DNA from: Fimbriimonadaceae bacterium
GTDB lineage: Bacteria; Armatimonadota; Fimbriimonadia; Fimbriimonadales; Fimbriimonadaceae
Direction of reading: 5' to 3'
NCBI GenBank assembly: GCA_040081075.1
Contig: JBEBHJ010000014.1
Coordinates: forward strand, 1 to 59,622
DNA: 59,622 nucleotides
The first letter of the stretch is position 1; the number at the start of each line of letters is the position of its first letter. Below are positions 1 to 59,622 of this stretch, piece after piece. The notes under the pieces are model-generated. The model saw only the letters and a list, made by a program, of their open reading frames with translations. It was not told the origin of the DNA and did not search any database. The position numbers and the translations under genes were made by a program.

Positions 1-2413
1 GACCTACGCGTCGGCAGGGAAACGGATGCAGATCGATCTTGGTCGACGAAAGCTTGATATTGAAGTATCCAGTGAGAAATCGAAGTATCAACCGGGCGAA
101 ATGGCCAGCTTCAATGTGAAAACTTCGGTCAACGGCTCACCCGTCCCTGCAGAAATCTCGTTGGGACTGGTGGACGAATCCATCTACGCGATCGCCGCCG
201 ACGACTTTAGCATCGCCGACGAACTTTATCCGAAAGTGTCCAGTTCGGTGGAAACCCAATATTCGTTCCCTCAACTCTATCTGGATGGCGGTGATAAAGC
301 TCCAAAGAATATTCAGGTGAGGCGAGTCTTTAAGGACACAGCATTCTGGGCACCAACGGTTTTCACCGATGGGACGGGGCAAGCCACGGTCACTTTGAAA
401 CTGCCCGATAATCTCACAACTTGGCGAGCCACCGTTCGAGGGGTTACGAATCGCTCTGAAGCCGGCCAAGCGACATCAAAGATTTTGTCCGCCAAAGACC
501 TGATGGTTCGGGTGGAAGGCCCCAGTTTCTTTGTTGCGGGCGACAAGCAAACCGTCAACGCTGTGGTCACGAATTCGACGGACAAAGATGCGGCCGTTAA
601 ATTGCAGTTCGAACCCAAGAACATCACGCTCGCCGGAGATTCGCAACGATCTGTCGACGTGAAAGCTGGTGGTACCGCAAGCGTTCAAATTGAACTCACG
701 GCTACCCAAACGGGAGACGCCAATCTTGTAGCAAAGGCTTGGATTGATGGGGGCGCCACTGATGGGGTGGAGCAGCATTTCGAAATCCGACCCGCGGGCG
801 TCCTGTCCCAACAAGCGGTCAGTGGTAATTCTGTCGAACAACCCAGCTTCCAAATCAACTTTGACGCGCTCTCAGATAAGAATCACGGTCGATTGAAAAT
901 CACCTTAGCCCCAACCATCGGGGCGAGCGTTTTGCAATCTCTCGATGGCCTGATTGACTTCCCGTATGGTTGCGTTGAGCAGACTATGAGCCGCTTTCTG
1001 CCTGCGATTGTTGCAGTACAAACAACCAAGGAACTCGGATTGCCTCCTCTGGACAGGGCACCCGAGCTTCCCGCCATTGTGTCTGACAGCCTTGTTCGGC
1101 TTGCCAACATGCAGCATAGCGATGGCGGTTGGGGTTGGTGGAAGGACGATGAAACCGACGCCCACATGACTGCCTACGTTTTAGAAGGCTTACTTCGAGC
1201 CAAGGCATATGGCTATCATGTTCCTGAAAGCATGCTAACTCGGGGAATAGAAGGAGCAACCAAGTTCCTTGAAACTAAGATTTCTCCGCCCGAATGGGCG
1301 AATACTCCTGACTACAGAAGTCGGTTTTGGATCGAAGAGACCAACAAGCGCATGTACTTGGCATCGGTCTTGAGTCAGACGGACGGGAAAGCCGCGGCGG
1401 CCAAATTTGTCGCCGGAGTTTCGCTGGAGAAAGCCTCGGCCCTAACGGCCGCCTACCTCGCCTACTATCAGAAATCGACGGGAGCAAACCCTGCAGCGGC
1501 GTTAGCGAAACTCACGAGCTTAGCTCGGATCAGCGGCCCAATTGCAAAGTGGGATGAGGGCTATTGGGGCGTCGAGACGACCGCTCGGTGCACTCAATTA
1601 CTTGCGAAGACCGACCCGACGAACCCCTTAATCCTTAAGGGTGTTCAATATTTGCTGAGTGAAAAGAAATCGAGTTTTTGGATGAGCACCCGCGATACAG
1701 CGTACGCCATTTTAGCCCTCACTGAGTATTTCAAATCAACAAAGGAGACCGTCAACCTCAAGGGAGAAGCAATTGTTGCCTTGAACAACCAAGAAATCGG
1801 CCGCGTTGTTTTCGCTGGTGATCGGTTAGGCAGCCCAAAGAATGTGCTTACAATCCCGGTTTCTCAGTTGCAATCGGGTGCCAACACAATCACAGTTAAG
1901 CGAACTGATGGCGGTCGTGCTTACTACTCTGCCGAGCTTAAATCCTACACACCCACCATTCCGGCCTCCTCGAACGGGCTGACGATAACTCGAACCTACC
2001 ATCGCATGGAAACCACGCGCCAACAAGATGGAACCACGAGGTTTGCCTCAAACGAGACCCCCTCTGATCGCTTCGAGAAAGGTGACTTAGTAGAAGTCAG
2101 ACTTATCCTCGAAAGCGCAAACGACCTCGAATACATGCTGATTGAAGATCCAATCCCCGCCGCATTCCGAATCACCGATCGCGATACGATGCCCGACACC
2201 GAGAGTTGGAACTGGTGGTGGTCAAACTGGCAATTCTATGATGATCGGGCCGCCGTCTTCGCGGATCGTGTTCCCAAGGGAAAATCAGTGATCACCTACG
2301 TGATGAGAGCAGAAATGGCGGGAAAATCCACCGCGAACCCCACCACCGCTTACAATATGTACGACCCCCAAAATCGCTCATTCTCAACTAGCCGCTCCGT
2401 TGAGGTGCGCTAG
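1..2413 (+). CDS. alpha-2-macroglobulin family protein, 5'-truncated by window edge (C-terminal ~795 aa)
   Basis: ORF 26..2413 is open to the window start. It carries the thioester motif in 'DFPYGCVEQTMSRFLP' and the terpenoid-cyclase-like region 'SDGGWGWW' typical of bacterial A2M. Confidence 0.85.
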   Translation, partial: TYASAGKRMQIDLGRRKLDIEVSSEKSKYQPGEMASFNVKTSVNGSPVPAEISLGLVDESIYAIAADDFSIADELYPKVSSSVETQYSFPQLYLDGGDKAPKNIQVRRVFKDTAFWAPTVFTDGTGQATVTLKLPDNLTTWRATVRGVTNRSEAGQATSKILSAKDLMVRVEGPSFFVAGDKQTVNAVVTNSTDKDAAVKLQFEPKNITLAGDSQRSVDVKAGGTASVQIELTATQTGDANLVAKAWIDGGATDGVEQHFEIRPAGVLSQQAVSGNSVEQPSFQINFDALSDKNHGRLKITLAPTIGASVLQSLDGLIDFPYGCVEQTMSRFLPAIVAVQTTKELGLPPLDRAPELPAIVSDSLVRLANMQHSDGGWGWWKDDETDAHMTAYVLEGLLRAKAYGYHVPESMLTRGIEGATKFLETKISPPEWANTPDYRSRFWIEETNKRMYLASVLSQTDGKAAAAKFVAGVSLEKASALTAAYLAYYQKSTGANPAAALAKLTSLARISGPIAKWDEGYWGVETTARCTQLLAKTDPTNPLILKGVQYLLSEKKSSFWMSTRDTAYAILALTEYFKSTKETVNLKGEAIVALNNQEIGRVVFAGDRLGSPKNVLTIPVSQLQSGANTITVKRTDGGRAYYSAELKSYTPTIPASSNGLTITRTYHRMETTRQQDGTTRFASNETPSDRFEKGDLVEVRLILESANDLEYMLIEDPIPAAFRITDRDTMPDTESWNWWWSNWQFYDDRAAVFADRVPKGKSVITYVMRAEMAGKSTANPTTAYNMYDPQNRSFSTSRSVEVR

Positions 2414-3209
2414 GGTGTCGAAGGAACCCAAGGGGTTGGGGAAGATACAGGCCCCAAAGCCCGCGGCTGTCTGCACCGCAATTGCTTTGTTTGGTGCCGC
2501 TGGTGTCGGAATCGCCCTGGCAAAGCAGCCACCCCGAGAAGTTGTGATCGGGGGCTACATGACCAGCCTTCAGGGCAGAACGGACAATCAGCGACACAAC
2601 GCCTACCTTGCCCTTTTGAAGCTGAATGGAAGGGTAGTTAAGCCGGGAGAAGTGTTCTCGTTCAACGACACCGTAGGTTCATGGAGCCGAGATAAGGGGT
2701 ATCGCCGAGCGCCCGTAAGTTACAACGGAACGTTGGTAGATGCATGGGGCGGAGGCGTCTGCCAAGCCTCAACCACGGTCTACAATGCGTCGCTATTATC
2801 TGGGCTTGAAATCGTGCGCCGGTTCCCACATGTCTTTGCGCCATCGTATTGCCCGCCCGGCCGAGACGCCGCCGTTGCTTTTGGAGGTATCGACCTCAAA
2901 GTTCGCAATCCATTTTCGTACCCAGTTAAGCTGAAGGGGGTTGTACAAGGCGATAATCTCACAGTTTCATGGGTTGCAGATGGTCGCACGACTCTTCCTA
3001 CCAGACCCACCATTTCCAGTCAAGTCATGAATTTCGAGCGGCCCGGTCATGTGGTGGTTAATCACGGAGAGACCACAAACGTTGCGCGAATTCGAAACGG
3101 GGGCAAACCCGGTTGGGAGGTAATCACCTACCGGATTTGGCCCGAACGCCGCGAGTTTATCTCGCAGGATACTTATCCCGTCATGGACCGGATAATCGAG
3201 TTCCGTTAG
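2400..3209 (+). CDS. VanW domain-containing protein (likely start GTG ~2415, giving an N-terminal TM helix)
   Basis: Has a 'GGGVCQASTTVYNASLLSGLEI' core and an N-terminal hydrophobic segment 'AAVCTAIALFGAAGVGIALA', consistent with the VanW family. Confidence 0.7.
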   Translation: MRCARVSKEPKGLGKIQAPKPAAVCTAIALFGAAGVGIALAKQPPREVVIGGYMTSLQGRTDNQRHNAYLALLKLNGRVVKPGEVFSFNDTVGSWSRDKGYRRAPVSYNGTLVDAWGGGVCQASTTVYNASLLSGLEIVRRFPHVFAPSYCPPGRDAAVAFGGIDLKVRNPFSYPVKLKGVVQGDNLTVSWVADGRTTLPTRPTISSQVMNFERPGHVVVNHGETTNVARIRNGGKPGWEVITYRIWPERREFISQDTYPVMDRIIEFR

Positions 3210-4390
3210 AACTTGATCCCATACGTGAACAGCGCCCAGAACTGATCCTTGGTCGATGCGCCGTTGAATGCCTTGATGAAGCTGCCGGGCTTAAACAGGG
3301 CAAGCTCAAGTTCAACTCGTTGACCGCGCCCCAAATCCCACTTCCCCATAAAGTTAAGCTCGCTTCCGACATCGGAGCCGGAGGATCCGGTTGGATCAAT
3401 GAAAGCGCCACCTGGACCCCGATTAATGCTGCCGCCTGGGCCATACCAACCGTCCGACTTGTCGCGGAGCGAAAACTTGTGGAAAGATACGGTGTACTCA
3501 GCGGTCTTACTTGGCTTGTAGACGGCTCCGACTTCGAAGTGATTCATGTTGCGAAGGCCCTGCATATCCGAAAGGCCATAGTGGACGTGAGCCGTTCCAT
3601 AAACCGCATCGAATCCTCGATTAGTGTTGACGTCACCGCCACCGCTCGCCGCGTTTGCTTCGAAATATACATTTGTTGTAGGGCCAGCTTTGTAAGTAGC
3701 TTTTCCATGAAGCATGAAGGTATCGAAGCGGCGCCCGTTGATTGTTCCGCGTTGAATGGCACCTTCCGCCGCATAGCTCAGCTTGTCGGAGCTTCCAGTG
3801 TATCGATGATCAAAGGTCCAGTAGTTGGCATCGCTCACCCATCGGTCTGACTTGAAATAGGCAAGGGTTTCGCCAGCGGCCCACTTAACTTGGCCGCCGA
3901 ACAGCCTCGATTGCTCGCTTCGGTTGCCAATGAATCCAACTTTGCCGGCAAACATGTCAACCTTGTTGGTCTGGAATCGGAGGAGGTCGTAAGACTTGGA
4001 ACGCTGACCGAAGTTGGATTCTTCGAATAGGCGCTTATCACCGAAGTTTAGTAGTTGACGCCCGACCGAAAACGTCCCCGAGTCGTTCTTGAAGTTAACA
4101 TAACCAAGATAGAGGTCGCTATGCATGTCCGAAAAGTTGCGGGTGGGAGTCCACGATTCGGTGTTTGCGTATTGATAGCGGAGCTTACCGCTCACCCCAT
4201 TTGGACCTTCAAAATCCGCGCCAACACGAAGTCGAGCGTCAAAGCCTGATCGGTTATCGCTCGCGGCGGAGTTCAAATCACGGTCAGTTCGTCGGTCAAA
4301 TCGTGCACGAGCTTCAATCACAGGCGCGATCTTAAACTCATTAAGAAAAAGGGCTTTGAGGTTTGCGGGCAGCATCAAAAACATGATCAC
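3206..4390 (-). CDS. outer-membrane beta-barrel protein (alginate-export/porin-like), hypothetical
   Basis: 394 aa with an N-terminal hydrophobic leader, alternating amphipathic strands, many Gly/Tyr/aromatic girdles and a C-terminal '...FTYGIKF' terminal Phe typical of OMPs. Confidence 0.5.
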   Translation of the reverse strand: MIMFLMLPANLKALFLNEFKIAPVIEARARFDRRTDRDLNSAASDNRSGFDARLRVGADFEGPNGVSGKLRYQYANTESWTPTRNFSDMHSDLYLGYVNFKNDSGTFSVGRQLLNFGDKRLFEESNFGQRSKSYDLLRFQTNKVDMFAGKVGFIGNRSEQSRLFGGQVKWAAGETLAYFKSDRWVSDANYWTFDHRYTGSSDKLSYAAEGAIQRGTINGRRFDTFMLHGKATYKAGPTTNVYFEANAASGGGDVNTNRGFDAVYGTAHVHYGLSDMQGLRNMNHFEVGAVYKPSKTAEYTVSFHKFSLRDKSDGWYGPGGSINRGPGGAFIDPTGSSGSDVGSELNFMGKWDLGRGQRVELELALFKPGSFIKAFNGASTKDQFWALFTYGIKF

Positions 4391-4453
4391 GCAGATTTAA
4401 CCTTATTAAGGGAATGTTATTGTTGATAACACTTAGGCTCAAGGATGCCAGCC

Positions 4454-4471
4454 CTTAATCCTCTCTTAATC
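4454..4471 (+). promoter_or_regulatory. Pho-box-like direct repeat CTTAATC-CTCT-CTTAATC (7+4+7), 37 bp upstream of the porin/pst start
   Basis: An exact 7-bp direct repeat with 11-bp periodicity sits in the divergent intergenic region ahead of a porin-pstSCAB operon. PhoB-family boxes have this geometry. The CCTTATTAAGG palindrome at 4401-4411 lies nearby. Confidence 0.3.
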
Positions 4472-4508
4472 AAGCAACCGCAACATTTTCATCGGAGGAA
4501 TCCAGGAT

Positions 4509-5905
4509 ATGATTTATAAGCACACATTCACGTGCCTGACCTTACTTGCCTTGGCAGTTGTCGGAGCAACAGCTCCTCAGGAGAAAAAGCCCCAAGACAA
4601 GAAGGAAACGGCAAAGAAAGCCGCTCAGGCCCTTTCACCCCGCGTGAAAGAATTCATTACTCTTCGCGATAAGGCGACAGCCATCACTATGAAAATCGGT
4701 GAAATCGCGAGCTCCGGCAAGCTGACAACCAGCGACGAGGCGGTGGCGGCACTAAAGGCTCTCGTTCAGGAACTGGCCGATGTCAACGAAAAGTTGAAGA
4801 AGATGCAGGAGGAGATTGAGGAGATCAAAGGCTGGATCGAAGGTCAAAACGAAAGCCTGCCCATCATCGCAAATGATGTTGATCAACTCAAGCGGTTCAA
4901 AAACGGAACCTACTTGCAGTTTCAATACACCGACGGTCAAAACAACGCGAGTACGGCTCGTCCTAATGACGGCTTCAACATGCGGCGAACTCGGTTTTCG
5001 CACAACGGCACGATTGATGCGAAGACGAGCTATAAGCTCTCTGTTGACTTTTCATCGGGTTCTCAGCGTCTTGGGGCCGAGCTCAAGGATGCCCAAATTA
5101 AATACGATATCGAGCCCTCCACCGACAAGGTTGGCACAGAACTCTACTTTGGTCAACAGCCAATTCCCCTTGGCTACGAGCTCGAGCGTAGCTCAACCGA
5201 GCGAGAGTTTCCGGAGCGGGCGGCGTACAACCAACGCCTAATGGAATGGCCGGCGAGCGAGGTCGCGGCGTTTACATTAAGCATGGAGTGTCCAAAAACA
5301 CATACGTCCACGCTGGTTTATGGAACAGCTTGACCTACAATGACCCTCAGCAGCTTGAAGTCAACACCTTCCGAAACCTCTCGGGCACTCGCCTTGGCGG
5401 TCACGTTGGTGTCAAGTATGCCAACGAAAAGACTGAGATCGGACTCAGCGGATTTACGAGCTATAGAAACCCTCTTTCGTTCAGCCCTGCAGCCGGAACA
5501 ACGATTACAACTGATGGCGGCCAGCGACACCTGATCTACTTGGATGGCGCTTGGATTCCGAATCCGCAATGGGCCGTGCGCGGCGAGTTAATGTTTGGTA
5601 AGGATCGAGCTCCTCAGTTTAGTGGCAGCGGTGCCTCCCGAACGACCCCTCTGAGTTTCGAAACCGTGCGTGGCAACCACCTTCAAGTGAGCTATAGCCC
5701 GAACTACCGAAACACGATCAGCATTAGGAGCGAGTTCTTCGATCCCAATACTGGTCCAAACGACAACATTTTTGGTTATGGCGTGGCCTGGTCATACATG
5801 CTAAACCCAGGCACCAAGCTGACATTTGCTCATGAGATATTCAAAGAGCAAGGCTCTGACACCACCAATAACCTAACGACCATTCGACTTCAAGTGAAGT
5901 TCTAA
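4509..5905 (+). CDS. phosphate-selective porin O/P-like outer membrane protein; apparent frameshift (ORFs 4509..5333 and 5246..5905 overlap in different frames)
   Basis: The first ORF has a signal peptide, a coiled-coil and 'NGTYLQFQYTDGQNN...FNMRRTRF', like the porin O/P N-terminus. The second ORF continues beta strands and ends '...TIRLQVKF'. It sits immediately upstream of pstS. Confidence 0.6.
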
Positions 5906-5916
5906 GGAGATTAATC

Positions 5917-6732
5917 ATGATTACATCACTCATTGCAAGTGTCGTCCTCGCAAACCCGGTCGCCGGATCGGTCAGCGTGAAGGGCTCAGACACGATGCTC
6001 ATTCTCAACCAGCGATGGGCGGAAGCGTTTAGCAAGACGAATCCAAGCATTAGCGTTGACGTCACCGGTGGCGGTTCCTCTATCGGAATCCGCTCATTCA
6101 TCAACCGCGTCTGCGATATCTGCGCGGCTTCTCGAAAGATGAAAGCCAGCGAGGTTCAAAGCGCGCGCTCGAACCGAGGCGTTGCGAATGAGATTCCGGT
6201 GGCACTGGATGGCCTCGCGATTGCCGTTAACAAAGACAATCCAATCAAGTCAATTTCGATGGACGAGCTCAGGCGCGTTTATATCGGGCAGATCAAGAAC
6301 TGGAGTCAGTTGGGCGGGTCAAACGCACCGATTATTGTCTTCAGCCGCGATAGCAACTCGGGAACTTATGGGTTCTTCCAAGAGAAAGTTCTTCGGAACC
6401 AGAACTGGGGTGGCCACGTTCGCTTCCTGCCTTCAACCAGCGAGGAAGCTCGGGAAGTATCACGTACCGAGAACGGCATCGCCTATGGCGGAGTGGCTTA
6501 CTTCAAAGGCAAGTCTGGGCTAAAGATCGTTCCGGTTTCGGTGAAGGAAGGCGGCGAGGCCATTGCTCCAACCGAAGCCAATGTTCGATCCAAGACCTAT
6601 CCGATCTGGCGCTACCTCTACTATTACACGAACGGCAAGCCAACTGGGGCCACGAAGACTTTCATTGACTACGTGTTGTCTCCATCGGGTCAAAAAGTTG
6701 TCGAGCAAGTTGGCTATTACAGCCTGAACTAG
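5917..6732 (+). CDS. pstS: phosphate ABC transporter substrate-binding protein PstS
   Basis: PBP-like with 'SVKGSDTMLILNQRWAEAF...VDVTGGGSSIGI'. A GGAG RBS lies at 5906-5909. It is followed by pstCAB. Confidence 0.85.
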   Translation: MITSLIASVVLANPVAGSVSVKGSDTMLILNQRWAEAFSKTNPSISVDVTGGGSSIGIRSFINRVCDICAASRKMKASEVQSARSNRGVANEIPVALDGLAIAVNKDNPIKSISMDELRRVYIGQIKNWSQLGGSNAPIIVFSRDSNSGTYGFFQEKVLRNQNWGGHVRFLPSTSEEAREVSRTENGIAYGGVAYFKGKSGLKIVPVSVKEGGEAIAPTEANVRSKTYPIWRYLYYYTNGKPTGATKTFIDYVLSPSGQKVVEQVGYYSLN

Positions 6733-6750
6733 TTCGTAGTTGCCGAAGTC

Positions 6751-8213
6751 ATGAAAGCCCGACTGACAGATTGGATCATGGAGCGCCTTGTGGCGATCTC
6801 TGGGATCTCGGTCGGGCTTTTGGTTCTGAGTGTTTTCTATTTTCTTGCTTCCGAATCGCGCTATGCGTTTGATAGGAAGTTTCCTTACGGGTATCGCATT
6901 GCCCTTCAACCTGCTTCCGCTCCGAGTTCGGATGCCGTGGAGATGGATCCAAATGCGAGCGTAATCACCGCCCATATGGATGGCCTCGATGGTCTTGACG
7001 ACAAAGAGTCGTTGCCGATGCCCACGCTTTCGGACCTCGCGGGTGTCGCCACAACTGGAACGGGGTCCCCCCTCGTCAGTGACCTGAAAAAGGCAGATTC
7101 GGCCCAATTAACACGTGACGACTGGCGAGCTTGGAAGTCAGCTTCGGAAGGTGAGACGTTTTATCTTTACGCCTACGGGACTCCGGAGCTCAAAGAGTCC
7201 AAGGTAAAGCTTCGTTGGGAACCCGATGCGTCCTACGATCCCAAGCTTGGGGTTCATAACGTTCACCTCACATTGGCTCAAGCTCCGCCTGGAATCACAG
7301 CCCCACCCGTTGATGTTGACCTCGTCGCCCAGCCCTCCGGAGAGATTGAGTTACCCGCGTGGCAAGCCAAATCAGATGAGGACCGAACAAAAGGTTACAT
7401 TTTCAAGGTTCAAGTTGAACCCAAAGCAGGTTCAAACCTTACGGCTACTCTTGGAGGCTTCGTCAAGTCAGAATGGTCACCAACCTCTCAGTATCCAAAG
7501 TTCGGATTTATCGCCCTTCTAATTTCAACACTCACCATCACTGGGTTAGCGTTGCTTTTCGCCATTGGGCCGGCGCTTATGGCCGCCGTCTACGTTCGAG
7601 AACTGGCTCCGCGCCGCGTAGGAGAGTGGCTCAAGCCCATTATCGAAATGCTGGCAAGCACCCAACCGTGGTCCTTGGATATTTCGGGCTTATGTTGGTT
7701 GCACCAGGCTTGGTTTCCACTTTTGGCAAAGCTCTCTCCTTTGATTCTGGAAGGTGCGTATTGACGGCCGCGATCATGATGGCCATCTTGATCATGCCCA
7801 CAATCGTTTCCATTGCCGAGGACACCCTTGGCAATCTCCCCAACTCGCTCCGGCAGGGCGGCGAGGCCTTGGGTCTAACCACGATGGAATCGGTGCGCAA
7901 GGTAGTGATTCCGGCCGCTAAGCCAGGTTTGATCGGGGCTGGAATGTTAGGGTTTGCCCGTGCGCTCGGCGAGACGATGATCGTGTGGATTCTCGCGGGA
8001 GGCACGCCAAACATGATTCCGTTTTCGCCGCGGGCTCTGGTTTCGCCAGTAAGAGGTATCGCCGATACGATTGGCATCGAAATGGCAAATGTAGAGTTTG
8101 AGAAACCTCATTACGGACATCTCTTTTTGATTGGATTGGTGCTGTTTTTGCTGACGATCTCCATCAACCTATATGCTCAAAAGGTTTCAAGGAGGGCACT
8201 GTGCAGAGTGTGA
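6751..8213 (+). CDS. pstC: phosphate ABC transporter permease PstC with a long N-terminal periplasmic insert; apparent frameshift near 7650-7670 (ORFs 6751..7764 and 7473..8213)
   Basis: Frame 1 reads '...IIEMLAS' and frame 3 continues 'VVLGYFGLMLVAPG...ARALGETMIVWILAGG', conserved PstC segments. A 1-nt indel reconciles them. Confidence 0.65.
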
Positions 8214-9103
8214 TGATAAGCGAATCTGAACTCCTGTTACGCGATCGGCGACGTCAGGGCCGCTCAAATACTTTGGCTTCGCTAGCGATCGGATCAGCCG
8301 GAGTGTTGGTTTTGATCATTGTAATCATCGTTGGAACGGTGCTCTGGAAAGGTATCCCCGCCATGACATGGGAGTTCCTTTCAACCGGACCCCAAGAAGG
8401 AATGAGCAAGGGCGGCATTTGGCCCATGATCCGGGGCTCGATCCTATTAATGGCAGGAACTCTCGTTCTTACGTTGCCGATTGGAGTGCTTGCGGGGATT
8501 TGGCTGGCAGAATATGCAACCGATAACCGCCTTACGCGTGCGATTCGGGCAAGCGTGAGTTCTCTCGCGGGAACGCCTTCCATCATTTTTGGCCTCTTTG
8601 GGCTCGCCATCTTTGTGCTTAAGTTCAACCTAGGGACTTCGCTCTTGGCCGGTTGGTTGACGCTGGCTATCTACTCGATTCCAATGGTTGTCTTAACCAC
8701 CGAACAAGCTTTCAAAGAAGTTCCTCAAACCGTTGAAGAGGGTGGCATCGCGCTCGGATTATCCAAGTGGCAGACCACTTGGAAGGTGATGTTTCCAAAC
8801 GCCTTACCGGGGATCCTGACCGGACTCGTGCTTACTGTCGCGCGAGTTGCAGGAGAAGCTCCCCCAATCTTGCTCACCGCTGCAATTTACTATTCAACCG
8901 AAAAACTCAGCCTTGGCTGGGACTCACTCAAACGTCCCGTCGCAAACCTCCCGTACCACTTGGCGGAAGGTTATCGGCAGGGCGGTGTCATTCCGGAGAA
9001 AATCATATGGGGTACATGCCTGTCGTTAATGCTACTCGTGCTAATCATCAACTTAGCCGCGACCTTAATCCGAGCCCGAGCTCGGGCCAAGCTGAACTGG
9101 TAA
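8201..9103 (+). CDS. pstA: phosphate ABC transporter permease PstA
   Basis: ABC permease with an EAA-like loop in 'LSKWQTTWKVMFPNALPGILTGLVLTVARVAGE'. Its position is between pstC and pstB. Confidence 0.85.
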   Translation: MQSVMISESELLLRDRRRQGRSNTLASLAIGSAGVLVLIIVIIVGTVLWKGIPAMTWEFLSTGPQEGMSKGGIWPMIRGSILLMAGTLVLTLPIGVLAGIWLAEYATDNRLTRAIRASVSSLAGTPSIIFGLFGLAIFVLKFNLGTSLLAGWLTLAIYSIPMVVLTTEQAFKEVPQTVEEGGIALGLSKWQTTWKVMFPNALPGILTGLVLTVARVAGEAPPILLTAAIYYSTEKLSLGWDSLKRPVANLPYHLAEGYRQGGVIPEKIIWGTCLSLMLLVLIINLAATLIRARARAKLNW

Positions 9104-9105
9104 AA

Positions 9106-9858
9106 ATGATCGTCGAAACCAAGGCTGTTGAGCTTTACTACGGGAAGAAACAAGTTCTTCGCGACATTTGCTTTGCTGCGCTTGAAAAGAAAGTTACTGC
9201 CCTCATCGGCCCCAGCGGATGCGGCAAGAGCTCATTCTTGCGATGCCTGAACCGAATGAACGATCGGATTCCCGGCTTTCGCATGAATGGCGAAATCAAG
9301 GTGAACGGCATCAATCCTTACGCCAAGGGCACCGATCTGCTCAAGCTCCGAAGGGAAGTAGGAATGCTGTTTCAAAAGCCAAACCCTTTTGCCAGCACGA
9401 TCTACGAAAACATTGCCCTCGCACCGAGGTTGCACTACGGCTTGAAGGGTGAAAAACTCGATGAAGTGATTGAAGATAGCCTTCGAAAAGCGGCGCTTTG
9501 GCACGAGGTAAAGGATGAGTATCGCAAAAAGAGCGCTCTCGAACTCTCTGGTGGTCAGCAACAGCGCCTCTGCTTGGCTCGAATGCTTGCCGTCCAGCCC
9601 CAAATCCTCTTGATGGATGAGCCCTGCAGCGCGCTAGATCCCATTGCTAGTGCTAAGGTTGAGGAACTCATTGTGGAACTTGCCCGCGATTACACGGTCC
9701 TCATCGTCACCCACAACCTGCAACAAGCGCATCGCGTTTCGGATGTCACCGCATTCTTTATGCTCGGCGAACTTATCGAACTCGGCCCCACCAACCCCAT
9801 GTTCGAGGGTCCCGATCAGAAGATGACCCAAGATTATTTACAAGGGCGATTCGGTTAA
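9106..9858 (+). CDS. pstB: phosphate ABC transporter ATP-binding protein PstB
   Basis: Walker A 'GPSGCGKSS', signature 'LSGGQQQRL', Walker B 'LLMDEP' and PstB-typical 'ASTIYENIA'. The ATG at 9106 follows the pstA stop at 9101-9103. Confidence 0.9.
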   Translation: MIVETKAVELYYGKKQVLRDICFAALEKKVTALIGPSGCGKSSFLRCLNRMNDRIPGFRMNGEIKVNGINPYAKGTDLLKLRREVGMLFQKPNPFASTIYENIALAPRLHYGLKGEKLDEVIEDSLRKAALWHEVKDEYRKKSALELSGGQQQRLCLARMLAVQPQILLMDEPCSALDPIASAKVEELIVELARDYTVLIVTHNLQQAHRVSDVTAFFMLGELIELGPTNPMFEGPDQKMTQDYLQGRFG

Positions 9859-9862
9859 GGCC

Positions 9863-9899
9863 CACGGGTTGTATGATTCGCAGTAAAATCTAACCCGTG
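9863..9899 (+). promoter_or_regulatory. 8-bp inverted repeat CACGGGTT...AACCCGTG (21-nt loop) directly after the pstB stop, enclosing the GTG start of the next gene
   Basis: Seen in sequence: the stem arms are at 9863-9870 and 9892-9899, and the GTG start of the CoA-transferase gene is 9897-9899. Confidence 0.25.
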
Positions 9900-10595
9900 A
9901 ACAAAGTCTTTCCCGACGCGAAATCTGCCCTTGAAGGGTTTGTTTTTGATGGCATGACCGTGATGTCGGGGGGATTTGGTCTCTGCGGGATTCCCGAGCA
10001 CCTCATCGTCGCCCTTCGCGAAACCGGAGTCAAGGACATCACGGTCATCAGCAATAACTGTGGCGTAGATGATTTTGGGATGGGCTTGCTGCTGCAAACC
10101 AAGCAGATCAAGAAAATGGTGAGCAGCTACGTTGGCGAAAACGCCGAGTTTGAGCGGCAATTCCTTAGCAGTGAGCTAGAACTCGAATTTAATCCTCAAG
10201 GAACTCTTGCCGAAAGAATTCGCGCCGGAGGAGCCGGTATTCCTGGGTTTTATACGAAAACGGGCTACGGAACATTGATCGCTGAAGGCAAAGAGACCAA
10301 ACAGTTCGACGGCGAATGGTATGTGTTGGAAAGCGGCTTAAAAGCTGATCTTTCGATTGTGAAAGCCTGGAAAGGCGACCGCGCCGGGAATCTTATTTAC
10401 AAGAAAACGGCTCGAAATTTCAATCCGATGATGGCAACGGCGGGCAAAATCTGCGTAGCCGAAGTTGAGGAATTGGTCGAAGTTGGTGAGTTGGATGAAG
10501 ACAACATCCACACGCCCTCGATCTACGTGGATCGACTCATCGTCGGCACAAACTACGAGAAACGTATTGAGCGCTTGACAACCCGGCCGAAGTGA
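9897..10595 (+). CDS. scoA: 3-oxoacid CoA-transferase subunit A (ScoA/AtoD family)
   Basis: '[23 protein letters not shown]' and '[19 protein letters not shown]' are hallmark subunit A motifs. No subunit B is adjacent. Confidence 0.8.
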
Positions 10596-10625
10596 GGCAT
10601 GGCGACGTCAAGCGAAACGTAAGAT

Positions 10626-11963
10626 CTACCCGCCCTTGGCAAGCTTGGCAAAGTTCTCTTTATCCACCGCACGCATTAAGCATTCCTCATACGAGGTGTA
10701 GCCGTTCTTAAAGAGATCAGCCAATGAGCGATCCATCGTTTGCATTCCAAGCTGAGACGACGTCTCAATCACGCTATACATCTGGTGCGTCTTACCCTCA
10801 CGGATGAGGTTCTTAACCGCTGGAGTTCCCAACATGATTTCAAGTGACGCCCGGCGTCCGCCTCCCAATCGAGGCAAAAGTTGTTGCGAGATGACGGCCT
10901 CGAGGGTGTTACCCAAGATAACTCGAATCTGCGATTGCTGATCAGAGGGGAAGACGTCAACGACACGGTCAATGGTGGCAGGAGCGTTTCGAGTGTGGAG
11001 GGTTCCAAAAACGAGGTGACCGGTTTCGGCCAAGGTCAGCGCCGCTTCGATCGTTTCCAAGTCACGAAGTTCACCAACCAAAACGATATCAGGGTCTTCA
11101 CGGAGCACCGCTCGCAGGGCGTTATGGAACGAATAGGTGTCGCTGTGCAGTTCTCGCTGGTTGACCATCGAACGATTGTGCTTGTGCAAGTATTCGATCG
11201 GATCTTCCAGAGTCATGATGTGCGTCGCACGGTTTCGATTGATGTCGTCAATCATCGTGGCGATGGTTGTCGACTTGCCCGAACCTGTAGGTCCCGTGAC
11301 CAAGACCATCCCGGACGTTCGCTTTGAAACTTCCCGGATGATCGCGGGCAAAGCTAACTCCTCAAAGGTTGGAATCTTCGTAGGAATCGCACGTAGTGCG
11401 GCAGCGTAGGAGTTCCGTTGCATGTAAACGTTGAAACGAAAACGGGCCAGTCCCTTGACGCTATAACCGAAGTCAAGTTCGTGTGTCTCTTCCAGTTTCT
11501 TGATGTTCTCATCAGTTAAGCAGTCGAAGATTAATCGGCGGGTTTCTTGCTCGGTCAGTGGTGCAAAGGGCAATCCGACGATCTCACCGTCAACGCGCAC
11601 CATCGGGGGTAAACCTACGGTGATGTGTATGTCGCTGGCTTTCCTTTCGATTGCGGTGTGAAGAATCTCGTCAAGATGGCTGTCTCCAAGTTGCTTGGTT
11701 TCTTCCCCTTGCATCGTGTGGACCGACTCGCTGATCTGCGCAACTGGTTCATAGCGATGGTCCCGAACGTCAATATCGTGAATGGATTGCGGAACATGGG
11801 CCGGCAGATAAGTTTCATCCCGACCAATCGAAGACGACTGACTAGTAGGCATAAAGTGAACATCGGGCTCATTGGCTTGATCCCCAAATAGCCGGACGAC
11901 TTCATCTTCCTTTGACGGAGCATCCTTTTGGATGACTTCTTCCCAGTTAAAACCTTGATTCAT
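10626..11963 (-). CDS. pilT: type IV pilus retraction ATPase PilT/PilU family (with ~100 aa N-terminal extension)
   Basis: Walker A 'GPTGSGKSTT', 'LEDPIEY', 'VLVGELRD' and 'GHLVFGTLHT' match PilT. Confidence 0.85.
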   Translation of the reverse strand: MNQGFNWEEVIQKDAPSKEDEVVRLFGDQANEPDVHFMPTSQSSSIGRDETYLPAHVPQSIHDIDVRDHRYEPVAQISESVHTMQGEETKQLGDSHLDEILHTAIERKASDIHITVGLPPMVRVDGEIVGLPFAPLTEQETRRLIFDCLTDENIKKLEETHELDFGYSVKGLARFRFNVYMQRNSYAAALRAIPTKIPTFEELALPAIIREVSKRTSGMVLVTGPTGSGKSTTIATMIDDINRNRATHIMTLEDPIEYLHKHNRSMVNQRELHSDTYSFHNALRAVLREDPDIVLVGELRDLETIEAALTLAETGHLVFGTLHTRNAPATIDRVVDVFPSDQQSQIRVILGNTLEAVISQQLLPRLGGGRRASLEIMLGTPAVKNLIREGKTHQMYSVIETSSQLGMQTMDRSLADLFKNGYTSYEECLMRAVDKENFAKLAKGG

Positions 11964-11995
11964 TCCTTCTTTTTCCTTATTCCACGTTCAAAAAA

Positions 11996-12847
11996 CTAAC
12001 TCATCATTGATCCAGCATCGGAGAGGTAAGTGCAGGCTTGTTCGGACAGCGCATGCTCGCTTCCTTCGGCTAATCCCAGCGCTTCGAGGCACCATGCTGG
12101 CGGCTCGGGAGATGACCCAAGCCGGGCCACGCTGGCCACGTCTCGGCTAAATGCCAAAATAGCACGGGTCTTTACAAATTCGCACCCTGGTTCCGGGGCG
12201 GAGAGGTAATCAAACGACTGAGTTATGATATTCGGGAGCCCCCACCGAGCGGCAGCACCCATCGCGATATCAATGTGGTCGCAGTCGTAAATCTCTCGCT
12301 CGGCTTCGAGAACGGTAGCACCGGACTCAATCAGGTCCTCTACCCCGTCATATTTGCCCGACTCGGAACGATCCAAAATCGTCTTGCCGATCAAGTGCAG
12401 CAGGCCAATCGTGAAGACTTCATCGGGATTGGCGAGCCTCTTTTCGCTGGCTAACCATTTTGAGACCACTGCGGAGTCAATTGAGGTGCGCCACCATTCT
12501 CGCCGACGAAGGGATTCCCTGTCGGTCTTTCCGGCAAACAGGTCGAAAATGCCAACGGTCATCGCCATCTGTCGGATGGCTTTGAACCCAAGGAACATAA
12601 TGCCATCTTTGATTGACGTAACTCGTTTGGGAAGGCCATAAAATGCGCAGTTGGCATGAGCAAGAAGTTTCGCGCTGAAACCAGGATCCACTACAATCGC
12701 CCGTTCCAGTTCAGTAGCGGGCGCGTCCGCCGAACCTGAAATTTCCAGGATCTTGTAGACGACATGCGGAAGCACCGCGATCTCATTAACGCGCGAAAGA
12801 ATTTCTTCGCGAGAACTCATTGGTTGTGGTTGTGGTACTGCTGCCAT
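11996..12847 (-). CDS. HDOD domain signalling protein
   Basis: An HDOD-like segment 'AVLPHVVYKILEI...PGFSAKLLAHANCAFYGLPKRVTSIKDGIMFLGFKAIRQMAMTV...IGLLHLIGK'. It lies between pilB and pilT in the same orientation. Confidence 0.65.
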   Translation of the reverse strand: MAAVPQPQPMSSREEILSRVNEIAVLPHVVYKILEISGSADAPATELERAIVVDPGFSAKLLAHANCAFYGLPKRVTSIKDGIMFLGFKAIRQMAMTVGIFDLFAGKTDRESLRRREWWRTSIDSAVVSKWLASEKRLANPDEVFTIGLLHLIGKTILDRSESGKYDGVEDLIESGATVLEAEREIYDCDHIDIAMGAAARWGLPNIITQSFDYLSAPEPGCEFVKTRAILAFSRDVASVARLGSSPEPPAWCLEALGLAEGSEHALSEQACTYLSDAGSMMS

Positions 12848-12855
12848 TGTCTTGC

Positions 12856-14586
12856 CTATGCGTAAAGAACGCGGAGAACTTCATCTACCGTGGTGAACCC
12901 CATCAGAATCTTTTGGACCGCATCCATTTGGAGGGTTCGCATGTCTGATTTCAAAGCGATGTTGCGGAGAACATGCCCAGGTGCCTTTTTAATAATTTCA
13001 TCGCGAATTTCGTCGTTAAAGTCCAGGAGTTCGTGGATTCCAGTTCGGCCCTTGTATCCACTGTTCTTACACTGGTCGCAACCCGCACCCTTGAATAGGG
13101 TGAGCTCTCCATGAGTTTCCGCGCCGATTTCGTCCGGAATCGGAAAGCCGTAACGCACGAGACTCTCGCGAGAGGCCGTGTATGAAGTTTTGCAGTTCGG
13201 ACACACCTGCCGAACGAGCCGTTGGGCCAAAACTCCGATGATCGAAGACGAGATAAGAAAGGGTTCTACACCCATGTCCATGAGGCGCATTGGTGCCGAT
13301 GGCGCGTCGTTTGTGTGAAGCGTGCTAAGAACAAGGTGACCCGTTAGGGCCGCTTCCATCGCGATTGTGGCGGTTTCCTCGTCACGCATTTCACCAACCA
13401 TGATAATGTCGGGGTCTTGCCGCAACATGGCTCTTAGCCCCGCCGCAAATGTCATGCCCGCGCGCACATTTACACCGCACTGATTGATCCCTTCGAGTTC
13501 ATACTCAACGGGATCTTCGATCGTAATAATGTTCGATTGCCCATCACTCACCTTATTCAAAACCGAGTAAAGGGTAGTTGACTTACCCGAGCCAGTTGGT
13601 CCGGTAACCAGCACGATGCCGTAGCTTTTGCTCGACCAATCCTCAAGAAGTTTTAGATTGTGCGGAAGAAAGCCAAGTTTGCTAAGGCCAACGTTGATGC
13701 CCCCCTTATCGAGGATACGCATAACGATCTTCTCGCCATGAATCATGGGCAGGGTAGAAACACGAAAGTCGTATTCTTTGCCTCCGATTACCGCAGAAAC
13801 GCGGTTGTCTTGCGGCGTCCTCTTTTCTGCGATGTCCATGTTGGACATGATCTTAAAGCGCGAAGTTAATGGAGCCAGGATCTTTCGGGGAAGGCGCATG
13901 CTCTCCACCATAACACCGTCGATTCGGTAACGAACGCGAACGCCATCCTTCATGGGTTCAACGTGAATGTCCGAAGCGCGGTCGGAAACGCCTTGGCTAA
14001 CAATCAGGTTGGCAAGCCGTATAACGGGGGCTTCATCACCAAGCTCACGCAGTTGTTCGGCACTAAGTTCCTCTTCCTCTGCTTTGGAAATTTGAAGCGT
14101 GTCACCATCAAAGTCTTTGATCGCGCCGGCAATGGCGTCGGTAACATTAACCTCTCCACGGTAGCTCTCGGAAATCGCATGTTGGATATCTTCCTCAACC
14201 GCAATGAAGGGTTCGATCTCCAGACCCGTGGCAAGCCTGAGTTCGTCAATGACGAAGATGTCGAGCGGATTGGCCATCGCCACAACGAGCTTGTTGTTGT
14301 GCTTTTCAATCGGAATGGCCTTGAAGCGCTTTGCCAGTTGAGCCGAAATCAGCGACGTGACCTCTGGGTCTGGCGGGCGTTGGGTTACCTCTACGAATGG
14401 AACGCCCCAAACTTTGCCCAGCACTCGGACCCGCGCTTTTTCCTCGATGAACCCGAGGCTAACAAGGATGCGCGCAATGGGCTCGTTTCCGCCCATTTCG
14501 CGCTGCTTCTCGTGAGCCAGCTTAAGCTGGTCTTCCGAAATTAGCCCCTCGTGAATAAATATATCGCCGGTTAGCATGCCGCCCAA
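12856..14586 (-). CDS. pilB: type IV pilus assembly ATPase PilB / GspE family
   Basis: A T2SE_N-like N-terminus, Walker A 'GPTGSGKSTT', 'GEMRD' and the C-terminal zinc tetracysteine 'CPNCK...CDQC'. Confidence 0.85.
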   Translation of the reverse strand: MGGMLTGDIFIHEGLISEDQLKLAHEKQREMGGNEPIARILVSLGFIEEKARVRVLGKVWGVPFVEVTQRPPDPEVTSLISAQLAKRFKAIPIEKHNNKLVVAMANPLDIFVIDELRLATGLEIEPFIAVEEDIQHAISESYRGEVNVTDAIAGAIKDFDGDTLQISKAEEEELSAEQLRELGDEAPVIRLANLIVSQGVSDRASDIHVEPMKDGVRVRYRIDGVMVESMRLPRKILAPLTSRFKIMSNMDIAEKRTPQDNRVSAVIGGKEYDFRVSTLPMIHGEKIVMRILDKGGINVGLSKLGFLPHNLKLLEDWSSKSYGIVLVTGPTGSGKSTTLYSVLNKVSDGQSNIITIEDPVEYELEGINQCGVNVRAGMTFAAGLRAMLRQDPDIIMVGEMRDEETATIAMEAALTGHLVLSTLHTNDAPSAPMRLMDMGVEPFLISSSIIGVLAQRLVRQVCPNCKTSYTASRESLVRYGFPIPDEIGAETHGELTLFKGAGCDQCKNSGYKGRTGIHELLDFNDEIRDEIIKKAPGHVLRNIALKSDMRTLQMDAVQKILMGFTTVDEVLRVLYA

Positions 14587-14718
14587 ATTTGTGATGCGAT
14601 CCTACAGAGATTGATCACTGCTAAGATTGTCGGCAAGATTCCCTCAAATCTCCTGTAGAATTTCAAGGATTTCCATGGCAATGAATCTATACAAAAGTGT
14701 AAACTATGACTGTTCCCC

Positions 14719-15477
14719 ATGTTAGAAATCAGAAATCTTTGCGCCCGGATTGAAGAGAAAGAAATTCTCAAGGGCATTAATCTCACCGTGAACGCTGGCG
14801 AAGTCCACGCGATCATGGGTCCGAATGGGTCCGGCAAAAGCACCCTTGCCTCAATCCTAGCGGGTCGGAGCGACTATGAGGTGACGGATGGCGCGGTCAT
14901 CTTCGATGGTCAAGACCTCTTGGAAATGGATCCCGAAGTTCGGGCCGCCGAGGGTTTGTTCCTTGCCTTTCAGTATCCGGTTGAAATTCCCGGTGTGTCG
15001 AACACGTATTTCTTAAGAGCGGCAGTTAACGCCATTCGAAAACATCGCGGCGAGGCCGAAATGGACCCCTTTAAGTTCATGAAGTTCATTCGCGCGAAGA
15101 TGGACCAACTCCAACTCGACGACAATTTGCTCAGTCGGTCTGTAAACGAGGGATTCTCTGGTGGAGAAAAGAAGCGAAACGAAATCTTCCAGATGGCGGT
15201 TTTGGAACCAAAAATGTGCGTTCTTGACGAAACTGATTCGGGGCTCGATATTGACGCGCTAAGGGTTGTAGCCGATGGTGTGAACTCGTTGCGATCCCCC
15301 GAGCGTGGATTCCTTGTTATTACGCACTATCAGAGATTGCTTGATTACATCGTTCCCGATTTTGTTCATGTGCTCGTGGGTGGAAAGATTGTCCAAAGCG
15401 GCGGAAAGGAACTCGCACTTGAACTTGAGGCCAAAGGTTACGGTTGGATTGAAGAACAAGTGGCGGCCGCTCGGTGA
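14719..15477 (+). CDS. sufC: Fe-S cluster assembly ATPase SufC
   Basis: 'GPNGSGKSTL', 'FSGGEKKRNEI' and 'LDETDSGLDIDAL' are SufC signatures. Confidence 0.9.
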   Translation: MLEIRNLCARIEEKEILKGINLTVNAGEVHAIMGPNGSGKSTLASILAGRSDYEVTDGAVIFDGQDLLEMDPEVRAAEGLFLAFQYPVEIPGVSNTYFLRAAVNAIRKHRGEAEMDPFKFMKFIRAKMDQLQLDDNLLSRSVNEGFSGGEKKRNEIFQMAVLEPKMCVLDETDSGLDIDALRVVADGVNSLRSPERGFLVITHYQRLLDYIVPDFVHVLVGGKIVQSGGKELALELEAKGYGWIEEQVAAAR

Positions 15478-16799
15478 TGACGTTGGACAAACCTCACTCG
15501 CTGATCGCGAATTTTGAGCCTCTGGAAGGTGTTCTTTCGCTGTTCGGCCCGGAGAGCCTCAAGCCGTGGCGCAGGAGCAACTTCGCCCGATTCGAAGCGG
15601 CTGGGATCCCCACAACTCGCGATGAAGAGTTCAAGTATCTGTCCCTTAGAAAGCTAAGCGAAACCGTGTTTCAGCCCGCTTATGGGGCGACGGTTTATCG
15701 CCAAGATTTGGATTCCCATCCGGTTTGCTCACTGGACGCCTATACATTGGCTTTCATTAATGGGCAATTTGCCCCGGAGTTGTCGAACACGGCCGGGCTA
15801 CCCGACGGGGTCGCCCTGATTGACTTCGAGGAAGCCTTCGAAACCCACTCCTCAGAGATGAGCATGCTTGGATCGATTGCAACCCTTGAATCAAAGCTTG
15901 GAAGCACGAATGATGAGCGTTTCGTCTGGCTGAATTCCGCTTTTTTAAGCGAAGGAGCCTTCTTTAAGGTTCCGCAGGGCGTCGTTGTCGAAAAGCCGAT
16001 TCACCTTCTGTTTCTGAACGATGCCGATCACGGCGCTTTTGCCGCACATCCGCGGGTGCTTATCCTTATCGGCGAGAATGCCCAAGTGAAGGTGATCGAG
16101 ACCCATCTTGGCTTGAACGATAACCTATACTTCTCGAACGCCGTGGTTGAGATTTCAGTGGGGGCTGGTGCTGTCGTGGAGCACACGAAGGTCCAAATCG
16201 AGGGCTCAACTACCGTGCACATCGCAAACACGTATGTTCATCAGCATTCAAACTCCACCTATACTTCGAGCCTAGCTACCTTCGGTGCCGCCGTATCTCG
16301 TTCGGAGATTAATGCTTTTATTGATGGAGAACACACTGAAACCTGGTTGAACGGCGCCTATATCGGGAAAGGCGATCAAGTTCACGATAATCACACGCGG
16401 ATTGACCATGCCAAGCCGAATTGTCACTCTTTTGAAGTCTACAAAGGCATCCTGGATGACAGTTCAGTTGGAGTTTTCAACGGCAAGATTTTTGTTTACG
16501 AAGATGCGCAGAAGACCGATGCCAAGCAAACCAATCAAGCCCTCCTGCTCTCGCCAACGGCGACGATCAACACCAAGCCTCAGCTTGAAATTTTCGCCGA
16601 TGACGTAAAATGCACGCACGGCGCTACCATTGGGCAACTGCGGGACGATGCCTTGTTCTACTTGCGCGCCCGCGGTATTCCCGAATCCGAAGCTCGGGGC
16701 CTTTTGGTCTATGCCTTCGCTGCCGAAGCATTTGCCCGCATATCGGTTGAGCCACTTAAAGAGTTGCTCGAAAAAATGCTCCGCGCCCGAATGAAATAA
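15474..16799 (+). CDS. sufD: Fe-S cluster assembly protein SufD
   Basis: 441 aa following and overlapping sufC, with a SufB/SufD-type beta-helix C-terminal region ('...FADDVKCTHGATIGQL...'). Confidence 0.8.
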   Translation: MMTLDKPHSLIANFEPLEGVLSLFGPESLKPWRRSNFARFEAAGIPTTRDEEFKYLSLRKLSETVFQPAYGATVYRQDLDSHPVCSLDAYTLAFINGQFAPELSNTAGLPDGVALIDFEEAFETHSSEMSMLGSIATLESKLGSTNDERFVWLNSAFLSEGAFFKVPQGVVVEKPIHLLFLNDADHGAFAAHPRVLILIGENAQVKVIETHLGLNDNLYFSNAVVEISVGAGAVVEHTKVQIEGSTTVHIANTYVHQHSNSTYTSSLATFGAAVSRSEINAFIDGEHTETWLNGAYIGKGDQVHDNHTRIDHAKPNCHSFEVYKGILDDSSVGVFNGKIFVYEDAQKTDAKQTNQALLLSPTATINTKPQLEIFADDVKCTHGATIGQLRDDALFYLRARGIPESEARGLLVYAFAAEAFARISVEPLKELLEKMLRARMK

Positions 16800-16808
16800 A
16801 CTGTCAGC

Positions 16809-17288
16809 ATGTCTGACTTTCAACTCACGTGGGAATTGGTTCGCGGTCGACTTGAGCAAGCCCTTGAGGGCCTGAATCAAACGCAAATGAACTACCGGCT
16901 CCAACCCGAATCGCTCACGATCGGCGAGATGGTTTTGCACGTAGTTGGAGCCGAAATGTCCTTCGTCTCTCAACTCAAAAGCGACGCTCTCACTGGCACC
17001 GATGCGCGTCTCGCCGCGTGTGCAACGGAAGGTGTGATCAATGACACGCCATTCCCCTTCGAGGCCGCTGAAATCACGCCGGAGTTTGTGAATGAAGCTC
17101 TCAAAAGGGGCCGAGAATACGCGGGGCCAGCCATTTCTGAACCTGATCCGTACCGCGAGACCATCATCAAGAGCGCCTTGGGGCCGATGATCAACGGCTC
17201 AGGTGCATTTGCTCGGCTCGCTTACCACCCGGCGTACCACCACGCTCAGGTTTATCTAATCAAGACTTCCCCGGGATTTCCGGCTTAA
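16809..17288 (+). CDS. DinB/YfiT-like (DinB_2) family protein
   Basis: ~160 aa with a His-containing four-helix pattern ('HVVGAEMSF', 'YHPAYHHAQV'). Confidence 0.45.
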   Translation: MSDFQLTWELVRGRLEQALEGLNQTQMNYRLQPESLTIGEMVLHVVGAEMSFVSQLKSDALTGTDARLAACATEGVINDTPFPFEAAEITPEFVNEALKRGREYAGPAISEPDPYRETIIKSALGPMINGSGAFARLAYHPAYHHAQVYLIKTSPGFPA

Positions 17289-18286
17289 TCTTCTTCAATA
17301 GACAAGGCGAAAGGCTCACCCATGCTGCCCATTTTTCGAAACTTGTCGTAGCGATGCTGCTTAACCTCGTCGCCTGACAATGAGCTCAAACTTTCCAAGT
17401 ATCGGTGGATTGCAAGTTTGATGTGCCCGGCTGCCTCTATCGGGTCCCGATGAGCGCCACCTTTGGGCTCGGGCAGAATCTCGTCGATGAGTTGAAGCTC
17501 GAATGCGCTTTGAGCGGTTAGCTTTAGAGCGGCGGCGGCTTGGGGAGCCATTTCGGGCTTTCTCCAAAGGATCGCCGCACAGCCTTCCGGTGGGATGACT
17601 GAATAAATCGCATGTTCTTGCATGAGAACAACGTTCGCAACGGCTAAAGCCAGCGCCCCGCCCGAGCCGCCTTCTCCCACCACGACAGCGATTGTCGGCA
17701 CCCGCAACTCGAACATCTTCAGCATCGAAGCTGCCAGCGCCTCCGATATTCCTCGCGCCTCACTCTCGACCCCAGGATCAGCTGCTGGCGTATCGACAAA
17801 GCAAATGACTGGCATCCCAAAGCGATCAGCCATGTCCATCAGTCGCATTGCCTTTCGATAGCCTTCGGGCTTGGCCATTCCAAAATTTCGATATTGGCGT
17901 TCTTGGATGTTTCGACCTTTTTGGTGCCCAATAACCATCACGCCGCGGCCATCTAAGCTCGCTGGCCCCCCAACAATTGCATGGTCCGCCCCAAACCGGC
18001 GATCTCCATCAAGTTCTACAAATTCCGTGAAAATGGTTTGAATGTAGTCGAGGGTGTAAGGTCGCTTTTCCGCACGGGAAACCAAAACTTTTTCCCATGG
18101 GCCCAAACGGCTATACAGCAATTCTATCGCCTGGTCGCGCCGGGCCTCGTCGCGGGCGACCTTCTCTAGGAGTCGCGCCCGTTCCGCGGGATCGCTCGTT
18201 TTTGCGGCGGCTTCCTTAAATTTATTGATGGCTTCGGTGGCATCAATAATTGGGCGTTCCCATTCTTTCCAGCTTTTAGCGGCCAC
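17285..18286 (-). CDS. accA: acetyl-CoA carboxylase carboxyltransferase subunit alpha
   Basis: 'GGPASLDGRGVMVIGHQKGR', 'GFGMAKPEGYRKAMRLM' and 'TPAADPGVESEARG' match AccA. Confidence 0.9.
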   Translation of the reverse strand: MAAKSWKEWERPIIDATEAINKFKEAAAKTSDPAERARLLEKVARDEARRDQAIELLYSRLGPWEKVLVSRAEKRPYTLDYIQTIFTEFVELDGDRRFGADHAIVGGPASLDGRGVMVIGHQKGRNIQERQYRNFGMAKPEGYRKAMRLMDMADRFGMPVICFVDTPAADPGVESEARGISEALAASMLKMFELRVPTIAVVVGEGGSGGALALAVANVVLMQEHAIYSVIPPEGCAAILWRKPEMAPQAAAALKLTAQSAFELQLIDEILPEPKGGAHRDPIEAAGHIKLAIHRYLESLSSLSGDEVKQHRYDKFRKMGSMGEPFALSIEED

Positions 18287-19061
18287 ACTTGCCTCCTAGC
18301 ATTTTCACCAAGCTTGTCAACGTGTTTTTCAGGTCGCGCCGATGGACGATTCGGTCTAACAATCCATGATTAAACACAAATTCGGTCGTTTGAAAGTCAT
18401 CAGGAATCCTAGAAACCCCGGCCTGCTTCGAAACCCGTGCTCCGGCAAGGCCGATCAGTGCCTTTGGCTCGGCAATGATAACATCGGCAACACTCGCGTA
18501 TGAGGCTAAAACTCCGGCCATGGTGGGGTCTGTAAAGACACAAATATACGGAACTCCGACCTCATTACAACGCTGAACTGCTGCAGTTGTCTTTGCCATC
18601 TGCATGAGAGAGAGCATGCCCTCTTGCATACGGGCACCGCCCGAGGTTGTGAAGACGATTGCCGGGATTTTCTCATCGGCGGCGCGTTCAAGGGTTCTCG
18701 TTATTTTCTCTCCAGCAACCGAACCCATGGAGCCACCCATGAACGCAAAATCCGAAACTGCCGTAGCCACGGGATGGGTATCAAGAGTGGCGTAACCCGA
18801 GACAATCGAATCAAAGGAGCCAGTTTTGGCTTCAGCGGCGAGCCGCTTTTCTTGGTAGTCTGGAAACTCAAGCGGGTTACCCGATCGCAGATCGGTATCG
18901 CTTTCAGTAAATGAATCCGCATCAAAGATCATCTCGATGCGCTCCCGGGCCGAGAGGCGATGGTGGTGCCCACAGTGATGGCATACCCGTAGGTTTTGCT
19001 CAAATTCAGACGCAAACAGAATCTTCTTGCAACCGGCGCACTGTAGGAAGGATCCACTCAT
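18276..19061 (-). CDS. accD: acetyl-CoA carboxylase carboxyltransferase subunit beta
   Basis: N-terminal Zn ribbon 'CAGCKK...CHHCGHHHR', then the carboxyltransferase domain 'FMGGSMGSVAGEKI'. It overlaps accA by 11 nt. Confidence 0.9.
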   Translation of the reverse strand: MSGSFLQCAGCKKILFASEFEQNLRVCHHCGHHHRLSARERIEMIFDADSFTESDTDLRSGNPLEFPDYQEKRLAAEAKTGSFDSIVSGYATLDTHPVATAVSDFAFMGGSMGSVAGEKITRTLERAADEKIPAIVFTTSGGARMQEGMLSLMQMAKTTAAVQRCNEVGVPYICVFTDPTMAGVLASYASVADVIIAEPKALIGLAGARVSKQAGVSRIPDDFQTTEFVFNHGLLDRIVHRRDLKNTLTSLVKMLGGKCGR

Positions 19062-19110
19062 TGCGGACCATGACTATACCGCGAAAGGCGTCGGCGGGTT
19101 ATTATGAGCA

Positions 19111-19440
19111 ATGCCTGTAACTCCGGAGTTCCGTGACGCAACGCTGCCTAAGCTGGCAGCCGTTTGCAACCTTCGTTCAAAGCCCATGTTTGGCGGCATC
19201 GGAATATATTGCGACGAAGTTTTCTTTGCCTGCATAGACGATGACCGGATTTATTTCAAAGTCGGGGCCGAGAACCTGAGCGATTACGAAGCCCTTGGCG
19301 CGGATTCTTGGGTCATCGGCAGTGGCGAGCTCATGAAGAACTACCGCGAACTGCCAAGCGCCGTCCTCGCCAACCCCAAAGAGCTCGCGGTCTGGATAGA
19401 AAAATCAGTTGCAGCGGCTTTGAACAAAAAGAAGCGGTGA
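19111..19440 (+). CDS. TfoX/Sxy N-terminal domain protein
   Basis: 109 aa with 'RSKPMFGGIGIYCDEVFFACIDDDRIYFKV', like the TfoX_N domain. Confidence 0.55.
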   Translation: MPVTPEFRDATLPKLAAVCNLRSKPMFGGIGIYCDEVFFACIDDDRIYFKVGAENLSDYEALGADSWVIGSGELMKNYRELPSAVLANPKELAVWIEKSVAAALNKKKR

Positions 19441-19505
19441 AGCTTAGAGCAGCCCTGCATGTTAATAACATACAATCATCTACTTGCCGGTAGACGGTTG
19501 TGACA

Positions 19506-19517
19506 TTTTTGCAAAAA
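19506..19517. promoter_or_regulatory. palindrome TTTTTGCAAAAA (contains a TTGCAA -35-like hexamer) followed by GTCT; conserved at 39354-39367 upstream of the paralogous cassette
   Basis: Seen in both paralogous upstream regions, immediately 5' of the CTTT tract. Confidence 0.3.
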
Positions 19518-19525
19518 AGTCTTGT

Positions 19526-19564
<39 letters not shown>

Positions 19565-19570
19565 GTGAGC

Positions 19571-20701
19571 ATGGGAAAAAGGCTTTCAATCGCTGTGGCG
19601 TTTCTCTTAGCGATTCTCGGATTCGCACATCCAAAACAAGTCAGTGGACCCACTATCCAAATTCCGGCCGGAGGTGGGCCAATGCCGAATTACTTTAGCG
19701 GCACAAACTGTCGAGCGAGTGGAAGTGCTCAACTGGGTAGCGGTGTCGAGCACGCGGAGCTTTATTTAATTGGCAATGGTGTAGCGACACTTGTCGCTTC
19801 CTTTGTCAGTGATGACGAGCAGTTGCCTATGTCCATTAGCCTGGCCGCGATGTTTGATTCAAGTCACTACTCGCCGGGAACGACACTCTCGGTGAAGTTG
19901 TCCGTAAAGTGTGCGAATATTGCCCAGCCGTACGTATTGACCGCCGGGTCAGTGCCAGTTAAGAATAGGCTTATTGTTTATGAATATCCCGATCCCAATA
20001 TAGCTCCCGTTGGAACCATTATCGCTGGTCATATGGCCAACAAAAATTACACGGTGTATGGCACCGGGAATTCTCTGTTTTGGTCTGCCCAGACCTATCT
20101 CGGTGACTTAAGCGGTGCGACCGCAAGTGTCTGTAGCACGCACGGCAACGTGCCGTTTCATTGGAGTGGAACAAATGACAATATTTACCCCACGTCAAAT
20201 CCCTATAACTACTTAGCCTATAGAACATCACAGATAGGCTCAACCTCCGCCCCAAATGGGTTGCCGCCATTTAACTCGGGCCAGCCGCCACTCAACTTTC
20301 TGCACCTGCTAGGATGCTTATGCGGTCAAAATCCAATCTTTTTGCTTGGGGCAACGTATCCTGGGGACTGGGCCTATCCTAACTCAGTTATTCAAGACCA
20401 ATGCTACTTGGGGTATCGGCCCCTCATCAGCACTGAGCAGGCAGATGAACACGCAGAGTTCATCTGGTCAAGGTTAGCGGCAGGTAAGAACATGAGTCAA
20501 ATCGTGGTCGATATTGATGACGCTATAGACAACTATCCCTACCTCTTTTTATGTTGGGAAACGTATCAAGACTATGAGAACCACAATGAGCAATACATGG
20601 TTGCCGACGACTGGAAAGTTTATGGTGATCCTTGCATGAGAATGAAAGGGGTGTGGTGTCCATGGAGTCCCCCCATCAATGATTGGAAGCGGCAAATCTA
20701 A
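19571..20701 (+). CDS. secreted Cys-containing protein of unknown function, paralog A1 (signal peptide MGKRLSIAVAFLLAILGFAHP); possible caspase-fold-like His/Cys dyad
   Basis: ORF 19484..20701 with a probable start at 19571 just after the TATAAT. It is homologous to ORF 39494..40522 in blocks ('GTNCR.SG', 'AMFDSSH', 'THG', 'NP.NYL..RT.Q.GS', 'PPLNF.HLL.C.CG'). Confidence 0.65.
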   Translation: MGKRLSIAVAFLLAILGFAHPKQVSGPTIQIPAGGGPMPNYFSGTNCRASGSAQLGSGVEHAELYLIGNGVATLVASFVSDDEQLPMSISLAAMFDSSHYSPGTTLSVKLSVKCANIAQPYVLTAGSVPVKNRLIVYEYPDPNIAPVGTIIAGHMANKNYTVYGTGNSLFWSAQTYLGDLSGATASVCSTHGNVPFHWSGTNDNIYPTSNPYNYLAYRTSQIGSTSAPNGLPPFNSGQPPLNFLHLLGCLCGQNPIFLLGATYPGDWAYPNSVIQDQCYLGYRPLISTEQADEHAEFIWSRLAAGKNMSQIVVDIDDAIDNYPYLFLCWETYQDYENHNEQYMVADDWKVYGDPCMRMKGVWCPWSPPINDWKRQI

Positions 20702-21660
20702 TGAAATCACAACTATTTGTCGGACTCGTGTTAATACTCTCGGTAGCCAACGCGTCGGCGCAGTTGAACGATGACGAGATCAAATCCCGAGTTCGATTCT
20801 ATGCGGACAAACTTGGAATCGAATTGCATGGGCCCGGAATCGCTACGGAGTCAAGCGTACAATCATTCCGCAGAGTTTATTTTGGTCAATTGAGTTGTTC
20901 CATCCGCAAAACGGATGGAACGCTGGTGGTGCTTTGGGTTGGTCAACAGGTTGAACAAGCCGACTTAGGTGCTGAAGACTTTGGGGATGACGAAGCCGCA
21001 TGGTCGCTAGCAGAGGGGATTCTTCGGACGCTCGAACTCGATGAGGGCCGATTCCGGGGGAAGATCATATGGGAAGATGCAAAGGGGCCGGTTGGGGTGA
21101 ATGAGTGTCCCTACGTATCCTGTTCATTTGTTCCCAAGCCATACGGCTATAAGGTTGCCGGCGGAAATTCCGTTGAGATCGCGTTTCGGCGCCGGGATGG
21201 TGCCTTGTTTCGTGTGAGTTCCGGTACGCCTTTTACCTACGAGCGGCCGAATATCCAAATCACCGAAGAACAAGCTAAAGCGGTCGCAATCCGGGAGTAT
21301 GGGGGCGAACCAGGGGATTGGCACGTATCGGAGCCGTTTTACACGACGGGTGTAAACCCCTATGTTTCCGATGAAATCCGGCGGATGGCCGAAAATCGCG
21401 TAATGCGACTTTGCCTTAGCGTCGGCTCGCCATTTGGAAAGGTTACGGTTGATACAGTTAAGGGCACGCTGGTCTACAAGGCGGCTCCGCCTTTGGCTAT
21501 CCCCACCAAACCTAAACTTCCAAAGCCAGCGGTCGCGGCCCAAACCACACCGGATGTTGCAGTTACGCCGACACCAAGCAGATTGCCCTTAATACTTGGA
21601 AGTATTGCCGGGATTTTGGCGTTCGGTTACTTCTACACCTGGCTCCGGAAGCGCCAATAG
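20701..21660 (+). CDS. PepSY-like domain protein with signal peptide and C-terminal TM anchor, paralog B1; start overlaps the A1 stop (TAATG)
   Basis: 'MKSQLFVGLVLILSVANASA' signal. 'YERPNIQITEEQAKAVAIREYGG' is a PepSY-like motif, also present in ORF 40504..41403 as 'YEQPNIRVTTSEARGIAEWYLGH'. The C-terminal 'LPLILGSIAGILAFGYFYTWLRKRQ' is an anchor. Confidence 0.55.
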   Translation: MKSQLFVGLVLILSVANASAQLNDDEIKSRVRFYADKLGIELHGPGIATESSVQSFRRVYFGQLSCSIRKTDGTLVVLWVGQQVEQADLGAEDFGDDEAAWSLAEGILRTLELDEGRFRGKIIWEDAKGPVGVNECPYVSCSFVPKPYGYKVAGGNSVEIAFRRRDGALFRVSSGTPFTYERPNIQITEEQAKAVAIREYGGEPGDWHVSEPFYTTGVNPYVSDEIRRMAENRVMRLCLSVGSPFGKVTVDTVKGTLVYKAAPPLAIPTKPKLPKPAVAAQTTPDVAVTPTPSRLPLILGSIAGILAFGYFYTWLRKRQ

Positions 21661-21737
21661 AAGCCGCCAACAAACCGGAAAAAGAAGTCAAGATAAGCGG
21701 CTGAATTTGGGCTACTGGTAGACTCAAAGAACGCACA

Positions 21738-23690
21738 ATGCGCCTTGACCGACTCGCAAAATTCGCTTGGTTTGTTTTGGGGTGGACTTTGCTCACCATC
21801 GTTTGGGGAGCTTTCGTTCGGCTCAGCTTCTCGGGCGATGGGTGCGGAAGCCATTGGCCTGGTTGCAACGGCCAGCTAATCCCCTCGCTGAAAAGCGCAA
21901 AGGAGATTATTGAATACTCTCACCGATTGACCAGCGCGGTAGATGGTCTGCTGATTCTGGCCTTAGTTGCTCTGGCGTTCCTTCGCAGAGCCACTAATCC
22001 CCACGCTCTAAAAGCCAGCCTGATCGCTCTCCTGTTTGTCACCTTCGAAGTAATCATCGGGCGTGGGCTTGTCAAATTCGGTTGGGTGGCCTACGACCAA
22101 TCGTCCGAACGCGCGGTGGTCCTAGGTGTCCATCTCGCTAATACCTTTGTGTTAGTGGGAGCCCTCGCCCTTGCTGCCGCTTGGCTCTCGGGAATGCCTC
22201 GACCCCGTTGGAAAGGGCAAGGTGCGATGGGTTGGGCGCTCGTTTTTGGCATTCTTGGGCTCCTGGTGTTAGGCATAAGCGGCGCGATTACCTCGCTCGG
22301 CGATAAGCTGTTTCCGGTTGGGTCGACTCAAGAGGCAATTCAGGGAGCGTTGGACAGTTCGTCTCATTTTCTGGTTCGCCTCAGGATTTTGCATCCGCTC
22401 ATCGCGGTCTCGGTTGGTGTTTATCTGGTGCTGATCACCGGCTTGCTCACGCACATGAGGAAGAGCGCGCTTGTTGCCGAACTTTCAAAATGGGTTGCCG
22501 GGCTTTTTGCGGCCCAAATTGCAATCGGCTTGTTGAACAAGTTCCTGCTTGCCCCAACGTCGCTTTCGCTCGTCCACCTCTTGGTCGCAGATGCCGTTTG
22601 GATTTCGTTTGTTGTGTGGGGCTTCGCCTGTGTAGCCGAGGGCGTGGAACGAGCGGAGCAAGTTGCCCCCCCTACGGAAGACCTGGGTCGCGCGACTTAC
22701 AAGGATTACCTGGTTCTTACGAAACCTCGGGTTATTAGCCTGCTTCTTTTCACGACCCTTACTGCGCTGTTTGCGGCTTCCGGGGGCAAGCCTGGCTTCG
22801 TCCTGTTCCTTGCGGTCGCCGTTGGTGGGTACATGGCCGCCGGAGCTGCAAATGCCATTAACATGGTGATAGATCGTGATATCGATGCTTCGATGAAGCG
22901 AACGGCCTCCCGACCAACCGTCACCCAGAAGATCCCTTCGGGTCATGCCCTCTATTTCGCGTTCGGCCTGGCCCTGCTCTCCTTTGCGTTGCTTTGGGCG
23001 GCAGCGAACTTGCTTACGGCGATGTTAGCGCTCGCTGGATTGGCTTTCTACGTCGTTGTCTACACGCTCATGCTCAAGCGAAGAACTTGGCACAATATTG
23101 TCATAGGCGGAGCAGCGGGTGCGTTCCCACCTCTCGTGGGTTGGGCGGCGGCCACTAATGAGCTCAGCCCCCTCGCTTGGATTCTTTTTGGAATCATATT
23201 TGTGTGGACGCCTGTTCACTTTTGGGCTCTGGCGATCATGATAAAAGATGATTATGCGAAAGCCAACATCCCCATGTTGCCAGTTGTTCATGGTGAACGT
23301 GCCACCGTCATCCAGATTGTCATCTACGGAGTTGTTACCGCCGTGGTGTCTGTTCTACCGGTGTTTATGCATCCCGCGCACGGGCCTGGCGTAGCCCAAC
23401 TCTATCTGTGGAGCGCAGTCGTGCTGAACTTGATTCTATTGGTCCGATGTGTTCAGCTTTACATCACTACTGATCGACCCCACGCATTGAAGCTCTATAA
23501 ATTCTCGATGCTGTATTTGGCCCTACTTTTCCTCATTTTTGCAATTGATTGCGCGATTCCTTCTGGGGGTCGTGCTTCGTCAACACAGACAACGCTTCGT
23601 CATGGTAGGCTATTAGGCGGCTCGGATGTGGATATCCAGCCGGGGTTTGCAATGAAAAGCAAGGAGTGCGTTTATGGCTCAGTTATTTAA
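21738..23690 (+). CDS. ctaAB: fused heme A synthase (CtaA/COX15-like) and protoheme IX farnesyltransferase (CtaB/CyoE)
   Basis: The N-terminal half has 'GAFVRLSFSGDGCGSHWPGCNG' and multi-TM helices with His residues. The C-terminal half has 'LTKPRVISLL', 'NMVIDRDIDASMKRTASRP' and 'WTPVHFWALAI', UbiA-family heme O synthase motifs. Confidence 0.8.
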   Translation: MRLDRLAKFAWFVLGWTLLTIVWGAFVRLSFSGDGCGSHWPGCNGQLIPSLKSAKEIIEYSHRLTSAVDGLLILALVALAFLRRATNPHALKASLIALLFVTFEVIIGRGLVKFGWVAYDQSSERAVVLGVHLANTFVLVGALALAAAWLSGMPRPRWKGQGAMGWALVFGILGLLVLGISGAITSLGDKLFPVGSTQEAIQGALDSSSHFLVRLRILHPLIAVSVGVYLVLITGLLTHMRKSALVAELSKWVAGLFAAQIAIGLLNKFLLAPTSLSLVHLLVADAVWISFVVWGFACVAEGVERAEQVAPPTEDLGRATYKDYLVLTKPRVISLLLFTTLTALFAASGGKPGFVLFLAVAVGGYMAAGAANAINMVIDRDIDASMKRTASRPTVTQKIPSGHALYFAFGLALLSFALLWAAANLLTAMLALAGLAFYVVVYTLMLKRRTWHNIVIGGAAGAFPPLVGWAAATNELSPLAWILFGIIFVWTPVHFWALAIMIKDDYAKANIPMLPVVHGERATVIQIVIYGVVTAVVSVLPVFMHPAHGPGVAQLYLWSAVVLNLILLVRCVQLYITTDRPHALKLYKFSMLYLALLFLIFAIDCAIPSGGRASSTQTTLRHGRLLGGSDVDIQPGFAMKSKECVYGSVI

Positions 23691-24438
23691 GCCTTATGCC
23701 AATTCGTTGGCGCGGATGAGTGTGCTTGGACTCGGATTGGTGCCTGTGGTCGGCTTTTATGCTGGTTCTACCATCAGTCGGTCGGGTGCAAACACCAAAG
23801 CTATGGTCGCTCTGACTCAGCCTGTCAAGTTCAGCCACAAGCACCACGCGATGGAGTTGGGTATTAGTTGCCTGTTCTGCCACACGAACGTCGAGAAATC
23901 GGGAACGGCTGGAATACCTCCTACGGAGACATGCATGACTTGCCACAGTCAAATCTGGACAAACTCCCCTGAACTTGAAGCGGTTCGCCAGTCCTACGAG
24001 AAGGGAGCGCCAATCAAGTTTTTAGATTCGGATCAAGTGGGCTGGAATCAAGTTAACAAGGTTCCCGAATTTGTCTATTTCAATCACTCCATCCATATTG
24101 ATCGAGGTATCAACTGTAACTACTGCCACGGCCCGATACAAGAGATGCAGATGACCTACAAAAATCAAGCTTTTTCGATGGAGTGGTGTCTTGACTGTCA
24201 TCGCAATCCCGAGAAGGCCCTTTACAAAGATGGCGACTCTTCATCGCCAAAGCAGCAGGTTTTCAATCTCTATAGAAAGATTCAGGCGGGAGACAGGCTG
24301 AGTGCGCGCGAGCAGGCTCTAGCTCACGGCGAGAAATACTCGCCCACGGCCGAAGAGTTGGCAAAGGGCGAAGAACTTCTCAACGAGTATCAAATTAAGA
24401 AGAAGCAGCTCATGGATTGCTGGGTGTGCCACAGGTAG
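23674..24438 (+). CDS. actA: Alternative Complex III subunit ActA, pentaheme cytochrome c
   Basis: Five CxxCH motifs (CLFCH, CMTCH, CNYCH, CLDCH, CWVCH) and an N-terminal TM anchor. It precedes actB. Confidence 0.8.
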   Translation: MAQLFKPYANSLARMSVLGLGLVPVVGFYAGSTISRSGANTKAMVALTQPVKFSHKHHAMELGISCLFCHTNVEKSGTAGIPPTETCMTCHSQIWTNSPELEAVRQSYEKGAPIKFLDSDQVGWNQVNKVPEFVYFNHSIHIDRGINCNYCHGPIQEMQMTYKNQAFSMEWCLDCHRNPEKALYKDGDSSSPKQQVFNLYRKIQAGDRLSAREQALAHGEKYSPTAEELAKGEELLNEYQIKKKQLMDCWVCHR

Positions 24439-24441
24439 GAA

Positions 24442-27400
24442 TTGAACTTGGATAAGACTAGACCTAGAATCGATTGGGACGCTGTACGCGAAAAGCTCAA
24501 GTCAGAGGGCGGGCCAACTTATTGGCGGAGCCTTGACGAAGTTGTAGAAACGGCAGAATTCAAAACGTGGGTTGAAGACGAGTTTCCTGACAGACTTTCG
24601 ATTCCCGATATTGATCGTCGAACCGTTTTGAAGTTTATGGGGGCGTCGGCGGCACTGGCGGGACTAGCTGGCTGTCGCAACTTGCCCCAAACCAAGTTGG
24701 TCCCTTACGTAAATGATCCAGAAGGGCGACCGATTGGCGTGCGAGTTCAGTATGCGAGCATCATGCCTTTTGGTGGTTACGGCTTTCCGGTGCTTATCGA
24801 CACGATTGAGGGTCGCCCGGTTAAGATTGATGGTAATCCTGATCATCCATGGAGTAAAGGCGGAAGTGATATCTTCGCTCAAGCGGAGATGCTCAACCTG
24901 TATGATCCCGATCGACTTCGAAATCCGGTCAACGAGGGCTTGATCTCAACTTGGGACGCTTTCTTTAAGCAATGGCGAGGAATCTTTGCGGCCAAGAAAT
25001 CGAGCCAAGGTGCAGGCGTTGCGATGATTACGGAAACAGTGGCATCGCCATGTCTGGTTTCCAAAATGGAAAAGCTTATGGCTGCTTATCCGCAGGCTAA
25101 GTGGTTCCAATATGAACCCGTTAACTCCGATGGGGAGATGGCGGCGATTGGCAACTTAATGCCGATCTACGATTTCGCCCAGGCGGGAACGGTGCTTTCT
25201 CTTGATGGCGATTTCCTCAGTGGTTCTCCTCATCACGTAAGCTACGCGGCTGATTTTGCTTCCCGGCGAGATCCTGCCTTGGCCGACGCCATGTGCCGGC
25301 TATACGCGGTTGAGAGCGCGCCAAGCCCGACCGGAGCTTTTGCTGACCACCGAATCAGTGTCAAGCCATCACAGGTTGTTGCGGTTGCCCGGCTGATTGC
25401 GTCAGCTTGCGGGGTTTCGGTTACGGCTGCCAGCATTCCAGAGGTTTCCGTAAGTTGGGTGCGGGCTGTTGCTGATGACTTGAAGTCTCGCAAGGGAGCT
25501 GTGTTTGTCGGTGCGCACCAGTCTCAGGAAGTCCATGCGCTTGCTCACGAGATTAACCTTGCTATCGGTGCCCCGGTCAAATATGTTGCTCGTTCTGAGG
25601 GGCGTCCAACGCCAAAGCTAGCTTCTTTGAAAGAGTTTGTCGCAGGCAGCTTTGACACAGTGATCGTTTTGGGAGGCAATGTTGCCTACTCTGCTCCTGG
25701 AAATGTTAAAGTCGCCGATCGCTTGCTCGGAGCGAAAAATTCGGTTTATCTAGGTCTCTTCGAAAACGAAACTTCAAGGCTTTGTAAATGGCAGCTTCCC
25801 GAAGCCCATTGGCTTGAAGCATGGGGTGACAATCGAACGCCCGATGGAACGATTTCGATTCAACAGCCCGTGATTGAGCCCCTCTTTTCGGGGAAGAGCC
25901 AGTTGGAAGTTGTGTTAGGGTTGCTTGGTGACACAACAAGTGCTCGAGAGGTGACCCGCAAATCATATTCCGTGAGCGATGCCGTTTGGAACGATGGTCT
26001 AAAGCGCGGGTGGATGAATTCCAGCCCTCGATTGATCCCATCTTTCACTGCAAGCCGAGGGTCGGCTGTCGCAGTGAGCGGAATCGAAGCGATATTCTTG
26101 CCTGATCCAACCCTGTTTGATGGTCGTTACTCCAACAACGGCTGGATGCAAGAGTTGCCCAAACCCTTAACTAAGCTAACGTGGGATAACGCGGTGCTTA
26201 TCGGCCCCAAATTGGCGGCCGACCAAAAGCTCTCGGACGAGGACATGGTGAAGGTGACGGCCAATGGCGTCACGGTAGAAGCTCCAGTCTTTGTGCAAGT
26301 TGGCCACGCAAATGACAGTGTGACTTTGCACTTCGGCGGTGGTCGAACGTTTGGCGGTCGCGTTCTCCAAAACTGCGGGTTTGACTTCATGAAGCTTCGT
26401 GGGGACGACAGTTTCTGCACGGTTACAATCGAAACAAGCAAGGGCGTTTACCCGCTCGCAACGGCCCAAGTTCACCATTCAATGGAGGGCCGTGACATCG
26501 TTCGCGAGGGAACCGTTGCCGCGTTGTCCACAAATCCTAAGCTGCTTCCCGAAGAACATGAAGAGCTTGAGATTGAAACGCTCTATAACTACACTGAGGT
26601 TCTCGCAAAGGAGAATCCAGACTTGCCGCAGTGGGGAATGACGATTGACCTCAACTATTGCACGGGATGCAACGCGTGTGTGACGGCATGTCAGTCGGAA
26701 AACAATATTGCGACAGTCGGAAAGGCGGAAGTATCGCGAGGTCGCGAGCTTCATTGGCTGAGAATTGACCGTTACTACAAGGTTGCAAAAGGCAATGAGC
26801 GCCACGATATTCAGACTGGAGTGGGCGAAGCCTGGAAGTTTGAGTCGCCGATGCACAACACCGGAAGCGGCCCGATTCGGGATGCCGATGCCCTTGAGCC
26901 AAGCAACGTCGCGACCGTCTTCCAGCCCGTGCCCTGCATGCACTGCGAGTTGGCCCCGTGCGAGCCAGTTTGTCCTGTAGCGGCTACCACGCATAGCCAC
27001 GAGGGGCTCAACCAGATGGTTTACAATCGTTGTGTTGGCACTCGATACTGTTCGAACAACTGCCCTTACAAAGTTCGGCGGTTCAACTATTACAACTATC
27101 AACACGGGCAAGTGGACTTTGGATTCAAGAACAACGATAAACGAAAGGGTGACGACCAAGCCGTGATTGGCAAGCGATACGGTAACGCCAACTTCCGTGG
27201 TGAAGAGGATATTCAACTCTTGCGGATGATCAATAACCCTGATGTTACGGTGCGAAGCCGTGGCGTTATGGAGAAGTGCACCTATTGCGTGCAACGCATC
27301 AACGCCGCCCGAATCAAATCCAAGAAAGAGAGGCGACCGATTAAGGATGGAGAAGTCGTGACAGCTTGTCAGCAAGCATGTCCTACCAAAGCAATCACGT

Positions 27401-27552
27401 TTGGCGATACCGCGAATCCGCAAAGCGCCGTTTCGAAGAAGAAGAAAGAGGAGCGAAACTACTCTCTCCTTGAGCACGTGGGCACCAAACCAAGAACGAC
27501 CTATTTGGGTCGAGTTCGCAATCCTAACCCAAGCCTGGAAGGTGGCAAATGA
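24442..27552 (+). CDS. actB: Alternative Complex III subunit ActB (molybdopterin-oxidoreductase-like plus Fe-S domain)
   Basis: 1036 aa with a Tat-like 'RRTVLKFMGASAALAGLAGC' and Fe-S Cys clusters 'CTGCNACVTACQSEN' and 'CMHCELAPCEPVCPV'. Confidence 0.85.
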   Translation: MNLDKTRPRIDWDAVREKLKSEGGPTYWRSLDEVVETAEFKTWVEDEFPDRLSIPDIDRRTVLKFMGASAALAGLAGCRNLPQTKLVPYVNDPEGRPIGVRVQYASIMPFGGYGFPVLIDTIEGRPVKIDGNPDHPWSKGGSDIFAQAEMLNLYDPDRLRNPVNEGLISTWDAFFKQWRGIFAAKKSSQGAGVAMITETVASPCLVSKMEKLMAAYPQAKWFQYEPVNSDGEMAAIGNLMPIYDFAQAGTVLSLDGDFLSGSPHHVSYAADFASRRDPALADAMCRLYAVESAPSPTGAFADHRISVKPSQVVAVARLIASACGVSVTAASIPEVSVSWVRAVADDLKSRKGAVFVGAHQSQEVHALAHEINLAIGAPVKYVARSEGRPTPKLASLKEFVAGSFDTVIVLGGNVAYSAPGNVKVADRLLGAKNSVYLGLFENETSRLCKWQLPEAHWLEAWGDNRTPDGTISIQQPVIEPLFSGKSQLEVVLGLLGDTTSAREVTRKSYSVSDAVWNDGLKRGWMNSSPRLIPSFTASRGSAVAVSGIEAIFLPDPTLFDGRYSNNGWMQELPKPLTKLTWDNAVLIGPKLAADQKLSDEDMVKVTANGVTVEAPVFVQVGHANDSVTLHFGGGRTFGGRVLQNCGFDFMKLRGDDSFCTVTIETSKGVYPLATAQVHHSMEGRDIVREGTVAALSTNPKLLPEEHEELEIETLYNYTEVLAKENPDLPQWGMTIDLNYCTGCNACVTACQSENNIATVGKAEVSRGRELHWLRIDRYYKVAKGNERHDIQTGVGEAWKFESPMHNTGSGPIRDADALEPSNVATVFQPVPCMHCELAPCEPVCPVAATTHSHEGLNQMVYNRCVGTRYCSNNCPYKVRRFNYYNYQHGQVDFGFKNNDKRKGDDQAVIGKRYGNANFRGEEDIQLLRMINNPDVTVRSRGVMEKCTYCVQRINAARIKSKKERRPIKDGEVVTACQQACPTKAITFGDTANPQSAVSKKKKEERNYSLLEHVGTKPRTTYLGRVRNPNPSLEGGK

Positions 27553-28952
27553 GCGATCTGCTAGACAACAGACCGAAAGTAGACCTTCTTATTGAGGGTG
27601 AGCATAATTACGATACGATAACCGCCACGATCGGTGGTGTGGTCCTTGATCAGGAACAATACCATCCCACCAACAAGCGGGTTGGTAAGAACTGGATACT
27701 CCTCGGTTTGCTGTTCTTTTCACTGCTGAACGTGATGATGGTCGCCGTCGGGTGGCTGCTCTATCAAGGTATCGGGGTTTGGGGTAACAACCAGCCCTCT
27801 GGATGGGGATTTGATATCATCAACTTCGTTTGGTGGATCGGTATCGGGCACGCCGGAACCCTGATTTCTGCTGTTCTCTTGCTCATGCGCCAAAAGTGGC
27901 GAATGAGCATTAACCGATTTGCGGAAGCCATGACGATTTTTGCGGTTATGTGCGCGGGACTCTTCCCGCTGCTTCACACGGGTCGTCCTTGGAACGCGTA
28001 TTGGCTATTCCCATATCCAAACTGGATGGCGCTTTGGCCCAACTTCCGATCGCCCCTCGTTTGGGACGTTTTTGCGGTTTCCACGTACATGACGGTTTCG
28101 ATACTCTTCTGGGGAATCGGCCTCGTTCCGGACTTCGCTTCGCTGCGAGACCGAACCAAGAGCAAAATCGGGAAGTTTTTGTACGGATTCGCCTCGCTTG
28201 GATGGCGCGGTTCGACAAAGCATTGGATGCGGTACGAGCAGGCCTACTACATACTTGGTGGACTCTCAACACCGCTGGTTCTTTCGGTTCACTCAATCGT
28301 GTCCTTTGACTTTGCCGTCTCTATTCTGCCCGGTTGGCACACAACACTCTTCCCCCCCTACTTCGTTGCGGGAGCGGTGTTTGCTGGCTTTGCGATGGTG
28401 TTGACTTTCCTTATCCCAATGCGATCGTGGTTCAACCTTAAGGATTTTGTGACCATGAAGCACATTGATTGGATGTGCAAAATCATGCTCGCAACGGGCT
28501 TGATCGTGTTCTACGGCTATCTTGCTGAAGTCTTCTTCTCGTTCTACAGCGGAAACGCAGGCGAAATCGCAATGATGAAGAACCGCTTGTTCGGTCCGTA
28601 CGCCTGGGCATACTTCACTCTGATTTTGACCAACGGCTTGATTCCGCAGATGTTGTGGAAGCAAAAAAATCGGCAAAATCTAAAGCTGGTCATGTTCATT
28701 TCCTGCTCTATTAGCATCGGAATGTGGTTTGAGCGGTTCGTGATTATTCCAATGAGCTTACACAGAGACTTCTTGCCGTCGAGCTGGGGCATGTACGTAC
28801 CCACGCTCTGGGACATCTCGATGTTCCTGGGCACGATAGGAATGTTTGGCTTCTTAATGTTCCTGTTCATCCGATTTGTACCGATGATTTCAATCTTTGA
28901 GATTCGAGAACTCTTGCACGTTTCGAAGCCAAAGAAGGGAGGGCATGCCTAA
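27549..28952 (+). CDS. actC: Alternative Complex III subunit ActC (NrfD/PsrC-like membrane quinol-interacting subunit)
   Basis: 467 aa polytopic membrane protein in the conserved position after actB. Confidence 0.8.
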   Translation: MSDLLDNRPKVDLLIEGEHNYDTITATIGGVVLDQEQYHPTNKRVGKNWILLGLLFFSLLNVMMVAVGWLLYQGIGVWGNNQPSGWGFDIINFVWWIGIGHAGTLISAVLLLMRQKWRMSINRFAEAMTIFAVMCAGLFPLLHTGRPWNAYWLFPYPNWMALWPNFRSPLVWDVFAVSTYMTVSILFWGIGLVPDFASLRDRTKSKIGKFLYGFASLGWRGSTKHWMRYEQAYYILGGLSTPLVLSVHSIVSFDFAVSILPGWHTTLFPPYFVAGAVFAGFAMVLTFLIPMRSWFNLKDFVTMKHIDWMCKIMLATGLIVFYGYLAEVFFSFYSGNAGEIAMMKNRLFGPYAWAYFTLILTNGLIPQMLWKQKNRQNLKLVMFISCSISIGMWFERFVIIPMSLHRDFLPSSWGMYVPTLWDISMFLGTIGMFGFLMFLFIRFVPMISIFEIRELLHVSKPKKGGHA

Positions 28953-29518
28953 TGCACGAGATTAAGCGAGGTGGTCGTTTTGGAGTCGTTGCTGAGTTTG
29001 ACAATCCGGAAAGCCTGATTGCGGCAGCGACCAAGGCGCTCGATGAGGGATACAGCAAGATGGATGCCTTCACGCCTTTTCCCGTCCATGGGTTGCCCGA
29101 GGCGATTGGATTCAGTGAGGCCAAGGTTCCTTGGACTGTTTTCATTGCCGGGATCCTAGGTGGAGCAGGCGGAATGGGCCTCCAATATTGGGTGTCAGTT
29201 ATCGCTTATCCACATAATGTCGGTGGACGGCCCTTGTTCTCTTGGCCGAACTTCATTCCGCCTGCCTATGAGCTTACGATTCTGTTCGCGGCCTTTGGGG
29301 CGGTGTTCGGAATGATCGGCCTCAATAAGCTTCCGCAACCTCATCATCCCGTGTTCGATGCGCCTAACTTTGACCGAGCCTCCCAAGATCGGTTTTTCCT
29401 GCTTATCGAATCCAAGGATCCTAATTTCAATGAAAAGGAGACTCCGAGCTTTTTGGGTAAAACAGACGCACTCAATGTAACCGTTATCAACGAAGAAGAG
29501 GAGGGAGACTGGTCGTGA
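28952..29518 (+). CDS. actD: Alternative Complex III subunit ActD
   Basis: 188 aa with 'AEFDNPESLIAAA...' and two TM helices. Position conserved. Confidence 0.65.
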   Translation: MHEIKRGGRFGVVAEFDNPESLIAAATKALDEGYSKMDAFTPFPVHGLPEAIGFSEAKVPWTVFIAGILGGAGGMGLQYWVSVIAYPHNVGGRPLFSWPNFIPPAYELTILFAAFGAVFGMIGLNKLPQPHHPVFDAPNFDRASQDRFFLLIESKDPNFNEKETPSFLGKTDALNVTVINEEEEGDWS

Positions 29519-30126
29519 AGCGAATCCTCATTTTTGTTGGCCCGGCCCTATTGTTGGCTGGGTGTCACTCAGATATGTGGGTGCAACCTCGGGCCGAGAT
29601 TCAGGGCCAGAATGAGCTTTTCCCCGACAAAATGGACTCGCGCATGCCAATAGAGGGCACGGTATCCCGTGGCGCGGTGGAAAAGATATCTCCTTATGCA
29701 ACTGGGTTTGCCGGTGGCAAGCTTGTTAGAGACATCCCCGCTCAACTCGCGATGGATGAGCTTAACCTCAAAACCTATAAGGATTTCATACTACGCGGTC
29801 AGGAGCGATTTGAAATTTTCTGCCAGCACTGCCATGGTCAACTTGGCGATGGGCAAGGCATGATCGCTCAGCGTGGCCTCAGCCTTAAGCGAACAGTCGC
29901 GACTTACCATACAGAAAGGCTTCGAAAGATGGCGGTGGGGCACTTCTTTAGCGTGATTGAAAAAGGCCACGGCGTTATGTTTCCGCTTGGAACGAAAGTG
30001 CCGCCAGCTGATCGCTGGGCGATCACAGCCTATATTCGAACTTTGCAGCGCAGCCAGGCTCCGAACGCGACCGTTGCGGCTGAACTCCCGGCCGCGCCCG
30101 TCAACCAACCGGTGATTTCCAGATGA
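29515..30126 (+). CDS. actE: Alternative Complex III subunit ActE, monoheme cytochrome c lipoprotein
   Basis: Lipobox 'LLLAGC' and a single 'CQHCHG' heme site. Confidence 0.75.
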   Translation: MKRILIFVGPALLLAGCHSDMWVQPRAEIQGQNELFPDKMDSRMPIEGTVSRGAVEKISPYATGFAGGKLVRDIPAQLAMDELNLKTYKDFILRGQERFEIFCQHCHGQLGDGQGMIAQRGLSLKRTVATYHTERLRKMAVGHFFSVIEKGHGVMFPLGTKVPPADRWAITAYIRTLQRSQAPNATVAAELPAAPVNQPVISR

Positions 30127-31328
30127 CGACAGAGACAACAAATCAAATCAGTTTTAAGAAGCTGGCCCCACTAGGCGGCGCGGTTGCTCTTCTCGGGGGA
30201 ATCGCGTGGGCTGCCGGTTTCGGATCGAATTCTGTTCTGGCCATTCAGGGCTATTTATTTGCGTGGGTGTTCTGGGCGTTAATTGTCCTAGGTTGTCTCG
30301 GCCTCACGTGTTTGCACCACACCCTCCGAGCAAGCTGGGGCCTGTCGATTTTGAGGCTCGCTGAAGCTGGAAGCAGCCCTTTGACGCTTGGTGTTACCGC
30401 CGTTGCGTTCGCTCCGGTTTTACTTAATCTCGACAAGCTTTTCTGGTGGGCCAAACCCGGGATTCATTCCGAGCACCATCCCGCTTACATGGGATTCAGG
30501 TTGCTCTATTTGAATCCTGGCTTCTTCATCGGTCGATTTGTTCTTTATTTTGCCATTTGGGCGATTATGAGCCATATCATGCGGTCGTCCTCGCGCAAGC
30601 AGGATGAGACGCTGGACCCCGAGCTTGGCGTCAAGCGCCACACGACAGGCCCCGTTTGTTTGGTCATTTTCTTTGTGACTATGACATTTGCGATCACCGA
30701 CTGGGTGATGTCACTTGAAAGACTGTGGTTCTCGACGATTCTGCCCCTGCTTTCTTGTGTTGGAGGCGCGCTTTCGGCGCTCTCACTCTTCTGTTGGTTG
30801 ATCCTGCAAAAGAAGCACCGCGAGCAAGAGCCTTACGCTACCGCGATTACGCCCCAGCTCACAAAGGACCTCGGCAACATGTTGTTCTGCTTAACCATGC
30901 TGTGGCAGTACATGACGCTTTCGCAATATCTCATCACGTATTCGGGTCACCTGCCCGAGGAAGTGCCTTACTACTTGAGCCGAAACGAGCGCGGTTGGGA
31001 GTGGCAAATCACGGCCAACATCCTCCTGCAATTCTTTGTGCCGTTCACGGCACTCCTCGCTCCCCGCACAAAACGATATGCCAAGAACATGATGTGGGTT
31101 GTTGTGATCATCTTCCTCATGAGAATCAGCGACGTCTATTGGACGATCATTCCTTCCATGCGTGGAAAGGAAATGACTTTTGGTCAATCGTTCCTGACTT
31201 GGACGGATTGGGCACCATTTGTCGGGCTCGGCGGGCTTTGGTTCGCGCTGTTCGCCTCTCAAGTACACCAGGCTGCAATCTTGCCTAAACACGATACGAG
31301 ACTTTTGGAGGTGGAGCATGCACACTAA
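30123..31328 (+). CDS. actF: Alternative Complex III subunit ActF (NrfD-like membrane subunit)
   Basis: 401 aa polytopic membrane protein after actE. Confidence 0.7.
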   Translation: MTTETTNQISFKKLAPLGGAVALLGGIAWAAGFGSNSVLAIQGYLFAWVFWALIVLGCLGLTCLHHTLRASWGLSILRLAEAGSSPLTLGVTAVAFAPVLLNLDKLFWWAKPGIHSEHHPAYMGFRLLYLNPGFFIGRFVLYFAIWAIMSHIMRSSSRKQDETLDPELGVKRHTTGPVCLVIFFVTMTFAITDWVMSLERLWFSTILPLLSCVGGALSALSLFCWLILQKKHREQEPYATAITPQLTKDLGNMLFCLTMLWQYMTLSQYLITYSGHLPEEVPYYLSRNERGWEWQITANILLQFFVPFTALLAPRTKRYAKNMMWVVVIIFLMRISDVYWTIIPSMRGKEMTFGQSFLTWTDWAPFVGLGGLWFALFASQVHQAAILPKHDTRLLEVEHAH

Positions 31329-31710
31329 ACATCCTGAAACTGATCCAACCAAGAACTACGACACAACAGACCTGCCAATCCAAGGCGTTCTGAAAGGCAT
31401 GGGTGCGCTGGCGATGATGGCAATAGTTGCCGGGCCGATTAGCTATTTCGTGATGGTCAAACTTGGCGGTCCTGGTGGGAAGTTGCATTTAAGCGGGACG
31501 CCCGATCGTTCTCACGTGTCTCGAGCGAAAATGCCAGACGCCCCAAATCCGATTCTTCAAGACAACGTTACCGCCTCCGCCGATATTCGAAATCTTAGGC
31601 TCAAGGAAACTCGCAAGATGGCCGAAGGATTCGATAATCCAGACACCAAAGAGCATACACTGCCGGTAAGCGAAGCGATAGAAATGGAGGCTGCAAAGAA
31701 AGGAGGCTGA
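31318..31710 (+). CDS. small single-TM protein between actF and SCO1 (possible accessory subunit of ACIII/oxidase), hypothetical
   Basis: The ATG at 31318 overlaps the actF stop. One TM helix 'GMGALAMMAIVAGPISYFVMV'. Confidence 0.4.
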   Translation: MHTKHPETDPTKNYDTTDLPIQGVLKGMGALAMMAIVAGPISYFVMVKLGGPGGKLHLSGTPDRSHVSRAKMPDAPNPILQDNVTASADIRNLRLKETRKMAEGFDNPDTKEHTLPVSEAIEMEAAKKGG

Positions 31711-32567
31711 TGAAACTACGTCCCGCCGTCCTCATAACCGCCGCCATTGGCATCCTGGGAGCAGGTGCAATATATCTTGGCGTCTTACTGAAGGCGGATC
31801 AAGGCGATGATCTCACCGCGCAGCTTGATCTTAAGCAGAAGCCAAATGCCCAGATCGCCCTAGATACTGTGCTCGTGAATGAGGATGGTAAATCGGTTAA
31901 AGTTGCCGAGCTTTTCAAAGGTCGGCCGATGGTTATCAATCTCATTTTTTACAACTGCCGCAACACTTGTTCCCGCCAACTTGAGGGAGAGCTCCGAGCG
32001 TTCACGAATATGAAAGTTGACAACATCGGAGAGATCTTTGATGTTCTCACAGTTAGTATTCACCCTGAAGAGACGCCTGCGTTGGCGATGGGTAAGAAGC
32101 GCGAACTGTTGAAATACTATCAAGCCGCGCGCCCGCAAGTCGCTCAGCTCGCCTGGGATAACTGGCATTTTATGACGGGCTCGGAAAAGGAAGTCACCAA
32201 ACTAGCACAGTCTCTTGGGATCAAATACACGTACAACAAAGCTAAGGGAACGGTAGTTCATCCCACAGTGCTAACCCTCGCCACTCCCGACGGTCGCATT
32301 TCGAGCTATTTTGAAGGGGATCAGTTCCCGAATCCATTGCTAAGGAACTCAATCCTATTCGCCGGCCAAAAAGGCATCGCTCCGTCTACACTCGTTTCCA
32401 TATTGGGTTGCTTTACGTATGACACCAAGACGGGAAAGACCATGTTTCACGTGCAAAGTGCTACGCAACTATTAGGTGCCCTAACGCTATTAACTATGAT
32501 CGTCTCTATTTTCTCAATGAATAAGCGCTTTAAGCAAGAGCATGCGGAGGGCAACAACCGTGTTTAA
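31710..32567 (+). CDS. SCO1/SenC family copper chaperone
   Basis: N-terminal TM, thioredoxin-like fold with 'CRNTC' (CxxxC). Positioned before the oxidase genes. Confidence 0.75.
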   Translation: MKLRPAVLITAAIGILGAGAIYLGVLLKADQGDDLTAQLDLKQKPNAQIALDTVLVNEDGKSVKVAELFKGRPMVINLIFYNCRNTCSRQLEGELRAFTNMKVDNIGEIFDVLTVSIHPEETPALAMGKKRELLKYYQAARPQVAQLAWDNWHFMTGSEKEVTKLAQSLGIKYTYNKAKGTVVHPTVLTLATPDGRISSYFEGDQFPNPLLRNSILFAGQKGIAPSTLVSILGCFTYDTKTGKTMFHVQSATQLLGALTLLTMIVSIFSMNKRFKQEHAEGNNRV

Positions 32568-32574
32568 CTATCCA

Positions 32575-33572
32575 ATGGCTCCGGAGCAAGCCTCAACGTT
32601 CGGCGCTGAACATGATTTCATTTTCTACTTAATCACAATTTTGACCGTGTTCTTTACGGTTGCGGTCATGGTGTGCGTGCTTTACTTTGCGTTCAAATAT
32701 CGCCGTGGCTCAAAGGCAAATAGAGACAACATTGTTCACCACAGTCAGAAGCTGGAAATCGCGTGGTCCATGCCGCCGCTCATCTTGGGGCTCGTTATCT
32801 TCGGCCTGAGCACGAGCTTATTCGTTAAGGTCCGAGTCCCGCCGAAAGATGCTGCCGAGTTCTTTGTTGTTGGTAAGCAATGGATGTGGCATATTCAGCA
32901 CCCTAGTGGAATCCGCGAAAACAACACGCTGACCATACCGGTTGGGAAGCCAGTCAAATTGACAATGATTTCGCAGGACGTGATCCACGCGTTTTACGTG
33001 CCCGCTTTTCGCACCCAGTACATGGTTATTCCTGGTCGATACACAACTATGTGGTTTAATCCCATAAAGGAAGGCAAGTATCCAATCTTTTGCAACATGT
33101 ACTGCGGAACGCAGCACTCGGAAATGGGAGGTTACGTTTACGTGGTTAGCCAACCGGAGTACGCCGCTTTCGTCGCCCGTGGGGGAGACAAGAAGAAGGA
33201 TCATGTCCAAACCTTGGCCGAGCAAGGGAAGTCTCTCTTTGGCGGAAACACGGGTTCTTTGAACTGCGTCAGCTGCCATGGCGAAAAGGATACGGAGAGG
33301 GGCCCGAGCCTATCTGGAATAGCCGGTTCGATGAGAAAGTTCGCCGATGGTCAATCGGCGCTAGCGGATGACGACTACCTACGCGAATCAATTATTGCTC
33401 CAGAAAAGCGCTTGACTGCAGGTTACGAAGGCACAATGCCTCCAGACTATAAATCTCAGCTTTCCGAAGAACAAATTCGACATCTCATTGAATACATCAA
33501 GACTTTGGGTGTGGCTAAGGCCGCGCCCGTGACCCCTACGACTATGCCAGCCCTTTCTGGAGGAACAAGCAA

Positions 33573-33576
<4 letters not shown>
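32575..33576 (+). CDS. coxB: cytochrome c oxidase subunit II with C-terminal cytochrome c domain (caa3-type)
   Basis: CuA site 'HAFYVP...[12 protein letters not shown]' and a C-terminal 'CVSCHG' heme c. The ORF track starts at 32542, but the ATG at 32575 avoids overlap with SCO1. Confidence 0.85.
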
Positions 33577-35260
<1,684 letters not shown>

Positions 35261-35261
<1 letters not shown>

Positions 35262-35932
35262 TGTCGGCTGAAGCCCACGGTCACGCGAATCATTTGGTCT
35301 ACCACCAGTACGAAGACCTCGAGCAACAGCGCGAGTCTTACATTGTCGGCATGTGGTCGTTCCTCGTCACGGAAATCATGATGTTCGGGGCTCTGTTCCT
35401 CGCGTACATGATCTACCGAATGCAGTATCAGGATCACTTTTACGTGATTCACAAGCAGCTTGACTGGAGAGTGGGTGGCCTAAACACCGTCGTTCTTCTA
35501 TTCTCATCGTTTGCAATGGCGATGGCTGTGTACTACCATCAAGTTAAGCAACCCAAGAAGGTATTCAACTGGTTGATCCTCGTGCAGTTGTGCGCGGCCG
35601 CGTTCCTTGTGATAAAGATTGGGCTTGAGTGGATACCCAAAGCGGGCCACCATCTAACGCCGTTCTACGGAACGTTTGAGTGGCATTACGGCGGGGGCGT
35701 TCCTCCTGAAATAGCAAAGCTCTTCTTTAGTCTTTACTTCGCGATGACCGGTTTGCACGGTTTGCACGTCGTAATCGGAATGATTGTAATAGGAGCGCTC
35801 CAGTGGATGATCCATAAAAAGCACCCTCTCGTTGAAGACTACATTCCTACCGAAATGGTCGGTCTTTATTGGCACTTTGTGGATATCGTTTGGATATTCC
35901 TCTACCCTCTCTACTACTTGATGCCCCAATGA
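35261..35932 (+). CDS. coxC: cytochrome c oxidase subunit III
   Basis: 'WHFVDIVWIFLYP' C-terminal motif and 5 TM helices. Confidence 0.85.
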
Positions 35933-36393
35933 GCGAACATACCCACGAACACCATATCACGCCACCAAGTGCCCTTGCTATCAACTTGGTCAAGTTGGCT
36001 GCCCTCATGGGCCTGACCATTTTGGCGGCAGAAGTTGATTTCGGTCATATGATCTTTAAGGCGGGAGCGGCTGGAACCGTAGTCAACAATGTGGTCGCCA
36101 TGACGATCGCGGTGGTTAAGGCTTATCTGGTCGTTCAGATCTTCATGGGTGTCAAATGGGCGACCCAACTCACCAAAATTTGGGCTTATTTTGGATTCAT
36201 TTGGCTTGCCACGTTGCTGATTACTCTTGGCGACTACACATCTCGCTATTGGGAAGACCATCGCGGATGGTACGCCAACTCGACCGAAGTGACCGCCTTC
36301 CAGAGCGTCGTAGACCAACGCAAGAAAGAACAGCAAGAAGAGTTCGCAAAGGAACACGAAGCCGAAGCGGCCAAGTCCGGCGAAGGACACTAG
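35929..36393 (+). CDS. cytochrome c oxidase subunit IV-like small membrane protein
   Basis: ATGA overlap with the coxC stop, three TM helices, and the usual position of bacterial subunit IV. Confidence 0.5.
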   Translation: MSEHTHEHHITPPSALAINLVKLAALMGLTILAAEVDFGHMIFKAGAAGTVVNNVVAMTIAVVKAYLVVQIFMGVKWATQLTKIWAYFGFIWLATLLITLGDYTSRYWEDHRGWYANSTEVTAFQSVVDQRKKEQQEEFAKEHEAEAAKSGEGH

Positions 36394-36435
36394 CCACTAT
36401 CAAAGGCGGAAACGGGCAAAGGGCGTCCGCTTACT

Positions 36436-37914
36436 CTATTCGCCCTGATTGCTAGAGAACGGACTGCTGTAGTTGGGTGGCTCTTTTGTGATCCAAACAT
36501 CGTGCGGGTGGCTCTCTCTCAATCCTGCGCCGGTGATCTTCATAAACTCTGCCCGCTCTCTTAAATCTGAAAGCGAAGAGGCGCCCACGTAGCCCATTCC
36601 CGACCGCAAACCGCCGACCAACTGCACCATTGTCTCGTTCAGGGGGCCTTTGAAGGGAACTCGCCCTTCTACTCCTTCAGGAACAATCACCGCGCCGGAG
36701 TCCTTGATCTGCATGTATCGGTCGCTAGAGCCCTGCTTCATGGCCGCAACTGATCCCATACCGCGATAGACCTTGTAGGCCCGGTTGCGATAGATTTCCA
36801 TTTCTCCAGGGCTCTCTTCACAACCGGCGAACATGTTGCCCATCATTACACAACTTGCGCCGGCAGCCAGGCACTTCACCACATCGCCCGAAGAGCGAAT
36901 TCCACCGTCAGCAATCGTTGGAATCCCGAGGTCGTGCGCGGCATCGGCGCAATCCTTCACGGCTGTAAACTGGGGAACGCCTACGCCCGCCACAACGCGG
37001 GTCGTACATATCGAGCCCGCTCCAATTCCGATCCGCAACCCATCCGCCCCAAGCTCATGCAGAGCTTTAACGCCCTCTTTGGTGGCGACATTTCCAGCGA
37101 TCACTTTTAGATCGGGAAGCTTGGACTTTAGAAGCTTTACGCACTCCATTACTCCCCGGCTATGACCGTGAGCCGCATCAATTACGACGAAGTCAACTCC
37201 GGCGTCGAGCAGTGCCTTCGACCGCTCATAGGGCTCGCGCAGGGAACCAATGGCCGCACCAACGACCAATCGGCCCTTGGCATCCTTTGTAGAAAACGGA
37301 TGCTGCTTCACTTTCAAAATGTCCTTGATCGTGATCAAGCCCATGAGTTGGCCGCCGCTATCAACAATCGGGAGTTTCTCGATCCGATGCTCGGCGAGCA
37401 TCTTTTCCGCCATATCAAGGGTCGTCCCCACCGCCGCCGTAATCAAGTTTTTAGAAGTCATTCGATCCCGAATCGGCTTCGTAAAATCGGTTTCAAATCT
37501 CAGGTCGCGGTTTGTGAGAATTCCAACGAGGATGCCATCGGCATCAACAATAGGAACACCGCTGATGTGGAAATGCTCCATTAGGTCGAGCGCATCCCGA
37601 ATGCTTTTCTCCGGATTTAACTTGATTGGGTTAGAGATAACGCCGTGCTCGCTTCTTTTGACTCGGTCGACCTGGGTGGCCTGGTCATCAATTGACATAT
37701 TGCGATGCAAAACGCCGACGCCTCCTTCCCGAGCCATAGCGATCGCTAAGCGGGCATCGGTAACCGTATCCATCGGTGCCGAAACGATGGGAGTTCGTAG
37801 CGTGATTCCGGGTAAAAGGGCCGTTGAAATATCAACTTCCGAGGGAAGAATTTGGGTTTCTCGAGGAATGAGTAAAACGTCGTCGAAGCTAAGACCTTCA
37901 CGAAAAGCGGACAT
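36436..37914 (-). CDS. guaB: IMP dehydrogenase
   Basis: 'GIGAGSICTTR' catalytic Cys loop, tandem CBS domains, 'VIAGNV' and 'GMGSVAAM'. Confidence 0.9.
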   Translation of the reverse strand: MSAFREGLSFDDVLLIPRETQILPSEVDISTALLPGITLRTPIVSAPMDTVTDARLAIAMAREGGVGVLHRNMSIDDQATQVDRVKRSEHGVISNPIKLNPEKSIRDALDLMEHFHISGVPIVDADGILVGILTNRDLRFETDFTKPIRDRMTSKNLITAAVGTTLDMAEKMLAEHRIEKLPIVDSGGQLMGLITIKDILKVKQHPFSTKDAKGRLVVGAAIGSLREPYERSKALLDAGVDFVVIDAAHGHSRGVMECVKLLKSKLPDLKVIAGNVATKEGVKALHELGADGLRIGIGAGSICTTRVVAGVGVPQFTAVKDCADAAHDLGIPTIADGGIRSSGDVVKCLAAGASCVMMGNMFAGCEESPGEMEIYRNRAYKVYRGMGSVAAMKQGSSDRYMQIKDSGAVIVPEGVEGRVPFKGPLNETMVQLVGGLRSGMGYVGASSLSDLRERAEFMKITGAGLRESHPHDVWITKEPPNYSSPFSSNQGE

Positions 37915-38002
37915 TGATTCTCCTGTACTTTTCAGTTCATTTTGGCATAAGCAGCCCCCTTCTCGCCGAAGCCATCCCTGTGAAATCCGCTAATATCTGC
38001 AG

Positions 38003-39304
38003 ATGCCTGAAATCGAAGCCGTAGCCGTAGACCTCGGCGCGTCCTCTGCCCGCATTGCCACCGGACGGCTCGAGGGCGGCCGCATACGCTTCGAGATTGT
38101 TGAGCAAGTAACTCATGAGCCGATACATTGGTGCGGGCAACTCACCTGGGATATGGATGCGCTCATGCGCGTTGCTCGTAAAGCCTTGCGACTCGCCCAA
38201 GAGAACGAGGCGACGTTGGCGATTGATTCGTGGGGGGTGGATGTTGGCTTCCTTTCGATGGGGGAGAAGCTGATTCCTTCTCCCGTTTGTTATCGAGATT
38301 TGTCGCATGAACGCGTGTTTCAATCGCTGAAGGAGAGTCGGGATCGAATCTATGGGCTAACCGGCATTCAACATCAGCCCTTCAACACGCTCTACCAGTT
38401 GGTGGCCCGCGCCCAGGATTCGGCTGACTTGCGAAACGCAACCTGGCTGATGATGCCTGACCTGATTTCTTGCCTATTGGGAGCGCCGCCCAACATTGAG
38501 CAGACAAATGCCAGCACCACCCAGCTATGCGGCTTGGACGGCAATTGGTGCGAGGAAATTTTCGATCTCATCGGCTGGCCCATGCCGGAGTTTCGGATTT
38601 CGAACCCAGGGCGCGTGCTGACCGAGTTTGAGGGGGCTCGCATTGTAAGTTGCGCCTCGCACGATACGGCGTCGGCGGTGTTCGGAATGGGGACCCTTAC
38701 CGATGATGTAGCCTTTATGAGCGTGGGCACTTGGTCTTTGATCGGATGTCTGCTCGACGAGCCCAATCTTGCCGACCCGGGATTTACCAACGAGCGCGCC
38801 ATCGACGGGCGGGTTCGCTATCTGGCAAACGTGCCCGGGTTTTACGTGGTGAACCGGGTGCACGAGGAGCTTGGCATCAAAGTGCCGGTCCCGGAGTGGC
38901 TCGCCATGGCAAGGCCCGATCCGGATCAAACCTACCCAAACCTGATGGATCCGAAGTTCTTCAACCCGGTTTCCATGTGCGAAGCACTCGGCGAAACGCA
39001 CGACTTGCCCACGACGATCATCGGCGCTCTATCCCAGACGTCGGCAAGTCAACTCAAAAGGTTGGAACGGAATACGGGGCGCACGTTTTCAAAGATCCGA
39101 GCGGCCGGCGGTGGCTCGGAGAGCGAAGTCTTTTGCCAAAGCCTCGCCAACGCCACCGGAATCCCCGTCGAATCCGGCCCCAAAGAAGCGACCGTACTAG
39201 GCAACCTCGCCTGCCAATTCTGGGCGGAAGGAAAATTAGAATCGTTTCAGTTGGCAAGAGAGGCGATAGATCGCAGTTTTGACATAGGGTGTTTCTGTCC
39301 CTAA
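38003..39304 (+). CDS. FGGY-family carbohydrate kinase, rhamnulokinase-like
   Basis: 'AVAVDLGASSARI', 'IDSWGVDVGFL...VCYRD' and 'CASHDTASAV' resemble RhaB. Confidence 0.6.
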   Translation: MPEIEAVAVDLGASSARIATGRLEGGRIRFEIVEQVTHEPIHWCGQLTWDMDALMRVARKALRLAQENEATLAIDSWGVDVGFLSMGEKLIPSPVCYRDLSHERVFQSLKESRDRIYGLTGIQHQPFNTLYQLVARAQDSADLRNATWLMMPDLISCLLGAPPNIEQTNASTTQLCGLDGNWCEEIFDLIGWPMPEFRISNPGRVLTEFEGARIVSCASHDTASAVFGMGTLTDDVAFMSVGTWSLIGCLLDEPNLADPGFTNERAIDGRVRYLANVPGFYVVNRVHEELGIKVPVPEWLAMARPDPDQTYPNLMDPKFFNPVSMCEALGETHDLPTTIIGALSQTSASQLKRLERNTGRTFSKIRAAGGGSESEVFCQSLANATGIPVESGPKEATVLGNLACQFWAEGKLESFQLAREAIDRSFDIGCFCP

Positions 39305-39373
39305 CGCTATTCTAGCCGTCAAGCGTTGCCTTATTAGTAGACATTTAAAGATCTTTTGCAAAAGTCTATTCGT

Positions 39374-39385
39374 CTTTCTTTCTTT
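39374..39385. repeat. (CTTT)3 tract, short version of the 19526-19557 microsatellite, in a homologous promoter
   Basis: 'TTTTGCAAAAGTCT...CTTTCTTTCTTT-G-CTTATAAT' parallels 19506-19564. Confidence 0.8.
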
Positions 39386-39388
39386 GCT

Positions 39389-39394
39389 TATAAT
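39389..39394 (+). promoter_or_regulatory. TATAAT -10-like box 7 nt upstream of the GTG at 39402
   Basis: Same geometry as copy 1. Confidence 0.3.
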
Positions 39395-39493
39395 AGAGCT
39401 TGTGTTGCGAGCACGCCTAAGCATTTTTACATTTCTGCTGGTTCTTGCTTGTAGGATCATCTGCCAGCCGGCAGGCTGGGGATATAGTTTCCT

Positions 39494-40522
39494 GTGGGCG
39501 GGACTACAATGCCCTTCTACTTCGCAGGGACCAATTGCAGGGGATCGGGCGCGAACTTCGGGTTGCCCATTGAGGCGGCCGAACTCTATATCAGGGATGT
39601 TAATACGAACGAGGTTGAACTCGTCAATTGGTTCGATTCGGATGGCACGAACTACCCTTTGTCGATCGGCTTGAGTGCGATGTTTGATTCGAGCCACTTT
39701 GTCCCAGGTCATTCGGTGAGAATGGAGTTCTGGGTCTATCCCAGAGACTGGGAAGGTGTGCCCCTTCCACCAGGGGAATCAGCGCCTGTTGTGATCAAGA
39801 ATAAGCTCATGATGTTTGAGATTTCCGATCCAAACTTCACGCCCGACCCATCCGTGTTCGTGAATTCGACGATGACGGGTCAAAACTACACGCTTGCTCT
39901 ACACAATGCCGATGGATGGTCGGCCACGACTTATGAAAATGAAATGATCGGAACGAATGCGGTTATGGTGGCAACTCACGGGTACCCGGAAAAGCACGAT
40001 GACGACGCCTCGCACTGGATTTACCACACCTATAACCCTCTCAACTACCTTTCATTCCGCACTACTCAAGTCGGATCACCCGGCCCTTGGGGAGTACTCT
40101 TGCCTCCTTACAATCCAACAACGAACCCTCCCCTCAATTTCGTTCACTTGCTCACGTGCTCATGTGGCACGCAGATTGATCAGTTTGCAACCGGAGCCCT
40201 CTATCCGGGGCGTAACATCTACGTTCCGACGATTGAGGACCAAGCAATCGTCGGCTATGTTCCACTCATTTATATAGCCGATTTACAAACCCACGCAGAT
40301 CTAGTCTGGAACCCGTTAAAGGCTGGAAAGACCGTTGGCAAAATGCGAGAGGCACTACAAGTTTGGCTTGGTTCTCATCCTAATTTTCACGTTATTGGTG
40401 CAACAGGAGACCGCCAAATGGAGATTGCCGACCTTGCGATAGCTGGAGATCCGTTCACTAGGATCAAATCCGTTTTTACTGGTACGCACTCAAATCCAAT
40501 ATCATGGCACCGCCCATTATGA
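39494..40522 (+). CDS. paralog A2 of the secreted Cys-containing protein; signal-peptide-like segment is encoded upstream in another frame (39402..39490)
   Basis: Homology to A1 throughout. The GTG-started frame at 39402 encodes 'VLRARLSIFTFLLVLACRIICQPAGW...' and a TAG at 39485 closes the A2 frame upstream of 39494. Confidence 0.6.
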   Translation: MGGTTMPFYFAGTNCRGSGANFGLPIEAAELYIRDVNTNEVELVNWFDSDGTNYPLSIGLSAMFDSSHFVPGHSVRMEFWVYPRDWEGVPLPPGESAPVVIKNKLMMFEISDPNFTPDPSVFVNSTMTGQNYTLALHNADGWSATTYENEMIGTNAVMVATHGYPEKHDDDASHWIYHTYNPLNYLSFRTTQVGSPGPWGVLLPPYNPTTNPPLNFVHLLTCSCGTQIDQFATGALYPGRNIYVPTIEDQAIVGYVPLIYIADLQTHADLVWNPLKAGKTVGKMREALQVWLGSHPNFHVIGATGDRQMEIADLAIAGDPFTRIKSVFTGTHSNPISWHRPL

Positions 40523-41403
40523 TTACTTCTATTCTCACTACCCTGACAGCATCACTCCAGATCGGACCCGATGAAGCTTTGCGAAAAGCTGGGCAATATG
40601 CACGCGTCCTAGATCGGCCATTTGACGCGACACCTGAATCCGTTGAGCGACATGAGCGCGTCATAAGCGTTTCGTTCGGTGCTGATGAACTCATTGTATT
40701 AACTTTTAGGGGTGATTTGGTAAGTTACAGTCGGCTAGAGCGTGCCTTAGAAGCTGACATTCGCGGCACGCCTCGCTTTAGAAGCGATTCGGATGCCTTC
40801 ATTCGGGCGCAGGAGGTGATGGAACAGTTTGATTGCCCGCCAAACCTAACTCCTCGTTCGGTAGAGTGGCGCCCGTATCCATCTCGAGTTGGATCATTTG
40901 TTAACTCGATTTCGTGCTATTTTGTTCAGAACCCCCACGGTTATGCCACCTCAGTTGGAAACCATATGATTGTTGGATTACACCCCCGAACCGGGCAGGT
41001 TCTTTCGCTCAGTATGCTGGCTGATTGGAACTATGAACAACCCAACATCCGCGTGACCACGAGCGAAGCGCGTGGAATCGCAGAATGGTATCTGGGGCAT
41101 TCAGTCCAGGGGTGGCATACGGACCTTGAGTGGTTCTCACACGACGCTAGCGAGGTGCCTCCAGAAGTAAGGACCCTTTACGCCGCGAAAAAATCTCGCC
41201 TATGCTATTTTGTGAAAAGCGCGGCTGGCGCAGTGGTCATTATTGACTCTACCAACGGAGATGTGGTTAGGCACATGGTGCCCGCAAGCATCCCCTCGCC
41301 GGTGCCGTTTGGGCGGTACTACGCGATTGCAGCGGCCGTATGCCACGCCAGCGGCTTTGCGGCTGTGTCAATGCGCCCGCTTTCTCGATACCGCGTGCGC
41401 TAG
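40519..41403 (+). CDS. paralog B2, PepSY-like domain protein (ATGA overlap with the A2 stop; alternative start 40504)
   Basis: 'NYEQPNIRVTTSEARGIAEWYL' and 'VIIDSTNGDVVRHMVP' parallel B1's 'TYERPNIQITEEQAKAVAIREYGG' and 'VTVDTVKGTLVYKAAP'. Confidence 0.5.
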   Translation: MITSILTTLTASLQIGPDEALRKAGQYARVLDRPFDATPESVERHERVISVSFGADELIVLTFRGDLVSYSRLERALEADIRGTPRFRSDSDAFIRAQEVMEQFDCPPNLTPRSVEWRPYPSRVGSFVNSISCYFVQNPHGYATSVGNHMIVGLHPRTGQVLSLSMLADWNYEQPNIRVTTSEARGIAEWYLGHSVQGWHTDLEWFSHDASEVPPEVRTLYAAKKSRLCYFVKSAAGAVVIIDSTNGDVVRHMVPASIPSPVPFGRYYAIAAAVCHASGFAAVSMRPLSRYRVR

Positions 41404-41484
41404 ATTCTGAACTCAAACGTTTCGAACCGATAACCTAAATGGGGTACGCTTTTGACGTGCCCATTCTAGGCACGGAGAAAGATT

Positions 41485-42621
41485 TTGACCCCGACAAATG
41501 GAACTGCGACCAAGGCCCCAGGGAAGAAAGCGGCCACCGAGAGCGACCAGAACGCCCTCCCTCATCAAAGCCTCTCGAAGGCCGATTGCCTGGAACTGCT
41601 TCGGCACGTTTATATTGCCCGCTACTTTGACGTTCGCTTGATCAAAGAGAAGAAAAAAGGCAAGCTCACGGGCACACTTTATTCGTCGCACAACCAGGAA
41701 GCCATCATCGCCGGTTCGCTTTATGGCCTCGAATCCAATGACTGGATCAGCCCAATCCACCGGGATATGCCTTGCTTCTTCCTGAAAGATTGCCGAGGAA
41801 AGGGGTTAGACAACCCCGACCGCCTGAGTATGACGATCGAGGAAGTTTGTTCCCAGGTTTGGGGAAAGGTCGGCTCACCGGGACGTGCGCGGGACAACTG
41901 GTCGCACATTGGCAAGAAGAGCGCTCATATTATTCACTCAACTTCGATGCTCGCCGGCACGATTCCGGTTGCCGCCGGAGTTGCCTATGCTGACCGTTTA
42001 AGTGGAGGTAACTCCGTTGTTCTAACCTATAACGGTGAGGGTTCAACTGCCCAGGGCGTTTTTCATGAGGCGATTAACTTTGCGGCCGTTCACAAGTTAC
42101 CGGTGGTTACGATCATCGAGAACAACCAATGGGCTTATGGCACCCCAACCCACCTCGAATACTCACAAGAAGATTTCGCGCGCAGAGCGGATGGCTATGG
42201 CATTCCGGGTTTCATCGCCGATGGCCAAGACGTTTTTGATGTTTACGATAAGGTGATGATGGCTGTCGCACACGGTCGTTCTGGCGCTGGCCCCTCGATC
42301 GTCGAATGTAAGACGTTCCGAGCCTACGGGCACGGCGATCACGATGACGATCGTGCGGCAAAGTACCGCCCCACAGAACTCGTCGAGAAGGGTCGCGAGC
42401 GAGACCCAATTGCGGTTGCGAAACGCAGACTCGTCGAGATGGGCTACATGACCGAAGCCGAAGCCAAAACATACATGGCGGAGGGTAAGGGTGCGATTCA
42501 AACTTCCGACGAAGATTTCCCGCCCGACGTAGTCGCCTACATTAAGCGAGGAGCTGATTACGCTTTCAAAGACAAACTGCCCGCCGCCGAAGAAGGTGGC
42601 ATGTGGGTCTTTCGCGAATAG
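41485..42621 (+). CDS. TPP-dependent 2-oxoacid dehydrogenase E1 component alpha subunit (PDH/BCKDH type)
   Basis: 'YNGEGSTAQGVFHEAINFAAVHKLPVVTIIENNQWAYGTP' and 'RAYGHGDHDD' are E1 alpha motifs. Confidence 0.8.
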   Translation: MTPTNGTATKAPGKKAATESDQNALPHQSLSKADCLELLRHVYIARYFDVRLIKEKKKGKLTGTLYSSHNQEAIIAGSLYGLESNDWISPIHRDMPCFFLKDCRGKGLDNPDRLSMTIEEVCSQVWGKVGSPGRARDNWSHIGKKSAHIIHSTSMLAGTIPVAAGVAYADRLSGGNSVVLTYNGEGSTAQGVFHEAINFAAVHKLPVVTIIENNQWAYGTPTHLEYSQEDFARRADGYGIPGFIADGQDVFDVYDKVMMAVAHGRSGAGPSIVECKTFRAYGHGDHDDDRAAKYRPTELVEKGRERDPIAVAKRRLVEMGYMTEAEAKTYMAEGKGAIQTSDEDFPPDVVAYIKRGADYAFKDKLPAAEEGGMWVFRE

Positions 42622-42627
42622 ACACTC

Positions 42628-43476
42628 ATGGACGCCAACCGCACCCAAATCCTGAACAGCGATCCCAATCGTACGATCATGGGCGCGGCTCCTACTCTGA
42701 ACGCAACGGTCACGATCAAGCCGATCCAGTGCCCGGTTTGTAAAACGTTCAACCCGGCCGGGTTGATGTTCTGCAAGGAGTGCGGTTTGATCTTTGACCG
42801 TGCCCTCCCCGATGACGCCTTTGGAGCACCAACTGTCCTTTTGCCGATGCTGGTGGATTCCAATGGCCGAGAGCATCCGATTCGCCCTGGTGAGAGTCTC
42901 ATTGGCCGCGAAGCCGACATCATGCTGAACGACACTCAGGTTTCCCGGCGTCACGCCCGGTTGGTGTCTTCCGATGGCGGATTTACCCTCGAAGACCTCG
43001 GGAGCACGAATGGCACCAGAGTGAACGGCAACCCTCTCACGGTAGGACAGGTTCAGCCGATCAATCCTGGAGACACCCTGAGCTTTGGGAGTTTCGAATG
43101 CAAGCTGCACCTACCCGGCGGAGGATTGGGGGCAACCCAGGCGTTTTCTTCCAACAAAACGGCGGCGATCGCGGCGGCCCCAACAATTGAAACGGCTGTT
43201 GCAAAGTTGGTCGGAGCCGACCAAACGTGGCCACTTCAAAGTGGCGCGAATACTTTCGGTCGGCGCGCCGAAAACGATGTCGTGATTGCCGATGCCTATG
43301 TTTCGGGGAAGCACGGAGTCATCGAAATCACCGAGGATGCCGCCTTCCTTACGGATATCGGAAGCACAAATGGCACGATGCTGAACGATGCCAAACTCGC
43401 GCCGAACATGCGAACCGCCATGAGAGCGGATGATGTCATCCGACTTGGCAGTATCGAATTGCGAATCGAACGCTAA
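42628..43476 (+). CDS. zinc-ribbon plus tandem FHA domain protein
   Basis: 'CPVCKTFNPAGLMFCKECG', then two FHA cores ('IGREADIMLNDTQVSRRHARL...GSTNGTRVNG' and 'FGRRAENDVVIADAYVSGKHGVI...GSTNGTMLND'). Confidence 0.75.
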   Translation: MDANRTQILNSDPNRTIMGAAPTLNATVTIKPIQCPVCKTFNPAGLMFCKECGLIFDRALPDDAFGAPTVLLPMLVDSNGREHPIRPGESLIGREADIMLNDTQVSRRHARLVSSDGGFTLEDLGSTNGTRVNGNPLTVGQVQPINPGDTLSFGSFECKLHLPGGGLGATQAFSSNKTAAIAAAPTIETAVAKLVGADQTWPLQSGANTFGRRAENDVVIADAYVSGKHGVIEITEDAAFLTDIGSTNGTMLNDAKLAPNMRTAMRADDVIRLGSIELRIER

Positions 43477-43505
43477 CTCGCGTTAAGCTTCGGCTAAAAT
43501 GAGCA

Positions 43506-46139
43506 ATGCTGACCGCAATTGCAACCTTGGCCCTCTTACAATCCGGCTCTATTCCCGATCTGAGAGACATGCTCTCATGGCGATGTGTGGGGCCATTTCG
43601 TGGTGGTCGAACAGTCGGTGCGTGCGGCATCCCTAGCCAGCCGTTTACCTTCTATATCGGCGTGAACAATGGCGGAGTTTGGAAGACAAATGATGCGGGC
43701 AGAACCTGGAAACCCATCTTTGACGATCAACCGACGGGCTCAATCGGCGATGTTGCTGTTTGCGAGTCCAAGCCAAATGTGATTTATGTTGGCTCCGGTG
43801 AAGGTTTGCAACGCCCTGATTTGAGTACGGGCGATGGCATGTACAAAACGACCGATGGCGGTAAGACCTGGCAGCATCTTGGCCTTAAGAATGCCCAACA
43901 AATCGGTGGGATTTGCGTGGACGCCAAGGATCCTGATCGCGTGTTTGTGGCGTCTCTCGGGCACCCTTACGGACCCAATGAAGAGCGCGGAGTTTATCGA
44001 AGTTTGGATGGCGGCAAGACCTGGAAGAAAGTGCTTTATCGTGATGGTGACACCGGCGCCATTCAAGTTACGCTCGACCCGAAAGACCCTAAAGTCGTTT
44101 ACGCCACGATGTGGGAAGCGCGCCAAGGGCCTTGGGAGAACGGACGCTGGCAGGGGCCGGGCTCGGGGCTTTTCAAGAGTGTGGACGGCGGAGATACTTG
44201 GAAACCCCTAACGATCGGACTGCCAACGTTCGCTCAAGGGCTCGGTCGAATCGGTTTTGCTATTTCCCCTTCGAATCCAAGGGTTCTTTACGCAACCGTA
44301 GATTCAGGTGATGCAAGCGGCCTCTACCGGAGCAACGATGCCGGGGAGAACTGGGAGAAGGTGAACAGCGAGCGGCGTCTGGTGAGCCGCGGCGATGACT
44401 TCGCCGAAGTAAAAGTTCATCCCAAGAATCCGGAGTCTGTCTTTGTCGCGGATACGAGCTTTTATCGCTCTGATGATGGAGGTAAGAACTTCACCTGCCT
44501 CAAAGGGTCGCCGGGCGGGGATGACTATCATCGCATTTGGATCAACCCAACCAATCCCGACATTATTCTTACGGCGGCCGACCAAGGCGCGGCGGTGAGC
44601 TTGAATGGCGGCGAAACTTGGAGCAGTTGGTACAACCAATCAACCGCCCAACTCTATCACGTCGCCGCCGATAACCTATTCCCGTACAGCCTCTACGGCG
44701 GTCAGCAAGAGAGCGGTTCGGCGATGGTTTCGAGTCGCGGTAATGACGGGCAACTGACATTCCGGGAATGGCACCCCGCCGGCGGCGATGAATATGCCTA
44801 TCTTGCCCCGGACCCTTCGAACGGTCGGTACGTTTATGGCGGTCGGGTTAACCGATATGACAAGGTGACAGGTGAGATTCTGAATCTACGTCCAACCGCG
44901 CCGCACCGAACCTTGCGGACCGCCCCGCTTGTTTTTAGTCAGGCTGACCCGAAACAGCTTTTCTTTGGAGGGAACATTCTCTTTCGCACCTCCGATGGCG
45001 GCAAGACTTGGGATACGCTATCGCCCGATCTCAGCCGAGAAACATGGGAGGTTCCCGCTTCCGTTGGGAAGTTTTCAAAGCCAGATTTGGTGACTAGGCG
45101 TGGCGTTATCTACACCGTTGCGCCGTCGCCGCGAGATGCCAACGTGATTTGGTGCGGAACGGATGACGGCTTACTTTGGACCACCAAAGACGCCGGCAAA
45201 AACTGGGAAAACGTGACCCAGAACATGCTCACACCGTGGAGCAAAGTTTCGCTTATGGATGCGGGACATTTTGATAGCCTTACCGCCTATGCCGCCATCA
45301 ATCGGATTCGCCTGGACGATCAGAAGCCTCACATTCTGAAAACGCACGACGGTGGTAAGTCATGGCAGGAGATTGTAAAGGGCTTGCCCGATGGACCGGT
45401 CAATGTCGTTAGAGAAGACCCGATCCGTGCTGGATTGCTCTATTGCGGAACTGAAACTGGCGTCTTCTTCAGCCTGGACGATGGGATGAACTGGCAGTCT
45501 TTGAGGCTGAATATGCCCGCAACGTCTGTACGCGACTTGATCATAAAAGACAATGACCTGTGCATCGCAACTCATGGGCGTGGTTTCTGGATCTTGGATA
45601 ATCTGTCGGCGATACGGTCGGCCGAGTTCGGCGAAGGTCGGACAACTTTCTTTCCTCCCGTACCCGCCTACCTGCTGGAACGAAACACAAACGCGGATAC
45701 CCCGTTGCCGCAGGATGAGCCCGTTTCGAAGAACCCGCCCGATGGGGCGATGTTTGACTACTTCTTGGCAACAGATGCCGCCAAGGTTGAAATCCATGTC
45801 CTTAGCGAGGACGATGGGATACTCCGCAAATTTGCGTCTTCGGATGCCCCGGTAACCGCGGATCCTCTCGCCATCACGGTAATGCCAGGTTGGGCGCGAC
45901 CGCCTCGAATCGTAAAGGCAAACAAGGGACTGCATCGGTTTGTTTGGGATATGCGGTTAGCTCCAGCCTCGATCGGCGGAGGAAGGGGGGGCGGTCTGCC
46001 TATTTCGGCGGTTTGGGGAGATACGCCGTTCGGGCCGCAGGGTGCCTACGCGAAACCGGGGATGTACAAAGTTGTTTTGATCGTTGACGGCGTCATAACA
46101 AATAGGGCGCTTGAACTGAAAGCCGATCCGCGGAAGTGA
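43506..46139 (+). CDS. BNR/Asp-box repeat protein (sortilin-Vps10/GH74-like beta-propeller)
   Basis: At least 11 S-x-D-x-G-x-T-W repeats ('KTNDAGRTW', 'TTDGGKTW', 'SLDGGKTW', 'SVDGGDTW', 'RSNDAGENW', 'RTSDGGKTW', 'THDGGKSW'...). Confidence 0.7.
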   Translation: MLTAIATLALLQSGSIPDLRDMLSWRCVGPFRGGRTVGACGIPSQPFTFYIGVNNGGVWKTNDAGRTWKPIFDDQPTGSIGDVAVCESKPNVIYVGSGEGLQRPDLSTGDGMYKTTDGGKTWQHLGLKNAQQIGGICVDAKDPDRVFVASLGHPYGPNEERGVYRSLDGGKTWKKVLYRDGDTGAIQVTLDPKDPKVVYATMWEARQGPWENGRWQGPGSGLFKSVDGGDTWKPLTIGLPTFAQGLGRIGFAISPSNPRVLYATVDSGDASGLYRSNDAGENWEKVNSERRLVSRGDDFAEVKVHPKNPESVFVADTSFYRSDDGGKNFTCLKGSPGGDDYHRIWINPTNPDIILTAADQGAAVSLNGGETWSSWYNQSTAQLYHVAADNLFPYSLYGGQQESGSAMVSSRGNDGQLTFREWHPAGGDEYAYLAPDPSNGRYVYGGRVNRYDKVTGEILNLRPTAPHRTLRTAPLVFSQADPKQLFFGGNILFRTSDGGKTWDTLSPDLSRETWEVPASVGKFSKPDLVTRRGVIYTVAPSPRDANVIWCGTDDGLLWTTKDAGKNWENVTQNMLTPWSKVSLMDAGHFDSLTAYAAINRIRLDDQKPHILKTHDGGKSWQEIVKGLPDGPVNVVREDPIRAGLLYCGTETGVFFSLDDGMNWQSLRLNMPATSVRDLIIKDNDLCIATHGRGFWILDNLSAIRSAEFGEGRTTFFPPVPAYLLERNTNADTPLPQDEPVSKNPPDGAMFDYFLATDAAKVEIHVLSEDDGILRKFASSDAPVTADPLAITVMPGWARPPRIVKANKGLHRFVWDMRLAPASIGGGRGGGLPISAVWGDTPFGPQGAYAKPGMYKVVLIVDGVITNRALELKADPRK

Positions 46140-46142
46140 ACT

Positions 46143-48194
46143 ATGCTGAATCTGCTACTTGTCCGCACAATTATTCAACCCATTTCTTTAGAATCAAATG
46201 CGATGCATGCGTCGGATGTTGTGGCGGCGTTGGCTAAGCACAGCGGCGAGCCCCTCAGTTGTAGCCCATCGGTTGCCAACGAGCCGCTTGTTTTGCACCT
46301 TGACGCGGCAGATTATGCAAAAGCGAAGGAAAACTTAGCTTGGGCGGTAGACGGTACGTGGCGGCAAGAAGAAGACCGAATTATTCTGGACCGGAGTTCG
46401 TCGCTCGCCGCTCAACAAGAACGAGCCGAGGCCAAGAAGGTGCAAGACTTGCTGGCGAAGATTCTTGGCGACACGACTCTGGAGATGAAAAGTGCCCCCC
46501 TGTTCGACGACAAAATCGCGACATCGTATATTACGCGCGATTGGGCTAAGGACGTCGGAAACAACCAACATCTGAAGGAAATTAATCGTCTTCGCCTCAG
46601 TTCGCCCACGTTTCGTCAAGGCATCAATTGGATCAAGTCGATCGGAACCGCGAAGCTCGCTTCGATGCAGATTGGCGCAAGAACAGTTTATTCGGACGCA
46701 CCAACCGCCCTGCAACAACCCCTCGCCGCCTCGAAAAGCGTCATCAAGACGCTGATGTCTCAAGCCGACATTTTGAACGAAAGGGGCCGAGCTCTTGGGA
46801 AGACCGCCGGGTATCAAGCTTACGTTGACTATCAATCCATGGGCGGCCCAGGCAACCCTGCCCAATACCACAAGACGCTCTTTGTGATCAAGCGATTAGC
46901 TTTTGCGCGGTTCCAATTTGAGCTTGTGAGTGTCGACCAACAGGGACAGCTGATCATCGCCGGTCAAGGCACGATACCGAATCGGCTCGGCTCAAATATC
47001 TCCGCGCTACCAGCCACCGGTAAGCGTTTGGAAATATCAGACAAGATGAGGAGGCTCGGGCGAGTTTTCAATGACTTGGGAGTGTCGTACGGCGGTGGCG
47101 GCCCAGACTATTCCTACACGATTACCTTTTCCGAGCGCGAAGGCATGCCGTTTGATTGGGGTGTTGGGGAGCACTTGCGCAAGCCGTATTCTTCGGATCC
47201 AATTGGCTATTTCGCGGGTCCATTATTGAATCAGGCAGCCAAAAACAAAGACAAGCAGTTCATTGGCACCATTCCAGATTCGGCACTAATATATTTGGCG
47301 AGAGCAATGCAGGGTCAGGTGCGAACGGACGATGACCTCATTGCTTTCCTTTCACGTGGATTGGACCAGATCCCAATTTGTGAGTTGCGCGAAGAAGCCG
47401 ATTGGCGGATGATTCGGCCCAGCTTTCCATCGTATTCGTATGCTTCCCGATTTAACCGGGCAGCCGCCCAATTGCTTATCCAAAACATGAGAACAAAGGG
47501 CGAGTTTTCGCTTGAGGATGCTTGCGAATATGCAAAGGTGAGCCCTGGACCTTGGACTTTTTCTTCCCCTGATCTGGTGCTGTTGGGACACGCCGTGCCC
47601 GAGGTTCCTCGATTCACCATCGAGGAAACATTGCAAGGACATCTAAGCACGCTGCTGGGGTTTGGCATGCCGGGAAAGAACATTGAATCGGGAGTGAGGC
47701 GATTCGATTCTCTACCGCCGACCGTTCAATCCCAGATTCGAAGCTGGATTGTGAAAGAAGACCGGCTCACGCAAACGATTTCCAACGCCGCACATGGGAT
47801 GGGGCCAAGCAACGCCTTAGAAATGGAGACTACGGAGGTTGGAACCCGATCCGATTTGACCCTTGATATCCAAGTCCACATGAGGCCCTTTATTCGGGCC
47901 CAGGTCGAGAACGGTCCTGTTATGGATATGTCGGTTGGTTCGCTCGCATTTGAAGAAATTCAACCGGAAAACCCAGTAGGGGATATGCTCCCGCGTCGAA
48001 AATTTTCGAGTTACCAAGTCGTCAACCGGCGCAGCTATACATTTTCCATATCAGTAGGTGGCGTTCCGATCACAAGGTTTGGAAGCGAATACAGGAAAGA
48101 TATCAGTTCCAAACCGGGCGCGCGAAGAGAGTTGCCTCAGAAGATCCTAAGGGATGTGGATGAAGCAAAGAAGGGCTTTGGCGGTGGACTATGA
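46143..48194 (+). CDS. hypothetical protein (683 aa), no recognisable motif
   Basis: Long ORF with coding-like composition. It is coupled (ATGA) to the next ORF. Confidence 0.5.
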   Translation: MLNLLLVRTIIQPISLESNAMHASDVVAALAKHSGEPLSCSPSVANEPLVLHLDAADYAKAKENLAWAVDGTWRQEEDRIILDRSSSLAAQQERAEAKKVQDLLAKILGDTTLEMKSAPLFDDKIATSYITRDWAKDVGNNQHLKEINRLRLSSPTFRQGINWIKSIGTAKLASMQIGARTVYSDAPTALQQPLAASKSVIKTLMSQADILNERGRALGKTAGYQAYVDYQSMGGPGNPAQYHKTLFVIKRLAFARFQFELVSVDQQGQLIIAGQGTIPNRLGSNISALPATGKRLEISDKMRRLGRVFNDLGVSYGGGGPDYSYTITFSEREGMPFDWGVGEHLRKPYSSDPIGYFAGPLLNQAAKNKDKQFIGTIPDSALIYLARAMQGQVRTDDDLIAFLSRGLDQIPICELREEADWRMIRPSFPSYSYASRFNRAAAQLLIQNMRTKGEFSLEDACEYAKVSPGPWTFSSPDLVLLGHAVPEVPRFTIEETLQGHLSTLLGFGMPGKNIESGVRRFDSLPPTVQSQIRSWIVKEDRLTQTISNAAHGMGPSNALEMETTEVGTRSDLTLDIQVHMRPFIRAQVENGPVMDMSVGSLAFEEIQPENPVGDMLPRRKFSSYQVVNRRSYTFSISVGGVPITRFGSEYRKDISSKPGARRELPQKILRDVDEAKKGFGGGL

Positions 48195-48670
48195 ATCCTC
48201 GATTCCCCAAAAAGTGGAGGTGGGTGTGTGGGGTGGTGGCGTTCCTAGGAATTGCATTCTGGGCGATCCAGGCGGAAGCCTATTATCATGCATACTTTGT
48301 TTCTTCAACAACGGGTTCGAATTACGGTTACACCCACACGCGCTGGTTCGGTTCTTTCAATCGCCAGAGTCGCGTTTCTCCTCTCGAGACCTATCTTACG
48401 GCTCATGGCTACCCCGTCAAAAATAGGTGGTGTCGCCCGTCCGATACCGGCTACGCGTTTTATGGCCAGGCAATCTCGTTTAGTTGCGGAAGGATGCCGC
48501 CGATTCACCGCCTTGATCATCGGGTTCAGCGGTTGTGGCTCGAGCATGCCACAGAGAAAGAGGTCGTTGCATTCTACAAACTGGCGGGGACCGGAACGGA
48601 TGCGCAAGTGGAAGCGGCGTGCAACGCTATTATCAAGCGCTATGACCCGGGTTCATTTTGGGTGAACTAA
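48191..48670 (+). CDS. hypothetical N-terminally anchored protein
   Basis: The ATGA overlap with the upstream gene and the TM 'WVCGVVAFLGIAFWAI'. Confidence 0.45.
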   Translation: MNPRFPKKWRWVCGVVAFLGIAFWAIQAEAYYHAYFVSSTTGSNYGYTHTRWFGSFNRQSRVSPLETYLTAHGYPVKNRWCRPSDTGYAFYGQAISFSCGRMPPIHRLDHRVQRLWLEHATEKEVVAFYKLAGTGTDAQVEAACNAIIKRYDPGSFWVN

Positions 48671-48679
48671 CGGCTAGAA

Positions 48680-49381
48680 TTGAGGATGCGTTATCGTTGT
48701 CCTCGCGCCTCGCAGCCGATTCGAATTGATGGCTCGCTGACCGATCCTCAGTGGGCGAAAGCCCCTTGGACCGACTATTTTGTTGACATAGAGGGCGACC
48801 TGAAGCCGCGGCCACGGTTCAAAACTCGCGCCAAGATGATGTACGACGACGATTACTTCTACATCGCCGCAGACATGGAGGAACCCCACTTGTGGGCGAC
48901 CTTGACTGAGCACGATAGCGTCATTTTCCACGACCACGATTTCGAAGTTTTCATTGATCCAGATGGAGATGCGGCTCGCTACTTTGAGTTCGAAATCAAC
49001 GCCCTCAACACTACGTGGGACCTCTTCCTGCCCAAAGCGTATCGCGATGGCGGCAGTGCGGATAACTCGTGGGAGACCCATGCGATCACGGCTGTAAATC
49101 TGAGGGGCACCCTCAACGATTCAAGAGATTTCGATGATGGATGGTCCGTAGAGATGGCTTTCCCTTGGGCATGTTTTGCCGACGGTGGCATGCCAGTTCC
49201 TCCTCGCTCCGGCGACGTGTGGCGCGTGAATTTTTCTCGGGTTGAATGGCCAATTGTTCCACTACCGAACGGAGGATATGAGAAGCCGGAAGGATGCAAA
49301 GAGGACAACTGGGTGTGGGCTCCGCAGGGGGTAGTTGACATGCACCAGCCTGAGCAATGGGGATATGTAGAGTTTGCCTAA
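48680..49381 (+). CDS. carbohydrate-binding family 9 (CBM9)-like domain protein
   Basis: 'IDGSLTDPQWAKAPWTDYFVDIEG...PRFKTRAKMMYDDDYFYIAADMEEP' and 'WDLFLPK' fit the CBM9-like fold family. Confidence 0.55.
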   Translation: MRMRYRCPRASQPIRIDGSLTDPQWAKAPWTDYFVDIEGDLKPRPRFKTRAKMMYDDDYFYIAADMEEPHLWATLTEHDSVIFHDHDFEVFIDPDGDAARYFEFEINALNTTWDLFLPKAYRDGGSADNSWETHAITAVNLRGTLNDSRDFDDGWSVEMAFPWACFADGGMPVPPRSGDVWRVNFSRVEWPIVPLPNGGYEKPEGCKEDNWVWAPQGVVDMHQPEQWGYVEFA

Positions 49382-49845
49382 AACTTATCGGAGTGACCGC
49401 GTTCCAACTCGCGGCGAGCGTCATTTTTGGCAATAGCCTCGCGCTTATCGTAGTGTTTCTTGCCTCGGGCCAAGGCGATTTCGATTTTCACTCGACCGTT
49501 CTTAAAATAGACTTTGGTGGGCACGATGGTAAAGCCCTTCTCTTGTGACTTGCGCTGAACCATGATGATCTCCTTTTTGTGCAAGAGTAGCTTCCGGTCA
49601 CGGCGTCTCTCTGGCTTAAATGCCGACGAATGATCGTAGGGTTCAATGTCAAGCTGAATCAGCCATAACTCGCCGTCGACGACTTTGCAAAATGCATCAG
49701 TCATGTTAACGCGACCGTTGAACACACTTTTTACTTCGGCACCCACCAAGGCAATACCCGCTTCCCATGTGTCGTGTAGCTCAAATTCGAACCGCGCTTT
49801 GCGGTTCACGATGGATTTGGGCTCTTTTGCTTCTTTTTTCGCCAT
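49378..49845 (-). CDS. smpB: SsrA-binding protein
   Basis: 'ARFEFELHDTWEAGIALVGAEVKS' and 'LLLHKKEI' are SmpB hallmarks. Confidence 0.9.
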   Translation of the reverse strand: MAKKEAKEPKSIVNRKARFEFELHDTWEAGIALVGAEVKSVFNGRVNMTDAFCKVVDGELWLIQLDIEPYDHSSAFKPERRRDRKLLLHKKEIIMVQRKSQEKGFTIVPTKVYFKNGRVKIEIALARGKKHYDKREAIAKNDARRELERGHSDKF

Positions 49846-49915
49846 GAGAATTCAGTTCGGGAACAAGTTTACCAATGGGAGCGTTGAACCTACGGTGGTA
49901 GAATTCCACTGCTCT

Positions 49916-50728
49916 ATGAATCGTCTCTTATCGCTTACGGTTGCTTCCTCGGTTTTGTTCGGCCTGGGATGCGGAAAGTCCCCCGAAGACAAGGCCGCGC
50001 CGGCGCCTGTCAAGACCGCAACTGCTCCCGCCGATCAGCTTAAAGAGCTGGGCATAAAGGATACGCAAGTTGGTAAGCCTTCGGAGTTTGTAAAAGGAAT
50101 GAAGGCAGCCGAGCCAGGGGATCGATTGTATGTGCGATACAAAGGCTACTTCAAGAATGGTGAAGTTTTTGATCGGAACGATTCTGATGGTGTTGTCTAC
50201 CCGGTAACTCTCGCGAACAACGAAGTAATCAAGGGCTGGGACGAGGGTCTGATTGGGATGCAAATTGGGGGTAAGCGCAAGTTAAGCGTTCCCTGGATCA
50301 AGGGCTACGGAATCGATGGCCGCGATAACATCCCACCCAAAACTGACCTCTACTTTGATGTTGAACTGGTGGATTTGGTGAAACGAGGTCAAGAAACGAC
50401 GTACCACATCATTGATCGAGTAAAGGGAACAGGGGCAGAGGCTCGTAAGGGAAGCGAAGTAACGGTGGAATACGAAATGAGAGCCGCCGGGCAGAGCCGC
50501 GTCATTGATTCATCGGCGATTCAAAAGAAGAACATGACATTTCGAATTGGTGACCTCGCGATGATTGAAACCGTGGAGGACGCGTGTGTTGGAATGCGCG
50601 CAGGCGGAACGCGAGAAGCAAGAATCCCGGCAAGTTTGTGCCGACTAGAGTCCAAGACCTCCGCTCTTGTTGGAGTTCCTGCTGAGACGGTTTGGTATGT
50701 CAAGCTCAAATTGCTCTCCGTGAAGTAA
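49916..50728 (+). CDS. FKBP-type peptidyl-prolyl cis-trans isomerase lipoprotein (two FKBP-like domains)
   Basis: Lipobox 'LFGLGCG', then 'YKGYFKNGEVFD' and 'IKGWDEGLIGMQIGGKRKLSVP'. The ORF-track start at 49685 is an upstream extension. Confidence 0.8.
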   Translation: MNRLLSLTVASSVLFGLGCGKSPEDKAAPAPVKTATAPADQLKELGIKDTQVGKPSEFVKGMKAAEPGDRLYVRYKGYFKNGEVFDRNDSDGVVYPVTLANNEVIKGWDEGLIGMQIGGKRKLSVPWIKGYGIDGRDNIPPKTDLYFDVELVDLVKRGQETTYHIIDRVKGTGAEARKGSEVTVEYEMRAAGQSRVIDSSAIQKKNMTFRIGDLAMIETVEDACVGMRAGGTREARIPASLCRLESKTSALVGVPAETVWYVKLKLLSVK

Positions 50729-50743
50729 CATCTAGGTTCTTCC

Positions 50744-51610
50744 ATGGCAATTCTTGTTGACAAAAACTCGCGCGTCCTTGTTTGTGGCATGACCGGTCGC
50801 GAAGGCGCGTTTCACACGGGCCAAATGATTGAATATGGCACGAATGTGGTCGCCGGAGTCACTCCCGGAAAAGGCGGTACCGAGTTCTTGGGCAAACCGA
50901 TTTTTGATACGGTTGAGGAAGCGGTCGCCAAAACGGGTGCAGACGCCGCACTGATTTTTGTCCCCGCTCCATTTGCCGCTGACTCGGTTTTGGAATGCGA
51001 AGGCGCTGGTATGCCGTTTGTTACCCTGATCACCGAAGGAATTCCAACTCAAGATATGGTGCGCACCGTGAACAAGGTTCGAGCTGGCGGAAAAACCCGG
51101 TTGCTCGGCGGTAACTGCGCTGGAATCATCACCCCCGGCGAATGCAAAATGGGAATCATGCCCGGGCACATTTTTGCTCCTGGCCCTATCGGCCTTGTAT
51201 CCAGGTCGGGCACTTTAACCTATGAAATCGTTTGGGAAATGACCCGAAACGGCTTTGGCCAAACCACCTGCGTAGGAATCGGTGGTGATCCCATCCCCGG
51301 AACCCGATTTATTGAGGTGATGGAAATGTTCGAGAGGGACCCCGCCACAACCGCTGTTGTCATGATTGGAGAGATCGGCGGAACCGATGAAGAAGCCGCT
51401 TGCGAATACATTAAAACGATGAAGAAGCCTGTCGTTGGGTTCATCTCCGGTCGAACCGCTCCCCCCGGGAAGCGCATGGGCCACGCCGGTGCGATTGTTT
51501 CGGGCGGTAAAGGCACAGCTCAATCAAAAGTGGATGCGTTCCTCGCTGCCGGAGCCGCAGTTGCCGATAAAACCAGTGATGTTCCGACTTTGTTAAGAGC
51601 GGCACTTTAA
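50744..51610 (+). CDS. sucD: succinyl-CoA ligase subunit alpha
   Basis: '[35 protein letters not shown]' and '[14 protein letters not shown]' are SucD signatures. No sucC is adjacent. Confidence 0.9.
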
Positions 51611-51636
51611 GCCCGCTTGTTCCGTCGTCTAGTTGT

Positions 51637-52305
51637 ATGAGTGGTAGGGCTTTAGCGGCCGAGTTCCTCGGCACATTTGTTTTGTGTTTTCTTGGCATCG
51701 GAGCCGCCTGCGCTGACGGCGCTGGCTTGGTTGGTGTGGCTCTCGCCCACGGTTTAGCGATCGCCACGATGGGAACGGCCGTTGGGCACATTAGCGGAGG
51801 CCACTTTAATCCGGCCGTTAGCTTTGCAATGGCTCTCACCAAGCGGATGAAGTGGGGCGACATGGCGACTTACTGGATGGCCCAACTTCTGGGTGGCGCG
51901 GCGGGGGCCTACTCCGTATTCTTCTTGTATCCAAAGGATAAAGTTGATGCGGTCTCGCTGGGATCAACAATGGTCAATCCCGCCATCGATCCGACTAAAG
52001 CAATCGTATTCGAAGCCATCGGCACGGCGATTCTGGTTTGGGCAATCTTTGGCACGGCAGTGCGAAAGGGGAGCCCCAATATGGGAGCTTGGTTTATCGG
52101 CCTTACGATTTCGGCGGTGATCTTCGCGGTTGGGCCGCTTACCGGAGCCGCTCTCAATCCCGCGCGCTGGTTTGGTCCGGTTGCGGTAACCCACGACTTC
52201 AAGGATGCAATCGTTTACATCATCGGTCCATGCCTTGGAGCGGCGATTGCGGCATTGAGCTACCAGAAGTTCCTATGTCCCGAGATGGACTCGGAAACGG
52301 CGTAG
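51637..52305 (+). CDS. aqpZ: MIP-family aquaporin
   Basis: Two NPA boxes ('SGGHFNPAVSF', 'GAALNPARWFGP') and six TM helices. Confidence 0.85.
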   Translation: MSGRALAAEFLGTFVLCFLGIGAACADGAGLVGVALAHGLAIATMGTAVGHISGGHFNPAVSFAMALTKRMKWGDMATYWMAQLLGGAAGAYSVFFLYPKDKVDAVSLGSTMVNPAIDPTKAIVFEAIGTAILVWAIFGTAVRKGSPNMGAWFIGLTISAVIFAVGPLTGAALNPARWFGPVAVTHDFKDAIVYIIGPCLGAAIAALSYQKFLCPEMDSETA

Positions 52306-52394
52306 GTGCGCAGGTTTGTAGCTTGGTGCGTCTCGCCCCTTATGGGCTCCCGACTCGGTGCCCCCGTCTTCCGCACGTTCGGCTAAAATAGCCC

Positions 52395-52966
52395 ATGAGT
52401 AGAAAGAAGGTTGTCGGTTTACTTGGCGCAATCGCGATCTGCCTTGGACTTGGTTGCTGGTGGGCGATGAGCCGCAGCCTGCGCTTCCGACCTTTTTGAA
52501 GAAGTTTGAATCTCAAACTGTTCTGAAAGAGCAACGTCGATACCGCAATACGTGGGTAAGCCTCGCCTATCGAGTGGACGTTCCCGCCGAGAAAGTAACA
52601 CTTTCGCTAGCGGACGAGGTGGGGGACAAGAATGTTTACATCGGGCCTGGATTCGCAGAGTGCTCAATGGCTTCATACGAGGCACGCTTAACCGCGGTGA
52701 TTCACCAAGGTCGCCGTCAAACCATCGTTCACTTTTCGCAAAACACGAAGGCGGTTCCATTCCCAACGTCTCTAGTGGTGAAACTGCTGCCGAGTTTCAA
52801 TATCAACTCATCTGGGAGATCATTGGACATCATGGGAGACGATGAGTTTGATAAGAGCCTAACCTTGCAGTCCATTCGCAAGATACGACCAAACGTTCGC
52901 GATCTTCCACCCAACATCTATTACATCCCCAAAGCAAAACTGGCCAAAACATCACCAAAGCCTTGA
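52395..52966 (+). CDS. hypothetical secreted protein; the signal-peptide ORF (52395..52499) and body ORF (52454..52966) are separated by a frameshift in a T5 run
   Basis: 'MSRKKVVGLLGAIAICLGLGCWW' is a lipoprotein-like signal. Adding one T at 52493-52497 joins it to '...LKKFESQTVLKEQRR...'. Confidence 0.35.
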
Positions 52967-52974
52967 GGTTTCGC

Positions 52975-53523
52975 CTAGAGCTGGAAACCCGGCGCGATGG
53001 GCGGCGCATCGTCATCATCGACATACGACGCAAGCTCATCAATGTACGGGAAGAGTTCGGCCGCATAGTGTTGCTCTTGGTTACGTAGTGTAGCCGCCAA
53101 TGTTTCCGTCGTCGGGTCGGTGAGCATATTGGCGTAGGTTGCGATGGCTTGGTAAAGTCCGGCTTTGAGATGCGCTGACCCGTAATATCGCACGTAGAGT
53201 AGCGTGTTTCGACTCTCTGCACCCTGAGTCACATTCATCCAGTCGGCCGCTTTACCAAAGACAACGTTCACAAAGCTCTTCGCTTGGTTTTGTTTGGCTC
53301 CCAGTTCTTCCAATCGAATCGCCAAAGCTCGCACTTGGTTTTCACAGGAGCTCTTGTATTCCGCGACGACTGAACTCGCCTCAAACGAAGCAAATCCGGG
53401 GTTGAAAGCATCGAGCGCTTCCAGTGCACCCACTTCGGTGGAGTGTGCTTCCTGCAATAACCGAATCAAACCTGCAACGTCATGAGCCATTTCAAACCAG
53501 GTTACCCACTCGGTAGAATGCAT
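52975..53523 (-). CDS. ferritin-like (DUF892/YciF-like) domain protein
   Basis: 182 aa helical protein with spaced E/H residues. Low-certainty family call. Confidence 0.35.
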   Translation of the reverse strand: MHSTEWVTWFEMAHDVAGLIRLLQEAHSTEVGALEALDAFNPGFASFEASSVVAEYKSSCENQVRALAIRLEELGAKQNQAKSFVNVVFGKAADWMNVTQGAESRNTLLYVRYYGSAHLKAGLYQAIATYANMLTDPTTETLAATLRNQEQHYAAELFPYIDELASYVDDDDAPPIAPGFQL

Positions 53524-53525
53524 TC

Positions 53526-54050
53526 ATGCTAGTCCCGGCATTGGTCCTATCACTGCTGACACAGTCACCCGACCGGCTCTACGTTTCGGTTGGCACGGGC
53601 ACTCCGAGCGAAGTATCCCGAACAATCGTTGAGAACGTAAGCAATCCAAGTTCAAACACGCTTGTGCGTAAGGATGTCAACGACAAGCTAACCGTTTTCT
53701 ATGATCCCAACGATGAGAGCCTGGTCAGTTTTCGTAAGTCCGCACAGTTCTTCGAAGAGTGTTCCATGAGCCTGCAGAAGAACATCATCAGCAGCATTGA
53801 CTTGTCCAAGGGATCGCAAGAGCAGATGGCAGCAATCTTGAGTAATTTTGGCGATGTCGACTTTACCGCTCCAACCTATGTCAACCTGATCCCATCGGTG
53901 TCTCTAGATTTTGGTCAGCTTGGTGGTGAAATTCAAATCAGGCCCGAATCCGATCCCCCAGATCTCATACCCGCGCGCATCATATCATCTCGACCTTCCG
54001 TCCGCGCTATAACCCGCTCATCTGGACCCCAACTCCTCGGTTCGTCATAA
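53526..54050 (+). CDS. hypothetical protein with N-terminal hydrophobic leader
   Basis: ORF only. Confidence 0.35.
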   Translation: MLVPALVLSLLTQSPDRLYVSVGTGTPSEVSRTIVENVSNPSSNTLVRKDVNDKLTVFYDPNDESLVSFRKSAQFFEECSMSLQKNIISSIDLSKGSQEQMAAILSNFGDVDFTAPTYVNLIPSVSLDFGQLGGEIQIRPESDPPDLIPARIISSRPSVRAITRSSGPQLLGSS

Positions 54051-54090
54051 GGAGTCGCAACACTTTAAGTGCGAAAGAAATGGGATTCGC

Positions 54091-54471
54091 ATGGGGAGGG
54101 CCTTAGAGGTTTTTGAACGGATTCTCTTAGAAGAGCGGAACCGGTCGAATAGTGCCATGGCAAGATTTACCACACTCTCTTTCGAGCAGTCGGGCCTCGG
54201 GAGCCTTCATCGTGCGACGAGCGAGACCCTCAAGATTTCTGATCTGGATGCTTCCACCCGAGAGAAGTTGATCGCCAAAGTTCGGCAGCAGCATAAGGCA
54301 CTAGGATACGAGACGGGTGATGCATGCCAGGTGGCATTCTTGAAAGGAAAGACTTTTAGTTTGACGCCATCACTAGGCTTCCGACTCTGGCTAGAATCAG
54401 CCGATGGGCAACGAGGTTATGCGACCATGGTGTACAAAATGCCATGCGTTAAGTCGGCCAAGCGCCTGTAG
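54091..54471 (+). CDS. hypothetical protein
   Basis: ORF only. Confidence 0.3.
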   Translation: MGRALEVFERILLEERNRSNSAMARFTTLSFEQSGLGSLHRATSETLKISDLDASTREKLIAKVRQQHKALGYETGDACQVAFLKGKTFSLTPSLGFRLWLESADGQRGYATMVYKMPCVKSAKRL

Positions 54472-54501
54472 ACTCAAAACTCCGACCATAATAGAGAATC
54501 C

Positions 54502-55119
54502 TTGCTGTACGTTCTTCTGCTTGTATTCGGATTCATCGGCCTCTTTATCATGGCGGCGATGGGTTCGTTGCGCACGGGTCGGGGTCATCCCGGAGCGCGC
54601 GGGCACTCGGCAAAGGGACACGGTAAAGGCGTCCATCGCGGAAAAGTGCACGTGCAGGGGAAGTCGAATTTTGGATTGGCAAGCCTACTTCAAGCGTTCT
54701 CTCCTATAGATTTCTTCGCTACGGCTATGGGTGCGGGAGCGCTCGGCATTGTTGGGCGGAAGGTCTTCAAAAACGAGCAGATAGCATTGGGAATGGCAGT
54801 GGCAGGCGGAATCATCATGGATTTTCTCATCGTCAAGCCACTGCTTAACCTGATGATGAAATACGCCAGCGACCCGTCGGAAGGCTTGGAGGGGGCTGTA
54901 AGTCAACTAGCCGAGGCTGCGACCAGTTTTGATGGGCAGGGACGCGGGTTGATCAAACTAACGATCGACGGCCAAACCTCACAAATCCTCGCAACATTAG
55001 AACCGGGAGAGGTCGGGGCCGGGATTCGAGTGTCAAAGGGAGATCGCCTGGTTATCCTGGACGTGGACTCAGCCCGAAACATTTGCCGGGTTTCACGTGA
55101 AATAGCCATAGATGAGTAA
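54502..55119 (+). CDS. NfeD-like membrane protein with C-terminal OB-fold
   Basis: N-terminal TM helices, Gly/His-rich linker, C-terminal beta-rich 'GRGLIKLTIDGQTSQI...GDRLVILDVD'. It sits directly upstream of a flotillin gene. Confidence 0.55.
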   Translation: MLYVLLLVFGFIGLFIMAAMGSLRTGRGHPGARGHSAKGHGKGVHRGKVHVQGKSNFGLASLLQAFSPIDFFATAMGAGALGIVGRKVFKNEQIALGMAVAGGIIMDFLIVKPLLNLMMKYASDPSEGLEGAVSQLAEAATSFDGQGRGLIKLTIDGQTSQILATLEPGEVGAGIRVSKGDRLVILDVDSARNICRVSREIAIDE

Positions 55120-55124
55120 GGCGG

Positions 55125-56474
55125 TTGTACAATAGGCTTATTGAGGCCTATATGGATTTTACTTTAGCTATCTTACTAGGCGGTTTGGTTTTGTTAGGAG
55201 TTCTCCTAATTCCCGTAATCGTCGCTCGATTTTTGACCACGGTTGACGCTGGAACCATTCGGTTGGTTACGGGCCGAGGAAAGACGACGGTGTACAAAGG
55301 CCCTGGCAAAGCCATTGAGATCCCCATCTTTACAACCGGAACAACTATCCCAGCTAAAGCCATCAATATTGACCTTGAAGTTGCGGATCAGACGGCCGAC
55401 GTTGATCGCAACGGTCAACCTCGTCCGATCAAAGTGCGCGTGTTGGCAAGCGCCATTGTAAGCGTTGGCGATAGCAACGAGATGATCCAAACGGCGGCAA
55501 ACCGCTTTTTCTCGAAGCCCGTTCCCGAGCAAACCAGTACTCTCACCGACCTGCTCACCTCTACTGGTCGACGCGCCATAAACTTGCTTCACCACGATGA
55601 GCTTTTTAACTCGCGAGTTGGTAGCTATGATGAGGGAGCAACCGCAATTCCGGTGAAGCCGGGGATCCCGGCCGAGGAAGACGACCGGCTCGCCATTATC
55701 ATCAAGAGCTCGTGCTCTCGCGAACTTCAAGATTTGGGTCTTGTCTTCAACTCCCTGAACATTAAGGAAGTACAAAGCGAAGTCGCTGAGGCTCGTCGTC
55801 GACAAAGTGCAGTTGAAGCAAAAGCCAACGCCGATATCGTCACGGCGGATCAAGAGCGCCGCGCCAAAGAAGCCCAACTCGGAGCGGAGCAAGCGGTCAA
55901 CGACAAGATGCGCGACCTTGACCGTCGCCGAGCCGATAACGCTGCCCAAATTGCGGAAGCCGAAACCGCGAAACAAGTGATGCTCGGCGGATTGCGCGAG
56001 GCCGAGCTAAGGGCGACCCAGATTGCCAAAGCCACCGCTGATTCCGAGCAACTGAAAATCCAAACCGTTGCCGCGGCCGAGGCCGAAGCGATGCGAATCC
56101 GGATGCTCGCCGCTGCCCAAGCCGATGCGATCCGCCTGGTAAATGATGCCCTCGCCGCAGGTGGGAACGGATATCTTAAGCTCAAGCAACTCGAAATGCT
56201 TCCCGCCATCGCTCCCCGCATTGCCGATGCTCTGGCCGAGGCGAAAATGGTTACGTTTTCATCCGATGGACAAGGCGCGCCCTCTGGAACCGTGGATCAA
56301 ATCTCAAACGTGATTCAGATGGTCTTGGCAACTCAACTCGTGCAAAACACACCGTTGTCCAATGCTTCATCCAAGCCTGATCAACCACTTGAACAACCAG
56401 CACCGACCCCCAAACCACCCGTAAAGGCGGTTGTCCAAGCCAACCCACCACCCATACCAACACCGGAGAGCTAG
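55125..56474 (+). CDS. flotillin-like SPFH/band-7 protein
   Basis: N-terminal TM, SPFH domain, long Ala/Glu-rich coiled coil ('AEARRRQSAVEAKANAD...') and the canonical NfeD pairing. Confidence 0.75.
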   Translation: MYNRLIEAYMDFTLAILLGGLVLLGVLLIPVIVARFLTTVDAGTIRLVTGRGKTTVYKGPGKAIEIPIFTTGTTIPAKAINIDLEVADQTADVDRNGQPRPIKVRVLASAIVSVGDSNEMIQTAANRFFSKPVPEQTSTLTDLLTSTGRRAINLLHHDELFNSRVGSYDEGATAIPVKPGIPAEEDDRLAIIIKSSCSRELQDLGLVFNSLNIKEVQSEVAEARRRQSAVEAKANADIVTADQERRAKEAQLGAEQAVNDKMRDLDRRRADNAAQIAEAETAKQVMLGGLREAELRATQIAKATADSEQLKIQTVAAAEAEAMRIRMLAAAQADAIRLVNDALAAGGNGYLKLKQLEMLPAIAPRIADALAEAKMVTFSSDGQGAPSGTVDQISNVIQMVLATQLVQNTPLSNASSKPDQPLEQPAPTPKPPVKAVVQANPPPIPTPES

Positions 56475-56476
56475 TC

Positions 56477-57526
56477 ATGCTCGAAACCTTGCTCATGGCG
56501 GCCTTGGTTCCACGTTGGGCCGAGCGGCCGCTCCTTAAAGGCAAGCAAATGGACAGTGAGCCAGTCCTGTTTATCCAGCAGGCCGGATCGGCGGTGGCGA
56601 CGGGGAGATTGGTGTTTACGCCAACTAAGCCGCCCATCTTGCGTTCGCCCGATCTCGACGTCACTTATAAGGAAGGCATTGACTATCGCTGGAAACCGGG
56701 GTCAAGCACGATTGAACTGATCGAAGGGTCGCAAATTCCGTTCAAAACTCACGCCGAAATGGTGCCGCCAAAAGGTAGCGCGAACACGCTCATGGGTGTT
56801 CTCTTTTCGGAAGGACGGTATTTTCATGATTTGCAGGTGCTGGCGAGCTATCCCCATAAGGATAGTTGGCCTCTGAAAAGTCCACCAACTCAAGGTGGCT
56901 TGATTCGAACCCTTGCCCGGTTACGAGCCAAGAATCCCCTCAAAATCGTTGCGCTGGGCGATAGCATCACGGAAGGGTACAACGCTTCTGGTTTTGCCAA
57001 GAGCTTAGCTCCACCCCACCAGCCGGCCTATCCTGGATTGGTCGCCGAAATTTTGCAAAAGAGATTTAGCTCAAAAGTGACGTTGGCCAATCTGGGAGTC
57101 GCCGGGACTACCGCCGATTGGGGACTGACTCAGGTTCCGAAACTTGCGGAAGAGAAACCTGACTTAGTGATCTTGGCCTTTGGTATGAACCACAGCCAAG
57201 CCGGACCCGAGTTCGAGGACGTCATGCGAAAACTGTGTGAAGCTGTAAAAACCGCGTGCCCCAACGCCGATCTCATCCTCGTCGCCTCTATGACCGGCAA
57301 CCCCATCGCCTTTCCCACCGAGCGATTCATCGGCTATCGCCATGCCCTGAGCAATCTAGTTTCCTCGAAGATTTCGCTTGCCGATGTCACCACCCCGTGG
57401 CTCGAACTGCTCAAGCACAAAAACTTCTCTGATATCAGCGGTAATAACATCAACCATCCCAACGATTTTGGCCACCGGCTATATGCCGAAGTCATCTGCC
57501 AACTGTTACACTCGAACGCCAGATAA
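56477..57526 (+). CDS. SGNH/GDSL hydrolase family protein with N-terminal extra domain
   Basis: 'IVALGDSITEGY', 'LAFGMNH' and 'NHPNDFGH' (blocks I, III, V). Confidence 0.7.
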   Translation: MLETLLMAALVPRWAERPLLKGKQMDSEPVLFIQQAGSAVATGRLVFTPTKPPILRSPDLDVTYKEGIDYRWKPGSSTIELIEGSQIPFKTHAEMVPPKGSANTLMGVLFSEGRYFHDLQVLASYPHKDSWPLKSPPTQGGLIRTLARLRAKNPLKIVALGDSITEGYNASGFAKSLAPPHQPAYPGLVAEILQKRFSSKVTLANLGVAGTTADWGLTQVPKLAEEKPDLVILAFGMNHSQAGPEFEDVMRKLCEAVKTACPNADLILVASMTGNPIAFPTERFIGYRHALSNLVSSKISLADVTTPWLELLKHKNFSDISGNNINHPNDFGHRLYAEVICQLLHSNAR

Positions 57527-57578
57527 GTGCGCTGAAAATGGAAACAAACTGACCGCCGATGCCGTAAGATGAAAAAGC

Positions 57579-58808
57579 ATGAATTTACGTTGGGGATTTC
57601 TCGGGTTGAGCGCGGCACCGCTTTGGTATGGCCTAAACACTCCGCCCGCTCGGCCCATCGCCACCGATCCCATTGGGGAACTGATCCAACGCCTTGATCA
57701 AGGCGAAGTCACGCTCAACTTTCACCCGAAGCGTGGGTATCTCGACTCGCTTCTAAAGGAGTTGAACATCAACCCCAACTCTCAGGTGCTGGTGTTTTCG
57801 AAAACCAGCTTACAGCTCGACTACATCAATCGAAAAACACCCCGAGCCCTGTATTTTAATGATCGAAACTATGTTGGATGGATACCTGGCGCCCCGCTGA
57901 TTGAAATTATGACGATTCATCCCGAAAAGGGCATTCTCTTCTACACGATTCGGAATCAACAATTGACCAAGCCCCGATTCGACCCCAATCCGGGGCAGTG
58001 CTTTCAGTGCCATGGGCGCCGAAACGAATATCAAACGCCGCTTCTCATTGCTCAATCATCGTTTGTCGCCCCCAGCGGATATCCGCAGATCTTCGCGCGC
58101 ACCGTTAGCGCCACGCCTGATGTGCCGATGGAAGATAGATGGGGCGGTTGGTATGTGAGCGGAACGCACGGAAAGGCCCGACATCGGGGCAACGAAGTCG
58201 CCATTGGCGAGGGCGAGAGTTTCAAGCACGACTTCGAAAAGGGTGCCAATGTCACCGATTTGAACGGCTATTTCGATACGTCGGGTTATATCACCCCGCA
58301 CTCCGATATCGCCGCCCTCTTGGTGGTAGAACAGCAGATGGACATCCAAAACACGCTCACCAGCACGAGTAACCAGGTGCGCCAGATTCAGGCCTTGCAA
58401 AAGAATGGTCAACTGACGGCTGAAGCGCAGAAGGAACTGGCCACTCAATGCGAATACCTGGTCGCCGCCCTACTGGGTGATGGCGAAGCCAAGCTGAGCG
58501 CCGCGGTCAAAGGAACCAGCACCTTCGCTGAAACCTACAGCCAGTCCTCTCCAGCAAGCAAAGACGGCCGCCGCCTCAGCGAACTCGACCTGAAAACCAG
58601 AGTTCACAAATACGGCTGCAGCCCGCTGATCTACTCTAATGAGTTCAAAGCCATGCCCCAAATCGCGCAAACGCAGGTGTTGCGACGGATTGCCGAGGTG
58701 GTAAAGGGCGAAAAGGACTACCGCCACCTGAAACGAGCAGATCGAACGGCTATCCGTGAGATTCTAACCGACACGCTCCCCGAGTTCGCGGCGATTGCCA
58801 AAAATTAG
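57579..58808 (+). CDS. hypothetical secreted protein with a single CxxCH heme-binding motif
   Basis: 'PGQCFQCHGRRNEY'. Family not recognised. Confidence 0.45.
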   Translation: MNLRWGFLGLSAAPLWYGLNTPPARPIATDPIGELIQRLDQGEVTLNFHPKRGYLDSLLKELNINPNSQVLVFSKTSLQLDYINRKTPRALYFNDRNYVGWIPGAPLIEIMTIHPEKGILFYTIRNQQLTKPRFDPNPGQCFQCHGRRNEYQTPLLIAQSSFVAPSGYPQIFARTVSATPDVPMEDRWGGWYVSGTHGKARHRGNEVAIGEGESFKHDFEKGANVTDLNGYFDTSGYITPHSDIAALLVVEQQMDIQNTLTSTSNQVRQIQALQKNGQLTAEAQKELATQCEYLVAALLGDGEAKLSAAVKGTSTFAETYSQSSPASKDGRRLSELDLKTRVHKYGCSPLIYSNEFKAMPQIAQTQVLRRIAEVVKGEKDYRHLKRADRTAIREILTDTLPEFAAIAKN

Positions 58809-58964
58809 CTCCCCTCTCGTTGTTCTGCATGTTCATGCCAGAAAAGGGAGTAGTGAGTTTTGATTTCCCTCCGCCAGCAGGGTGCGCGGGACAAACGATC
58901 TTAAACACCGGGGTATCGCATACGGTCGATCCTAGCATCGGCTGCTTTCGGATAGAATGGGATT

Positions 58965-59336
58965 GTGAAGAACCTGCTTTCTCGCAGGATCATGTCAAAG
59001 TGGGAGTCCGCCGGGTGCCTTTGCGCGCTTTCTAGCGCGTTTTTCCTTATTGTGGGGCTTGCGGGGCTCTATGCTACCAAGCTTAGTTGGTGGGGCGCGG
59101 GAGTTGTCTGCTGTGTTGGCTCGCTCGGAATCATAGCCGCCATCATGATTTGGCGGCGCAATCGTTACGGATTGCTCGCGGCTTCGGTGCTTTCTTTTGT
59201 CTGGTGCGTTTTCGCACTGGTATGGGGGTGGAAAGGGCCGCAAGACTTGATCTCCGGCATCCCTCCATTCCTGTTTTCTCTTGCGGCCTTCTTGTTGTTT
59301 CGGTCTCCCGAAAGACTTGATGATGATCCAGCCTGA
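58965..59336 (+). CDS. small hypothetical membrane protein (3-4 TM helices)
   Basis: Hydrophobic segments 'AGCLCALSSAFFLIVGLAGLY', 'GAGVVCCVGSLGIIAAIMIW' and 'LLAASVLSFVWCVFALVWGW'. Confidence 0.35.
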   Translation: MKNLLSRRIMSKWESAGCLCALSSAFFLIVGLAGLYATKLSWWGAGVVCCVGSLGIIAAIMIWRRNRYGLLAASVLSFVWCVFALVWGWKGPQDLISGIPPFLFSLAAFLLFRSPERLDDDPA

Positions 59337-59466
59337 GTGACAGCGGAACTGTGCATCTTGAAGCTAGGTCACGTTCGAGTCTAAAGTTTTGCAAGGGAAG
59401 TTCTCTGCCAAAGCGCCACACACCCAGGGGGATTGTATGGCGCGAGTGCGCGCAGCTCACAAAAGT

Positions 59467-59571
59467 CTTGTTGGGGTTGAAAAACGCTTTGTTGAGGCGC
59501 AAGAACGCCTTGTTGGGGTTGAAGAAAGCGATTTTGGGGCGCAAGAAGTCTCTGTTGAGGCGCAAAAACGC
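59467..59571. repeat. degenerate 21-nt tandem repeat, 5 copies (42-nt super-period), at the window 3' edge
   Basis: Units are cttgttggggttgaaaaacgc / tttgttgaggcgcaagaacgc / cttgttggggttgaagaaagc / gattttggggcgcaagaagtc / tctgttgaggcgcaaaaacgc. Confidence 0.8.
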
Positions 59572-59622
59572 CAGCTCAGATCGGCATTTTAGGTTCCAAA
59601 TAGGCATAATATGGGCCCGCAA

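Follow-up and report, generated by a model that had tools for sequence, protein, structure and literature searches.

A Fimbriimonadaceae (Armatimonadota) MAG contig, analyzed here over a stretch of 59.6 kb (the window), carries two copies of a gene pair that we call A and B. Does this pair encode an exported peptidase together with a dedicated partner protein, and do the short repeats that accompany it switch its expression? We consider an account that combines a clan CD peptidase, a PepSY partner, and repeat-driven switching to be reasonably probable as a whole. The coordinates of the features on which it is built are given in Table 1.

Table 1. Features of the A1-B1 and A2-B2 modules in the window
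Feature	Position	Strand	Description
12-bp palindrome TTTTTGCAAAAA	19506..19517	+	upstream of A1; includes -35-like TTGCAA 19509-19514
(TTTC)8.5 microsatellite	19526..19559	+	between palindrome and A1 -10 box; TRF, 100% matches; proposed slipped-strand switch
A1 -10 box TATAAT	19559..19564	+	6 nt before A1 start codon
A1, 376 aa	19571..20701	+	signal peptide ~1-25; Ig-like beta-sandwich ~36-130; predicted caspase-hemoglobinase-fold domain ~131-376
His191-Gly192 codons	20141..20146 (His 20141-20143)	+	putative catalytic His, loop after core strand beta3
Cys249 codon	20315..20317	+	putative catalytic nucleophile, loop after core strand beta4
B1, 319 aa	20701..21660	+	signal peptide, three alpha+beta modules, Pro/Thr-rich linker, C-terminal transmembrane helix, basic tail
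B1 third module (PepSY-like)	21241..21486	+	residues ~181-262, YERPNIQITEEQAKAVA...VDTVKGTLV
B1 C-terminal membrane anchor	21580..21642	+	LPLILGSIAGILAFGYFYTWL then RKRQ; hydropathy 1.94
A2 promoter region	39353..39394	+	palindrome CTTTTGCAAAAG 39353-39364; short (TCTT)3 39373-39385; -10 TATAAT 39389-39394
A2	39402..40522	+	signal peptide frame from GTG 39402; mature enzyme from 39494, other frame; shift at T run 39488-39490
B2	40519..41403	+	ATG 40519 overlaps A2 stop (ATGA, 40519-40522, 4 nt); alternative in-frame ATG 40504

A duplicated A-B module of Armatimonadota

The first-pass annotation had described a duplicated two-gene module whose members overlap by 1 nt (TAATG) or 4 nt (ATGA). Both copies and both overlaps are present, the former at 20699-20703, where the B1 start overlaps the A1 stop, and alignment establishes that the copies are paralogous: A1 and A2 (39494-40522) share 37% identity (E 1e-55), and B1 and B2 (40504 or 40519-41403) share 27% (E 2e-21). 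For A1, the ATG at 19571 is also the start in the deposited annotation; the longest mechanical ORF, from a TTG at 19484, was rejected as it would run through the promoter and the repeat.

The second copy required a correction. A gene is indeed present at 39494..40522, as had been annotated, but that reading is too short, since a signal peptide encoded from ~39402 lies out of frame with it. The corresponding GTG start sits 7 nt after the TATAAT box. A nearly identical contig obtained from a different sample (L025) has TTTT in place of the TTT found in the window at 39488-39490, and its A2 ORF is intact at 373 aa; the deposited protein (ABL949_05325) has 342 aa. We therefore rejected the idea that A2 is a signal-less cytoplasmic paralog, as its signal peptide is encoded in another frame in the window and in frame in L025. 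B2 has the same architecture as B1, but its C-terminal hydrophobic segment is weaker.

The A family comprises 629 clusters at 50% identity, and all members with a named source come from Armatimonadota. Co-occurrence of the two genes in other genomes, which the first-pass annotation had named as a test, was borne out, with a B-family ORF downstream of A in 18 of the 20 modules that could be assessed; in the other two, a downstream gene is present that the B profile did not detect, and its assignment is uncertain. At their junction, A and B overlap by 1-19 nt or are separated by no more than 52 nt, the flanking genes are unrelated at every locus, and the modules occur as diverged, multi-copy paralogs within a genome. 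We read the A-B module as a bicistronic operon, often translationally coupled. A mobile-element origin was considered and rejected, as searches of IMG/VR contigs, GenBank phages, and PLSDB plasmids returned no relatives.

Predicted clan CD fold of the A proteins

A proteins are ~330-440 aa long and begin with hydrophobic signal sequences. In a single predicted model, computed from an alignment of 17 sequences, A1 forms an alpha/beta/alpha sandwich with a conserved core sheet, and its nearest structural neighbors are clan CD members. All clan CD families place the catalytic His, usually as His-Gly, in loop L3 after strand beta3 and the Cys in loop L4 after the hydrophobic strand beta4 (PMC4357240). 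The A1 model shows the same placement, with H191 after the third core strand and C249 after the fourth: residues 185-189 form the strand that precedes H191-G192, and a hydrophobic strand, 243-247, precedes C249. A clan CD-type arrangement had been proposed from motif geometry, with the His near position 20141 and the Cys near 20315; the two codons lie there, and the predicted fold agrees with the proposal. Both residues are unchanged in 17/17 aligned A sequences, and among 158 relatives His191 is retained in 156/157 and Cys249 in 156/156, which makes these the most conserved columns of a family whose mean identity is ~30-38%. D96, in the N-terminal beta-sandwich domain, is conserved as strongly as the dyad (153/155); S97, N132, W171, and N235 are further conserved residues. 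A is predicted to be an exported protein with a caspase-hemoglobinase (clan CD) fold and a putative His-Gly...Cys dyad, and it is most likely a cysteine endopeptidase of the periplasm or cell surface.

No sequence method ties A to any clan CD family. A1, A2, and a consensus of 158 A sequences had no Pfam match at E values up to 10; none of the three reached the Peptidase_C25 (PF01364) threshold, and one of 17 family members matches that model at E 0.019. CHAT gave no match to A either as a Pfam model (E up to 10) or among PDB sequences searched with the A profile and consensus; the likeness is structural only. Profiles of both families and the consensus of A matched no PDB sequences other than by chance, T4 gp54 and ParD2 being examples, and A1, A2, B1, and B2 had no significant match in NCBIfam, PADLOC, or PHROGs. 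An hhalign comparison of the 158-sequence A profile with human caspase-3 gave a misaligned match at 0.9% probability and is uninformative. As the first-pass annotation had suggested, A matches no named family in these searches. It is uncatalogued, and, if the model is right, the caspase/gingipain superfamily gains a sizeable family that sequence searches of Pfam, NCBIfam, and the PDB do not detect.

Comparison with known systems underlines how A differs from its structural neighbors. The gingipains RgpB and Kgp of Porphyromonas gingivalis (MEROPS C25, clan CD) have no significant sequence similarity to A. In gingipains, an Ig-like domain is placed after the catalytic one, and latency is under the control of a separate prodomain at the N-terminus (the title of structure 4ief names pro- and mature domains); in A, by contrast, the Ig-like domain is N-terminal, the T9SS C-terminal domain is missing, and the partner is a separate PepSY protein. 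CHAT proteases, such as SAVED-CHAT, the Craspase TPR-CHAT, and the anti-sigma factor DdvA, are cytoplasmic signaling or defense effectors fused to sensor domains, whereas A is exported, small, devoid of a sensor domain, and without a PADLOC match.

A predicted exported partner with a PepSY-like domain

B had been described as PepSY-like, a claim that holds for the family consensus but not for B1 or B2 on their own. Neither protein has a Pfam match, PepSY included, at E values up to 10, and no natural B sequence attains the PF03413 gathering score of 24 bits. Sub-threshold PepSY matches (13.9-18.4 bits) occur in 6/19 B homologs, four of them on the predicted region. The consensus of the 19 B proteins, in contrast, scores 42.6 bits against PF03413 (E 7.3e-11; cut-off 24), with consensus residues 183-254 matching profile positions 1-57 of 60. 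Judged by this consensus, the third B module is a PepSY domain at the family level. It is also the only module recognizable as such, and hhalign found no significant similarity among the three. Word-indexed searches for B relatives returned B1 itself and one other protein only.

B proteins appear to be exported as well, as 18 of the 19 carry a signal sequence and the exception is 5'-truncated. The C-terminal anchor is kept in 12/19 homologs and missing from 7/19; some short forms have a lipobox, and others have neither anchor nor lipobox. In B1, a helix at 300-318 is predicted at low confidence, in a model built from three sequences with a pLDDT of 36, too low for the model to be used.

These features recall a known arrangement. 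YpeB is membrane-anchored, has three extracytoplasmic PepSY domains, and holds its operon partner SleB, and PepSY propeptides act on M4 metallopeptidases (bioRxiv 10.64898/2026.06.01.729290). YpeB-SleB and the PepSY/FTP propeptides of M4/M36 enzymes have in common a secreted hydrolase that is in an operon with, or fused to, chaperone-inhibitor PepSY modules. B resembles YpeB in part, having a membrane anchor, three modules (alpha+beta in B, the last matching PepSY), and an operon shared with a predicted secreted enzyme. It differs in that its anchor is C-terminal rather than N-terminal and that one of its modules, rather than all three, is recognizably PepSY. The enzyme here has a predicted clan CD cysteine-peptidase fold, as opposed to a lytic transglycosylase (SleB) or a metallopeptidase (M4/M36), and the host is a non-sporulating member of the Armatimonadota instead of Bacillus.

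We propose that A, with its N-terminal Ig-like domain and clan CD catalytic domain, would be Sec-exported and act outside the cytoplasm, and that B would be an exported partner made in amounts matched to those of A. B would be held at the membrane by its C-terminal helix, or in some short forms by a lipobox, and would bind A, most likely as a chaperone, inhibitor, or tether. The PepSY chaperone-inhibitor idea, known from metallopeptidases and SleB, would thereby extend to a cysteine-peptidase fold with the partner acting in trans.

The direction of this interaction may, however, be different. B could be a membrane tether or activator of an A protein that is already active at the surface, or a sensor with PepSY modules directed at some other ligand, rather than an inhibitor or chaperone. 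Most B members do have a membrane anchor or lipobox, and the strongly conserved N-terminal beta-sandwich of A, with its D96, could itself control activity. Furthermore, the YpeB-SleB model leaves the catalytic groove unobstructed, with the partner acting by positioning, but the PepSY-containing propeptide of M4 peptidases contributes to autoinhibition (bioRxiv 10.64898/2026.06.01.729290). Certain short B forms, lacking both anchor and lipobox, also do not fit a tether. We regard this alternative as unlikely, if still a serious contender, and favor the partner role proposed above.

Repeats upstream of A and the proposed activity of A

The (TTTC)8.5 tract upstream of A1 is the sole microsatellite of at least 14 nt (unit of up to 6 nt) in the window. 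It lies within the 44 nt that separate TTGCAA from TATAAT, a spacing that excludes TTGCAA as a working -35 of A1 in the assembled state, and no canonically spaced sigma-70 promoter was found upstream of A1 on the + strand. The palindrome box that contains TTGCAA recurs upstream of A2 as CTTTTGCAAAAG; it is likely a regulator site or a displaced -35. Because TATAAT lies just 6 nt ahead of the A1 start codon, the mRNA should be leaderless or nearly so; TATAAT is also close to the start codon at A2 and at three further loci (L014, L017, and L020).

The first-pass annotation had linked the upstream microsatellite to phase variation, and the wider survey strengthens that link, with repeats strongly enriched just upstream of A genes. 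A microsatellite or homopolymer lies in the promoter or 5' coding region of 9/21 modules, while the other 12 have no repeat above threshold. Nine of the 11 such repeats in 218 kb are located at most 150 nt ahead of the start of an A gene (binomial P ~1e-15), and the remaining two likewise precede a B-family ORF. The modules have six different repeat units, including tetra- and pentanucleotides. Three loci have the repeat within the 5' coding sequence, placed exactly where the start codon gives way to the signal peptide, and these loci are out of frame in the assembled state. When independent assemblies were compared in two pairs (L014/L015 and L007/L013), differences are confined to a poly-C repeat tract over 6.9 kb and 8.9 kb; the L007 tract contains NN, the L014 and L015 tracts are equal in total length, and homopolymer differences in short-read assemblies can be sequencing artifacts. 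A-B operons are apparently switched on and off by slippery repeats. Slipped-strand mispairing, either within the promoter spacer or in the stretch that links start codon and signal peptide, would cause stochastic switching of A-B expression.

An improbable alternative is that the repeats are neutral, or related to assembly, in AT- or GC-skewed intergenic DNA, and that the operons are constitutive. Short-read assemblies are prone to errors at homopolymers and dinucleotide repeats, L007 carries NN within its poly-C, and more than half of the modules (12/21) have no repeat. However, the rest of the DNA examined (215 kb) has no comparable repeats save the two upstream of a B-family ORF, and six different units share one functional position. 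Tetra- and pentanucleotide repeats are atypical as assembly artifacts, and each of the three coding repeats sits precisely between the start codon and the signal peptide.

Repeat-driven switching would place the A-B modules beside the contingency loci of Neisseria, Haemophilus, and Campylobacter, in which homopolymers or repeats of short units occupy the -35/-10 spacer, or closely follow the start codon, in genes whose products are exported or surface proteins. A-B modules resemble them in repeat position, in their exported products, and in occurring as several paralogs per genome, and they show the repeat tract in the spacer or 5' coding region, enriched over background, that characterizes such loci. 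Contingency loci are a hallmark of host-adapted pathogens, whereas the hosts of A-B are free-living environmental Armatimonadota, mostly known from metagenomes, and the cargo is a predicted protease-partner pair. To our knowledge, few repeat switches are known from free-living environmental bacteria, and our literature search found no paper that ties Armatimonadota to phase variation. These observations suggest that contingency loci driven by repeats are at work in environmental bacteria that are free-living and mostly uncultured, where the repeats would govern an exported enzyme system of which each genome has several diverged copies.

Clan CD also includes enzymes with a transpeptidase or sorting role, such as GPI transamidase, legumain-type ligases, and PorU. 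By analogy, A might be an exported transpeptidase rather than a hydrolase, and the substrate dedicated to it might be B, which has a linker, a hydrophobic helix, and a basic tail. As a counterpart of GPI transamidase or PorU, A would cut the C-terminal signal of B and join the PepSY ectodomain to a component of the envelope, and the repeat-switched pair would vary the Armatimonadota cell surface against phages or predators. The pairing nevertheless persists in the seven B homologs that lack the C-terminal segment, no conserved cleavage motif precedes the B helix, and NCBIfam sorting-signal models had no match, which leaves a sorting function very improbable and an endopeptidase our preferred reading of A. 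Finally, it is hardly credible that A is a non-catalytic caspase-like fold, a binding module or pseudo-enzyme whose conserved His and Cys are structural, as pseudo-enzymes usually lose the dyad and both residues are nearly invariant here despite the low mean identity of the family.

Predicted fold and conservation of the A family

Neither A1 nor A2, the first genes of the two A-B operons, matched any sequence library scanned (Pfam, NCBIfam, PADLOC and PHROGs), and a profile of 17 A relatives retrieved nothing from PDB sequences, in agreement with the first-pass annotation, which had placed A in no named family. The only match of the consensus of 158 relatives was to a bacterial Ig domain; it fell below threshold and lay in the N-terminal part. 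AlphaFold2, run on the 17-sequence alignment, gave a confident model of A1 (mean pLDDT 82.7, pTM 0.81). The model runs from a signal helix through a β-sandwich (residues ~36-130) to an alternating β/α domain. The residues His191-Gly192 and Cys249 are invariant in that alignment. In the model, the former come after strand 185-189 and the latter after the hydrophobic strand 243-247, these being the third and fourth core strands of the predicted fold. Clan CD enzymes of all families carry their dyad on the loops that follow β3 and β4 (PMC4357240). In its strand order, the caspase-like arrangement proposed from sequence alone, with His-Gly after a strand and Cys after a hydrophobic strand, matches the clan CD rule in the model. 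An hhalign comparison of A with caspase-3 was uninformative.

A word-indexed search with A1 found only 16 relatives; an exhaustive profile search extended this to 629 cluster representatives (50% identity) at E up to 1e-3, and 204 at E up to 1e-30. Among matches listed in full length, A proteins span ~330-440 aa. All named sources are Armatimonadota (Fimbriimonadaceae, Fimbriimonadales, Chthonomonas, Chthonomonadaceae and "Armatimonadota bacterium"), and searches of viral contigs, of phage records and of plasmids turned up no A relatives. We aligned 158 cluster representatives with MAFFT: Cys249 is kept in 156/156 and His191 in 156/157, and P233, W171, P264, D96, N235, N132, G223 and S97 are also strongly conserved. 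Because D96 and S97 fall in the N-terminal sandwich, this domain probably belongs to the functional unit. We propose that A would act as an exported clan CD cysteine peptidase; rival readings are that A is a sortase-like transpeptidase with B, the downstream partner, as its substrate, or a pseudo-enzyme. Just 5' of an enlarged 518-aa A-family member, one locus (L012, 4056-4817) encodes a typical PEP-CTERM-type protein ending in ...VTEPGTMVGLGLIGLSALRRRRSV, and therefore exosortase-type sorting signals also occur in these genomes.

The B partner and its linkage to A

The two modules of the window, an Armatimonadota MAG contig, are duplicated paralogous pairs, as first annotated: A1 and A2 share 37% identity over their full length (E 1e-55) and B1 and B2 27% (E 2e-21) in pairwise alignments. 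Both reported junctions are present, a TAATG in which the A1 stop and B1 start share one base and an ATGA in which the B2 ATG overlaps the A2 stop. Profile scans of the window revealed no additional A or B copies. The surrounding genes are ordinary housekeeping genes, with accA, accD and a TfoX_N gene on one side of A1-B1 and a CtaA-CtaB fusion on the other, and IMPDH and an FGGY kinase on one side of A2-B2 and an E1 dehydrogenase and an FHA protein on the other. The fusion, directly 3' of B1 (21738-23690), is one 650-aa ORF with COX15/CtaA heme A synthase and UbiA/CtaB prenyltransferase domains. The FHA protein (42628-43476), downstream of A2-B2 and the E1 dehydrogenase gene, combines two FHA / Yop-YscD_cpl domains with a zinc-ribbon-like CxxC...C motif at its N-terminus.

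The pairing extends to other genomes: of the 20 modules assessed, on 18 contigs (both counts non-redundant), 18 have a B-family ORF immediately 3' of A, with junctions that overlap by 1-19 nt or leave a gap of ≤52 nt. The two modules outside this count, both uncertain, are the second module of L012 and that of L022, where a 276-aa exported protein, undetected by the B profile, occupies the B position and overlaps A by 4 nt. Each locus has its own set of flanking genes, and genomes hold several diverged copies; tandem arrays and decayed copies at four loci (see table) point to frequent local duplication and loss. On three contigs (L001, 765-4836; L004 and L005, 1327-4815), the module divergently adjoins a compact seven-gene cluster, which encodes a major capsid protein of the Mu-like gpT / Phage_capsid_4 type alongside small proteins without annotation. 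Candidate identities for the cluster are the remains of a prophage, a gene-transfer-agent-like element and a capsid-bearing satellite; the window has nothing similar.

We collected 19 B proteins from loci encoding A relatives. An N-terminal signal sequence is present in 18, the exception being truncated at its 5' end. In 12 proteins the C-terminal part consists of a low-complexity linker that leads into a hydrophobic helix and then a basic tail; the other seven stop right past a conserved [IV]DAETG strand, two of them with a lipobox. The HMM consensus of the 19 scored 42.6 bits against PepSY, where the cut-off is 24 (E 7.3e-11), over positions 1-57 of the 60 in the profile, and 26.1 bits against DUF4901 (the YcdB/YcdC repeat), below the cut-off of 27. 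B1 and B2 singly had no Pfam match. Six of the 19 proteins gave sub-threshold PepSY matches (13.9-18.4 bits), four of them over the YExPNIRI...IDSVTG region that had prompted the PepSY-like label. These comparisons support the label for the third B module only, and at the level of the family. The first two modules have a helix-then-strands pattern like the third (alignment and low-confidence predicted secondary structure); in hhalign, their relationship to the third was not significant. A B homologue 3' of A in L003 (6015-7007) is split by an in-frame stop and called as 125- and 194-aa genes, reflecting either a pseudogene or a sequencing error.

B would be co-produced with A and bind it, and may serve as chaperone, inhibitor or tether; a rival reading makes B purely a tether or activator. 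As functional precedents for the A-B pair, the PepSY/FTP propeptides of M4 peptidases come closest, together with YpeB-SleB. Membrane-anchored YpeB, with three PepSY domains, stabilizes its operon partner SleB and keeps it inactive (bioRxiv 10.64898/2026.06.01.729290).

Start sites, repeats and putative switching

A palindrome, TTTTTGCAAAAA, and a TATAAT box flank the (TTTC)8.5 tract of A1 (19526-19559), the only microsatellite in the window. The box lies only 6 nt from the A1 ATG, implying that the mRNA is leaderless. Palindrome and -10 box recur at A2, where the repeat has just three units. More generally, A genes tend to start 6-7 nt past a -10-like hexamer and lack a Shine-Dalgarno sequence, which suggests that A mRNAs are leaderless; two of the A genes with a close hexamer start with GTG.

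Positions of A1, -10-like hexamers, repeats and arrays in the window and at other loci encoding A relatives (L numbers)
Feature	Locus	Position	Detail
A1	window	19571-20701	376 aa
-10-like hexamer close to A start	window	19559-19573	
-10-like hexamer close to A start	window	39389-39404	
-10-like hexamer close to A start	L014	~3978-4000	
-10-like hexamer close to A start	L017	~83-99	
-10-like hexamer close to A start	L020	~2985-3003	
Promoter or near-promoter repeat	L014		C8
Promoter or near-promoter repeat	L017		G10
Promoter or near-promoter repeat	L020		G7
Promoter or near-promoter repeat	L004		(CT)10
Promoter or near-promoter repeat	L019		G9
Repeat directly before ATG	L018		G10
Repeat between ATG and signal peptide (5' coding)	L007/L013		C15-16
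Repeat between ATG and signal peptide (5' coding)	L009		(TC)15
Repeat between ATG and signal peptide (5' coding)	L011		(TCGGT)6
A-B-(A remnant)-B array	L001	7118-7399	A remnant between two B genes
B-A-B-B array	L014	2909-7084	
A-B-A' array	L019	5299-6861	
A-B-B array	L008	2451-4623	

The A2 start first placed at 39494 had to be corrected. That GTG is simply the first start codon to follow an in-frame TAG, and a reading that resembles a signal peptide (MLRARLSIFTFLLVLACRIICQPAGWG...) opens in a different frame at GTG 39402, 7 bases past TATAAT. L025, a near-identical contig from another sample, shows two upstream differences from the window: one substitution, and four T where the window has three (TTTT vs TTT at 39488-39490). 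Read from the GTG at 39402, L025 encodes an intact 373-aa protein with the signal peptide joined to FPVGGTTMPFYFAGTNCR. Therefore, the one-base difference either makes the window's A2 an "off" variant or pseudogene, or is an assembly error; a paralog lacking a signal peptide is ruled out.

Across 217.7 kb of non-redundant sequence we found 11 repeats above threshold, nine of which lie within 150 nt upstream of an A start, a zone that makes up 1.4% of the total (binomial P 1.1e-15); the remaining two belong to the L014 array, where they precede a B-family ORF. In all three cases of a 5' coding repeat, the enzyme is out of frame at the assembled length, and a one-unit change (one or two bases for the homopolymer) would restore it. 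When independent assemblies were compared, two pairs (L014/L015 and L007/L013) had poly-C tracts as their sole differences, across 6.9 kb in one pair and 8.9 kb in the other, a suggestive result but weak evidence where homopolymers are concerned; the rival reading is that the repeats are artefactual. We favor repeat slippage, which would turn the module on and off stochastically.

The fold and the concept of a PepSY partner are already known. The A enzyme family, a PepSY domain paired in trans with a cysteine-peptidase fold and a contingency-locus signature in Armatimonadota are new; within the literature library searched, we found no paper tying Armatimonadota to phase variation or describing the A-B protein pair.

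In the L014/L015 pair, the sole difference (2698-2709; C9GCGG vs C10GCG, equal in total length) falls at a second promoter-like site, TTGACA-N21-TACTAT with poly-C, 5' of a B-family ORF. An imperfect tandem repeat with a 21/42-nt period (2.3-4 copies, consensus ~AAGTCTTGTTGGGGTTGAAAAAAGCGATGTTGAGGCGCAAG) occupies the extreme end of the window (59463-59573).

Follow-up and report, generated by a model that had tools for sequence, protein, structure and literature searches.

Two cassettes of two genes each, related by an ancient duplication, are present in the window, and the segment at nt 39354-39407 would be the promoter of the second. Each cassette is predicted to encode a secreted protein, gingipain/CHAT-like in fold, together with a partner anchored in the membrane. 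In both, a CTTT/TTTC array separates a conserved upstream module from a leaderless promoter recognizable only by its -10 hexamer. On balance, the array is probably a spacer of variable length between module and promoter, mutable in the first cassette (copy A) and short, interrupted and probably fixed in the second (copy B), where it precedes a damaged gene. The site at nt 39354-39407 is therefore described here as probably the short, stable twin of a switch, not a second switch.

Organization of the two promoter regions

The window analysed was a complete 59,622-bp contig. The metagenome-assembled genome to which it belongs carries the label Fimbriimonadaceae bacterium (phylum Armatimonadota); the host is an uncultured soil or water bacterium of this phylum. 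On the plus strand, copy B (nt 39337-39404) had the order GTAGAC-N11-TTTTGCAAAA-GTCT-ATTCGT-(CTTT)3-GCT-TATAAT-N7-GTG, and copy A, located about 20 kb upstream of copy B (nt 19490-19573), had the equivalent order GTAGAC-N11-TTTTGCAAAA-AAGTCT-TG-(TTTC)8.5-TATAAT-N6-ATG. The elements were as follows.

19490-19495, plus strand: GTAGAC block of copy A, 11 nt 5' of the palindrome
39337-39342, plus strand: GTAGAC block of copy B, 11 nt 5' of the palindrome, with hexamer and distance identical to those in copy A
19507-19516, no strand assigned: palindrome TTTTGCAAAA of copy A, with 50 bp between its centre and that of the -10
39354-39363, no strand assigned: palindrome TTTTGCAAAA of copy B, 10 bp (12 bp as CTTTTGCAAAAG), with 33 bp between its centre and that of the -10; it may be a regulator site or a -35-like TTGCAA that has been displaced
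39364-39367, plus strand: GTCT of copy B, read from the sequence
19526-19559, plus strand: perfect (TTTC)8.5 tract of copy A (tandem repeat finder: period 4, 8.5 copies, 100% matches)
39365-39388, plus strand: degenerate tetranucleotide array of copy B, six units (TCTA TTCG TCTT TCTT TCTT TGCT)
39374-39385, plus strand: perfect (CTTT)3 of copy B, read from the sequence in unit register
19559-19564, plus strand: consensus -10 hexamer TATAAT of copy A, with ATG at 19571, 6 nt after it
39389-39394, plus strand: consensus -10 hexamer TATAAT of copy B, with GTG at 39402, 7 nt after it

Both promoters carried a simple-sequence repeat, (TTTC)8.5 abutting the -10 in copy A and (CTTT)3 at the equivalent place in copy B. 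The copy A tract, which corresponded to (CTTT)7 or 28 bp in the register used by the earlier note, ended inside the -10 hexamer, the first T of TATAAT (nt 19559) being shared, and was the only simple-sequence repeat in the 59.6-kb window by the criteria of the repeat scan. Counted in unit register, the stretch from palindrome to TATAAT comprised 39 nt in copy A (about 9.75 units, one of them degenerate) and 24 nt in copy B (six units, three of them perfect).

The palindrome, GTCT, CTTT tract, TATAAT and start codon 6-7 nt further on, which the earlier note had reported for both copies, were all found in place, whereas the GTAGAC block at a fixed 11 nt from the palindrome in both copies had been overlooked. 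The note had also held that the promoters differ chiefly in tract length; the tract was indeed the largest single difference within the core of about 60 nt, but an AA indel, a G insertion and several substitutions distinguished the copies as well.

The shared organization was compared with chance expectation. Local alignment of the A and B intergenic regions gave a score of 39, against 17.3 ± 3.2 for 2000 dinucleotide shuffles, none of which (0/2000) reached 39; together with the co-linear architecture, this upheld the proposal that the regions upstream of the paralogous cassettes are related. The portion preceding the tract, aligned alone, scored 22, a value that 12 of the 2000 shuffles also attained, as did 38 of the 11,752 windows taken from the contig. 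TATAAT occurred only twice on both strands of the window, exactly at these two promoters, where 10.4 ± 3.2 occurrences were expected, and CTTTCTTTCTTT was likewise confined to the two promoters in the 59.6-kb window. Because TATAAT and CTTTCTTTCTTT are absent elsewhere in the contig, chance does not account for the shared architecture. With up to 3 mismatches permitted, GTAGAC-N11-TTTTGCAAAA matched the two promoters only in the window; the exact TTTTGCAAAA occurred three times, the third copy, at nt 57051, lying within a coding region and looking incidental. Between GTAGAC and the palindrome, the length of 11 nt was kept in both copies while the sequence matched at 2 of 11 positions, and outside the shared blocks no alignment of the A and B promoter regions was possible. 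An Rfam scan of the whole window gave no match, thereby excluding a known RNA element.

Two-gene cassettes and their products

Each promoter headed a paralogous cassette consisting of gene 1 and gene 2, with the following coding features.

19571-20701, plus strand: gene A1, 376 aa, ATG start; predicted signal peptide, Ig-like domain and clan-CD (gingipain/CHAT-like) fold
20701-21660, plus strand: gene A2, 319 aa, with a signal-like segment at the N-terminus of its product and a membrane anchor at the C-terminus, overlapping the A1 stop by 1 nt
39402-39490, plus strand: 5' part of gene B1, GTG start, frame 0, encoding the signal peptide VLRARLSIFTFLLVLAC...QPAGWGYSF
39488-39490, plus strand: T3 run at the B1 frame change, an apparent 1-nt deletion
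39491-40522, plus strand: principal part of gene B1, read in frame 2 (ORF listed as 39494-40522, 342 aa), paralogue of A1
40504-41403, plus strand: gene B2, paralogue of A2, with a probable start at ATG 40519 that overlaps the B1 stop as ATGA

The A1 and B1 proteins shared 37% identity (E = 1e-55) and the A2 and B2 proteins 27% (E = 2e-21). The same gene call for A2 was obtained in an independent assembly. None of the four cassette proteins (A1, A2, B1 and B2) had a match in Pfam, and a search of 5.8 billion proteins brought up only 16 homologues of A1, the nearest being 36-37% identical; every match with a named source came from an Armatimonadota genome. Pairing of gene 1 with gene 2 was found again at homologue loci (L001-L004, L016-L018, L038 and L039).

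The gene 1 product has a caspase/gingipain-like alpha/beta fold. In the 16-sequence family alignment, H191-G192 and C249 were invariant, each of them following a beta-strand in the model, and are candidates for a His-Cys catalytic dyad; on the strength of this invariant H-G and invariant C, gene 1 most likely encodes a putative secreted cysteine peptidase of the clan CD type. In contrast to the clan CD peptidases (gingipains, CHAT, metacaspases and legumain), A1 had no detectable sequence similarity to any Pfam family, and the N-terminal Ig-like domain together with a PxYFSGTNCR motif was peculiar to the A1 family.

In copy B, the stretch RLSI..FLL of B1 matched the signal peptide of A1, and signal peptide and mature domain lay in different reading frames, with a TAG stop in the mature frame at nt 39485-39487. 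Insertion of one T at nt 39488-39490 restored ...GWGYSFPVGGTTMPFYF..., which aligned to family profile positions 10 to 354, and the T-corrected protein, ...QPAGWGYSFPVGGTTMPFYF..., gave a gap-free alignment to the N-terminus of the family, QPAGWGYSF included. A lesion made up of a nonsense TAG (nt 39485) plus a second frameshift was considered and rejected, since the single 1-nt frameshift yields the gap-free N-terminal match. The apparent frameshift may stem from an assembly error. B1 was not present in the database of 5.8 billion proteins, in which A1 of the same contig was found, an absence that fits annotation of B1 as a pseudogene. Separately, an internal TATAGT-N5-GTG at nt 39483-39496 could in principle yield a product without the signal peptide; it is regarded as coincidental because it is built from conserved codons.

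Hypermutable tetranucleotide tracts of Haemophilus and Neisseria have roughly five or more perfect units. The tract of copy A, with 8.5 perfect units, falls within this range, and that of copy B, with three perfect units and degenerate flanks, falls below it. Judged from its sequence, the B array looks interrupted and stabilized. The suggestion that the two copies could be switched independently is therefore doubtful for copy B, having three perfect units between degenerate flanks and a 1-nt frameshift in B1; a fixed or decaying state of copy B is more likely than switching of its own.

Simple repeats in homologous loci

Homologous loci were collected from genome and metagenome collections (33 loci) and through exact protein look-up (eight more). 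Many of the gene 1 homologues, from other Armatimonadota, carried mutually unrelated simple repeats, placed either in the spacer of the promoter or early in the coding region and built of units of 1, 2, 5, 7 or 8 nt, as listed below.

L002 and L016: poly-C, C15NNC5 and C16, respectively, just past the ATG
L004: (TC)15, in the 5' coding region
L009: an 8-mer in about 4.6 perfect copies, in the 5' coding region
L010: (TCGGT)6.8, just past the ATG
L021a, L021b and L022: a 7-mer in 6, 4 and 4.4 copies, respectively, in the signal-peptide coding region
L023: G10, in a TTGACA-N19-TATAGT spacer
L017 and L018: C8, in a TTGACA-N18-TAGGGT spacer
L034 and L035: (TC)8.5, in a TTGCTC-N18-CATAAT spacer
L036 and L037: G8, in the 5' coding region

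When a non-redundant 170 kb with 20 gene 1 starts was examined, 9 of 11 repeats were situated within 80 bp of a gene 1 start, a zone making up 1.9% of the sequence (binomial P = 1.6e-14). Computed reading frames showed that the coding-region repeats of L004, L010, L016, L021b and L036 put the gene out of frame, each by one unit from the in-frame state, and that those of L009, L021a and L022 were in frame. Two pairs of contigs differed at the tract: L002 and L016, over 6960 bp, had the poly-C tract as their sole difference, one of the two sequences containing NN, and L017 and L018, compared over 5927 bp, differed only in having C9 or C10 and in a neighbouring G; the tract is a homopolymer in both pairs, and errors of sequencing and assembly are frequent in homopolymers. 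Taken as a whole, the family-wide pattern reads as a classic contingency-locus signature and points to random on/off switching of the putative secreted protease. The phase variation put forward in the earlier note was thereby strongly supported for the family from comparative data, although comparison of copies A and B alone is no proof of a recent change in length.

Where the repeats of relatives were located in promoters (L023, L017 and L034), they lay within a normal -35/-10 spacer of 18-21 nt, a geometry differing from that of copies A and B. TTGACA was the hexamer most enriched 5' of the family genes (9 of 25). The promoter of another homologue, L040, had a non-repetitive T/C-rich spacer, CTTCTTTGCCTTTC. 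At L017, a near-identical promoter of about 100 bp was duplicated before a truncated gene 1 remnant, and extra copies of gene 2 were present.

Leaderless promoters and the proposed role of the array

In both copies TATAAT was located 6-7 nt 5' of the start codon and no ribosome-binding site was present, which is the layout of a leaderless promoter (a -10 hexamer 5-8 nt from the start, with no Shine-Dalgarno sequence). A TAnAAT-5-8 nt-start layout was also observed at eight other ORFs of the contig, none of which had a -35 at 17 nt, and leaderless layouts occurred at the homologous loci L006, L017, L023, L036 and L040. From these sequences, leaderless promoters dominated by the -10 seem to be normal for this host. 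A sigma-70 scan paired no canonical -35 with either TATAAT. The distance from TTGCAA of the palindrome to TATAAT was 27 nt in copy B and 44 nt in copy A, so that neither copy had the geometry of a spacer-type promoter, in which -35 and -10 are 16-19 nt apart with the tract between them; these spacers and the sigma-70 scan rule out TTGCAA as a present working -35.

The conserved GTAGAC-N11-TTTTGCAAAA module was positioned 5' of the tract and the core promoter 3' of it in both copies, and in copy A the tract covered the whole -35 position. Since the tract reaches the -10 and spans the -35, a change in unit number leaves the sequence from -10 to about -40 unchanged and shifts the upstream module only. 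By coordinate arithmetic, copy A plus one unit would have a centre-to-centre distance of 54 bp, which exceeds the 33 bp of copy B by 21 bp or exactly two turns of the helix; this helical phasing may have functional meaning. The palindrome was absent from all 33 homologous loci searched and is therefore lineage-specific. A CRP-like half-site around the palindrome was considered and dropped as a poor match by eye. Enrichment of AGTAGAC 5' of the family genes (4 of 25, raw P = 6e-6) was not relied on, the motif having been chosen post hoc and its positions being inconsistent.

These features suggest a mechanism in which slipped-strand mispairing would add or remove 4-bp units of the CTTT/TTTC array. 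With each unit, the upstream module would be moved by 4 bp and turned through about 137 degrees around the helix with respect to RNA polymerase and the -10, and its displacement would alter transcription stepwise or in an on/off manner, presumably by way of a protein that binds the palindrome. In this way tract length may control transcription here. Copy A, with 8.5 perfect units, would be a plausible active switch, and copy B would be a short, probably stable version, like the short-tract fimX promoter.

A different account, which we consider unlikely, takes TTGCAA as the true -35, homologous to the TTGACA of the relatives. The array would then have expanded past the 16-19 nt tolerated by RNA polymerase, both promoters would be silent, B would be turning into a pseudogene, and the on state would need contraction to about 1-2 units. 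Such an origin would bring copies A and B into line with L023, L017 and L034, which hold the repeat inside an 18-21-nt spacer, with TTGACA in L023 and L017, and with TTGACA at the top of the hexamer enrichment (9 of 25); removal of 7 units from copy A would leave a 16-nt spacer and removal of 2 units from copy B a 19-nt spacer, and B1 is frameshifted. However, copy A would stand 6-7 steps from the on state, a poor switch, and a perfect 34-bp tract would have little reason to persist there. The other leaderless promoters of the contig likewise have no -35, both A1 and A2 are intact, and retention at both promoters of a perfect TATAAT, otherwise avoided in the contig, argues for continued use.

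Less probable still is that the two promoters share motifs only, namely the site of a common regulator and a strong -10, with CTTT being an ordinary pyrimidine-rich spacer that slipped once in copy A, is of no adaptive or regulatory consequence and causes phase variation in neither copy. The three units of copy B could be a plain T/C-rich spacer of this kind, and the spacer at L040 is a non-repetitive one, but the perfect 8.5-unit tract of copy A is unique as a simple-sequence repeat in 59.6 kb, six other types of repeat unit are equivalently placed in homologues, and several homologues are out of frame by one unit. The array as a variable spacer between the module and a leaderless -10 remains the preferred reading, with switching suggested for copy A by its perfect tract, and stability for copy B by its short and interrupted array.

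Age of the duplication

DNA similarity between the two cassettes was limited to a 43-nt coding block (MFDSSH motif, 77% identity) and the promoter block (nt 19507-19540 and 39354-39385), which shared 82% identity, being as conserved in DNA as the best coding block. The cassettes are, by their sequences, ancient paralogues. Because the cassettes are old (37% and 27% protein identity), the shared promoter blocks appear to be conserved elements and not leftover duplicated DNA, and the low protein identity combined with conservation of promoter DNA indicates constraint on the promoter. This is the pattern expected of functional sites kept at fixed spacing, and it suggests that the position of the tract is a conserved part of the promoter design. 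Accepting this age, the difference in tract length cannot stand as the direct evidence of expansion and contraction for which it had been taken, the similarity between the copies being that of conserved elements in ancient paralogues; both tract lengths could each have been stable for long. Recent gene conversion, in which a promoter of about 60 bp was copied between the cassettes and the tract lengths diverged since, is very improbable: relatives do shuffle cassettes and promoters, as in the duplicated promoter of about 100 bp at L017, and hardly any of the coding DNA matches as well as the promoter block, but the similarity is patchy, with 2 of 11 matches between GTAGAC and the palindrome and no alignment outside the blocks, a pattern of conserved sites at fixed spacing and not of a recent copy.

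Coverage of the tracts in other assemblies

Exact-protein look-ups with A1, B1, B2 and the upstream FGGY kinase retrieved no other contig, and no second genome of the species was found. Look-ups with TfoX and A2 retrieved only two contigs, both from one run (SRR29156679). In this independent assembly the contigs were identical to nt 17524-19505 and 19535-24400 of the window, leaving a gap at nt 19506-19534 that takes in the palindrome and the start of the tract of copy A. The gap fits either tract heterogeneity or an assembly failure at low-complexity sequence. A simple bubble in the assembly graph (k = 31), caused by differing repeat lengths, was rejected as its origin, since the break-point coordinates do not agree.

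Relation to known phase-variable systems

Repeat-driven phase variation is seen mainly as a strategy of host-adapted pathogens. The family described here belongs to an environmental phylum and has hallmarks of phase variation, namely varied repeats at one position, on and off reading frames, and contig differences confined to the tract; in the literature collection searched, no paper linked Armatimonadota or Armatimonadetes with phase variation. We hold it to be possible, at somewhat under an even chance, that the lineage-specific Armatimonadota cassette is a true contingency locus that has gained slippery repeats more than once, with at least six unit sizes and with locations in promoters as well as in 5' coding regions. 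In this genome the array would then serve to rotate a palindromic operator relative to a leaderless promoter lacking a -35, an arrangement that would be new among phase-variable promoters. If confirmed, contingency loci would be extended to free-living or plant- or soil-associated Armatimonadota, the secreted protease would be marked out as the trait on which selection fluctuates, with phage, predators or cheating on a public good as conceivable causes, and the gene family would offer a natural series of switches located in promoters versus coding regions. The repeat-laden, Armatimonadota-specific cassette family is in this respect a more interesting outcome than the site at nt 39354-39407 itself, while the A/B pair provides a built-in comparison of a long with a short tract in the same promoter design.

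Spacer-type phase variation, with the repeat between a working -35 and -10, describes the relatives L023, L017 and L034 but not copies A and B, which in their working most resemble three other described systems. In Bordetella pertussis, fim2, fim3 and fimX have a "fim box" followed by a C-stretch (C12, C13 and C7, respectively, in Tohama I); transcription depends on the length of the stretch, and fimX, with the short one, behaves differently (PMC1891110). As in Bordetella fim, copies A and B are paralogous genes for surface or secreted proteins with a common module, a -10 and a slippery tract between them that differs in length by paralogue. Unlike in Bordetella, where the tract is a homopolymer and BvgA acts, the A/B tract is tetranucleotide, the mRNA is apparently leaderless and the host is environmental.

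In Neisseria meningitidis, the promoter TAAA tract of nadA alters the spacing between a distal site and the core promoter, and expression varies with repeat number (PMC2791445). The A/B tract is likewise a tetranucleotide array between a distal module and a core promoter; whereas the nadA tract lies 5' of the -35, with binding of NadR and IHF shown, the A/B tract occupies the place of the -35 and extends right up to the -10, and the palindrome is a candidate site. In Haemophilus influenzae, hmw1A and hmw2A have 7-bp promoter repeats, higher numbers of which generally correlate with less transcript (PMC2424069). These genes resemble copies A and B in being two paralogous loci per genome whose promoter repeat arrays differ in copy number, but they have a 7-bp unit, a conventional leader 3' of the arrays and recent, highly similar paralogues, in contrast to the 4-bp unit and the 27-37% identity of the A and B proteins.

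Repeats in gene 1 homologues and the reading frame of B1

Gene 1 of the two cassettes, A1 and B1, is predicted to encode a secreted protein with a gingipain/CHAT-like fold, and gene 2 its membrane-anchored partner. In other Armatimonadota, gene 1 homologues carried mutually unrelated repeats (unit lengths 1, 2, 5, 7 and 8 nt), placed either in the promoter spacer or in the 5′ coding region of the gene, and both in-frame and out-of-frame states were found among the homologues bearing them.

Repeats at gene 1 in loci fetched from other genomes or assemblies (coordinates of each locus)
L002, 3954-3975
L004, 3959-3988
L009, 3980-4016
L010, 2738-2771
L016, 2960-2975
L017/L018, ~2970 and 1698
L021, 2985-3026 and 5354-5381
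L022, 1754-1784
L023, 73-82
L034/L035, ~1414-1434
L036, ~1567-1574

Locus L004 belongs to a genome that was reconstructed from metagenome sample SOY_31. At 7665-7693, a distance of 3.7 kb downstream from the family gene, it also possessed (AAACCCT)4, which is complementary to the plant-type telomere repeat.

In B1 (window 39402-39500), the signal peptide, read from GTG 39402 onward, and the mature domain lay in different reading frames, and one T added to the T3 run at 39488-39490 would join the two. This frame break could represent a pseudogene, an assembly error or a further slippage point. Inside B1, at the listed ORF start, TATAGT-N5-GTG (window 39483-39496) looks like the leaderless layout, that is, a -10 hexamer 5-8 nt before the start codon without a ribosome binding site; the resemblance probably arises by chance from the codons for G-Y-S-F.

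Rearrangement and apparent decay of cassettes in relatives

The cassettes were arrayed in tandem at nt 1600-6100 of L017, and likewise in L018. In L017, a promoter of about 100 bp was duplicated ahead of a truncated gene 1 remnant (1724-1891), which was followed by gene 2, a full gene 1 (2998-4107), and two further copies of gene 2. This arrangement indicates recombination among cassettes. Compared with L007, gene 1 of L008 was apparently frameshifted at about 3990-4010, just ahead of the conserved YFSGTN motif, and appears to be another decaying member of the family.

Promoter elements and leaderless starts

When both strands of the 59.6 kb were scanned, TATAAT was present at two sites, versus about 10 expected. 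These sites (19559 and 39389) were those of the cassette A and B promoters, and the hexamer seems to be avoided in the rest of the contig. TAnAAT, often as GGC-TAGAAT, was located 5-8 nt before many ORF starts in the window, with neither a ribosome binding site nor a -35 element; leaderless transcripts appear common in the source organism.

Sites of ORF starts led by TAnAAT (window)
9897, 19111, 43506, 46203, 48686, 53526, 54404, 58965

In several lineages, gene 1 was preceded by the element (A)GTAGAC, and the 7-mer AGTAGAC occurred in 4 of 25 upstream regions (raw P = 6e-6); its location relative to the promoter was inconsistent between lineages.

(A)GTAGAC upstream of gene 1
L003, 1296-1302
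L021, ~2955-2961
L034, ~1307-1313
Window, 19490 and 39337

Second assembly and surroundings of cassette A

An independent assembly of run SRR29156679 yielded L042 and L043, 100% identical to window 17524-19505 and 19535-24400, respectively. The gap between them (window 19506-19534) takes in the palindrome along with the first part of the A tract; a simple repeat-length bubble was rejected as its source, since the break points do not fit.

Three genes lay immediately on the 3′ side of cassette A (window 21738-27552): a fused CtaA/CtaB-like gene (COX15-CtaA + UbiA), one resembling a multihaem cytochrome c, and a molybdopterin/Fe-S-like gene of 1036 aa. On the basis of Pfam hits of the gene calls and inspected translations, these genes resemble an alternative complex III operon. 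Imperfect tandem repeats of 21/42 nt were present at the extreme contig end (window 59463-59573), within a minus-strand ORF truncated by that end.
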